A stretch of 64,000 nt of DNA from Tubulanus polymorphus (GCF_964204645.1 NC_134036.1:9031859-9095858); one strand, 5' to 3'. Counted from the stretch's first letter, positions 1-64,000 are shown. Numbers and translations: made by a program. The notes: generated from the sequence alone by a model not told the origin.

Positions 1-67
1 GTAAGTTTTCTTTAATCAACAAATATTCTGTATTCTTTTAATTCCGCCATTTATTTTACATATTTTC

Positions 68-421
68 TTATTCGAAATCCATTTCATGGTGCCCTTTTTC
101 ATTCTTACCTTTGTATACGAAATAGAAATCTCCAGAACATAATTCTTCTAGATCTTCACTTGATAATCTATGAAATCTATCTGGTAAATATGTTCCGAAT
201 TTATATGTATTTCCTTTTAATCCTTCATATTCTAAGTGTATAACTAATTTATCTCCATATTTGTTAGTAACTGTATCAATATTTGTAATTAGATATTTCT
301 TATGGATTATTAATTCTTTTAACTTCTTAAATTTATAATCTACTGATTTGACATTTGAAGTATCTTTTCTTCTATCTAGAAATAATTTGTTGTTCTCACT
401 GTTTGCTTGTTTACTCTCCAT
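68..421 (-). CDS. Small Polinton accessory protein, 117 aa (possibly OB-fold/ssDNA-binding-like)
   Basis: Intact ORF directly downstream of PolB, with start context TATAAATG. The pattern FKKLKEL..KYLI...TNKYG.K.V......TYLPDRF resembles small ORFs I recall from animal Polintons. The function is inference. Confidence 0.55.
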   Translation of the reverse strand: MESKQANSENNKLFLDRRKDTSNVKSVDYKFKKLKELIIHKKYLITNIDTVTNKYGDKLVIHLEYEGLKGNTYKFGTYLPDRFHRLSSEDLEELCSGDFYFVYKGKNEKGHHEMDFE

Positions 422-450
422 TTATAATACATATTTTTATTAAAATTTGA

Positions 451-1055
451 TTAACACGTTAGAATTCTTTCCATTATCTCGTTCTCTTTTGTTTCTTCTC
501 TTTTAAATTTTAAGTATTCATCTAAATTGCAACCATAAGCAACTGTATGAATTCCATCATCTAAAATGTATCTTTTATCATCAAATGGATTCAAACTTAT
601 CTTCTCTATCTCTTCAATAAACATTTCATGATCTCATCTTATGTTTTCTAACTTCTTCATTGAATATACAATTGATGTAATCTTTGAAATGAATATTCTT
701 TTCTACTACACTTTTGGTTATTCCTTTTAACTTTTTAGCTTCATGTTCTTTAGTTTTATATGAATACATTTTAGATCTAATACCGATGAATTCAATCATT
801 TCTTCACCACCTAATTCATCCTTAAACTTCCCTGGAACTTTTTTGTTATCATTGCTAAACAATTCATGATTTTTAGGATAATTACTGAAATCAAAATGAT
901 GTTTTAATGTTTTTAAATCATCAGTTATGTTATTAGTTTTTATCTTTAATATGTAACTGTCAGTATCAACATATAAGATTTCTATATGTTTTTCTCCAAA
1001 AAGTGGTTGTAATACATTATAATAGAATTCATACATGAGTAATTTTGATAATTCG
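451..1055 (-). pseudogene. Protein-primed family B DNA polymerase (pPolB), C-terminal fragment, frameshifted
   Basis: Motifs ELSKLLMYEFYY, YVDTDS, GKFKDE, SKMYS and KLKG. After a frameshift at ~630 the protein continues DHEMFIEEIEKISLNPFDDKRYILDDGIHTVAYG to a stop at 451. Confidence 0.9.
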
Positions 1056-3141
1056 CCCAGCGATCCGTGAGTTCCGATTCGTGTCATTCACCGGCATGAA
1101 CAGTGGGGCGGCATTATTTCGATTGAGGGTCGGCCCAGTGACCGATTTGACTGCAAATTTTGTTCAATTCAAGAAGAAATGAAAGACCGTATGATCGAAA
1201 AACTTTGCGCCTAATTCGTAATCGTAGAAGTCCTGCAGACTGTTGATGTAATATTGTTGATGTAACGTATTTTATGTGATAATGTATTTTTCTTTTTATA
1301 TGTAGTTTGGTCGCCTGTTCTGAATGGGGACATTCTGGACTGGTGGGGGCTGTGTAGCGGAAATTCCTGTTAACTAGTTTAAAATGTTGTCGTTATAATG
1401 TATAGTTTCTTTTTTTTCCGCTGCGGAGCCCTCCTCATTTTTTTTTAATTGTAACGTTTTTGGGCGATGATTAGCTCGCCCCTTTCATTTTACATTCTGT
1501 GCACCTCATTTTCTCTGCATATAGTAATATAATTTATTTCAGCTTTTAATAATCAAAACTTTAGGTTGATCTCTTTTCGCTCTCACCTTATTTTACTAAG
1601 TTAGATCCCGATTTACTATTTGTACAGTCGTCTAAACTTTTAATCTCGGAACTTTTGCGCGGCGGCCATTTTTTGTGCTGTGTGACGTCATCCTCCATGC
1701 AAGGTGACGTCACACTGCGCGGAATCTATAAAAATGGGTCAGCGCGCGCAAATGATATATGGGACTAGCTCAGATATGTGATACGTGTTGTCCGTGAAAT
1801 GATTGTCCGTAAAATAAAGAAATGACCACTCGCGAATTTAGATATATGTGTTGAACGTTTATTATAACCGACTGGTCAGGATGAGTGTAGAGGTACGAAT
1901 GGCGACGATCGAGGGAGGGACCCTACTAAATTCTAAAATGATGGGAGTAGAGAATCTCACCGGCGGGATCGGATTTCCTTACCCGATATGGTAAACTGAC
2001 CGACGGTTCAACTCTCTACATGAAATGTATGAGGAGATGCAATGAAGATGAATCATGCACTGTAAAAACTAAGAACGCAGTGAACATACTGAGAACACTG
2101 AAATAAGGTGTTCCCGAACACTTTTCAATGAATTTGGAACATCATCGAGTGTTCTAAGCTGATTTAAGTGCAAAAGCTCGTTCTGATGAACGCTGAGAAC
2201 GGCTATGGAACGGCAAGAACACACCGATCACTCCACTAGAGCGTACGTGACTTTTCAAAGCGTTCTAGCACGCTTCACTGCACCTCGCTGACTGTGGAGA
2301 ATCATCTTTAGTAAGCTTTTGTATTCTTGATCTTATAATATTAATCGGCATTCATTGGAAGTAATTATGTCAGATCATGTAGGCCTAAACAAACAGTGCA
2401 TTTCACAGCCGGCGTAGGCCTAATAATCGCTCCACGATGCGCCATAAATGCAATGAATGAATGCGGCAGAAAATCTTTTGGGGGAGGCCTTCACCATAAC
2501 AGCGAGCTAAGTGAAGCCACATTTTTTCAGACAATTATAAGCGGCCGCTGCCTTGTGAATTAAAGTTTTATACCAAAAAATATTTTCCTCGGTGACTCCG
2601 CGCTGTTAATCAGGGCAGGGCTCGAACCTATGAACTAAAGCTGCAATCTCGCTCAAGAAAGTAAATTTGATTGATTTGACTTTTCTCAAGGTCGTTGAGC
2701 TTAAGCTGTCTGCTAAAAACGAACAGTCGCCAAAATTCCACATTCATTGCCTTAAGAAATTATAATTCGAGGCCTTTACGGGTATGATAGTTTACATCTC
2801 TGTAGGCCTAAATAAAAAGATAAAAGCTGCGGTGCATTTTATTGGCATGATGATATACTGAAACTGTGTTATTTTTCTTTTCAGTTTCTTTGCCGTTCAG
2901 CCATGCCCATGCAACGATATATTGCATTCCAAGATATTACTAGTTTTACGCGCATACTGGAAATTTGCTCTTATTTGAATTTTGACGTCAGCGATGAAGT
3001 GATTGATAGCCACTTTACCATATGCTTTTTTAACATAGGACAGTGCAACCTGATCCAGAATATTTGTGCCTATTATTTGATCGAATATCAAGTCATAAAT
3101 ACAACATTATCGTTGTAGAATCAGTACAGTAGAGAGTAAGT

Positions 3142-5674
3142 ATGGTCTATACTTGTAACTTATGTAACTTTTTTTTCAATAAGCAATGATGATTTTAAAA
3201 GTCACATCTTAAGAAAACATAGAAATGATCCACATTTCAAAATAACGTGTGATGCCTGTGGTGCCACCTATCATAATTATTTTTCATATCGTAGTCATTT
3301 TAAACGCCACCATGCCCATAGGGAAGAAGTTGACCATGAACCCGATGACATAGGCCTACCAGAACCGCAAAATCTCCAAATAGGCCTAAATGATGATCCT
3401 AGACCTGACTTAGGCCTAGTGGAACATGATATTCAACAAAATCAAAATGAACTCAATGTTGCAGCAGTTGACCAACTGAAAATGAGTGCTGGGCAATTCA
3501 TTCTAAAAATGAGAGCTGGCCATAAAATAAGTGCAAGAGCAACCTGTGAGATGCTTGAAACAGTCAGCCAGTTTACTGAAATTGTTTCTGAGTGTACTCG
3601 TGATAATATTCTTAGATTAGTTCCTGGACTGAATGAAGAACAAAAGAATTTGATTACTCATCACTTTGCTGAAAAGCAGGATGTATTTGCTGGGCTTCAA
3701 AGTACTTATATGCAGAACAAGTTCTTTAGAGATAATTTCTCTTTGGTTGAACCTGTGGAAATAGTGTTAGGTCATTATTTCAAAAAGGTCAAGGTTAAAG
3801 GTAGATATATTTTCAAGAAAGCCCCTGCTCTTGGCTATTTTATACCATTATTAGAAACTCTTAAATCAATTTTGAGTATACCTCAAGTAAAGAATTGTGC
3901 CAATATAAGTCATGCTAGTGAAGATCAATACATGCGAGACATGTGCGATGGTACTTATTTCAAAAACCATCCTCTGTTAAAAAAAAACCCGAATGCACTT
4001 TGCCTTCTTGCATACTGTGATGATTTCGAGCTAGCCAATCCGATTGGAACTCATGCCAAATTGCATAAAATAATCATATTCTATGTAGTTGTATGCAACA
4101 TTCCACCTGAATTACGATCAAAATTGCCAGTAATTCATCTTGTAGCTGTTACACTGAGAAAGTATATTGTTGGTCACAGGGACAGGCTTCAAAAGCTTCT
4201 TAAAAATTTTGTTGATGATCTAAACACTCTCTATGATGGGTACACATTCATCTTACCCTCCGGCATATATCGTACTAATGGGACTTTATTGGCATTCACT
4301 GGAGATACGCCTGCAGCAAATGAAATTGCTGGCTTTAAAGAAGGGGTTGGTGGAGCCAGCAAGCCTTGCAGACTTTGTGATATTCATAAGAATGACATGA
4401 ATGCTATATTCTGTCCCTCTGACTGCATGATGCGAGAAGAAGTTGAACATAGAGAGAGGTGTAATTACCTGAAAGAACTTAGTAGGGCTGATAGGCTTCT
4501 AATGAGTAGTGAGTATGGGATAAATAATGATTCTGTGTTGCAAGGTATCAATGATTTCCAGATAACGAAGTGTTTTCCTATGGATGTCATGCATGTACTA
4601 CTGGAAGGAATTTGCAATTATGAGACCAAATTATGTCTTCGACATATGGTATCTGATAAAAACATGAATGTTAGTGTTCTAAACAACTGCATAGCAAATT
4701 ACAGCTATTCTGAACTTGAAATGAAAGATAGACCTCAACCCATAGATAGAAAAACTCTTTTTGGTAATGGAAAACTAAATCAAACGTCTGAATCTATGCG
4801 GATATTAATGTATCATTTGCCATTCATTTTGAACGCTATGAACATACTAGATGATAGAGATGAGTATTGGAGTAACTGGATACGTCTTCAAAAGATAACT
4901 ATTCTGAGTTTATCCCCTATTATATCTGATGAAACTATTGCATTTATAGATATATTGGTTGCAGTACACAACAGAAAATTCGTAGAGATTTATCCCGATG
5001 AGAGCTATACGCCCAAATTGCACTATATGGTACATTTGGGGGATCAGATGCGAAAATATGGTCCTCTGCGCACACATTGGTGTATGCGCTTCGAAGGGAA
5101 ACATGGTTTTTTCAAAAAGATGAAATGGAACAATTTTAAGAATATTGCTCTAGTTATTGCGACAAAGCACCAGCAGTGGCTTTGTCTTCAGCAACTCGGG
5201 ACGGATGGGCAAAGATCCATGCGTTTCTTAAATGACGAAGATGACATAAAATTTGGGCACATAATGCATGAAGACGAAGACCATTTCAATGATATAATGA
5301 CATATTTAGTACGTGAAACACATAGATTGCAGATAGGTCCTTTGATGATAAGCCCAAAGATCGTCGTACATGGTCATATTTACATGCCTGACAACATTCT
5401 CCTTTTAGAATTCGATGAAGATGAATATCCCGTATTTTGTAAGATTACTAAGATTGTAGTTGTTCAGGAAGAGAAATACTTGCTACTTGATAGGTTTTTA
5501 GTCGAGAGGTATGATTACACTCTCAATGCTTATGAGCTTCGAGAGGATCACTCTTGTAGTAGAAATAAGATCTTGTCTGTTCAGGATCTCCAATTCCCTT
5601 GGGTACTGCCCCAAAAATGCTTTGGTTATAAGAGATATGTTTTACTTTGCTATAGTCCTCTCGTAATGTTGTAA
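3142..5674 (+). CDS. EnSpm-like DDE transposase with two N-terminal C2H2 zinc fingers; one frameshift in a T8 run at 3169-3176
   Basis: Motifs YCDDFE..NPIG, GDTPAA..GFKE..PCRLC, DVMHVLLEG, PKLHY and WCMRFEGKH. ATG at 3142 gives MVYTCNLC. Removing one T joins this to ...HILRKH...CDACG...HFKRHH and to ORF 3419-5674. Confidence 0.88.
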
Positions 5675-5742
5675 ACTGCTGTTGTTTTTATAGATTTTAT
5701 AGAAGGCTAGGTCACTGGATGTGGTGTGTCTGTCAGAAACTA

Positions 5743-5903
5743 CAGTGGAACCTCGTTACTTCATGAGACCAGAACATATGTTCATTATAACTGATAAATT
5801 TTGAATCCAGTAGGAAAAATTATAGGAGGTCAAATTATCCTATTTTGAACAGTTTGTAATAACCGATAAATCGTTATATCTGATGTTATAACGAGGTTCC
5901 ATG
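5743..5903. mobile_element. Tc1/pogo-type MITE
   Basis: TIR CAGTGGAACCTCGTTA / TAACGAGGTTCCATG, flanked by TA on both sides. Confidence 0.65.
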
Positions 5904-6035
5904 TATATCCAACTATCTGACTACTCCTTTAATGCTGGAATTTTTGTGGAAATATTTCTTATTGCTTAGGTAAACTGTCCGTTTGAAAAAGCAAGGTTTT
6001 CAATCTCACACTGACAGTGTCAGCTTTATTAAAAT

Positions 6036-9000
6036 ATGTGTTCGGTCGACAACAAAACCACACTTCATCGGTGCATAAATTCAGCAGGAAACAAAGTTTT
6101 CTTGATCGCGTCATCACTAAAAATGTTAAAAGATAAAGGTATGTAAGTCGATATTTGGTATTATGTAGTTCAAGTTCAAGTTCATGTAAATATACTGGTT
6201 TATTTAATCTTGTATAACAATATTTTTGGTTGTTTAGCTACGAAATGGTTATCTTCAAGTGAAGATGATCCACCGTCAGTGTACACCAGCGATGGAACTG
6301 AGATCTTCGACGAAGAGGTGTTTGAGGTGATTTCACAAACTGATACGACTCTCCTCATATTAAAGTCTGGTGAAACTCTGATCAATTATGGTGAGTATAT
6401 AGGCGTATATATTCTTAGAAATGGTGAATCATCAAATTATCACAAACTTGTAGTAGTTGTTTTAACTAATAATAATTCAATTATAATTTTTATTAGACGT
6501 CCATAAGAGTACTCTTCAACCTGATTTATCTTCGTCAACTGATACTGACATCAGCTCAGAAAGGTCTGATTTCATTGATTCGGAGGAATCGGCATCAATT
6601 GTGAGTATATCTTTTATATACTATCAATTATAACAGGGTTCCTACAGCCCCTCAAATCCCTCGAATAACCCTCAAATTTAGAATTGGTCATGTAGCAAGC
6701 CTGTAAAATCCAATATTTAAAGGAATTACCAAAACTAAGCGCTGATGTGGTGGATAAGCTATCAGCCTCTGCATCAGCTGCTGCCGCCGTTTGGGATGAA
6801 TGTGTGACTCAAATGGCATACGGTTTACTCAAGAGACCCGAGGGAATCTCGACATCAAGACAATATACAGAGGCATGCCAAGAACTCATAAAAAGATATC
6901 CCAATTTGGCCAGAATCTCAGCTGGTAAAGTTACAAAGCCTTGGGTAAGTAATCATTATATGATATTATAATTACATTATATTATATTATAACCTTTAAC
7001 TATTTGCATATTAATCTAAAACTTGGAATTTCAATGAAAAGTGATAGTTCATATCTCAAGTTGGATTCATCGAAGCAAAATCCTGAAATGTTTTTAAGGA
7101 AAAAGACTAAATACCGGTATATATGTTATAATTTTTAGCCCACTTGGCCGAAGGCCATTCGGTTAGTCCCTGTGGTTGGTTGCACAGTTTTGATTTAAGT
7201 CCAAAAGTTGTCTTAAATTTTAGAAGTGATCTTAGGTTGTTAGATTGGCTATAGAACTTAGTTGGTCTTAAGTCTTAGCCGTGACTATGCAACCGGCCCT
7301 GGGTCTTAGTGTGGTCTGGCGTGCGTGTGTCATATTTCTTGTGAACGCTCTACAGACCACAGTTTTTGGCCAATCGGCTTCAAATTCACATATATTGTGT
7401 ATGACCAAAACATCTCGGAGGAGTTTTATATTTGTATTAATTGGATCCAAGATGGCTGATTGGCGGCCATCTTGGTTTCTGAAATGTGAAATGAAATGGT
7501 CTATCATATGACCAAGCAAGGTCATCATATCATCCAATATGGCCGCCTGGTGACCATCTTGGTTTCTGAAAATGTACAATTTTGATATTACCTGATATAA
7601 TATTCCATGTAGATCTTTCATATTTCATATGAGAATGTGAAATAGAAGGGTCTATCATATGACCAAACTAGGTCTTCTTAGCACCTGTCCTATTGTGCTT
7701 CGATTTTGTTTGATTAAGGTGGCTTTTAAGAAATCGTTAAGTATGAAAGTGAGACACATTCGGCACTACAGAAAGAAGAGAGATAATACGTCAGCTAGCA
7801 GTAGTTACAGGAAGGCAGTTAAGGTTTCAGGTAATTTTATGAAATAATAGTTTAGTCGTACATGTATGTATTATTAATGAAATATGGTATGATATTAAAA
7901 CAGATGAATCTGTTTTAGCTTGCCGTGGTTTGAGTCGGGAGTCTCCGTCGTCGCCTGTTGGTGGTTTAGACGAAGACCGGAGTTCTTTCACAGCTTTTAA
8001 AGCGTCAGGTATTTATAAAATGAATAGTTCGTTGTTGTTCCTGATAAAATTCCAATCAAATTACCGCATCTAATTAGATGAGTCTCTTTTAGGTCGTTGT
8101 GGTTTGAGTCGGGAGTCTCCGTCACCTGTTGGTTTTTTAAACGAAGACTGGAGTTCTTGCAAAGCTGTTAAAGCATCAGGTAGTTATAAAATGAATAGTT
8201 CGTTGTTGTTCCTGATAAAATTCCAATCAAATTACCGCATCTTATTAGATGAGTCTCTTTTAGGTCGTTGTGGTTTGAGTCGGGAGTCTCCGTCACCTAT
8301 TGTTTTTTTAAACGAAGACTGGAGTTCTTGCGAAGCTCTTAAATCGTCAGGTATTTATAAAATGAATAGTTCGTTGTTGTTCCTGAATAAATTCCAATCA
8401 AATTACCGCATCTAATTAGATGAGTCTCTTTTAGGTCGTTGTGGTTTGAGTCGGGAGTCTCCGTCACCTGTTGGTTTTTTAAACGAAGGCTGGAGTTCTT
8501 GCGAAGCTGTTAAAGCATCAGGTAGTTATAAAATGAATAGTTCGTTGTTGTTCCTGATAAAATTCCAATCAAATTACCGCATCTAATTAGATGAGTCTCT
8601 TTTAGCTTGCCGTGGTTTGAGTCGGGAGTCTCCATCACCTGTTGGTTTTTTAAACGAAGACTGGAGTTCTTGCGAAGCTGTTAAAGCGTCAGGTATTTAT
8701 CTGAAATAATGGTTTAGTTGTATATATGATTGACGAAATTCTATTCAGATTATGGTATGATATTAAAACAAACGAGTCTCTTTTAGTTTGCGGTGCTTTG
8801 AGTCAGGAGTCTCCGTCGCCCGTTGGTGTTTTAGCTGAAGACCTGAGTCCTTCTGAAGTCTCAAAAAGTGGTAAGAATGATTCCAAAGTATATGAAATGT
8901 ATTAATGTGAATTGAGTTCAGATGCCTCTTTTCTTTAATCTCTTAGACCAAGCTGACCTTGCTATGTTAGGAGAAAAGCGATTGTTGGACCGACCAAAGA

Positions 9001-10540
9001 TATTCAAACTGATGAAGGCCACACTAGCGCAGCGTCGACAGGAAATAAGAAATTCAGGCGATATACTTTTCTTCACGCAAAAGTATAAATTTTTTCAACA
9101 TTTAGATTATGTGAGTGCAAATATCTTTGATTTTGAAATTTCCACATCAAATAAGATTTATTTGGTTGTAAAGTTTGTTTTGGATATTTTTAGATTTTCG
9201 AGGAATTTCATTTGATGGGATATGCAAGGGACTTTCTACATAATTTTTCTCAGAGATATGAATCAATGTTAGAAAAGTTAGCCACTTTGGCTATGATGAA
9301 TGGAGATATTAGCGTAAGTCGCCTAGCCCGATTGATGTTGATTTTTTAAATTACGAAGTACACTTTGAAGAGTTCTGCTTGGATAATGTAATCCTGCTAT
9401 TTTCATCTGTTAGCTTCAACATTTTGTCCATGTTTCAACACATGGCTAAATCTATATAGCTGCGTTCACACGACAACTAGTTAGACCGGTCTAAATCGGT
9501 CCGCACTGGGCCCACAGGATGTCGCCATGAGTATTTTACCCCAAAATTTATGTAAATGATCATAGATTTATGATTCCCTGGCAGTTTTTTATTTGAACAA
9601 TTTTGACGCAGTGTACCATATATCTGGACACATCAACCTATAATAGATTCTAGGTATTTTCCAGAACAATTTATAGGGATATCTATTCAAATATCAACAT
9701 ACGCTGAGATTTTAAGATAAATAATAATCCGTTAGCGTACACATTAATTTTAGGTAGTAAAGAAATTATATGAAATCTTAAAACTATATTAATAGGCTTG
9801 ATAAGTAATTGCTGACGATACAATTGAATTGATATTGCAGAGTACGATTTAGACCGGCTCCTAGTACCAGTTTCTCTCCACGGCACACACACAGATTTAG
9901 TTCTGTCCTAATTTAGACCCATCTAAATAATGTCGTCTAAACGCGCCTATACAGTATATGTATTCTAAACCTACGTATTTATCATTCTAGGAGGATCAGC
10001 ATCAGATTGCCTTGATTGAGTTTGTACACAAGGAAACAAGCTACAATTATTCACGTTGTATAATTTCCGTTGTTGACGTAAGTTCATTTGCCTAAGCTTG
10101 AGCTAATTATGAAAATATCTGGTACTTAAAATATTTCTGGTATTTAAAACATTTCTCTGACTTGAATTTAAGGATAGTCAAAATCTCATACAATGTTTTT
10201 ATGGTTACAGTATTGGTATTTTTAGGAAGTGGACTTTGGAAAGACCAGCAATTCAGAAAATTCAGCATTCCCAAGTATTGTTGTGGTTGGTGATGGGGTA
10301 TCGTATGCGCAATATTTTCTTTCTATCGGAACAGTGCTTATCGATTGTACCACCTACAAAGATCTATCCGGAATCAAGTTAGCATTACTGGCAACACTGG
10401 TATTGTACTACATTTTTGACCTGAACTATCCGAGACCTTTCAAGGAGTCCCTATCATTCTTTCAGGCAGTTCTATTTCAAGAAAATTGTCGTAAAGGCAA
10501 TAGAACGGCCAAATTATTCAGCCATTTTACATGTAGTTAA
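6036..10540 (+). CDS. Multi-exon accessory gene of the EnSpm-like element: CIDE-N-like N-terminus, repeated-exon linker, SAMD3-like C-terminus
   Basis: Phase-compatible GT-AG exons: 6036-6138, 6238-6390, 6497-6600, 6723-6944, 7719-7830, repeat exons 7904-8870, 8947-9110, 9194-9313, 9991-10077, 10226-10540. Exon 2 reads DGTEIFDEEVF..T.LLIL..GE. The last exon reads ALLATLVLYYIFDLNYP...LSFFQAVLF. Confidence 0.78.
7131..7690. mobile_element. Non-autonomous intronic insertion, Helentron/HINE-like
   Basis: Starts TTTTTAGCCCACTTGGCCGAAGGCC and contains CCAAGATGGC...GCCATCTTGG palindromes. A similar start (TTTTAGCCCACTT) occurs at ~62761. Boundaries are approximate. Confidence 0.4.
7904..8870 (+). 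repeat. Tandem exon-intron repeat, ~171-bp period, 6 copies
   Basis: Exon starts at 7904, 8078, 8249, 8420, 8591 and 8772. Each is a ~102-nt phase-1 exon (DESLLGRCGLSRESPSPVGFLNEDWSSCKAVKAS) followed by a ~69-nt GT-AG intron. Confidence 0.9.
9458..9948. mobile_element. PIF/Harbinger-like MITE in an intron
   Basis: Imperfect TIR AGCTGCGTTCACACGACA / TGTCGTCTAAACGCGCCT, with internal TTAGACCGGTCTAA palindromes. A related copy lies at ~42318-42599. Confidence 0.55.
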
Positions 10541-10592
10541 ATAATACATGTAGTTGAATTCCTGGAAAATCCAGCCTTGGTAAACTAATGAG

Positions 10593-10834
10593 TAGTTTGA
10601 GTAAAAATACAATATTAGAATTGAAATCTGACAGTGAGATTTAAAAGATCAGTTTGGTGGAGCAGATTTTGTGGCCTTTTAAAGTGAGAAGGGTCAGTGT
10701 GATTCTACGAGGCATTCATTAATTCATTCATCCTGACCCTACTCACTTTAAAAGGCCACAACATTTGCTCCACTTAGGCGATCTTTAATTTCAGGGTCAA
10801 ATTTCATCTTCAATAATAATTTTTCACTAAAACT
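10593..10834. repeat. Imperfect inverted repeat (~100-bp arms) 3' of the accessory gene
   Basis: GTGGAGCAGATTTTGTGGCCTTTTAAAGTGAGAAGGGTCAG pairs with CTGACCCTACTCACTTTAAAAGGCCACAACATTTGCTCCAC. Weaker pairing extends outward. Confidence 0.85.
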
Positions 10835-11129
10835 GTATGCTATAAAACTACATTTCTGTATTGGCGGTAACTGTTAGGAATTTCATTTCAGGGGATATGT
10901 AAGGGATTTTCTAAGTGATTTTTCTCAAAGATATGAATCAATGATTGAAAAGTTAGCCACTTTGGCTTGGATGAGTGGAGATATTATCATTTAGATGAAC
11001 TAGAAAATGCGCATTCAGAAAAGAAATAAACCTGGAAAATCGGCAGAATTTTGAATTTGCTTGAACTATATATGCTCTTCTTTGATTGTGTTTTTATTTC
11101 ACGCTTAAGGCTGAACTGTTCAGATATAT

Positions 11130-11500
11130 TATATTATGTTTTTTAGTGATGCAGACTGAGATGGTCAGATATATATTTTACCATGTGAATGACATGTGCT
11201 AATGCAGCTATTAAAAGGCAGCATTCTCTTAAAAAGAGCGTGTATGTATTTGATTTACGCTTATTGTGGCCAAATACATTGGTTAAGGATTTTGATTCAA
11301 TGGAGTTTGTGCACAAAGAAACCAGATACATTTTATTATGTTTTTTAGTGATGCTGACTGAGATAGTCAGATATATATTTTACCATGTGAATGACATGTG
11401 CTAATGCAGCTATTAAAAGGCAGCATTCTCTTAAAAAGAGCGTGTATGTATTTGATTTACGCTTATTGTGGCCAAATACATTGGTTAAGAATTTTGATAC
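11130..11500 (+). repeat. Tandem duplication, 202-bp period
   Basis: Near-identical blocks, for example ATGACATGTGCTAATGCAGC at 11189 and 11391. Confidence 0.9.
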
Positions 11501-13499
11501 TTCCTTTTTGACAATTTTAATTCAAAATAATAAAATTTTGGATTTCAAGATTAATCTCATCTTTTTGGTTTTTCTGCCGGGAATGTGTTGAGTTTTGCAA
11601 TGTTCCCTCAGGTGTTCCGGAGTTCTACAAGTGTGTTCCCAAAAGGTGTTCTTGCAGTGTTCCCACTGGTGTTCCAGAGTTCTAAGAGTATGTTCCCAAA
11701 AGGAGTTCTCGTAATGTTCCCACAGGTGTTCCATGATTTAAGTGTTCCAAAACTCTACTCAACTGAAAATGTTCTAAGTAGTGTTCAAGATATGTTCTTA
11801 GTTTTTACAGTGTGGGATGAAATGTAGTAACAAATGATATATATAGTACATGGGCTATATATCACAAACGTCACTCTCGTCTCGACCTACATTGATCAGA
11901 GGTAAACAATAACACGCGCTCTCCTGGCCTGGCCCTGACGTCAGTCAACTCGACGATATGCATCTATTTTTCATCCATCGGGAATAGTCAACCTGGCGGC
12001 TTTTTCCTTTCGGATGAGACATGTGTCGTGAGATCTGTCTCTTATACCTTTTTAATTTTATGCCATGGGCATTATTTTGGGTCTTCGTGGGCCTAAATTT
12101 AGCGAAATTGAGTCATTAACCGTGGATTTTTGCAATGAGAGATCCTTGCACTAGCCTTTTTTGTAGATAATAGATGATAAATAATAAATAATTTATAAAT
12201 AAGATAGATTATGGTTTTTGAGACCATTTATTTAACCCTTTTTTGAATGAGGTGTACAATTTCAATTATTGTGATAAAAACTTCACGTGCAATATGTAAA
12301 TATGTATATAAATTATACAGTAGTTATTGTTTCTTAAATAATAATTTTCTACATTATTCAATACAAGACTTATCACTGTCGTGGGGGGTGGCGTTTGGAC
12401 GAAGTAGGATCCACTTTCTTGAGGCCAGGTCAAAAAATCTTATTCTTTATGAAGTGGCGAATGTCGGGGTGTCTTTAGACACATAGATGGGGGCAAGATA
12501 CTGCGCCAGGACGAGGAGATCGTGCAGGGAGGCACTCGATATGTTACACCGTGAGGACCTGAGGAAAAGATGCGCCGGAGCTCGGGTGACAGTGAGGTTC
12601 CGACATCGAGTCAAGGGCCCTGACTCGATAGACCCCATGGTGGACACCTGGCCTGTCTGGTCCGTGTAATTGGGTCAATAGTTAAGACTTACCTCTGACA
12701 CTCGCTTCCTTCTCCCCTATTCCTTTTTACGAACTATAAACTTTTTGTCTCTGAAGCTGTCCATCCCTTCGGCGGAAAATTTCTGAGGATTTCCCCTTTA
12801 TAGTTCCACTTCCCGGGACTACAGGACCAAGGCGGACCCTGTAGCCACGCTTATTGAGGAGACCTGACGATCACGACACCTATCGGTCGCTACCAGAGGA
12901 TGACACTAAATCGCGGGCGCGTACCGGCTACATAGAAAAAAAGATACAGCACACGAAAAGTAAACGGCGCCTTGAAGGGAAACATATGTCATGGTTAAGT
13001 TAACTTTGAATGACGGGACGGTGTCTCAAGATCACATTTCTGCATTACAGGGATTATTCAGACAACATCCATTTCACGTATCTAGAAGCAGTACATATTT
13101 ATAGCAAGCATGCTATGTGCAAAAAGAATAAGACTCAGATATTACGAGGGTGATGCAGCTAATCATATATCATCGGGGTATTAAGACATGATACAGAACA
13201 TACCGATGGCCACAGTAGACAAGTTCCAGCCAGTAGTAAAAAGTTGGATGATAAACATTGATAAATGACACAATATCCACAAGTGTAACCACAAAATCCA
13301 ATACCGCAGTAAACGACAATGTTGAGTATGTAACCTGAAGAACCTATATACTGGGAATTAACACCAATAAAACGTTTCCAGAACATTCTAAATTACTCTA
13401 TTCTCTCGACGTATCGGAGTGAGACACATGGACAACTACAGTAGAACTGGCGTAAGTCGGACGGCTTTAAATAGGAAAATCGGCCGAATCCGAAGACCC

Positions 13500-15125
13500 G
13501 ATTTTTTTCAGTTCATTTTCCTATTAGTTTATTAACACGAACGTTTTCGAGACCATATCCCCTCATCAGGTGAAATACAAGTGAATCAAATGATTAAACT
13601 ACAGTTTTATATACAACATAAGTTACAAAATTAAAAGTGCTAAATTCTAAGGTAATTACAAACCAAGTATTTAATTACAAGCTAATTATTTGGATACATT
13701 TAAGATAAAGGATGAGCCGTTTTGGAATAATTGTTGATTTAGAGTGGGTCGTTGCTCTTTAATAACCAGGACCTCCCTTATTTTACAGTCGAGATCAGAT
13801 GAACGTTTGTCTAGAATTTTGAATATGTTGTCACTGAATTCCTGATGTGACAAATTGCGAGATGTTGTCCAATCGCAGGAGTCTTTTCAAAGAGAAAAAA
13901 TTCTTAATTTTGGTCGTAGTGAATGCACATTTCTGGTTAATTTCAAAATTCCTTTTAAATAGATATTTTAATTTTTCGGGCAAATAGGATTGACGGGTTA
14001 CCAATATACGGTAAGGAGATGAATATATCAATTCCATCTTCATCGACAGGTTTCGGTTTAGGTTCGGAGCTATCTTGATTTCACAAATCTATTGATACAT
14101 TGATCGATGATATGGATAGGAAACGCATTAGATATAAACAGATTTTTCAAGTAATTAATTTCATCTGAAAAGATGGTCCAGTCACTGCAAATATTGTAAG
14201 CACGAAAAAGCATGGTATTTATGAGTCCTATTTTCCATTTGCACGGGCACATGGCGTTGAAATTCTTAACAAGCCCAATGTTGGAAGTTGGAATGGATGT
14301 TGGAAAATAGTCTGTAAGTGGATTCATTTCGAAATTTGCCGAAAATATCGTCAACGTAGGTATGATGTCGGTTTGTAATTAGTTTTGGAGAGGAGCAAGT
14401 TTTCAAAATGGGCAAGACAAAAGTTGGCTAAGGTTAGACCTAAGGGGCTGCCAATGGTGACCCCCATCAACTTGCTTGAAAATCCGATTATTGCACATGA
14501 ACAAACCCGAAGTTGCGATTTTCGGTAATTCTTCGAATATAGCCTGATCATATGAAGGTTTAGAGTTGGAAGCATATACATAATCGGAGACTATATCTAT
14601 GGTTTCTTTCAATGGAACATTAGTGAATAGTGACTCCGAATCAAAACTTATTAGGATATCAGAAGGTTTAAAAACGAATTGTTTCAGTTTTTAAGAAACT
14701 CCCATGTGCTATTTAGCATGAATTTAGACGGTATATGCGGTTTAATGATTTTATCAAGATATTTAGCCAGGTTATATTCAGCAGTGTCAATCATTGAGAC
14801 AACGGGTCGAAATATAAAATTATCTTTATGAACTTTGCACATACCGTATAATTTGCCTGGTTGGCTACCGCTTGGGTAGATAGAATCAAAATGTTTCTGA
14901 ACTTACATACTGTTTCACATGTTTTCTCAGAAATTCACGGATTTTGGTTTCATTAGATATGACAAAATGATTTTTTCTAACATTTTTGATTTCAGTAAAT
15001 TTACTTTTATCAAATACAATCTTATCTAATTTATCGAAATATTCATTAGAGTCCAAAATAACAATGTCGTTGCCTTTGTCAAACGTGCAGATCTTAATAT
15101 CCTTGTTTTTTCGAAGTTTTACAAT
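13500..15125 (-). mobile_element. Penelope-like retroelement, 5'-truncated and frameshifted
   Basis: RT fragments: DKGNDIVILD..Y..K, LYGMCKVHK, ISFDSESLFTNVP, G...GSPL...LAN, WKIGLINTMLFRAYNICSDW. GIY-YIG C-terminal tail KILDK..D.KIREVLVIKEQRPTLNQQ ending at ~13690. Hammerhead motif in the 3' terminal region. Confidence 0.9.
13535..13574 (-). ncRNA. Minimal type I hammerhead ribozyme motif
   Basis: Minus strand reads CAC-CUGAUGA-GGGGAUAUGGUCUC-GAAA-ACGUUC-GUG. Both conserved core boxes are present, with a short stem II and a palindromic ACGU in stem III, at the usual position in a Penelope-like element. Confidence 0.72.
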
Positions 15126-16433
15126 CGTACGGTAGAAATGTCGGTTCCAGGTCGAGCCACAGACGTAAGGAACACGTACCTGACCCATCTAGATAAAGTG
15201 AGCACCTGTTTAAATTGCCGATTTATTAGTGTATTTCGGGAAATGACTGAAATGATGATAATCAGTAGCATATTATAACTTGTGAACATATTACCTCATA
15301 CACAAATCAGTTAATGCTGCACGCTGCAGTACAGCCCATTCGATGTGTTGTTATTCCAGGGAGATTAATGTTAAATTTTTTCTACTATGAATTATGATTT
15401 GTTTAAAAGACCAGTGCCAATATGAAAGGTCAACATGTGCTGAAGAGAACTGTGAAATAAAATTTCGGATTGGCCCACTACTTTTCCCGTAATTTGCTAA
15501 TTACTTTACCTATAAATCCGAATAGAATCGACTAAATCCACGCCCACCACTAAAAACTTACATACATGAATATTAACATGGCTTACTATAGGTTAGTATC
15601 TAACTGAAAAGTATATGGTTATAGCTTGGGTCTGTCTATTTGGTCTGCTAGGTCAACTTTTACGATTTTTGGGTACCAAAAACCGACTGACCTATATCAT
15701 GTATACACATTTTTGTAAAATGGAGTAACTACTTGAAGATGACCATATACTCTGCTATTAGGTTGATATGTTAGCCATCGTTTTCCGTTATATGTTTATT
15801 CATATCATTAATGATGGGCGTAGATTTTAGGTTTCAGTAAAAGATTTGTGACGTATGCTAAAAATAGTACAGCAGTGTAACACTGCTAGGAAGGATGACG
15901 TCAATCACTATACACATAGCGCTTGCTGTACACATGTGATGCGTATAGTTCAGACAGAATAAAAGTTCACAAGACAATTATATTTGTTGTATTACCTACA
16001 ACTTTAAATTTGATACAACTACTACGCATTAAAGGAATTATTTACAGTATCTTGCATAAGTAAATTAATAATATATGAGATTTCTTAGAAATTATAATCG
16101 CTATGATTGAACGGCAATGAGATACAGGAATGGATTTTGTTTACGAATTAGCCATTTTTATCCTTCTACAGACCTTTAGAATATTTTCACTCAATAATAT
16201 TGATGTAACTATTTGTATTTGTCCAAAATATTTGTTATATCCTGTAAACAAAACTCCATTCAAAATATAAAACTCCGAAATTAAAAACCAGGGAAAATTG
16301 AAACTGTTGCGAGTTGGTCGGCAACAGCTTTTTGGCGGGAAATACAACTAACATAAACCACAAACAAATGTGTTTTTAGATTTAATGTTCTCTGACTTAG
16401 GCTTTGCGTTAAAAACATGGTACATGCTCGATC

Positions 16434-19400
16434 ATGGATTACTGTAATTTTGTCAAAGTTTTAGCAGCAAGAGTGACATAAGACAAACATTTTCTCCATT
16501 CACGTGAGTAAAAACCTCGTCATAACTCGCATTTGACAGCCGGTGAAAGATACAATCTATATAACAATATCACGAAAGATTTACGAAATTTGAAATTCAA
16601 GGATTCTAATACTTTTGCGAGAGAAATAAAACGGATCGAACTTGTGCTCAAGGACAGACAGTACTGGCTTCATAAAAATCAAAACGGTGAAAAAGAAGAA
16701 TTTTTACAGTATTTCTCTCATGAATGCTGGGTCAAGCTTCCGCAAAATATAAAGGAATCCCATACTCTTAAGGGATGTATTACTTGCAAGTCTCGTGACG
16801 GTCATATTAGTTGTCTCCATGTCAGCAAAAAAGACAAAGGACTATCATCTGCTTCCACTGTGTGTAGAGAGGTTCTCAAAGAAATTACCAATGCGAAACC
16901 GCCCCGTAACAAACAGAAAACGGCCGCAAGAAAGGCTGCAAAAAGAATCATCGAATTAGTAAAGCCCATTTTTGAGAAATCGTATGAAGAGCCAATTGAA
17001 GATGCTATCAAGGTAATTTCATTTCTTCAATATTTCAATATTTAATTGTTTATATCCATTTTACTGAGTTACATATACCGTAAACAAAACCATCCAACAA
17101 ATTTTTGTCTATTGCATTGCATCCTGATAGGTCTATATGCCTGGGCTGGTGCAACGCCTATTTCGTTAGTAAAAAAAATACGCACCCGAATTTCAGAATT
17201 GCTGCAATAATGTTTATTATACAGCACGTTAATCCTATTATCAACCGCAGTCGCTTTAGTTCAAGTAGACTCCCGAGTGCAAATAGTTTTCACTTAAAAG
17301 CTACATCTTTCTTTTTAACTTATTTCCGGCGGGAAAGTCCATTTTGTTCACTATGGGCTGATAAAATGAAATTTATACACTCTACAGCGCTCACTTCTAA
17401 ATAATCGGGCAATGCATTGCAAAGTTTGGAGTTCTGCATACATGTATAATCTTAATTGCAACACTTCTCGATATCACAGAAGAGTTAATGTATTGAAACT
17501 GTTCGGTTCTATTACAGCTTATCACGATGAGACGATATGAATTGAAAGATATGTATCGGATTTATAATCTTCAATTTCAAACTGTATGTTAATCAATATT
17601 CGAATTCCATTTATTTACAGGCGGTTTATCAGAAATCAAACTCCACTAATGAAACAATGAAAAACGCTAGAAGGAGAATACGTGACCAGTTAATTAAAGA
17701 TGACGACAATCGATTATTAGCAATCGGAGATTCTTTCGCTCACCATGACCGTCGTGTTAAGGCAACATATTTTGAGAAAATGTCCACTGCAGCAAATCGT
17801 GTTGCTCAAAGTATAATCTCCGAGGAAAGCGGTACTCAAGCAAAAAAGAATCCGGTTGGTTGTCTCGACGCCTACAATTTTGAAAGAACAGATTTTCTGT
17901 CTGAAATACGTACATTGGAGGAAAATACACATATAAACTGGTCGGAGATGGCAAGAAAATATAATGTTACTGGAAACGATGGTAAAATAAGTAAAAAAGG
18001 GGGTCAGATCTTAAAGGAATATGCGAAATTGCAAGGAATAAATGTCGACAAATTCAATACTAATGTCGTGATATCAGGAAGAGATATCCCAAAGCGTGTG
18101 AGACGCTGCAAAAAGCGTCTTTATGGTCACATCACCTTACCATGTGAGCGCAGCGCAAAGGAACTATCAAACGAAATAAAAGGAAAAATTGAAAGTGGGG
18201 AAATCAATCTGGGTGAACTTGTAGCACCGAAGGAATTCGAAAAAGAAATAATCAATTCGAATGGAGAACTCGAAGTACAGAAAGTAATTGTGTATGGTCG
18301 AAAAAGGGCGCTAGAAAATATTCGACAGGATGCACTAGACCGTCACGAGAAATTAGGAATTCTGCGGGACTTTGACGAAAATATGTCTAACCAAGAATTG
18401 AAATCATATCTAAGTACAATCGGTGAATCTCGAAGCGCAAATTGCTGTGTCGATTCTCTTCGTCACTGTGTTCGCGATTTCCATCGGACCCGACACATGA
18501 AACTTTGGCATGACCACAGTAGTATTGCTGGACATTCACATTTCATGGTTATGATTCAGTTTATATATGATCGCGCTGTTTATTTGACGGATGAAGAATA
18601 TCGTATTAAATATCCAAAAAGAAGATCTATCAATATCCAAAAAGTCGTCGAAATACCCGAGATATATATAATCGGCCGATCTGGAGCTAGCGAGGCAGAC
18701 CAATTGATATATATGGATACAAGATTAGAAGACTTGAAATCTCTTGGGTTACCTGTTATATCGAGTCAAGGTACACCGTATTATGACGTGATGCGATATT
18801 TTAGTGGTGATGGACCGGCACGCGCATTCGAAGCTGGAAATAATTCCGGCGGTCACTATCAGTGCCACTGTGGCGCGAATGCCAATTTACATGAAAATCT
18901 CGCGCACTGTTTTAGTAAATGTCATCGATCAATTGCGGAAAAACAAAACATTGTTACAAAAGGAATTATGTGGAAGAAATATGCTAACAAAATATAACCC
19001 TTTAGCAACTTAAAGGTCGATGACATCAGAGGAGAACTTTAAAATTGATATTTCGGAGCTTAAATTGAAAGCCGACTTACAGCAAGCACTATCCGAAGAA
19101 CTTTCCGGCGTAAAGCGAGTCCCAAGTGTCCTGTTCAATTCACCAACTGCTTCCCTGGATGATTTGAATTCCAATAATTACGAAATCGTCGAAATCGAAA
19201 CTCTACATGATATCGCAAATATGTCCAAGTTAATCATGGAAGAACTACCGGAACATATAGAAAACCAGGAAATCAAACGAAAAATGAAATGTCTCCACGA
19301 CCAGTTATTAGCAGGAAAGACACAGATTAAAGGGAGTGATGCCCGATTACAACTTGTACGATTGTGCAATCACTGTGAAAGATGGGAAAAAGAAGGGTTG

Positions 19401-21478
19401 ATATCAACAGATATTTTAAGAGTTGTATCTTCACTTGCAGAAATCAGTGATATAGCCTACAGCCCGGAAAGTGAACGTTCGCAAAAGCTCATCCTTCGAT
19501 TATATAATCTGACATTCGAGTTCGGATTTCTTTGTGAAAAAGTAATCGGTATCCCGTCAACAAAAAAGACAACAAAACGTCGCTTCTATGGATCATATTT
19601 CCATTCGATTACCGCTCATATGGCTGATGTCTTCCGTTTGATTCCGCTAAGTTCCCTATTAGCTGAAAATGAAGAAAGGACATTTGGAGACTGCAAGCGT
19701 ATTTCTGCTACAACGGGCCTAAAAAGACCCGGTTACGTTATCGGTAATATTTTTCTTCGCCATCAAGCTGAGCGACAGAATTGCTATAAACGAGATACGC
19801 TAGCTATTCAGGTGTCACGAATCAGCAAGGAGACCAAAGTTCTCTCTTCATTCGGAAAAAATACAATTATTACGTGGGACATGCTGTGTAAGAGACGATC
19901 TCTAGTTCAAGCACATTTTCGACGGATTTCTGATTATTTGGTACTCGGTGAAAACACATGGTGGAAAGTATGCGACAAAGGAATAGAGTGGATGGATGGA
20001 AACGATGAAAACAACCAGCGAATCTCTCCAAGGCAATTTCATTTTCGGTCATCCTCAAGAAAGGAGTGTGAGTTACATGTCAGAAAATGCTGGGATGATT
20101 GTCTGGACTTGTTGTGTAAACAGAAAATACGTCTCCCAATGATCAAAGTTAAGATGTCTGATGACGAAATCGTAGAAACTGACTTGATTAACGATATGCC
20201 TTGCTGTGAGTATTGCCGTTTCCCCATAATTTTATATTTCAATGTATCCAATATCAATACGCTTATTTACTTTTCAGCACAAAATCCGAATGAAGACGTA
20301 GAATTTAACTGCATTACGGAGGTATCTGACATCTCGTCACCTGATATCTCGTTTCTACGTCACCAAGAATCCGAAACAGTTGAGAGAAATGAAGAAATAT
20401 GTGTACAAATTAAGGCAATAACCGGTGAGCTTATTAGTGAAAATGAAAAAGTCCTATTCAATATATTTATATTCGATTGGATTGCTAATTGCTGTGTTGC
20501 TATTCTAGGAGACGAAACCTTACTGATGGAGCCGAGAGAAATTAGTTTGATGACATCGCCACCAAATATAGTTAATTCTGACCTAGGTAGATTGCTTAAT
20601 TGATATGATATTTCAAATTCAAAGATATATTTTTACATTTTCTTTTAACTTGACTGTTCTCAAAAAATATTTCTTCAGATATGTCCGGTATAGACAAAGT
20701 CGATGAATCGTCCGTATTTCCCGCAGATGAAACAACAATACAGATTATACAAAGTAAGTTACCAAATGTTATTACGCTATTATAATTGAATAGCCTAGAC
20801 CATACATTGAAATTGATTATGAAAGTTTTGAGCGTGAATTCAATTAAAACGTGGATTTACAGGTGGAAGTAAACTTGAATTATCCCTCGAAAAACACTCA
20901 TTAGAGAAGCAAAACCTTACAGGTGTGTATATCGTATGATTTAGATTACGGTCAGCTGCTTTTTTAGTCTAAAGATGACCATGTATGATATACATAATTT
21001 TTATTCACAGATTCTTCGGAGAACGATCTCAGTACAAATAGGAAAATATCTTCAATCACATGTAGCACACCGAAAAGTAAGCTTTTTAATCTTTTCAGAA
21101 TTCATTTCAATGTGTCTAATTTCGATTTTTAAGTAATAAATAATCTAATTATTTTTTTCAGTCAATGCGGAGAAGAAAAAGGACACTGGCGATCTCGTGA
21201 GAGAGTTATTGGGTGAAACTCCCCTCGTCAATGAATTTCTACGGCTATGAAGGCAACGACATAAACGGAAAGAATTTCTTAATACTTTGGCGGTTGTTCA
21301 AACGAGGATTCTTGCGAAACGCAGAGATTTCAAAAACAAACTCTCAGAATGGGAAAAACAGTTTATCATAGAAAACGGCGGATCATTCCCATCAGTGCAA
21401 GAATATAAGAAATGTCAACTATATAAACATAAAACATATTGTGAAATATTACTAAAACACTGGGGTTGCTATTACTAA
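16434..21478 (+). pseudogene. Decayed multi-exon RAG1/Transib-related DDE transposase
   Basis: Motifs occur in RAG1 order: LWHDHS, FSGDG...GHYQCHC, ETLHDIAN, YFHSITAH, ENEERTF. Phase-0 intron 17013-17620. In-frame stops lie upstream of 16533, at 18995 (with a nearby frameshift) and at ~21248. Several short 3' exons. Termini not resolved. Confidence 0.75.
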
Positions 21479-22461
21479 ATTTGAATGCACATTTATAATC
21501 CGAAAATATTTATATTGATGTCTCATTTATAATGATGTATTGTTGAAAATTTATTCATACGATGTTCATCGAATGATTCGTGAAATATATAGTATTCTAA
21601 ATCTGTTTTTGAAACTCGCGGTTACTCCAAGTGTAGTTTTGTATATGCGCATGTATACTTCTGAGTTTTATGACTCGTTGGAATTTCTTATCAGTTCTGT
21701 AAACAGGTCACACGTGTACGTCTAGATTTTCACAATTCACAATTCACCGTAGCATCCTGGAAATGACCGACATTTTCCAAGCGCAGGGTTTTGTATCCAC
21801 GAAATTATGTGACTCATGCTCGGTTTCACTGAAAATTTTTCATGTAGCATTAACTGATTTGTGTAGAAAAAGTATGACATGATATTCTATTAATTGTAAT
21901 TGTACGTGTGCCCTTTAAGCAAGTAGAATCAACATCGCGGATTGAATGCTTCATTGTAAAGGAGACATGCTGATGATTCCATTTTAAAAACAAACTTCAC
22001 TATCTTTAAGTTCCAAACTTTGATTTTTTTTTCATTCCAGAAATTATATAACTATGCCTTTAAAGTTCCAATAAATCGACCCTCTAAACCTTCGACCTTA
22101 ATTATATATGACTCATCAACGATATTCGAGATATATCAACAACTTAGAAATTATGTACTCGTGATACAAAGGAATTCCGTTGGTAGTAATTAGTTGCAAA
22201 ACTGTTCCGATTCGACATTTTTGGCCTCTTTTTTTACTAAAACACCCTAAATCGATTCGGCGCTATGGTTTTAGTTACAGCGCATCATCGAATACATCGG
22301 AAAACCAACCGATGACCTCTCGTAACATCTCTATTACCTTTTGACAGCCGGACATTTTCATTCGTTCCAGGTTCTTTATTCTCTAGATGGCGCGAGTATA
22401 CGATATTCCTCTGCCCAGACGTATTTACATAACCATGTCTCGCCTGAGATAAGCGATAGCT

Positions 22462-23229
22462 AACCTGACCTCAGTCACTAGGCTAATCGAGACGTCTGCG
22501 TGTGCCGATTTCAGTAGTTTCACAATTGCTATGCAACGACAGTAACCATTGGATTAGAATACATATGAATAGATTTCACATTTTGAATCGGCAGCCGGGA
22601 TCCAGTAGCCGGCTGCCGGTTCCCGGTTCCCGATTCGGCTCCCGATTGAAAATGATTTTGAATTGGGAGCCGGGAACCAGTAGCCGGTTCCCGGTTCAGT
22701 AACGCAATTGGCTGTGTGAAGAACTAGCAACATATTACAAATCATGCAGTACAATCTTTCTCGTATCAGACCGATGATGCTCACATCGCAGTATTCTCCA
22801 CTATTACATTCCCCATAATTGAGGTCATCCGCGTCTCTGAAGGCAGACAAAATGAAATTAGGTCACCGGCGCCTCTGTAGTCAACGAGCAACAGCTGACG
22901 CTCACATCGCGCAAATGTTTGTTTTCATCATCGCGCGCAGTGACGTCACGCGGAAAGTCCAAACTTAAATGGTACAAAAGTCTACCTAAACTTAATCGTA
23001 TCGGCACGAAATCTATTCGTAAACACAGATCAGACCATCCTCTTTCAATCCATACCACTTGACGCGTAATCGAAGGCACACGAACGGAGATTACGCGCTA
23101 CAAAGTTAATACGCTATGGCTTAGCCGCTTATAGTATAGACTATAGTTGCATAGAAACTGTGTGTATTAAAATCACACGCGTGGTGTTAATTCAGACGTC
23201 TCGATTAGCCTGGTGGCCGAGGTCAGGTT
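22462..23229. mobile_element. Non-autonomous DNA transposon with 37-bp TIRs
   Basis: AACCTGACCTCAGTCACTAGGCTAATCGAGACGTCTG versus CAGACGTCTCGATTAGCCTGGTGGCCGAGGTCAGGTT (3 mismatches). Internal palindromic CCGG-rich block at 22586-22700. Confidence 0.75.
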
Positions 23230-23231
23230 GC

Positions 23232-23860
23232 ACTCATTTCAGCAGACATAGAACAAAATCTTAAAATTAAATGATATCAATTTTTGGCAAAGTGGACAGT
23301 TTATGTATCTTTATACGAATAACCAACTATCTGATGTTTTCAAAAATTTCTTCCCTCCATTTGTGACTATGCAACGTACTAGATTTGATAGCAACAGAAA
23401 TATAAGATATGAACAGTTTAAATCGAACTTAAAAAAATCTTCTATAAAAGTAAATGGACCCAAAATTATGAATAGTTTATCACTTCATTTAAAAACCCTG
23501 CCATCCATCAAAAGCTTTAAAACACATTTAAAGGACAAATTGCTTTCTTCCTATTAGATACATACAGATTTTTTGATGACCCGCATTAAATTTTTTATGA
23601 ATTTTGCAGTAAGTTACTTTTCAGATAGTACATTTTTGTATGTGTGAGAGAGTGCATGGAAGTATGAATGAATCTTTTTTCTTTTTCTAATGTAACACTT
23701 TTTTGGGGGTGGTATATCCTACAAGCTATGCTTTTTTATATCTTCCGCTCTGATAAATTATGTCAATTTATACTGAATTTGTGCAAAAACATGATAATTT
23801 ATAAATTTTATATTATTTGTTATAGATTGCTATAATTTTCAGAAAATAAATAAATAATAA
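23232..23860 (+). mobile_element. 3' end of a CR1/L2-group LINE
   Basis: ORF2 tail ILKLNDI...FMY...SIKVNGPKIMNSL..LK..PSIKSFKTHLK, then a 3' UTR and an (AAAT)n tail. A second copy of the tail lies at ~24510-24597. Confidence 0.8.
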
Positions 23861-24702
23861 AATATCCTGACAATGTGTTGAATTCGTTAAAACCTCACTT
23901 TGAACGCAAAAGATCACTAGAAATGTAAAAAAAACTACCAAAAATCACAAATTTAGCGATGACGCTCGAAGCAGCTAACGGAAGTAATGACTGGTGCCGG
24001 ATGTCATCACTTTGTTGTTGAGTTCAAGACTCTAAGGTGAATTTATTGCAAGCTACACTGATAAATATGAAATGATATTATGAAATAAAATTGATTTTTG
24101 AGGGACTACACTCGTAGATTCATAATAAAAATATGAAAAGTACCAGGACTCGAACCAACAATCAAAATTGGGCCGTCAAGTGCTGCCACCATGCGATACC
24201 TCGCAACCAGTCTTCACATCTTCAGCCGTTGCAAAATGTTTTTTGATAATTTTAGGACACTTATAGTGATTTCTAGCCTTTGCAGTGAGGTTTTATTATA
24301 TCCAACGTAACGGTAGGTTATCATATTTAAAGGATTACGCATGACGATTTATAGTAAGTAGAATATCGCTGATTGAAAACTTGAAGCGAGAGATTTTCAT
24401 TGCAAATGAACTAGAGCATGGCGGATTTAGGTTCCAATTTCCGGATCTGACTAGCGCCATCAAACGATTTATTCAAGAACTTGAATTTGTCGATATCCAT
24501 TATTCATACTTAATTTGTGCAAAAACATGATAATTTATAAATTGTATATTATTTGTTATAAATTGCTATAATTTTCAGAAAATAAATGAATAATAATTCT
24601 AGTGGGCAACGGGTAAACCACATGAGGATCTCATGAGACTTTACAGGGCCCTTGGGACTCTAGTTTAAATATTCATTCCCTTCGATATTTGCGTTATGCG
24701 CT

Positions 24703-25737
24703 CTACATTAGCTTTCCTAGTCGGTGACAGCTCAAAAACCAGATAAGTGTTTTTCCAAAACCTTTTCGGATACCCAAATATACGAATAGATTTATCATCG
24801 AATTAATAGCGTGTAATAACTGTTTGGAATGATATGGCCGATACCAAGTCCTGCTACCGTCTTCCGGCAAAAGCGCTGGCAAAAACGTGTTTATTACACT
24901 CATTATGTATTCAACCATAAATATTATGTTTAAAACTAGTATTGTAATTGTTATTTGTCGGCCTTGTTTACTATCGGTAGAATTCGATTTATCATCACCG
25001 TCGATTTCTCGAAGTTTCCGCCGCATACGAGCCGCATCCTGCACCAATAAATACATATGAGCGTTACACGCTAAAACAATGATACCTGGGATAAATAAAA
25101 GTATACCTTTAGCAAATAAAAAGTCGTAATACATGGCATATTGTTTGTTTAGAAGGAGTAAATTTCTAAGATAAACATATGCGCATGGATGGTTGGGCTC
25201 CACTGCGTAAGTCTCCTTGTCCCATAACGTCGGTATCTCGAAGATAAAAGTGAGAATCCAAATGGATATCGAAACACGTAACGCATTTTGAATTGTACAT
25301 ATCTGTATGGCAGAAAGAGGAAACCTAATCGCTATATAGCGGTCAATACTTAATGCGAAAAGTAGCCACGGACTTGTAGTCATAGTCATCTGAAATATGG
25401 AATCAATGTAGAGATAAAGGCGACGAAAATACTGTTGATAAATGCCATTATATCGAACATATTCGAACGGATAATCCTCAGAAAGAATCAGCAAACCACG
25501 CCCAAACATTCCCGCAGTTAGACAATTTACCATATCGGCAATAGCTAGAACTTCCAAATACAGAATACTGCTTCCTCGAATTTTCATCAGGCGGAGAACT
25601 ATGAAGGCGAGACAGTTGGCGATTCCACCAATGATGTAAAGAATCGCACAAATCATTGTCATTATGGTAGCGTACGTGTACGTACCTTCAGCACCGTCAC
25701 ATGATTTACCACAACATATGACCGTTTCATTTACCAT
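24703..25737 (-). CDS. Rhodopsin-family (class A) GPCR, peptide/FMRFamide-receptor-like, single exon, 344 aa
   Basis: Seven hydrophobic segments. Motifs GxxxN in TM1, LAxAD in TM2, DRY..I..P after TM3, P in TM5 and NSxINxxxY in TM7. Confidence 0.93.
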   Translation of the reverse strand: MVNETVICCGKSCDGAEGTYTYATIMTMICAILYIIGGIANCLAFIVLRLMKIRGSSILYLEVLAIADMVNCLTAGMFGRGLLILSEDYPFEYVRYNGIYQQYFRRLYLYIDSIFQMTMTTSPWLLFALSIDRYIAIRFPLSAIQICTIQNALRVSISIWILTFIFEIPTLWDKETYAVEPNHPCAYVYLRNLLLLNKQYAMYYDFLFAKGILLFIPGIIVLACNAHMYLLVQDAARMRRKLREIDGDDKSNSTDSKQGRQITITILVLNIIFMVEYIMSVINTFLPALLPEDGSRTWYRPYHSKQLLHAINSMINLFVYLGIRKGFGKTLIWFLSCHRLGKLM

Positions 25738-26479
25738 CGCGGTGTATCGTCGTTTTCTTCACGTCAAGAAATATGAATTCGGAACGATGCCGCACATGAG
25801 TTACGTTCTCTACATCTCACTACTATCAATTGCTTTGCATTGCTTTGTGAACGTTAAGCGTATAATTCTCTTCGCTCGACGTCTATTGGCACCCATTCCT
25901 AGTTTGTAATCACCCTCACACCTAGAGGTGTTATTTTATATGCCAATACTCATGCTCAGCAAAACAGCGTATTTCAAAAACAGCGCGCATTCATATAGAT
26001 ACGGTACTAAAGTTTGAAATACCATTCATCTGTATGCGCTCTGTACAGCTCATGAAAGCTTTGAGAAAACTTACAAATTCAAATTCGAGATGAGAGAATA
26101 CAGTGAGGGTCAGTCATAATCTATTGTCTCCTCCCCAGTAGAAAATCTAAATCTCATAAATACAAGGGAATATCACCATATCCCCTAAAAACCGCTTAAT
26201 TCTTAGTTGTAGGATTCTATACTGATAGGTTTTAACAGTAAACAAAATGATAAACTGGTTCGCAGTTTTCTAACGGTCCAAGCACCAAACTTGCATAATC
26301 AAGTATTACCGAAATGCATCTTTTCTTTGGTTCGTTTAATGGCCCCATGTTTCTGCAATGTTGGAGAGCCGTTTCCTTTTGTGGCGAATTATTCCATGTG
26401 CGGGGAATGGTAAATTTGAACATTGGCCCTAAAAAAAATTTGCGTTAGGGCCTTTGAGTCCAGGCTATGAATAAACTTA

Positions 26480-26740
26480 TGGTAGTGTAGTAGAAGCATC
26501 AGTTGCGAAAATTCACACAGATAGTCCATAATTTACGGGTGAAACCCTAGAGATATGTATGAATAATCCAGTTTACGATATAGTTATCGGCAACATAATT
26601 GGGGCTTGGAGGTTAGCTGAACCAAATCCAAATTGGGTTCCAAGTCAAGGGATTAATGGATGTGGATTGGCAGTTAAAAGATCTCAAACGAAAACAATGA
26701 ATTTAAAACCAATGAGGATGGCTCAAACATATATTAGCGA
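26480..26740 (+). pseudogene. Gypsy-like LTR retrotransposon protease-region remnant
   Basis: Translates as VAKIHTDSP*FTGE...CMNNPVYDIVIGNIIGA, the typical end of the aspartyl-protease region in invertebrate Gypsy polyproteins. Confidence 0.6.
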
Positions 26741-27117
26741 TTTGAATTTCTGCAGCGGATTTTCATACAGAAATATTCGCGAATTTCTCGTCCCAGTAAA
26801 ATATATAAAATGTAGAAATTTACCACAAAGTTGCAAACATGGAATTGTGTAAAAATATCAGAACAGAGAGACCATTGCATCATCGGCCGCCGTGAAACCT
26901 CATTTCATCAGATCTTAGGGATGGAATATCATATAAAATCCAATCAAAACTTATTTGAGATTTGATATGTCGGTCTTATAATTCTATCAGATTTTGCCAT
27001 CGTCAATGGTCCAGTCCAAGAAGTAAAGACGACGGGATAGGAAATTGACTGCAGAATACGAGTGGTATTGTGACTCGATGCTTTGAAACTAATGGAAGAA
27101 TAAGACTACTACTATAG

Positions 27118-28493
<1,376 letters not shown>

Positions 28494-29278
28494 TTCAGTT
28501 CGCACACAACGCACGGTCGCTAGTTGGTAATAACTGCGAAACAACGCTGCAGAAAGTCAAATGCGCCCCAATTCCGATTACTTGATATTCAAATATATGT
28601 ACTGCAGTTATTGACGTCTAACTGCCGTTTGGTAAACTCGATCAAATTCGTTATGTTTTGTTTACTGAATGTTTTCATCAAGCACTATAGTAAGTTGAAA
28701 CGTGAATTCGAAAAAAAAATTAATTCGTATTTGTGTATGTGTGTGATGTGAGAGAATAATAAGCAATAAAAAAGAAGAAAACCATCGATTTGTTGAAGAT
28801 GAATTTTGAGTCCGCGTAGTAATTTATGTAGCTGTAGGTATGTATGTAATTTACAGAATATCACAATGCACTGTATACATTGAATACCGGTTCTATGTGT
28901 TAAAATGTGAATAAATCCTTGAAATCAATAGTTATTTTTGACTGAATTTCTAAAGCGGATTTTCAGACCGAAATACTCACAAATTTCTCGTCCCCGTAAA
29001 ATTATATTATGTAAACATTTACTACATATTTACAAGCATGGAACTGAGTGCAAATGTCTAATAGGAAATCTCTCTGCTTCGGCAACACTGGTAACAACGA
29101 CGTTATAGTATTTGGAAGTGTAAATATTGCAAAAAATGTTACATGTGAGTTCGTGTTTGTTTCATTTCGTGTATCCGCAGTCATTGGACTATCATTTCGT
29201 GTATCCGCAGTAACTGGAAGTTGACTGTAATGATGTGTTATACATGATTCTTGAAAGTGACATAAGCAAAGAATATAT

Positions 29279-32200
29279 TTACGTATTGACTTTTAACGTA
29301 CCCGAGTTTATGCCTATATCGAACTTTATTCTTCCATACGGATCAATCGATGACACTTGCTCCGTTCTTTTCTCAAGTAAACGCTTCGCATCACAATTGA
29401 TTCGAACGTGCCAGAAGTGAATAATGAGTCGCAGCACGAACACGTGTTTTGCAGCACCCATCACGTCGAGAAAAAAATTTTCTTTTTTATCACAGAATTA
29501 ATCTGTTCTTGCGATTCGCTATTTAGCCAACCACGTAACTGGCGCACATGGTTCATCCGTCTCAAAATATCTTTATCGACGCTGGTGTCAGTTTCGTGAA
29601 AACGATTGAAATTACGTAGGTATCCGTTGTACGAGTGATTGGATGGCCACCTGTATTATTTACATAATCATGGTTGACAACTGTTCATATTTCAAGTGTC
29701 TTAAATAGGGTATATCAATGTCTAGTTTCTTTGTTTTTGGCCGCTGTGATATTTTCCTCGGTTGGTTCTAACAGACGGCCTTCGTTAGGATGAAACATAT
29801 TCGAAGTGCGTTGATTGCCGTGTTTTGCTACTATCCCAGCCAAGTCACTTATTACAACAGTCGGCTGGTGCTTCATGGAAAGTATCATGTGTACGTGATC
29901 CCTCGGCCCTTCTCCACGAAGTAACACCTTAATACCGTAGGCCACTCGATGTGGACATGTTACTGCAAGCCAACCACCTGACAATAAAAATAAAGTCATA
30001 TTATTCGAACGAACTTTATATTTAAGTTCGGAGAAACAACGAACATTGATCCTTACCTGATGCTCCCCATAGTTTAACTAACTTGTCACAGTACTATTGT
30101 TACCATAGACCTTGCTTTAAAGCATTTTAAGCATACTCGTTTTCGATCCGGTCTCTTTTATTCCGATGCTTCTGCATGCTTTCTGAATGTCTTGTACTGT
30201 AATAATAGCGCTTATTCCATCTTGCCATTGTAGGTAAGAATTATTTAGTCATAATCTAGGTCTGTTAACTCCTAACCACAGTGTCGTACATCAAATGTAA
30301 TATCTGTTCGGTGGTTATCGTCAATTCATTGTCTTCATCATTGTTGTCGTCTTGGACATGCAAACAGTTGTATTTTTTGTACTCTGTATTTACAGCGGTA
30401 TCACTGCGCTTCTACTTTTACGATCCATGGCGCCCAGTTACTAAAGTTTGGGGCTACTATCTTGTTCGCCATGCAACCTAAAATATGTACAAACGATTGC
30501 TGTAGCCACTATTTGAGATGAATGTGGCTACCTTCTAATGTTGAAAATGCTACCTTTGCTTGATTGATTGATTATATCAGTTTCCACTTGCGATTAAAAC
30601 GAATCAATATTTACATCATCCGTGCAGTCGTCTGTTGGCTCTAATTCTGAAGCTGCAGTAGAAAATAACGCGAATGAATGACGTCCGTTGGTAGAAACAA
30701 ACATATTTGTCTGATCTGCTAAAACTTGATTTATGCCTCACCATTGAGCCTGTTGGTTGAGTTTTATGTTCGATGTTTCCTCTATGATTGACACCAAACG
30801 ACCTACTGCTGTATGATTCTGAAATTATAAGACATGAAATTTCATGAACAATAGAATTAACAAAGTCATATTTGAACTTTACAGTGAGGTTGATACTTAC
30901 TATCAAACCAGCTCGTAACCACAGACATAAACGAGTCGACAACAACAAACTGTCGTCGAAGATATGAATTCCCTCATCGTGCTCCTGATATCGAAACCAA
31001 TGACCTCATTGACGACATTGCCGAACGTATACTTCAATATCTTAAAAAAACAGTGTCATTGAACATTATATGATTAGATAAGACAACATTTTAAATGCAT
31101 GATTTTCGACTCAATTAAATAAATCCATTAAATAATTCAATCAAAATAACTTATGTGAATGGCAATAATATCGACAATTTCCCCGCGAAACGTAAATCTG
31201 TGTTCGTGCAGTTCACATCCACATTTATGGCAACGATTTTTGCGAAGTCTAATCTGCGTGATTTGGCTTGGGGATTGTACATGTCCCGGGATAACCGGGA
31301 TTCGCTTGTAATTGCGTAAATAATGTGACAATTTGTCCAAAAGTTGACCCTGTGGCGGGTATGAATTGTCGATGGAATGGTCAGCGTCTTGGTGTCCAGA
31401 TTATTGGATTTCACGTCGGTGAATGCCAGATTTGATTGCAATGAAAACCACTTTGCAATAGACTTGTGGATACAGCCTTTCCTGATGAGCATTTACAATT
31501 TAATTGTAATGCTTTCCGATCGAACGAAATGACACATCTACCATGCCGACTCCATGATCGTATTTCTTCGCAAAATATTGACATATGGATAAAGCGTTCA
31601 CTTCTCATCCATACACTGATCAATGGAGCCTTTTTTGCAATGCCAACTGTGAACGCACTGGACAAGCATTTTTGCTATCTATTCCAATAATTTATCTATG
31701 TACAAGTGACTCTAAACTGTCGTTTTTTAACTGTGTATTTACATATGGAAGGGCGTGAGTACCACTTTTGACGTGTGGACTCTGGTATGCATTATTGCCA
31801 CCTCGTGCAGACGCTTCTGATGCCGAGATGCACGTGTCGTTTTCGCAACTGAACATTGCAGGCGGCGATGCCCTTGCAATCACATGGATGGGGTATCCCG
31901 CTCCGTGCATAGAATTCGCGATCAAAAATATTCCCCGATTGGGGTCGACACATATCCCGGGGTTGTGTCTGTTGGAATCAATAATTGCAGGTGAATGCTG
32001 TGCCATATGCTTCTTTATATTTTTTCTATACCTAATGGTAGCATTGCAATGTGTAAATTTCACATTGTCCCATTTAGGGTTCGGCATTTCATTGACGGAT
32101 ACGACTGTTCTAAGCGCGGATTCGGTACTTCGTTGGATACGACTGCTGCAGAGCGTGGGTTCGGCATTTCATTGATGGATACGACTGTTTCTAAGCGCGG

Positions 32201-32701
32201 ATTCGGTACTTCGTTGGATACGACTGCTGCAGAGCGTGGGTTCGGCATTTCATTGATGGATACGACTGTTTCTAAGCGCGGATTCGGTACTTCGTTGGAT
32301 ACGACTGCTGCAGAGCGCGGATTCGGTACTTCGTAGACGGATACGACGTCTGCAGAGCGCGGATTCGGTACTTCGTTGACGGATACGACTGCTGAAGAGC
32401 GCGGATTCGGTACTTCGTCGACGGATACGACTGCTGCAGAGCGCGGATTCGGTACTTCGTTGACGGATACGACTGTTTTATTACATACGACTAGATGTGT
32501 TTCGATATTTTCTCTCCGCGATATGATGGCCAAACACTCGGAGCAATGAAAATGGTCATGTCCACTTTGGTTTCGGCAACAAACATGATGGCATGCGAGT
32601 ATAAGTATATCTAGCAAAAGCAAAAAAAAACAGAAAAAGAATAAAAAGCAATAATAATACATCGCTTTCATCGTTGGTAGCCTTATATTCAAGAAATGCA
32701 T
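29279..32701 (-). pseudogene. KDZ/Zisupton-type (HMGXB3-like) transposase gene, multi-exon, degenerate
   Basis: N-terminal Cys/His fingers, SWIM-like CKC...CIH, CxxC, and a SAP-like VQDIQKACRSIGIKETGSKTSML. Catalytic region GASGGWLAVTCPH..YGIK.LLRGEGPRDH...HQPTVVISDLA, then RFHE...LR...LNSESQEQINS. Frameshifts present. Confidence 0.8.
32076..32476 (-). repeat. Coding minisatellite, 39/42-bp units (NEVPNPRSAAVVS-like), about 10 copies
   Basis: Repeats of GGATTCGGTACTTCGTT(GAC)GGATACGACTGCTGCAGAGCGC, with an alternating two-unit higher-order pattern in the left half. Confidence 0.9.
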
Positions 32702-33039
32702 AGTTCAGTTTACCTCTGTACAAAAACGCTGATTTTCTATGGCATAGTAGATGGTTCTTTAATCACGACTTTTTTGCTGGCTTAAAGACGGTAGTTGGAC
32801 GCGCTGGGCAGCTGTGTAGAGGTTGCTTCGGTAGCGACTCCAAATACGTATCAACAGACTTTATGATAGAGGCTTGCGGCTGCAGCGAGAATTACATTAT
32901 TCATAATATTAGATAAATTCAACTTATTGTCACTGATTATATCTTTAGTTTCAATTTATTATGTATTTTTTATGATATAATAATCATTTAGTCTTAGAAA
33001 ACAAAACAAATACTGCTAGAAAAATCGCAATCGCTCCTA

Positions 33040-34428
33040 AAATCACGCTGTCTTCTACATGGCGTTACAGGCCCCAAATGTTCTGCAGTCGCTATGGCGT
33101 GAAAGGACCCGAACGGTTTTCCGTACAAACAAATGAATAATTGTCACTCGTTATCGTAACTATTCAAAGATCTATCATTCTACATGGATTGTCAATCATT
33201 TAGACTTAGAAAAAAGGCAAATATTGTTTCAAAAAGCTCCTAAAATCACGCTGTCTTCTAGATGGCGTGTCAGGCCCCAAACGGTCTACAGAATAGCTTC
33301 AATTGAGACATGGCGTGAGAGGACCCGAACGTTTTCCGTACAAACAAATGAATAATTGTCACTAATTATCATGAATATTCAAAGATGTATCATTCTATAT
33401 GGTTTGTCAATCATTTAGACTTAGAAAAAGGCAAATATTGTTTCAAGAAGCTCCTAAAACCACGCTGTCGTCTACATGGCGTGTCAGGCCCCAAACGTTC
33501 TGCAGCCAATATGGCGTGTCAAGCTTCAGTTGAAACATGGCGTGAGAGGAACCGATCGGTTTTCCGTACAAACGAAGGAATAATTGTCACTAATTATCAT
33601 AAATATTCAAATATTTATCATTCTATATGGTTTGTCAATATTTAGACTTAGAAAAAAGGCAAATATTGTTTCAAGAAGCTCCTAAAAACCACGCTGTCGT
33701 CTACATGGCGTGTCAGGCCCCAAACGTTCTGCAGCCAATATGGCGTGTCAAGCTTCAATTGAAACATGGCGTGAGAAGACCTGGATTATTTTTCGTTCAA
33801 TCAGTAGTACAATAATCATTATGTCTTAGAAATAGGTTTATAAATCGTTGTTTCTATTTTGTTCATATTTAAAAATATACAAAAATTGCTTTGGTAATAA
33901 GTAAAGAATAAATAGAAATTCATTACACATTGATATACCGGTACTTGAAATTATCTCATTCAGGTTTTACACGTCGTATCTGACTAAATAACGTGGTCCG
34001 TTCGACGCGAACATATATCTTCGTTCCGCGTGAATCATATATAGTCTGCATTTTGCTCGGGGCTTGTGACGCCCTTTACGGATGAAACTCCATGGCTGAA
34101 ATACCCAATTCCTTTTCAGATCCAAGCTTCAGGGTCGAACTACACCCATAAAACTAATGACGACACCAGACGTATAATATTACAACGTACGTACATTTAT
34201 TAAAGTTATGTGGCTGGGACTGACTGTGGTCAGTAAACATATATTGTTATAGGTACAGTTTATAGGGGTATGTCAAGTATAAACACTGAATGATTCACAC
34301 TGAACAGACTGACTCAGTACACCATATAAACACTATACATACAATAACTATACAATAACTGGGTAACACAACTGGGTGACACGCCTTGTCAGATATGGCG
34401 TGACAAGCCCCAGGGCCTGTGACGCCAT
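33040..34428. repeat. Subterminal repeat region of the KDZ-like element
   Basis: About four 204-230 bp tandem units (starts ~33043, 33247, 33460, 33690) carrying ATGGCGTGTCAGGCCCC. The same motif recurs in both orientations at 34059-34073, 34397-34411 and ~34413-34428. Confidence 0.7.
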
Positions 34429-36058
34429 ATTTAGCTGATTCTTAAGATTGACTACACTCAATTTTTCAGTCGGCGACGGACGTTTATCGTTGTTAGTGAT
34501 GTAATATGTAAAAAATACAGGAAACCTATCCCAATTGGTTTTGTTCTACCGATCCATAGTACTGTAGCGTAATGGGGGAATGGGGGAATTATAAGCGGGC
34601 ACGCAACGTCCGCTACGGTGTCGTAGCGCGACACAAAGTCTCCTCAGGGAAGCGGGTTTGCACGCTTCCGGTCTCGTGATTCCTCGAGTATCTCGTGGTA
34701 GCATGAACGGCGAGGGGGAAAGTGGACGTTGCTTCATAAGTTCGCTGATGTCGAACGGACTCTAGGAAAAAGTTGAAATCAGAAGAGTGGTTGGAAATGC
34801 CTCGGAGAAACGGACCAAAGCCAAAGAACGAAATTCAGAGATGTACGTATATCTCGATATGTCCACGATAGTGGCTTTAATTAATATCTTAATGTAAATA
34901 ATGCAATTATAACTTTATGATGATTAGATTAACAATGATCAAATGAAATAGAGTGTTAATAACATACAGGGCTGGTGACACACAGTCAAAAGACACACGG
35001 TCTCGAGAGGACACACAGTCCCACAGCCTCAAAGTATGCCTGAACTTGCAAGATCTCCAATAAAACACGGAAATGAAGGATAATAAATCTTATTTCAATA
35101 CTATACACCGAGTCACGTTATCTGATGAAAAAGGAAGCCATTAACCGAGGAGACTCCTTGAAAGTTCGACTAATTCTACTAGTATCTACAATATATCTAC
35201 AGCGTGCGAAACGCGATCAATAGGATAAGATTTCGTCAAACATTTATACAAAGTGCCCTCGGACGGGACCGACGGCAAAACGCGATAATACGGGCGCGGG
35301 GAACTAATGATGTTCGACCACACGATTGGCTTCAATGTTTAATACACACAGTTAATAACGGCGCGCTCTGACGGAATCGAGGGCGAAAAGCGATAGGACG
35401 CTCTTATAATATACAACAATAAATTAGGCCAATCAAAACAGTAAATAGAAATAACAAGCGGGACCGGTTCAGGACACGGCGACTTGCCTTCCAACTCGTC
35501 GACCCATGCAATCTACTCCGGTCAGGTTGAGAGGGAAGACGAGAAGGACCGCGACACCGCCGGTCCTTCCCCTGTCTCGATAAAAAGGTAAAAGGGGAGA
35601 ATCGAATCTCCGCGCGTGAATCAGAATTAATACCCCCATTAACCAACAATTAAAAACGTTAATTAACGAGCCGGGAAACGAGCGCGCCGACCGGCCCGGC
35701 AACGTGCACCGCAACCGGCCCGGAGTCAAGAAATTCCAACAATAGATACCGGAGACTCCCCTCGCGAGCGAAACCTAGCGGGGGAAGCCCGATAAATGAT
35801 ACATTTTGGCCGCGAACACAGAAGGTAGAAAGTTTCTTTTGTCCAATGGCGTATAGCGCCGCCGCGGTCGAAAATCGAACTAATCTGTCAAGTCGATAAT
35901 TTTCTAAGTGAGAAGACGCCGCGTTCAGTTCGCGGTACACTGCTGTTCATCAAATTTGTTTTGAAGTTGAAGTTCACAGCGCGGCTCCCAGGAATTCCAG
36001 CGATAATTCCTCGTCGTCGTACAATTTAAGAAATTTAGAGGCAAAAAATTACCTACAG

Positions 36059-37961
36059 ATGATCCAACTTCCATTAATAAAGGAAAGGAAAGTTAAAGCT
36101 CAACCTGCTGTACAGACTTTAGGCTACTACGACGTTGAAAGAATTATTTCGAGAAAGACAGAGGGCCGAAAGGTAACGTTAAGTTAAGAAGCATAGCCAT
36201 ACATTCGTTTAGCCCCCAACGAGACGTAAAATAGCGCACTACGCTGGTATATTCGGCTAAATGTCTTATTTAGGCCTATGGAATTAAGGTATGAGTGAAG
36301 TCACCCGCCTGCGAGGATGCCCTGGTTCCAAATGAAAATATTCGTAATTTTTCATTTATTATGTTCTAATATCCAGAAAATGAGCATAACGCACAAAACT
36401 ATTAAGATACATTGATAAAACATTTTTAGATCAATATTTATTATGTAGATTGCCATTACGAGTTTGGATGGCACTGTTCATGTCTTAAAATTCACGGATT
36501 ATAATTCGGTATGTGGCTGCCCTGACAGCTAACCGAGCCGACGCTAGCGCCATCTATCAAACATAAATTGAAGCTGTTGCCCAATTTTACAACAAATACT
36601 GCCACAAATCATTGGAAAGGTCTGTTGTGTTTAGTGTCAATAGAATTTTCATAGGCCCTATATTTATTAAGATGCCAAGTCTCAGATTCGACTGGCAGTG
36701 TTTATTGTTTTTGAAAGATTTGGAGAACAGAAGTTACAACCTGTCCTAGAAGGGAGGACTAGCCTACTTGTTTTACACATTTCTTCAAACTTCAAAATTT
36801 TCATACTGAGAGGAAATCAAGGGTGATGTTGATTTGTAATTGACACATAATTCTTGAATTAAGTATAGAACTCCTATGAATAAATACAGTATATAATAGC
36901 ACATATTATTCGTATGCAGGCCTACTTGTCGGAGAAGGTTCTTCGGTTTGTTACTGTTGCCTATTTTGTGGCTGAAAATAATGAATAATGAAAAACCCTC
37001 ATCAACTTTGAGGTGACTGTTTAGTGATACCACACGTTCTGCAGGCCATAAAAAATTACTTGATTCTCATCAGTTGTGATCAACATATCGGAGAGGGAGG
37101 TTTATATTTTGTATGAAATAATATTGATTTATGATGATTTTATATCCGTCATATTCATCTAAAAACGACTCTGTCACAATAGCAAGGCCCATTGAGGTTG
37201 CGATTTTTTTTAAACCAAAACCGCTTGTCACTGAACAGAAGTGGGTCAATGTTTGCTGAACTGAACTAGCTTTCAATAATCATTAAATGTGAACTAATTT
37301 GAGTGCTATGTCTCACTATTATCTTAAGTGTTTACAATTCGGAGTGGGCGCTGATAAGAATCAAATAATTTATTTCATAAGATCTAAATGTCATCAAGAT
37401 GCTGAAGTACTGGTACAAACAAATTGTTGTATTTTTCAGGTTTTCTTTCTTGTCAAGTGGGAAACTTATAGTATAACTCATTGTTCCTGGGAGCCGTCTT
37501 CACATCTGCCACGTCATTTTATTGATAATTACGAGGAACCAAATATTGAACCCACACGAATTTCATTTTGGTCCGATCGTTTTTCTGAAGCTGTTAGAAG
37601 ATTAGTCCTAACTGAAGGAGTAGTAAGGGCAAACATCGAATTTCCGCTGGATATTTATCGTTATGTTTTTTACGGAAAGGGAACTCTTCTTAAAAATGGA
37701 TACTTGTCTCTTCAAAAACGCGACTTTGATAAGTTACAACTCGACGCTGCTTGGAATTATCGTATCAATAAACATGGGCAGGGACTCAGAATACTATTCC
37801 CTGTAGAATTAAAAGCAAAACTATGGTTTAGTCGAAGAATTTATTACGTAAATGAGAACAAAAATCTTGATTTTGGGAAGAATCACCCACTCGAGAAAAT
37901 AATCGTCCTATGTGTAACTATTGCGTGCGATACGGCGACATTGAATGATGAAAATTCGTAG
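36059..37961 (+). CDS. Two-exon chromodomain protein (~211 aa), probable accessory gene of the adjacent transposon
   Basis: Exon 1 36059-36172 (...GYYDVERIISRKTEGRK|GT) splices in phase 0 to exon 2 37440-37961 (AG|VFFLVKWETYSITHCSWEPSSHL...), reconstituting a canonical chromodomain. Confidence 0.85.
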
Positions 37962-38318
37962 TTTGTATTGAACTTAGTTGACTTTAATGTCAAGCTGTAG
38001 TGAGTGGTCATTTATTCAAGAATTTCATTTTAAGACTGCAGATTGGAACTGTATTTGTGTTTTTTTTTCATGAATATTTGACATCAGAACTTGTAGTTGT
38101 CTTTTTGCGATTGTTCGACTGCAGTTTGTGGTTTTGTAATTTTTCCTATCCTTTATTTGGACTTCACTTACCTCGGACCAATTTTGCCAGTCCCAGTTTG
38201 TCCGAGTTAGGCAAGGTTTAACTGCAGAACTGGTTTTGTATTTTTTGTACTTATTACACTACAGAACTGGAGTGTTAGTTATTTACTTCTGTTTACAATC
38301 ATATTTAGAACTTGCAAT

Positions 38319-40154
38319 ATGTCTCTTGGAGATATCGAATATAAGTACAAATTGAATTTAGTTACACGTAGTTTCAGTACATCTGCTGATGTTGTACTTA
38401 GCTTACAAATGGACTATGGTCTAATCAAAGAATTTCTAAACTTCAAGCAAAAAATATAAGATGCTAGCTATGTTTTATTATTGAATGTAGCCCTTCCAAA
38501 CTTTGTTCAGTTGCACCATACTGAACGTCTGAATCAAAGAATCAAAGAAATCTGTTCCTCTGTAAAAAACAAGTACCAGAACTTGTCCGGTAGAAGGTAC
38601 ATGGAACTGAATGCTAAAGTGTGGTCAATGGGCATATATGCCCATGAACTAGTTGATGTTGGGGGGCAAGTTCAGAATTGTAAAATTTTGACCTCTGAAA
38701 ACTGTGACCTACACAGAAGGATTGATCTACTTTTGAAATCAATCATTGAATATCAAAACAGTACCCACTCCTTGTCTACCAAATGTCAGGAACAGCAAAT
38801 AGAAATTGAAAGATTGAGCTCATCATTAAGTAATTATCTAGACAAGGTTTATAACAATCCTATCAAGACAAATAGTGGGAAATTATTTCATGATCTTAGT
38901 GATTGGCAACAAAAGCGTAGACTTCATTCGCTACATGGGGAAATTGAAAGGGCTCTATGGTTTATGGAAACATATGGCTTGGAAATTGACTCCTTGACTG
39001 TAACTATTGGAACTAACGAGCATAATATCAATTTCAAATCTGACAACAGCAGGAACATAGGTAGTTATGAGAAATTGTCAGACTCCGTGAAGGACAAATT
39101 GAAAAATATTTTGTATGTGCTAGACTCATTTTGTATCAGCGATGCTGCCTACCATGAATTGACCGTTCTTGATTCAGAATTACCAAAGAAGTCACTTATA
39201 GTTCAATGTAGGGAATCTCTGTCAGATATATATTCCATACATAGGGCTGTTGGGGGAATACCAGGAGCCTACATAAGTTTCCATGAGCAAGTAGCTCTTC
39301 TGGTTAAGAATGACCCTTCTCTTCAGTCTGCTGAGAAAATTGTCATAAAATTGCGTGGTGATGGAGCAAACATGAGTCGTGTTAGTAGTTTCCTAACTAT
39401 GTCACTTGCCATTCTGAAAGAAGGGGCAAACACAGGTGTACCTATTCCTATTGCAATTCTTAACCAGTCTGAATCGTATGATTCTATCAAGAATGGTCTC
39501 AAGCCACTCATTGAAGAAATCAATGAAATATTGATTCAAAAGAAAATGGCTATTAATGGTCTATCATATGAGGTTGAAATTGTATTAGGTGGCGATATGA
39601 AATTTTTACAACTGTTGTGTGGTTTAAAAGGCAGTACAGCCAATCAAAGTTGTCCATGGTGCAAAGTGCACAAAGACAACAGACATGAGTGTAATCATAA
39701 TTGGGATCATTTTCATCAAGATCCTCTTGTCAGAACCTATGATAATTTAGTGAATGATGCCCTTGAATCCAAAAACGGGGTAGACCATCTACATATATTA
39801 AAGATAGATCCAGGAAACATTGTTATTGATGAGCTTCATCTATTACTAAGAATATTTGATGTATTATTGCGTAATATCATCACTGATGTTAAGGATCTTG
39901 ATGACTTTGCCAGACTTGGCCAGCTAGATACTGCTAATCAACCACTAATAGGAGATAAACTACAAAATCTTTGTAAACTGATAAACTCATGTGGTGTGAC
40001 TTTCAGGATATGGGAAGTCAGAGATCCATTAACACATAAAGGTACTGGCAAACTTGATTGGACATCTGTTCAAGGACCCGATGTAAAAACCATTATGACA
40101 CTTCTACCTCAGATGTTACAGGGGTCAGATGTCATGCATGCACAGACAAAACAT
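38319..40154 (+). pseudogene. RAG1/Transib-related DDE transposase, 5' part (interrupted by the Chapaev-type insertion)
   Basis: Motifs IKLRGDG, GGDMKFL..CGL....CPWC and IDELHLLLRI. In-frame ATG at 38319 with a premature TAA at ~38457. Confidence 0.85.
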
Positions 40155-41340
40155 CACGACCGTACGCGAACACGCGAAAACGAGTAACGCTCGGCGACCC
40201 GCAACAATTGTATTGATTGGCGGGATTCGACCTCTCGCTAAAAATAGCTGAGCCGCTATCACGTGATCGAGCTAATGGTTAAAGGATAGCACGGAGGTTG
40301 TGGACGGGTTTCCTTATTGCTGGTTCAATGATGACGTATATCATCCCCTCGTGCCTTGGAAATAAACTTAGTTCCCATCTCAACTTCGTCAAGTTTTTAC
40401 TTTTTCGCTGAGTGATCTAGTTTTCGCGCTATACAGGCGCAAAAACTTGGGATATTCTGGATTTTTCCACGCATGCGGAAGCCGCTGGTAATAAACTAAT
40501 TTCTTCTCAGTGATCAAATATACAAAATAAAACGAAACATCTCGAAGAAGAAAATTTTCCCACGTTTAATTTGATATACGATACGTCTATATTACGATAA
40601 ATGTTGACTGACCACTTTTGCAATCCGCGTCCGGGATTTTCTACAAAAAGATGCCACTCGGATTAGGCCTCAGCCCACATGCTAAAAAGCGATGTTATCG
40701 TTTCAGAATATCCGGATAGTTATTATTTGAACTATCATATGACATGAAATTTGAGTCCATTAGGCCTAATAATGTAAATTTCAATACCAAAACAAAGTAG
40801 GTCCTGATGTGGATCGAGTAGGCCTAATACGCCCTTAGGTCTACCCCCGGCCCGGTACCAAATTAGCTGTTTAAATACTAATTATCATAGGCCTTCCTAA
40901 TCCAGCAGGCCGTAGGGTGGGTGGAATTAGGGGGGGGGGGGGGGGGGTGGTTGCTGATTTCATTTTAGTGGAACTTTTAACAAATGGGGGGGGGGTCTAG
41001 AAAACCCGCATACTGGTACTAGGAAGATCAGACTGCATTTAAAAATCAGATAAAATTCTCAGTTTGCAGTACATCAAATTCTTAGGTTGTTTTTTATACT
41101 GATGTTTAATTATATTCTAGATCGGAACGCACAGTGGTCCAGGTATCCCAAGTTGTTTTGATCGGCGACGTGAGCTGCTGAACCAGTGTAGGCCTATAAA
41201 ATCTTACGGGTAATGTAAGTGTAAGTTAAACCTTTATCTCTAAACCAAATAATTGAAATTATTTACTTTGCTTTATAACGGCTGATGATACTTCCAGGAA
41301 CGGAAATCAGCAGTATTGATCTAAATTATCTATGTTCACG

Positions 41341-44300
41341 ATGGCGGATAAAAATGTAAACAGGAGTCTCGAGTCAAAGGGTGTGAGAGGAAAAAGAAAA
41401 CTTTATTTTGGAGGGAATAAAAAGGGAAAGAAAAACAAAATCAAAAAGATGATAGAATCAAGTAAGTATTCTATGATCCTATTTTCATATGAATTTACTG
41501 TTAATGTTAGTGTTCTTATTTCAATTAAGTGTTATCAATAAAAGCTCTAATGTATTATTACGTGATTCTTTTTTCCATTTTCATCAGTTTTAAAATCAAT
41601 CGTGTATAGTTAACTCATATTTAAGTCTTCCTTTGATTATCTCCAACCAAAAAGTATACTCTCTCAAAAATAAATTGTGAAGTTCTTTAATAAAATAAAC
41701 AGGCCCGATAATCAAAGGAAGACTTAAATACATGTAAGACTGTAAATTCCAAAAAGCATTTTTCCAATGACGTTACAATGGATTTTCCCATGACGTGACT
41801 ATTGCGGACTGCCGAGAGGATTTTTTTGTGTTAGACCGAGTTCCAGTTCTGTGATTTTCTCAGAATATTGCCACCTTGTGTTGATAAACCACCAACAATT
41901 GAAGTCACACTGGAGGGTAAGTTTTATAGTAGTAAATTATATAATTTATTCTCTCACCGACATGAAATGAAGTCATTCATTATATTAAAACAATTTTGCC
42001 AACATATCAAGTATCAGTTTGTGTCATCAATAAATATATTAATGGCAATACATTTCGTGAAGTTCAAAAGTTCTGAAAAGTTAATTTGTTACACTAACAA
42101 TGGTTGTTTCATGTACTAATAAAAATCTAAACAGTGAAACTCTCTTAAGTCAGGATGATCATGATGTAATCCAGATGAAGACTTACTAAATTTTAGTCCT
42201 ATAGAAATTGGGACTAAAATATAGATAACATTTGTTATGTGACATATATGATGATGACTGAAGCGAGTTTAACTGTATATTAAAGATTAAATGATCACTT
42301 ATTTTGTGTAAATTCAAAGCTGGATTCACACTACCACTAGTTCGACCGGTTTAGTTTGGATTGGATCAAATCACTGAGTGTGCGTTCACATACGCGTTGC
42401 TAAATTGGTTCCAGATTGTAATGACTTGCAGTTTTATATTTGAACAATTGTGATGATTGCAGTTTATTATATTATATAATATACTGCAATCATCAAAATT
42501 GTTCAATTCAATAGTTTTAAACTCATCACGCTTTGGTCCAGTCCAAGTTGGACCGGGCCAAATTTAGACCAGTCTAAATAACTTTGTGTGATCACGCTTT
42601 AATGAACTTCAATACATTGCTTTATTAATATGCGAGATGCAAAATGCACTTTATTTCATTTCTTAATACTTGCAAGTAGCAATACCTTTTTTATTTAAAT
42701 GTTTTATTTATGTTTTCATTTTGATTTGATTAAGGAAACATGAAAGCAACTAACATGAACAGTAGTGAAGATCTCCAAAATTCTGCCGCCCACTCGTACT
42801 CGAATACATCATCAGATGCAGAAAGTTTATCATCATTTTCATCAGATTCATCACATATTCTACCTCTGGCAACATCAAGTCCTATCCATCCCACTGTTCC
42901 ATTGAATTCATTTAAAACACCCCTTCAATTTACCCCATTAGTTCAGAAAGTTCATCAGGAATCTCAAACAGACGTAGAAGAAGGAAAAGTTAATCTACAC
43001 ATATCCCTATTACAGAAAGAACTAAAACAAAGAGATGGTCAGCTAGTTAAAATGGAATTAGAAATTGAACAGTTGAACAATACAATCGTTCAATTGAACC
43101 AACAATTGATGGAAAAAAACAACATATTACTCGAAAAAGACAAGAAAATCAAAATTGTTCAGGCCGAAAACAAAAGTCTTAATAGCATAAAGTCGCACAT
43201 GGATTCTGTTTTTGGCGCAACCAATATTGTTCAGCTTCCTGATAGCTATACCATCAATGATCCAATCTTTAAAGGTCGACTTATATCATCCGCGCACACA
43301 TCCACTTTCACTAAATTAGACGAACCAATTGTACCATCACTTTCAGCCAGTCAACAAACAGTAGAGAAGAGGGCAGCAAAATTGAAAACCATTTTAGATT
43401 ATACATCAGCGAAAAAACCTACAATAGAAAATAGTTCATTTACTTTAGCTAAATTTCTGAATCAATATCAAAATCTCGCTAACAATGCATTGAAAATTGC
43501 TCGATTCAATGCTGTTTCAAAAACCCTCACACCAGAAGAAGCGGTCGAACTAAAATTAAGATTACGCTTGACGATGACTCGTTTGCTTCAGTTAATACAG
43601 GTTCTAAGATACTACAAAATTAATATATTTCCTGCAATAGCCAAAATTAGAGCCGAGATTGAGATGCGTGGCAGGAAATTGGCTCCTTACATATCGGTCG
43701 GAGAGAAACCACTAGAGGTGAATAGTCGCACCCACGAGATAAAAATTTCCCCATATGCAACAATATCCAATGTTAAACATCAGCTTGAAAGGACTGTGTC
43801 ACGGTTAATAAGATCTGGCAAATTGATTGATTCAGAAGCATTTCACGGGGAAATCTGGGTTAAGATTGGAATTGACAAAGGGGGTGGGAGTACAAAGATG
43901 ATTTATTCTATCGTTAACAGCAGGGTGGGTAATAATCCCGACGAAGCTGAAATGTTAGGATATTTCGAAGGAACTGACTCTACCGTAAATATGGAGAGCA
44001 TATTTGGGTATTTCAGACATGAAATGTCCGCAACAAATTACATCGATGTAGAGATTGAAAATGAAGAAAAGAAAGTAATAGTTCGATTTTTCATTATCGG
44101 CGACTATCATTTTCTATGTCAGTGCCTAGGTCACCAAGGATCTACTGCTACGTATCCTTGTGTGTGGTGCCTTGTCAAACTAGAGGACATCAGGAAAAAG
44201 AATAGTTTGCCACATAACTTGGAATCCTGCAAGTTCACAGAGAGAACAATTGCACAGTACAAAGACAATCTAGGCAGGCTGAATGAAATTCAGCCTGGAC

Positions 44301-45541
44301 CAGAAACTGAAAATGTATGCGCACCAATGCTTATAATGCCTGATGACTTGGATCATGTTGTCCCCCCTCCACTACATATATCCCTAGGCCTCGGTCTTTT
44401 CTTTTTCAACATGTTGGAAGACAAATGTAAAGACATAGATAGAGTTTCGCTAGGAGATCGAGATCCTGATCTCAACGCCGAATGGCAGGATCTCTCAAAA
44501 AATCTTTCAAGATTAACCGCTGAATTAGAGTCATTGAAATTAGAAATCAACAGTAGTAATGATGTATTAGACATGTTAAAGACTGCCAAGAAGAAAAAAA
44601 GAACACCAATTAGCTGCACGGCACCTATATGTATTATTCGAACCATTGAACAGGCAAAGCCTCATCAGTATACTTACTGTAAAGAATGTGAGGCTCCATA
44701 TCACAGTCAGTGTATCGATAATGTAGATAATTTCATTTGTGTCGAATGTGTCACTGGTAAGAAACCATCAGCAGATTCTATAATCAAACAAAGTGTGAAA
44801 TACATCAATGATTTAAAAACTCTACAAAATAGCACAAAATCACAAATAGGTGAAGCCCAAACTCTACTCAACAAAGTATTCGAAAGAGTCAACGCTAAGA
44901 TGGGTCCACTGCAGAAACGCCTGAATGAAATACTTAAAGAAATAGGAATCGATAAACAGGCATATCATTCGAATTCCTTTGTAGGAAATCATATCCACAA
45001 ATTACTGTATATAGATCAAAGGTCGGGTGTAAACAACCCTCAGAAATTATGCAAAGTTCTTGCCGGGCACCCAGAGGAGGAACATAAATTCTATTCTCTG
45101 TTTGAGAAATTCCATCATTTATACAGCTTATATACAGCCAACCGGATGCTTACCCCTCAGGAAATTGATCAGTTAGATTATCTTTGCAATACATTTGGAT
45201 CATGGTTCCCTAAAACCTTCCCCCAAACTAATATCACACCCAAGCTCCATATACTTCTGTTTCATGTACCTAGATTTGTTAGATTATGGGGCTCTCTAGG
45301 CCTGTTTAGCGAACAGGGCCTAGAGTGCAAACATGCAAGTGTAAACAGAGATGCACGGATTTATTGCACAATACGAAACAACATCTTCAGAACCAAACTA
45401 CTATTCATCAATCAAGGATTGTATACAACTAAAACCCTGAAGATCGATGCTATAAAAAGAAAATGTCAATGCGGAGGTTTCTATAAAAAAACCAATGAAG
45501 GTAGAGTTTGTAAAATCTGCAAGAAAAATGCAAAATTATAG
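41341..45541 (+). CDS. Chapaev-type DDE transposase A, intact (exons 41341-41461 and 42735-45541), with an inserted PHD finger
   Basis: Motifs KIGIDKGG, IGDY..C..GHQG....YPCVWC, PPPLHISLG, YHSNSFVGNH, ITPKLH and SEQGLE..H. C4HC3 finger at 44615-44749. The phase-1 splice is in frame. Confidence 0.9.
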
Positions 45542-45654
45542 ATTTACCAAAATACAACAATTAAAAACCAATTTTCATACAGTAAATGAAAATGGTATAT
45601 GAATTGAAATCCTTGATTAGTATATAGATAGTAGTTATGAAACCGTGAATACGC

Positions 45655-46260
45655 AATTAAGCAACTTGAATATCAATAGTCAGTGTAGAGGTGGAAGCGA
45701 AATGGGCCAGCATTCCTTCTGTTTAAATCTCTCCCGCCCGCTACACTGGCCAGGGGATAATTTCAGTTGCTTATTTTGGAATATTGGTTTAAGGCAGGTG
45801 TGCATCAAACACTCACCGTTAAGAAAATCCTGTAAAGATAATTCCACATTGACTGATTAAAAACTTGTATTGTAGTAAATCTGTAAATATAGTAAAATCA
45901 AAATGTTATTATCTATGAATTTCACCTTAAATCCAAATTAAGCAACTTGAATATCAATAGTCAGTGTAGAGGTGGAAGCGAAATGGGCCAGCATTCCTTC
46001 TGTTTAAATCTCTCCCGCCCGCTACACTGGCCAGGGGATAATTTCAGTTGCTTATTTTGGAATATTGGTTTAAGGCAGGTGTGCATCAAACACTCACCGT
46101 TATGAAAATCCTGTACAGATAATTCCAAATTGAATGATTAAAAACTTCTATTGTAGTAAATCTGTAAATATAGTAAAATCAAATTATCTTTGAATTACAC
46201 TATCAATTCCAAGTAATTTGAATATCAATAGTCAGTGTAGTCAGCATCGCTACACTGACC
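45655..46260 (+). ncRNA. Tandem hairpin array 3' of transposase A (2 full units, 281-bp period, plus a collapsed third); candidate pre-miRNA-like RNA
   Basis: GTCAGTGTAGAGGTGGAAGCGAAATGGGCCAG pairs with CTGTTTAAATCTCTCCCGCCCGCTACACTGGC (45679-45750, and again from 45960). Basal stem TAAGCAACTTGAA / TTCAGTTGCTTA. Function as an RNA is inference. Confidence 0.55.
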
Positions 46261-47183
46261 CAAGTCAGGTATCAAAAATTGAACGCAACGTTTTGGTAAA
46301 GTCGCTATTGGTTTTCAATGAGAAAATAATTCAAAACGTGACTGTTATTGGCTTAAATTGTTTCATGAAACCAGACCCAGGGGCTTATTTTAGAATATTG
46401 AAGGCAGGTGATGGGAAATGTACATCCAAATTAACTGAATAAATACTTCTAATTGTAAATACATTAAAATCATATCTGTAAATACGATGAATCAAAGTTC
46501 TAATAGCCTACATTGAGACTATAATGTTTTCTTAAAATAACTAAAAAGCTGTAGGCCTATCTTGTATCAAACTTACATATTTGATTATATGCTTACAAAC
46601 AGCGAATTAAACATTTTACGTTAAATTTATGACAATGCGTTCGGCTTACCTTCCTTTTTGTGATCATAAAACTGCAATGACCAGATAATTTGCATTACTC
46701 TTTCCAGGCTGAAAGACAAAAATTTGAAATTTTCAGTTGACTTTTTGATCCAGACAGCGTAGCATGAAATAACAAAAATGGTATCGTGCTAACCTTAATA
46801 ATATGCTCTTCCATAGTCCATCATGTACGCTATATCACACTAGGCCCATGTGGTGTTTGAGTCAAGTCGTTTGGGCAGCAAAAATTAGGCAGATAAAACT
46901 TCCAATAGATAACATTCACACGGACCTTATCGCTGTAAAAAGTAGCCTATCCTACGGCACGCACCCCCGCCTCTCACCCTTAAAGTGCACTGCTGAACTG
47001 ACCTTTTTGTGCGAACCAAGACAATGCACAATGAAAAATCCTTTATCTGATTCAATTTGTGAGTTAAAAAGCCCTGAACGTGGCTACGTAGGTCTGATTT
47101 TAAAAAATATCCCAAGGGAGGCTCCATTTAAATTCCCCAGGCCGGAAAGCATATAACCGCTGCTTCGGGTATGTCTCAGCTAC

Positions 47184-47731
47184 CTAATGTCTATTTATTA
47201 ATGGATGAGACCTGTTTTTCTGGGATATTTTGCTTACTTTTTGGGGTACATACCTCATTTATGTCTTAACAGAATGCCAAAAATTGCGGACAACAACTGA
47301 ATATCCGATATATTTCCAGTTCTGTACCAATTAGATGGATTGGCAAAAAGACTCCTTAAGTCCAATTGAATGAGAGAGAAAATCCTCCATTTTGTGAAAT
47401 TTCTTGAATTTTTACATTGTCACCATGCCTACGAAATGAAGTTATTTTTCTTGTGGGGTCTCAACAACTAAATCAGGGTGGCGTAGGCATGGTAACAATG
47501 TTCAAATCCAAGAAATTTGACAAAATGGAGGATTTTCTCTCTCATTCAACTGGACTTAAGGAGTCTTTTTGCCAATCCATCTAATTGGTACAGAACTGGA
47601 AATATATCGGATATTCAGTTGTTGTCCGCGATTTTTGGCATTCTGTTAAGACATAAATGAGGTATGTACCCCAAAAAGTGAGCAAAATATCCCAGAAAAA
47701 CAGGTCTCATCAATTAATAAATAGACATTAG
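47184..47731. repeat. Long near-perfect palindrome/foldback (250-bp arms, 48-bp spacer), probable MITE
   Basis: 47184-47433 is the reverse complement of 47482-47731 with only scattered mismatches. Confidence 0.92.
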
Positions 47732-48482
47732 TCGATACATGAGGATGGCTTGGCTGAGGCCTTTTAATTGTTTGATAAGGACTAGGCCTACTAATCTTAT
47801 GTAGACTAGGCCTACGGACCCATTTCCCCCCATCGATTATCATCATGGTGAGTTAAGTAGCCTACCTGGCATTTAGCTTCGTGTAAATATTGCATCACCT
47901 TTACTCATGTCTCAATTCGACATCTACTGACTAATTTACCAGGTGTTATGAGTCTAAATCGAGAGTGACTAACTAAGTAACTGAACGCGGAAGTAGAAGT
48001 TTTTGTCGTAATTTTAGATTTCGACCTGCCGGGTACACTACCCCTATCACCCCAGGCCCAGCTAAATACATCTATTGCAATCCTCATAGCGTTTAATTCT
48101 AATTTATGAAATTTTGATAACAAAAAAACAAATCAGTAAACGGTTTCTGCCTTCAAATACACGACGAATTTCACATCGGCAAAACAAAACAACCGTCCGC
48201 CATTTTGTTAAAATAATCCGCTGTCACATGACTACGAGTATCAGAATATATATATTAATATGTTATTTCAATGGATCATACAAGTTATTCTTAATATTAG
48301 AGGGATAATGGATATTTAAGATAAATTGCGTTAAAATCAAATTGATTTCGATGAATGTAATATGTGTTCGTATTCAACGTCGGAGACTGCCGAGCTTGGG
48401 TGAGCGTGAAGCCACGAAGCTTAGCTCCGCCCACTATAAGTTCGAGTTCACGCTGCGATAGACCGCTGTACGGTCGTGACAT

Positions 48483-49113
48483 GATGTATTACAACTGTGG
48501 ATTAATTTCTTTGATTTGTACAAATATTTGTCTGATGATACACATGTACCAGAACTATTGGTTTTCTTTAAAAATGTGAAAAATTGGATCACTGATTTTC
48601 TCAGTCTTGGTTCTCAAAGGAAGGGATACAAGAAGGCCAATATCACACCCTATATGCATGCGCTTCTTTTCGATGTACCTTTCTTTTTGGACAAATTTGG
48701 TCCGCTCAAAAGGTATACAGGACAAGGGATAGAAAAGTTGAATGCGATTATCAAAAGGTACACATGGCTAAGACCTGTAAGGCTGATTCAACTAAGGAGG
48801 TATTAACGGTCCTGAAAAGAATAGAACATTTAAAGGACTCTGGCCATGAAAGAAAGAAAAGGGCATATAAGAAAACTGATCAAATTACTGGTTGTGGGAA
48901 AAGCACTCCCGGGCTCAAAGAAAAAAGCGTAGAATACTGCAGGAGATACAGGAAAATTGTGTTCCATGTGATCCTGTACCTGAAAGTGTTGAGGGATTAA
49001 GGTCTGATCTTTTGAAAATGGGTGTTAAAAGTATGCGTAGAACCTATGAACCCTTGAATAAATTATTCTTGATGAAAAGAGAGTTGTTATTAAAGCCTAG
49101 CAATTCAAAATGA
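48483..49113 (+). pseudogene. RAG1/Transib-related transposase, 3' part
   Basis: Continues in frame from 40154 (QTKH|DVLQLWINF) through ITPYMH and TGQGIEKLN. Frameshifts at ~48755 and ~48885. Confidence 0.85.
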
Positions 49114-51763
49114 GGTACGAAAGCCCTGCGAATCAGTGGTTGGGCTAAGAAAATAGCCATCATGAATGAGTGGTGCCCTTTTCTTTCTTTCATGAGTGTT
49201 GCCAATTTTTCCTGATTTCGGGATTTTGACATGCATAATTCCAAAATTATTTTGATTATAGTGTAAAAATGCGATGATTTTGAAGGTGCAGACACCCATT
49301 TTCAGAATTTTTGTACATGTAGTAAGAAATCAATTTGAACATGTATGAACTTAAATTATTTTTTAAAAAATTATCTGGAATTTGACCAATTGTTGTAAAA
49401 ATGTGATGATTTTGTGGAACCATCGATTTAGAATGTATATACGCATGGCTCGGAGAGGGTGGGTCCTGAGATCTCTAAATACATAAGACATACTAAATGC
49501 ATGACCCCTTTCATGAGAGAAGAGTATATTGATGTAACTGATATTGATTGATGAAGTTGTCTTTCATTTTGTGTTATGTATTCTGTCCATTCTGTGTTAT
49601 GTATTCTGTCTCAAAATAATTACTAATGTTTGTATTAATATGTTTATTTTTCTGTTTTTAAAAATAAAATGTTTGCTTATATTACATGTATTCTCAATTA
49701 CATTTATCGGGATCAGATGGTGGATTCAATATTAACAATTTTGGAAAGGATTTATTTTTCGAAAACTGCTTTTGGACAAAATTTGATGGAATAGCCTAAT
49801 ACCAGGGTCCGTAGCGGTCTTTAAATTCCATGAAGGTTTTTGAATTATGTTGCTGGGGAAATACTATAATCTTTAAATTTGAAAGCCTGTCTTTGGAAGT
49901 CTTTAATGTTATCGATTATCGCCGAGTTGTATGGTGTACGGACATTTATTTACTGAAGACAATTCAATGCGTAGCAACAGTCAGCGCCTCGTGATGTCAG
50001 TGTAAGTCAGTGTACACGGGGCTAAGCGCTCGAGATGCAGATTACTGATGTATAGAGGCCTACAAACACCATCACATACACGCTCTAGTCACCATGCTGG
50101 CAACACATCCAGTGCTCATATATTGGGGCGCGCGCGCGCTCGCGCTATACGTTTTGTTTCAATACAGTGTTTGAATGAAAACAGTTTTTTTGAATGCAAT
50201 ATACTACATGAATTATCATTTTTAGAGTAATTATCGGTCTAATAATTATCAGTAAGTATTTGAAATGATTTATATTGGGTCATGAGGGGGAAGGTGCGGT
50301 ATCGGCATTGACGAGGTGGACGGGAACCGAGAAAATTAGGGCCTACGGTTGAAAAAATCATTTGAGAATATTATATTCTGAGGGACGAGCCTATTTCAGA
50401 GGAGATTTTTATTAAATGGGAAGGGTGATGATGTCATAGGATTTATGAAGGCAAAAATTGCATGGCGTGTCCACGGTGTCGTCAAATTCGTGATTTTAAG
50501 CGTCCATTTAAAACCTTAAAATTTTTCTGATTTTTACAGAAAGGTAGGTTTTTGGCTCTAAATTGGAAAAATCAAATCTGCGACTATCCGAATTTGTCTT
50601 ACACCGTTGTGACCGTAGACACCCGTATATGGCGACTGTATAGTCAACTCATGCATGAAATGCATTTTTGCTCCATCTATTGACAGCGAAACACACTAAG
50701 ACACCACTCAACGCGTGCCCGTAATGGGAAAAACACTTGACTTTACCGATCAATTTTTACGGTTAATTTGGAAAAACTTTTCTCTGCAGTCGGTAAATGA
50801 TTTTTACATCATGAGAATCACATTATTCTAAAGTAAATTTATTAATACTCAACTTTTTACAATAAAACATCATGGAAGATTAACTGCCGTTTAAATCAAA
50901 TCACTAACACAAAACTCAATAGCGCGCGAGCTTCAACAATGCGTCGATGGCTGTCATGCGCAACAATGGATTCACGAGAAAGTTCGGCATGGGGATTCGA
51001 ACCTGACAGGTACAGGCTATCGCGTTCGGTTTCGTTGCGAACGAGATCCGTCCACCATTTTCAACGTTGCCGAACCCCGTCGAACCTCACGCCGTTTTTC
51101 AGTTTGTCACTCATTATCTACATTATTTTGATATAAAGGTAAGTAATTTCATATATTTTAGTTGCTAGATCGCATAAATTTGGGCCTTAGATCGAGTTGA
51201 ATAACGCGTTGGACAAAAAGCCTGTTGTAATGAGCAATTATACAGCCTACTACCATTCCTTCTGGACCCGGGGCCCTGCCTGCTTCCCTTTTCTGGTTTG
51301 CCCCTTTATTTTTCGTTGAAATTTTTTTTACCTAGTTCCTTTAAACAATGATAATATGCCTTCTCTACTTCGTAGCTAGTGAGACATACTACGTAGAAGA
51401 GACTTAGTCCGGTCTCGACTAGTAGCATTTCCCTTAAAATTAAACGCTGTAAAAAAAATCACGGGTCTGTTTTTATTTTTAAAAGAACGAATTTGTTCCG
51501 ATAGGCCTACAATATATCCGCGACGTACGTAACTTAAAGTTCTGTATCGGGTCTGACCTCACAGAGATTAAATCGAGTTTGTTTGATACACAATTAATCT
51601 TGAGATTATCTTCAAAATAAAGTCGTGTAAAATTCATCAAAAATGTTTTATTATCAATCAGAACTTAGGCCTATCTTTATCAGTTCGTAGCATTTGAATT
51701 AACATTCATATTGTTGTTCTAGATGCTGTAAATTGCAACATTTTTTGCCCGATTTTTCAAAAG

Positions 51764-51768
<5 letters not shown>

Positions 51769-51812
<44 letters not shown>
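51769..51812. repeat. (TA)n microsatellite
   Basis: Uninterrupted TA run. Confidence 0.95.
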
Positions 51813-51815
<3 letters not shown>

Positions 51816-51890
51816 GCAGCGACTTGCTGTTTGAATATTCGCAGCGATTTGCTGTTTGAGGTAGAAATTATGGCACTGTTATGTCCCCTA

Positions 51891-52620
51891 GGCCAAAATA
51901 AAATATACCTTTGTTTCCGGTGTCATGTCCAAAATTTGGTAGGGTAGGTAGGTAGGGAAAACATTTTATTTAAAAAAAATATTTCTTTCATTCGCCGATC
52001 AAATGTCCAATAATATTCAATATTAAACAATTAATGTTCGCAACATTTTAACCTCGACTTATATAGTTATATAGAATATAGTTTTCTACTTAGTATTTTC
52101 AAGTCAAAAGAAATATTGATCAACAAAGTTTTATTACAAATTCTACGAAACAGAAAAGACAGCGATCAAGTTGCTCTTATTTTCTCACTGCTAGGCCTAT
52201 AATAGTTTAAATGATTATTCATGATGAATAAAGTTATTTTACTAAATAAACTTCTTTCATTTGAACACTACTTGAAACGTACACGGGCGCTACTGAGCAG
52301 CGCTCATACTAAGCTATATATACAACATGTATTACTCACACTCTGTATCACTATACTACTAGGCCTATAGTGTATATCTGCGCGCGCTGTCCATTTATAA
52401 GCACACAGCAGCAATCCGATTTACGCGTGCCGTGAAGGAACAAACTATTCAATAAAACAATACCGACGGCCGATATGTAAAATATTCTCAAAAGCACAGA
52501 CGGTCGGAATTCGTTCTTAATTATTTTATTTTCCACCGAAGTCAAAAAAATGTTTTCGGTCGGCACCTTTTTGACAGGGTCTGTCGGAAACCGGAAACAA
52601 AGGTATATTTTATTTTGGCC
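51891..52620. mobile_element. MITE with 30-bp perfect TIRs (PIF/Harbinger/ISL2EU-like)
   Basis: GGCCAAAATAAAATATACCTTTGTTTCCGG and its exact inverse, with flanks CTA / TTA. Confidence 0.8.
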
Positions 52621-53645
52621 TTAATTCCTATTCGGACCCCTGCCTTCTTTCAATCCAAGATCCGCCGCTGTTTACGCCCAAGACGTAAAGTGATTTACCA
52701 CCTCACAATATTGGCGCTTTTGCACTTTTGTACCCCCTCCCAGAATGTTTATTTTAGCATTTTATTTATCAGTGACAGTGAAGTCTGGGGAATAAAAATC
52801 TGTAACTTTGAGCCAAAAACACCTACTTTTTTTCGTAAAAATTTTAATGATTTGGGCCGTTTTTCGACCGAATCAGACGCCATAATGGTTTCTGCAACTT
52901 TATAGTTGTGCTAACTACCACCGAGAACCATCCTATTATATTTGTTCTATTTTCAAGAATCTATGTGTGAAAATATCATAAGATTCTAATTTAACCGATC
53001 CCCGATACCCATAAGTAAGCGTCTCGTGAAGGCGGCTGCTGCGGTTGACAATTCAATGCAATGATTCTTGATTGTTCCGTAATGGGAGGGGGGTACGAAG
53101 GTCCCTCATGGCGGATCTAGGAGGGGGGATTGGACGCGCCCCTTTTTTTCGGTTGAATGACCTTTGAATCATCTACCCAAAAAAATCACTAGAGATTTTC
53201 AACCCGCCGTGAAATTGTGAGCATATTTCATTTCTAATTTCACCCAAGAAAATGCTCGGAATCCATCTAAATGGATCTTATTGACGGGCAAAGAAGTATG
53301 TGTTTATTTGAATAGTGACCCTAAATCTCATGTGCCCCCCCTTTTCTAAAACTTTGATCCGGCCCTGGGTCTATAGGCCAATCTGTCAGTAAGTGCCCTC
53401 CCTGAGAGACGTTCCGCTTGACCCCTGTCTGTCACGCATGCTCTCCATGCAACATTTTGATCCGCAATATCTGGATATTCAGTTCATCTACAATTATTCA
53501 GTCTGAATACCAGACGTTACGGTCCCCTATGTCTGATACCAAACTGTCATAGGCCCTATAGAGGTTAATTCCTGTTTCTTGCAGTGCAACCACAGTTTTT
53601 TTTCCACAATCCAAGCTATTTTATCAAATGAACTGAATAATTACC

Positions 53646-54133
53646 TTAAAGATCAAGTGTAGCCAAATTTATCAAAATTTTTATTATGATTTTATTCAAT
53701 AGATAAATAACCCGCATACCAGTAAAAAATGTTATTTTTTCGAGAAACACTCAGTTTGAATAAATATCTGGGTTTGAAAAATAGATAACAGGTGCGTGAA
53801 TTTCAGAGCGCGCGCTGACTATTCGCTATGCGTGTGACGTCATACGGGCTACAGAGCGAATACAACGTGCACAAGCCGTCGCAAAACCGACATACGTCCG
53901 GCTTAAGTCATTAGCAATTAATGAAATACCTGTTCCATTTATGATGAAAAAACTCAAATGAAAAGTCTGGCTTATAAAGCTGTCTGCTCATACGAAATGT
54001 TTAAAACAACTCTTCATTTTTTCCAATAAAATTGATAATTGTGATTGATCGTTGCAAGTCAGAACCAGTTAATCACTAATTAACATGCATATTAATAAAT
54101 CTGATTCCTCCTTTACAGTGAACTTAGCTTTAA
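53646..54133. mobile_element. Possible TTAA-flanked (Kolobok-like) non-autonomous element
   Basis: TTAAAGATCAAGT ... ACTTAGCTTTAA imperfect inverted ends. Confidence 0.35.
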
Positions 54134-55437
54134 CCTAGTAGAGGCTACTAGCCTATCACGACGATACGCGATAAGGCAATAACGACTAACAATGTGAGCG
54201 CGTAGTTAAGCAAGGGCGCGCTATTTTTAACTTTCTGATCGCGTGACTTCATGACGTCACGAGGCATAATGCTAGTGAATAGGAAAATCTACGGTTTTTA
54301 GTGGCATGTTTCTTGCGCTATTTAGCATAATCGTCCCCTGCCAGATTGCAAATAACATTCAACTGGCCTGGCTCCACCGCGCTAAATTTGCCGTTTTTTG
54401 AAATTTCCCCGACGTTGTCGCCTGTCCGGCTCGAAAGTCTAGCGATAATCGGACGACCTATGTGTAAGTATACCACCAAATACATCAGGAAATACTTAAT
54501 CTGAGGATAAGAATAATTATATCTGTAAACATAGCGCTGAGCGTGAGCTTATCTAGTTTTAATTGATATATTATAAGTGGTGTTTTTGTAACCGTATCGC
54601 TGAGAAATCGTGTCGCTCCTAACCCGGAAATAAGTTTTAGTCGATTTCGATCATCATTCAAATTTGCAGTATCTTTATCTTTATAGGCCTTGCCTCATTT
54701 GAACACCGAATTTAGTGATATCCATGAGAGATAATTCATATTGAATCGTATGTTCAATAGTAGAGAGGCCTGATTCATGTCCAAAAGCAAAGCCAAATCA
54801 AATAGTAGTCCCCTTTTAGACTTTCTGTTCGAATATCCACTTTTCTCTTTCAGGATATTTTTCGTCGTTTAAATTCCTACTGTACTCATAAAATAAGATA
54901 TCGTCTCGTGAGGTAGGCTCAAAAATCAGTCATTTTTCAAATCGAAAACTTTTTCTTGGACTTTGAAATAAAAAAATTGATCAATCATGCATGTAACTTC
55001 AATAATTTCAGATTTTTCGTGGTCCTTCAGTGGCAGGCTGCCGTCGGGTGGGGCCCTTCAATATCGTCTAGTTAGGTAGGCCGAAAAATGTATTTCATAC
55101 TAAAAAGTTCTCCTCGGGCTAAAAATTCCTTGATTAAGCTGTACTTTTGTTTATAATTTCAGATTTTTCGCAGTCGCAGTGTCAGTCTATACCAAAAAGT
55201 TAAAAATTCCTTGATTAAGCTGTAGTTTTTTGTTTATAATTTCAGATTCGCAGTGTCAAGAGTCCAACCGCAAGTGTTGATATTGATATCGTTTAGACTG
55301 CAGTCTGGCCATATTTTTAATTTAGTCAGGTGAGGTAAACCAACAATTTAATTTCGTATGCTAAGTTGAAAAACCATCTCATGCTTACAAATAAGCGGTT
55401 ACTTTGTTACTTGAATTGGCATGATTTCAATTTCAGA

Positions 55438-58400
55438 ATGGCAGAAAATTTTGACAGGAAAGTTGGTCAAGGCAAACGTAAGCTTTATTATGGGTCCAAC
55501 CAGAAAAGTAAGAAAAATAAAGCTAAAGTAAAAAAAATGATCGAAGCAAGTACGTATATCAATACAATTCTTTTTATGTCCCAGTAGTTTCATTCTTCAC
55601 TCCCAAAATGCCAACTATGAATCATGCCTATGCCTCGGCTGTGCCCATTGCATTTTGCTGGCAAGTTAGTTATTCATGAATAAGGTATACATTTTCGATT
55701 TTTGATTTGTAAGTATATTTGTTAAAAATATAATCTATAGCTGCATTCAAATGAGAGTGAAAAATAAACTTTGGAATTTGTTATTTAAATTAAGTGTTTA
55801 TTTTCTGATTGAATAAAAACAATAATTATATTTTCTGACTTATTTTCTGACTTTTTAAGTTCTGATTTATTTTTCAAAAAGGAACTGATTTCTAAACATG
55901 CTCTGAATCAAAGTATCTAGGGATCATGAAGATCTTAAATGGCAATTCTCAAATAAATGTGTTTCGTGTATAGTCTACTCCTGTTGTGCCTATTAACCCA
56001 TTCCCCCCTAAGCCAATATCAGTATTGAAACATTAATAAGAGTCTCGTATGTATTCTTGGAAAACAGGCCTCAGGTTTACAATGTATACAATGCACATGT
56101 TCATATTTAAGAATTGTTCAGAAAAAGGAGGTGAAGTAATTATATTATGATGACTGCCAGTGAGTGAGACTGAGAATTTGAGGGTTTATGAGTGACAACA
56201 ACCCGCAATAACAAAAGGGTAAAACTCTCACCACTATTCCATTGGCATTTATCTGGATTGTTGTTAACTACAAACTTAAGAACTCAAATGAACCCTAGCA
56301 AGTGTAAAGACACAATGTTCTACGTATAATGTTATTGTGGGTCTTATATTTGAAATGGAAAGAAATTATGATAAAAATGGTTAGGTAAGTTGAATTATAT
56401 TTACTAACTGGTGACTAATACTTCCTATTTATGAATATATGGATTAATGAGAAAACAACAAAACTAAATTAATTAGTACCATATGTACACTTCCATTGAT
56501 CTTTTATTTCAACTGATAATGATCGACATTGGTTTATAAATGAAGGGACTCGTATGCATGAAAATTAATTCATTGAAATTGATTGTATTTTACCATCTAT
56601 TGATTCAATAGGAAATGCAAAATGGGGAAATACGAGCCTATTGAGTGAAAGTGTGTCTAGCCAGTTTTCTCCTCAATCGCAAACTTCATTTGACGAAAAA
56701 GAATCAAATATTCAGCCTCCATTTACCAGTACTCCATTTACGTCCCCTGTTATGTATGTACCAAGTACCAACGTTGAAACATCTGTACCGACCTATCATT
56801 TCAAAGAGGATCGCAGCTGTCAAACGGAGAACACTGCAACTGAAAATAAACAAGAAATTAAGATCAAACTACTTGAGTCGAAAATGAGACAGATAGAAAG
56901 TGAGAAATTGGTTTTGCAATCAGAAAATGTAAATTTAGCAGAGCAAATCAAAATTAAAGATCAGAAATTAGAAGAGTTACAAAATCAGATATTGCAATAC
57001 GAACAATATGAATCTCTAATCAGAAATAAAAGCTTATTAGAAATATGCGGAGGAAATATGAATAGCATCTTCGATGCTCGTCACTTAACGAAGTCTCGCC
57101 CTGAAAAGTTTTGCAAATTGAGCATCCCTAATGTCCCATCATCAGCGGCAAGTTCCCAAACTCTAGAAGCTCGAGCATTGACAATGAAAAATGTATTAGA
57201 CACAATATCAGCTAAACCAATCAATTCATATCAGAGCAGCATCACGCTTTCAACATTTCTATCACACAATCCCAAATTATCTAAATCTGCAATAGACCAT
57301 TCTCAACAATTACATCTACTCAAACCATTAACCGCATCGCAATCTGTTGAATTAAAACTTGCTCTGCGTCTGCCGATGAGACGACTTTTCGACTTGAAAC
57401 GGGTTCTAAAAAGCTATGGAACGCCAATCTTTCCATCTGCAAACAAAATCCGACAAGAGATCTTGCAGAGGGGAAAATCTTTCACCCCCTATATCACTGT
57501 AGGCCAAACAGAATTAGAAGTTAATTCGAGAACCCATGAAAAAAAGACAGCTCCTCATGCAACTCTGACCAATTTGAAGTTACAAATTCAAAGAACTGTA
57601 CAAAATCTATCTGACCGAAAGAAAATGAGTTTTCATCCAAATTTTCACAATGAAGTTTGGGTCAAAGTGGGTATTGACAAGGGAGGGGGTAGTACAAAAA
57701 TGATATACTCGGTTATAAATGGGGAAGGGAACAACAGTGCAGATGCCAGCGAAATGATTGGCTATTTTGAAGGCACTGATATTGTTGAGAATATGAGAAC
57801 GGTATTCGGGATTTTCAAAGATGAAATCGATGCTAATGATATCACTATATCAACAATGATTGATAATAGAAAATTAGATTTGCCTGTTAGGATGTTCCTC
57901 ATTGGGGATTATGCATATCTGTGTAACTGCATGGGTCACCAGGGGCCCTCGGCTACCTATCCCTGTTTATGGTGCCAAGTAAAACTTGAAGATCTTAGGA
58001 AAAAGAACAGAACACCACACAATCCATCTTCCCATCCATATCAAAACCGTACTATCGCATCATATCTCGAAAATTCATCAAAATCACCACAATCATTCGG
58101 CCCAGAAACCTTGAGTATTTCATCATCAATGCTATTCAAACCATCAGACATGCTTCATCTCGTTCCTCCAGTTCTCCATATTTCCCTAGGATTAGGCCAC
58201 CGTTTCTTTGAGATGATGGAAAACAAGTGCAAAGAACACGACCAGACAAACTTAAGGGAATCGAACCCTGAATTAAACAAAAAAATGGCAAGACCAATCA
58301 GAAGTAGTTTCAAAATTAAGACTAGAAATCGAATCGAAACAATTGTCTTTTGAATCATCCAGCCAATTACTTAATCTCATGAAAATTTCCCACCGTAAAG

Positions 58401-59317
58401 GTTCATCGGTAATTGACTGCACGGCATCCATCTGCTTCATTCGCTCTATTGAAAATGCAAACCCAAATGAATATACATACTGCGTAGATTGCAACTTACC
58501 TTTTCATAAACAATGCGTATCGAATATAGAATGTTTTACTGGTCGCAAACCATCAGCAGATTCTATCATAAAAAAACAAAACATCATCATCACAAAGCTA
58601 AAAAAAGACATCTCAACTTTGAAAACACAAATAGCCCCGGAACAATCTCTTCTGAATGAAATTTTCAAAGAAATTAATAGTATTCAAGGACCGACCCAAA
58701 AAAAACTCAACAATATCCTATCTGAGATTGGTATTGTTCGACAGGCCTACCATTCGAATAGTTTTGTCGGCAATCATATCCATAAAATGTTCAAAATCGA
58801 TGAATCAAAAGGAATCAATAATCCGCGTAAATTATGTGAAGCACTAGAATTTGACCCAGCTACTCAGTCATTATTCCAACTTTTGTTTGAGAAATTTCAC
58901 TCAATCTATACATTATATACGGCAAACCGTTTCCTTGAAAATTCTGAAGTTCAAGAACTAGGTAGGCTTTGTGATGATTTCGGTATGTGGTATCCGAACG
59001 CGTTTCCGGACACAAACATCACTCCGAAAATGCACATGCTAATTTATCATGTACCAGAATTTGTTCGTGTCTGGAGGACAATTGGCATGTTTGGCGAACA
59101 AGGACTGGAATCTAAACATGCTAGTGTCAATAAAGATGGACGAGTTTATTGCACTATAAGGGACAATATTCTACGAACCAAGTTAATCTTCATTAATCAG
59201 GGTCTATATACTACGAAAACGCTAAGTATCGAAACTGTTCCACGCAAATGTCTGTGCGGTGGATTTTTTATAACTAAACAAAATGAACGAAAATGTCAAA
59301 AATGTAGTAAGAGCTAA
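55438..59317 (+). CDS. Chapaev-type transposase B (exons 55438-55549 and 56612-59317); one frameshift in an A7 run at 58279-58285
   Basis: Colinear homologue of transposase A (KVGIDKGG, IGDY, YPCLWC, PPVLHISLG, YHSNSFVGNH, ITPKMH, GEQGLE) with the same phase-1 intron. Deleting one A fuses ORFs 56641-58353 and 58343-59317 (LNKKWQDQSE, compare LNAEWQDLSK in A). Confidence 0.88.
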
Positions 59318-59400
59318 ATTTTCAATCAAGTACCAAACATCTAGGCCTATACTTTGTTATGTGCATTTTCGGAGTGATAGTAATATTTTCACCGTGATGT

Positions 59401-60618
59401 CTGACAGTAGAGAAGTGGATGGGAAATGGGCAACTTTATGGTTTTTAAACCATAGAGTTATGTTCGGGTTTATTCCCTCCCGCTCGCTCTACTGTCAGTC
59501 TATTAACTATTAATGTATTCTGTATATCTATGTCTGTCTATCTATCTGTTTGTCTGACAGTAGAGAAGTGGATGGTAAATGGGCAACTTTATGGTTTTTA
59601 AACCATAAAGTTATGTTCGGGTTTATTCCCTCCCGCTCGCTCTACTGTCAGCCTATTAACTATTAATGTATTCTGTCTATCTATGTCTGTCTATATATCT
59701 GTTTGTCTGACAGTAGAGAAGTGGATGGGAAATGGGCAACTTTATGGTTTTTAAAACATAGAGTTATGTTCGGGTTTATTCCCTCCCGCTCGCTCTACTG
59801 TCAGTCTATTAACTATTAATGTATTCTGTCTATCTATGTCTGTCTGTCTGTCTGTCTATCTATCTGTTTGTCTGACAGTAGAGAAGTGGATGGGAAATGG
59901 GCAACTTTATGGTTTTTAAAACATAGAGTTATGTTCGGGTTTATTCCCTCCCGCTCGCTCCACTGTCAGTCTATTAACTATTAATGTATTCTGTCTATCT
60001 ATGTCTGTCTGTCTGTCTGTCTATCTATCTGTTTGTCTGACAGTAGAGAAGTGGATGGGAAATGGGCAACTTTATGGTTTTTAAACCATACAGTTATGTT
60101 CGGGTTTATTCCCTCCCGCTCGCTCTACTGTCAGTCTATTAACTATTAATGTATTCTGTCTATCTATGTCTGTCTATGTCTGTCTATCTATCTGTTTGTC
60201 TGACAGTAGAGAAGTGGATGGGAAATGGGCAACTTTATGGTTTTTAAACCATAGAGTTATGTTCGGGTTTATTCCCTCCCGCTCGCTCTACTGTCAGTCT
60301 ATTAACTATTAATGTATTCTGTCTATCTATGTCTGTCTGTCTGTCTGTCTATCTATCTGTTTGTCTGACAGTAGAGAAGTGGATGGGAAATGGGCAACTT
60401 TATGGTTTTTAAACCATAGAGTTATGTTCGGGTTTATTCCCTCCCGCTCGCTCTACTGTCAGTCTATTAACTATTAATGTATTCTGTCTATCTATGTCTG
60501 TCTATGTCTGTCTATATATCTGTTTGTCTGACAGTAGAGAAGTGGATGGGAAATGGGCAACTTTATGGTTTTTAGAGTTATGTTCGGGTTTATTCCCTCC
60601 CGCTCGCTCTACTGTCAG
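59401..60618 (+). ncRNA. Tandem hairpin array 3' of transposase B (8 units, 153-165 bp); candidate pre-miRNA-like RNA
   Basis: Units start at 59401, 59554, 59707, 59872, 60037, 60200, 60365 and 60528. Each is a ~98-nt hairpin CTGACAGTAGAG...CTCTACTGTCAG, separated by (TCTA/TCTG)n linkers of variable length. The repeat itself is certain; function as an RNA is inference. Confidence 0.6.
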
Positions 60619-63144
60619 CCGTAGCCTATAGTCCTATACGAATAAAGTAAACAATTAAGATATAATCTGCTTACCAGTTATTACTTCGTACATGGGGCAG
60701 GGAGGTTAAAAAATCAGAATTTCGTGCTTACGTCTGTTCGTAGGCCTATGAGATATTGACTTACCGAGATATAACTGTGGCCACAGCCACATTATCAGCC
60801 AAATCATCTTTCCTGTTGGTGAATTCCATCCTTTTCTTAAAACATGAAATTCTGGTCCACTTATTTTCGACTGGAAAGTCTTTACGGCATAGCCAATCTG
60901 AGTTCAGTCCTGGTACAGTCTGCAATAGACCTATATTCGGATAAAAATTCATGTCACATATTCTGCCGAAACAGCTTCGGTGCATTAGGCCTTTTCATTT
61001 CAAAGTATCAGCATGAACTTTTTAGTATTGTGGAGCTGCGGTGACCTACGGCTACTACACCAGGTCCAGTCCTCCAGGACAGGAGGTCTTTCGAGTATCA
61101 TTTTACTATTGAATGTCGAATTATCTGCCATTATACAAAGAGAATCTACCATACCTATTTATCATTTTGCGTAAAGAAATGGTTCAGGTGGTTTTGGTAA
61201 GCTACAAAGTCAACTAAAAGCCTACACACGTATCAGCAGTACTTACTGTCAGCTGGTCAGTCGACTCGAGAACCCGGAAATAGAACAGAAATATTGCATT
61301 TCAGAGGCAAATACAGCATCTATCGTACGCATTTACACCAATTAAGCCATCGTTATCTTCCTTCATCTGTTGCCAATATCAAATATGATATCGTATGCAC
61401 ATAATCCAGTGTTATCCTGTGAAATCTTTGAATTTGACGTCAAAAATTATTGAAAACATCGCCGACGGCGGCCATTTTAGGAAAATCACCACCAGGAGGA
61501 CCACTGCGTATTTTTATAATGAAATATGATTTTATCAATCTAAAAACCACAAAAACATATTTCCTGAATGAATATCTGTTAAAGATTTAGAACAATGATT
61601 GAAAATTCATATTATGACACACAGCGCAGCGCAAAAATATAATCAGCAAGTTCACGCACGGTAACTAAGGACGCGCACGTACGCCACTGTCAAGGGTCAA
61701 GGTCAAATTCAGCTGAAAGCTTGTACACTCGTGCTATGTAGGCCTATGTATATGCGTAGGCCTAACATCCGGACAGATTGGTCGTACGCCTATTGAATAA
61801 CAACCCTCCTAAATATCCTGAATTTTGTTTTGAAGTTCAATCCAATGAGTCCGTTAATTAACGCAACAATTATACTGTGCTTGTTTGAGACAGTAAAGGT
61901 CAGTTCCGGTAGGCCTAAGCCTTAAGGTCGCTTAAAACTCGATAAAACCTTCAAGCGACACAGCGAACGATCTCCTTTCCTCCACAGCGAACGCTTACTC
62001 CGAATGTCAAGTGTGAGTCCAGCATACGACTAGGAGTGTGTTATATACTTGTATTTAGTAAATACCTTGTGCATTTGACAATGATCGGTATGTATCGGTT
62101 AATTCGGTAAAGAAAAATAGGTATTGTTGAAGTAACTCCTTGAAACCCGCAGCCAAATCACTGGTAGTAATACATTAATTTGTACTCGATTTTATTCTCA
62201 TGATGAGGAGAAACTCGCAGCTGATCCCCGGAACGACGATGTAGTAACACACGTCGATTCGTCGATGTTTACGGCTCGACAGTGCTTTTAAAATCTAAAT
62301 TAGTAAATTTCCAGTGTATCGGTAATATGATTTGATGAGGAAAATAGGCTATTGTTAAAATCACTGTTTGAAGACCGCGGCAATAAATTAGTTCATTTAT
62401 ACTTGAATTGATAATCGAAGTGACAATCGGCCTGCAGGTTGATTTCGGGATGACGACTCGAAAAAACATGTCGCCCCATTGAATGAGGCTAAATTTTCGA
62501 TGTTTACGGCCCGACAGTGCTTTTGTAACGATGATTCGTGAAAAAACACGCGGAGTATTTGTAGATCTCAGTGAGCTGAACGATATCATACGGATTGTAT
62601 CGACAACAGCGGCAAGGTAACAAAGCCTTAGTTCTTTTAGTGAAAATAGTGTGACATAAAATAATAATAATAAGAAACACGCGAATCTCAATAGGGTTTT
62701 CTCTGATGTAACAGAAAACCCTAATTAATTCTTCGATCCCAAATTATTCTAAATGTTACTTTTTAGCCCACTTCAGACTTTTGTCCCAGCCGGCTATTGC
62801 GTTCACTTTTTGTTTGTCCGTCCGTAGACGGAATTCAGTTATTTTGGGAAGTTTTGAAGAGTTACGAGCCGCGACAGCCGTTTTTCAGCACTATACGATT
62901 CTAGGTAAACAATCGCTGATAGGTGAAAGCTAAAACAAGTTTACGTGTGGATTTATAGTTAATCCTCACTGAACAAACTGATGAAGATCAAGTGATTATT
63001 AACGATATTACAGATCGAAACGTCGCACGGAGAGCATGTGTGACAGACAGATTTTACTCTTTATATCTTGTCTAAAAAGATATTGCTTGAAATAGATAGG
63101 ATATGGATAATTAGAGAAGAAATTGGCGAAAACGTTGTGCAGAA

Positions 63145-63495
63145 ATGAGGGAACTTATGAACTCGAATGTTGAAGATGACCTGGATTTAAGTGGCATCCT
63201 CAGTGATAAATCCAGTAATGATCAACATGGTATCGGACAGGCATCAGAAAGTGATGAAAGGGAATTATGTGATGAATTGATCGGCGATGAAGCCGATGTA
63301 GATTGTTTTTCCGATTCTTCTTCAAGTTCATCTGATAGCGACTCTTCACTTTTAAATGAATCAGGAGACGACGAACCTGATTTGAATCAGGAGTTGAGCC
63401 AATGGGCATGCCGGGAGAACATTTGCAGATCAGCTTGTGACAAATTACTTTGTATTCTTCGAAGGCATGGCCACCAGGAACTCCCCAAAGATGTG
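63145..63495 (+). pseudogene. N-terminal fragment of a second EnSpm/Mirage-like transposase
   Basis: Acidic linker followed by LSQWA..ENI...ACDKLL.ILR.HGH.ELPKD, cut off abruptly. Confidence 0.65.
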
Positions 63496-63755
63496 CACTT
63501 ATTGCCTGGTAAAATCTTAGTAGGAACTTTCTCCACGCTTAAATTCAAAATATAATGCTCTAGGAATATCAATGTGTTCTTAATCTTGGATGGATATGCA
63601 ATACTAAATGTGTAATAAGCCGACATAAGGCACGCCACTCCGCTTATAACATTCATAGTCTCTTCGTTTTCAATCAGTGGCAAGCCATCTACATGGAGGG
63701 AGACATGGGTCGGTTTCAGGGGACTGCCACCTTCACACCCTTTCAATTGCAGCAC
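63496..63755 (-). pseudogene. C-terminal exon of a SAMD3-like accessory gene, convergent with the transposase fragment
   Basis: VACLMSAYYTFSIAYPSKIKNTLIFLEHYILNL matches the family of the last exon at 10226-10540. Confidence 0.65.
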
Positions 63756-64000
63756 CGGATGATTGCCTTTTATTTACTGAAATATCAATAATATTGAGAA
63801 AAATCGATAAGTAACAATTTTGATAATCTTATGTAATGATACATCTGATACATGATGCTTACAATTAGATTTGCCCCTTTAAGATATTACAAAGAATCGA
63901 ACAGTGGGATATGATTTTCTTTTAAATACGAACCTATTCAACAGTTATCAATTCATTTCGATCCTCTCTTAATAGTCCCGGTAACATGAGCAGAGCTGCC

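Follow-up and report, generated by a model that had tools for sequence, protein, structure and literature searches.

Tandem repeats carried by DNA transposons are usually regarded as junk that may seed satellites. In Jozin of Chenopodium, one of the closest described cases, satellite arrays are captured within a CACTA transposon of the CMC superfamily, and CMC/CACTA elements also depend in cis on direct and inverted subterminal repeats set close together (PMC8978399). Transposon-linked tandem repeats have been described, too, as Tetris in Drosophila virilis (PMC4079207) and as DTC84 in the clam Donax trunculus (PMC3879986). Here, we demonstrate the distribution, anatomy, conservation pattern and exchange between lineages of a tandemly repeated hairpin of ~100 nt carried by Chapaev-type transposons. 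As in the Jozin/CACTA arrays, tandem monomers of 150-300 bp lie near the 3' part of an autonomous CMC element, vary in copy number and have related monomers in a free array. In contrast to them, the monomer is a long imperfect hairpin, in the sense orientation and directly behind the stop codon, that recurs in transposase lineages 47-56% identical and shows arm-specific conservation and pair-keeping changes, hairpin features unreported for the plant cases. Tetris and DTC84 likewise form short arrays on DNA transposons and are able to seed satellites, but are found in non-autonomous or foldback elements or in TIRs, rather than as a structured unit in the presumed 3' UTR of a transposase gene that is intact.

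Two kinds of RNA hairpin also bear comparison with this unit. Hairpins of miRNAs can derive from palindromic MITEs, as for Made1/miR-548 in primates, and miRNAs occur in polycistronic clusters. Like these, the hairpins originate from transposons, have arms better conserved than their loops and come as several per (here presumed) transcript; unlike these, which are either host genes or products of the TIR pair of a non-autonomous element, the hairpin predicted here is an internal module of an autonomous element, with a geometry off that of canonical processing. The CTE of MPMV and the RTE of IAP are long imperfect hairpins in unspliced mRNAs of mobile elements, downstream of the last stop codon and ahead of the poly(A) signal, and CTE activity rises upon multimerisation. 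Our unit resembles them as an imperfect hairpin in the stop-to-poly(A) interval with conserved internal loops on a variable helix, but has no sequence or Rfam similarity to them, lacks a two-fold symmetric loop pair and is carried by a DNA transposon, so that this comparison is one of function only, with binding of an export factor here putative. The literature search found no hairpin cassette of this kind for Chapaev/CMC elements, in line with the preliminary description, which knew of none, and the core strings were in no paper searched.

The window (the whole 64,000-nucleotide stretch of DNA analysed, C12:9031859-9095858) contains two carrier elements, A and B, and searches were extended to the genome (268 Mb, 77 contigs), which is very probably from the palaeonemertean worm Tubulanus polymorphus. 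The features in the window are as follows.

40155..48478, + strand: element A, a complete Chapaev-type transposon (pattern search, sequence reading and homology with a second copy)
42740..45541, + strand: transposase A, a single 933-aa ORF with DUF1280 (PF06918, E 1.7e-21)
45655..46260, + strand: array A, period 281 (TRF at 45655-46183, 1.9 copies, 97% matches; model matches)
45679-45750 and 45960-46031, + strand: the full hairpins of array A
45655-45780 and 45936-46061, + strand: the same two hairpins as extended by outer stems
46231-46259, + strand: third hairpin of array A, truncated
54157..61733, + strand: element B, likewise a complete transposon of Chapaev type (homology to four other copies stops there)
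56641..59317, + strand: transposase B, broken in this copy into ORFs 56641-58353 and 58343-59317
59398..60618, + strand: array B, eight hairpin units (TRF: period 165, 7.6 copies, 95% matches)
59401-59498, 59554-59651, 59707-59804 and 59872-59969, + strand: array B stems 1-4
60037-60134, 60200-60297, 60365-60462 and 60528-60618, + strand: array B stems 5-8
60641..60646, + strand: first AATAAA after the transposase B stop codon, 22 nt past the last hairpin

Hallmarks of Chapaev elements are a TSD of 3-4 bp and TIRs with invariable 5'-CAC ... GTG-3' termini (PMC4079192). Element A has an 11-bp TIR, CACGACCGTAC, at 40155-40165 and 48468-48478 (the 3' partner being written GTACGGTCGTG), and the TSD ACAT at 40151-40154 and 48479-48482; homology with its second copy, on the same contig, stops at 48481. 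The termini of element B were read from the sequence as 5'-CACGACGATAC... and ...CACTCGTG-3', with the TSD CTAT at 54153-54156 and 61734-61737, and contigs from the DNA run break at 61733/61734, which is its 3' boundary. With 4-bp TSDs and CAC...GTG ends in both, A and B are bona fide Chapaev-type (CMC superfamily) DNA transposons, and the assignment made from the window alone is upheld. Relative to the majority copy, transposase B in the window has a 1-bp insertion near 58279, which splits the ORF, and an 18-bp deletion at 58524; in other copies the ORF is intact, at 921-923 aa. The A and B transposases are 42-55% identical, Pfam detects DUF1280 alone in them (E 1e-21 to 3e-22), and, among their named relatives, the closest is from amphioxus, a protein that carries DUF1280 and faintly matches RAG1_imp_bd. 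Element A also contains, at 47187-47728, a separate MITE with a TA duplication.

Array B starts with a stem at 59401, 83 nt past the transposase B stop codon (59315-59317), and its eight units correspond to those first noticed from about 84 bp past the stop. Its linkers are of 55-67 nt and TGTC/TCTA-rich, the last unit (60528-60618) is missing 7 nt apically, and the units score 98-123 bits against the covariance model. Array A was likewise correctly described as two full units plus a remnant, the latter being the truncated hairpin at 46231-46259, and the arm sequences quoted for A and B match the window exactly. Both arrays lie 84-140 nt past the stop codon, directly 3' of the transposase as had been stated, but are internal and do not mark the element end: a further 1.1 kb (B) or 2.2 kb (A) of element sequence follows before the 3' TIR. 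Neither a second gene nor shared DNA was detected by blastn and tblastx downstream of the arrays in A, B and a third type of element, C.

Genome-wide, the first model gave 149 matches corresponding to ~120 distinct sense-strand units at about 28 loci, the remaining matches being opposite-strand echoes of the same units. Arrays range from 1 to 27 units, with periods of 153-354 bp, in line with the proposed independent amplification to different periods, and fall into the following types.

Type B: 7 loci, 3-14 units per locus, period 153-165 bp
Type C: 5 loci, 3-13 units per locus, period 161 bp, with an 844-aa transposase
Type D: 4 loci, 1-3 units per locus, period up to 354 bp, about 83% identical to B
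Type F: 5 loci, 1-7 units per locus, period 160 bp, about 75-80% identical to B
Type A: 2 loci, 2 units per locus, period 281 bp
Type E: 1 locus (C12:11097280-11102985), 27 units, period 215 bp

From a comparison of match coordinates, about 24 of the about 28 loci are at the same position after a transposase, and these transposase-linked arrays (lineages A, B, C, D and F) are 50-150 nt past the stop codon and always sense. The E array (5.7 kb) has no transposase match nearby, as judged by coordinates only, and a few solo units are also located away from any detectable transposase, the solo loci including C4:18460708, C7:14753806, C3:20463832 and C5:12140787. The 5' core at 0-1 mismatch was found 153 times genome-wide, compared to 5 for a reversed-pattern control, in arrays or in a handful of solo places. 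The hairpin had been expected throughout the family and nowhere outside it, and each expectation failed in part: the module is present in at least five transposase lineages but absent within 1.5 kb of the stop codon in six other subfamilies (the 964-aa and 865-aa families and four loci groups), and most loci are transposase-linked, with the free 27-unit array and the few solo units as exceptions. Since sister subfamilies without the hairpin are equally successful, it must be dispensable.

Beyond this genome, the locus of the amphioxus homologue had no array and no model match. The 17-mer was present in 119 metagenome contigs, once in each, which is chance level, and no hairpin match was found in the 79 contigs scanned of 80 listed (one labelled human-gut metagenome, L118, was left out). 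A solitary hairpin ~290 nt after the stop codon at one locus (L024) resembled the module by eye and was discarded, being unsupported by the model or by alignment versus shuffles.

We next consider how the hairpins of A and B are related. Non-coding surroundings of the two had been reported as unalignable, and in blastn with word size 7 the A-B alignment was indeed confined to the transposase ORF; among A, B and C the hairpin is the sole conserved non-coding piece (blastn, with tblastx for the post-array regions). When B and C units alone were used to build a covariance model and this was run over window positions 1-59000 on both strands with filters off, the two hairpins of A were the top two matches (36.2 bits, E 2e-6, + strand). 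The - strand of the same hairpins scored 8.7 bits, and an unrelated perfect palindrome reached 25 bits on both strands, a score that reflects structure alone. The likeness between A and B hairpins hence exceeds chance. It is concentrated in the arms: identity is 16/19 in the 5' core and 15/20 in the 3' core, compared to 7/12 (5' side) and 7/10 (3' side) for the lower stem and, for the apical part, 5/13 with an additional 22 gaps. When 69 units of types B and C are compared pairwise, the arms differ by 0-0.5%, the apical part by 2% and the linkers by 17-23%, the last figure being inflated by microsatellite indels, so that arm diversity within arrays is 10- to 50-fold below this inflated linker value. 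The greater conservation of arms relative to loops and linkers, first noticed by eye, is thereby borne out.

A 17-nt 5' core is exact in 11/11 listed F units (ten in two C12 arrays and one solo on C10), despite an overall identity to B units of 74-80%. An exact match to a 15-nt 3' core is present in D units, but neither F nor E units have one. Together they form a central duplex, with GUGGAWGSGAAAUGGGC on the 5' side opposite UCYCUCCCGCYCGCU on the 3' side, in which a U.G pair is retained in all units, as is an unpaired A opposite an unpaired CG; the U19.G85 wobble is common to A, B and C. The lower stem behaves differently from these cores: on the B structure, four of its pairs are changed on both sides in A with pairing kept, a number reached in 0/500 shuffles, whereas structures slid by 1-3 columns gave 0-1. 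In the middle stem two or three pairs are broken in A. The claim that stem pairing is kept through two-sided changes thus holds for four lower-stem pairs, in a comparison whose scope is two independent lineages, A versus B/C.

As to transcript context, neither AATAAA nor ATTAAA occurs between the transposase B stop codon and 60641, and in subfamily C, where the surrounding DNA cannot otherwise be aligned, an AATAAA comes 16 nt after the final hairpin; for any one element, an AATAAA within 30 nt would be expected by chance in about 3% of cases. A sense-strand module between the stop codon and the first polyadenylation hexamer is most likely part of the transposase 3' UTR. Element A has an ATTAAA 20 nt after the stop codon and C has one in every linker, and these could terminate the mRNA before or within the array. 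The apical loop contains a TTTTT run, which would stop Pol III, making a Pol II read-through transcript the likely context. Four sequencing runs contain the element, with even coverage across the whole of it, including past the AATAAA, and one of them has 83-kb contigs, so all four look like DNA. No part of the element is present in a 2015 run that may be of RNA.

We infer transcription, action as RNA and any processing or binding partner. Our leading reading, which we hold tentatively and at a little under even confidence, is that the hairpin array would be a selected 3'-UTR RNA module acting as a cis element or as a non-canonical RNase III substrate. The module is a conserved, portable part of a group of Chapaev (CMC) DNA transposons and, most likely, sits in the 3' UTR of a single-exon transposase mRNA, each unit being predicted to fold as RNA into an imperfect stem of about 40 bp. 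The constrained part is the central imperfect duplex, resting on a lower stem free in sequence but kept in pairing, while the apical parts and linkers drift, and a protein would recognise the RNA as a sequence-specific duplex. Our first choice of function, possible though on the doubtful side, is a cis element that would promote or gate export, stability, 3'-end formation or translation of the transposase mRNA; the second, which we consider unlikely, is an RNase III-type substrate that would yield small RNAs. Dose would be set by tandem multiplication through unequal exchange, and arrays are exchanged or converted among co-resident subfamilies. Put together, and again tentatively, with slightly less confidence than in a selected module as such, the array may be a dosage-tunable RNA cassette for transposase-mRNA export or stability, or a source of small RNAs, that is swapped among distant co-resident subfamilies. 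The unit is unusual in its fixed place and orientation behind the stop codon while the proteins diverged to about 50% identity. If RNA-active, it would be a rare cis-acting or small-RNA-producing module from a cut-and-paste transposon and, if the reading is true, a transposon accessory 'gene' made of RNA.

The same arrays might instead act at the DNA level, as an internal array of palindromic or cruciform sites for the transposase or a host factor. We rate this as unlikely, although it has analogues in the CACTA subterminal repeats, required in cis (PMC8978399), or in internal transposition enhancers, the conserved cores could be half-sites, and dosage through tandem repetition suits site arrays. 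The unit is also near-palindromic, and hence its - strand folds with a strong z-score like the + strand. A B unit reaches -49.1 to -50.2 kcal/mol (z -7.6) on the + strand and -42.7 kcal/mol (z -7.9) on the - strand; the A core hairpin (81 nt) has z -2.1 on + and -2.6 on -, and the A hairpin with its outer stem (126 nt) folds at -42.4 kcal/mol with z -3.8 on + and -5.4 on -, and both strands are equal in A. Against shuffled controls, the fold noticed by eye is therefore strong in B but weak in the A core (-3.8 with the outer stem). In subfamily C the unit folds at -53.3 kcal/mol on + versus -48.3 on -, and the unit stem has five G.U pairs on the + strand versus three on the -. This sense bias (fold, G.U count, U.G wobble and nearby poly(A) signal) mildly favours RNA over DNA.

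Several further points speak against DNA sites. The array is 1.1-2.2 kb from the 3' end, neither the 5' end nor the TIRs have anything similar nearby, the elements contain no additional copies that the model detects, and the TIRs are unrelated to the arms. The putative half-sites differ by fixed transitions that give sense-strand G.U pairs, and pairing in the lower stem is kept despite sequence change, which a sequence-reading DNA-binding protein would not need. Moreover, sister subfamilies with similar transposases and ends lack the array altogether.

A 3'-UTR RNA module must also be weighed against a satellite that is selectively neutral or selfish: a tandem repeat with an inverted-repeat monomer, acquired a single time close to the 3' end of an ancestral element, would grow and shrink through unequal exchange and be homogenised among elements through gene conversion, with concerted evolution and recent exchange mimicking conservation. 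There is precedent in the CACTA-internal, 3'-proximal satellite arrays with related free monomers (PMC8978399) and in the related cases of Tetris (PMC4079207) and DTC84 (PMC3879986), and the hairpin arrays have several traits to match: from 1 to 27 units with periods of 153 to 354 bp, a free 5.7-kb array, absence of the module from several subfamilies and 92% identity between B and C arrays, as expected of recent exchange. Judged as a captured satellite, the repeats are indeed head-to-tail, vary in copy number (3-14) and have a free array, which is identified as such by coordinates only.

Exchange between lineages is apparent from the B and C elements. Subfamily transposases are roughly equidistant (43-56% amino-acid identity), and in a tree of the C-terminal 330 residues C pairs with the hairpin-less 964-aa family (support 100/99), apart from A and B, so that hairpin presence needs at least two changes on the tree. 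The B and C arrays are 92% identical (hairpin 96/98, first 40 nt of the linker 35/40), compared to 49% for the C-terminal regions of their transposases; the two genes share one 98-bp block at 78%, and their flanks share nothing. As the arrays are so much closer than transposases placed in different clades, the cassette must move or convert between lineages and, judging from these comparisons, was transferred or converted recently between those of B and C, in the same place and orientation. Arms, pairing, place and orientation kept across such a transfer argue for a selected module rather than a passive satellite. Drift would explain neither why an A-B alignment survives in the stem strands alone, nor the four double changes that preserve pairs, nor an arm diversity 10- to 50-fold lower than that of the linkers (with the linker figure inflated), nor a place and orientation that stay the same once the cassette has passed into unrelated flanks; site-specific constraint, foreign to a captured satellite, is seen here in arm-specific conservation and pair-keeping changes. 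We thus regard a neutral origin as rather unlikely, if fractionally short of DNA sites in plausibility; were it correct, the arrays would illustrate cleanly how a hairpin satellite can arise within a transposon and be spread by its carrier.

A narrower version of the RNA reading, and a narrow form of what the preliminary description had favoured, takes the array for a polycistronic group of pre-miRNA-like hairpins that Drosha and Dicer would cut into one discrete ~22-nt duplex per unit, for self-regulation in trans or anti-host silencing. The hairpin and its conserved arms withstood analysis, and the unit is, as in pri-/pre-miRNAs, a stable imperfect hairpin with strong fold z-scores and arms more conserved than the loop and linkers. 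In B at least, a lower stem of ~12 bp under structure-only constraint lies below ~20 bp constrained in sequence, tandem repetition is reminiscent of miRNA clusters, and a bilaterian host would be expected to possess Drosha and Dicer. The geometry, in contrast, is not that of a canonical Drosha substrate. A stem of ~35 bp with a flexible loop and a duplex at a fixed distance from the junction is not common to A and B, which differ: the B stem has 12 + 5 + 5 + 6 + 11 bp (39 bp) and an apical loop of 4 nt, and A has a core stem of ~20 bp, a loop of ~20 nt and an outer stem of 17 bp. The conserved core is consequently at the hairpin base in B but, in A, beside the ~20-nt loop and above a further ~27 bp of stem, and no single basal or apical ruler would free the conserved duplex in both.

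Other searches were also unfavourable to a miRNA cluster. The CNNC motif, read by eye, is absent at the expected distance in B, and Rfam, miRNA families included, gave no match at gathering thresholds (best sub-threshold 13-20 bits, E > 0.6). Small RNAs targeting the element itself or competitors had no support: four putative 22-mers had no site with <=5 mismatches outside the arrays in the window and six related loci. We therefore consider canonical pre-miRNAs quite unlikely, more so than either DNA sites or a neutral satellite, and this poor fit (differing core height, tiny B loop) favours a 3'-UTR duplex element.

Least probable by far is a MITE or foldback that became nested behind the transposase gene and multiplied there. 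In its favour, the stems end in perfect inverted repeats of 10-12 bp, element A contains a genuine MITE that has a TA duplication (47187-47728), and a few solo units are known. On the other side, no direct duplication adjoins the hairpins or arrays in A, B and C, about 24 of about 28 loci are bound to one position after the transposase, and the arms are unrelated to the carriers' TIRs. A hairpin formed by the element's own TIR pair or an excision junction was rejected, since the TIRs begin CACGAC..., unrelated to the arms, and the array is internal.

Element copies with 98-99% identity carry anywhere from 3 to 14 units, a spread seen in any satellite. If the module works as RNA, the natural series of 0 to 14 copies would offer a simple experimental handle on how a transposon might tune its own expression.

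The truncated third hairpin (46231-46259) of the tandem hairpin array, or cassette, that lies 3' of the transposase stop in the Chapaev-type element A is missing from a second genomic copy of this transposon (C12:95897xx), which lacks 429 bp (window 46145-46573) including that hairpin, and the remnant is hence polymorphic between copies. An insertion also lies inside element A:

47187-47728, foldback/MITE-like insertion, 542 bp

Its arms, of 250 nt, are 96% complementary, a TA duplication is present on both sides, and the second copy, without the insertion, displays the empty site.

Two hairpins elsewhere were compared with the cassette. A near-perfect palindrome of 111 nt in the window (10660-10770) folds at -61.9 kcal/mol (z -11.7) and is matched on both strands, through structure alone, by the hairpin model (a covariance model of cassette units); it has no kinship with the cassette. 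At L024 (G000:C10:8626185-8630189), a transposase locus of a hairpin-less subfamily, one solitary hairpin with a perfect 11-bp stem is found ~290-345 nt past the transposase stop, a place similar to that of the cassette, and its candidacy as a cassette relative was supported neither by the hairpin model nor by alignment.

On contig C8 of the T. polymorphus genome (G000:C8:6785196-6796946), a distant transposase homologue (32-35% identity) is present five times in tandem with a spacing of ~2.18 kb and in-frame stops in each copy; at this place, tandem amplification apparently involved the transposase gene itself.

Upstream, the DNA bordering element A contains:

38481-40187, ORF of 568 aa, no Pfam match, overlapping the 5' TIR of element A by 32 bp

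The insertion site of element A was apparently another coding element. Just beyond the 3' end of element B, the second Chapaev-type transposon, window 61734-61790 is part of a very high-copy repeat, with a word depth in the DNA run of ~7800 compared to ~230 for element B. The motif TAGGCCTA is frequent in the window.

Other tandem repeats in the window are:

7902-8700, tandem array, period 171 bp
11121-11498, tandem array, period 202 bp
27413-27665, perfect (GCT)84 microsatellite
32077-32475, tandem array, period 81/42 bp
33094-33781, tandem array, period 228 bp
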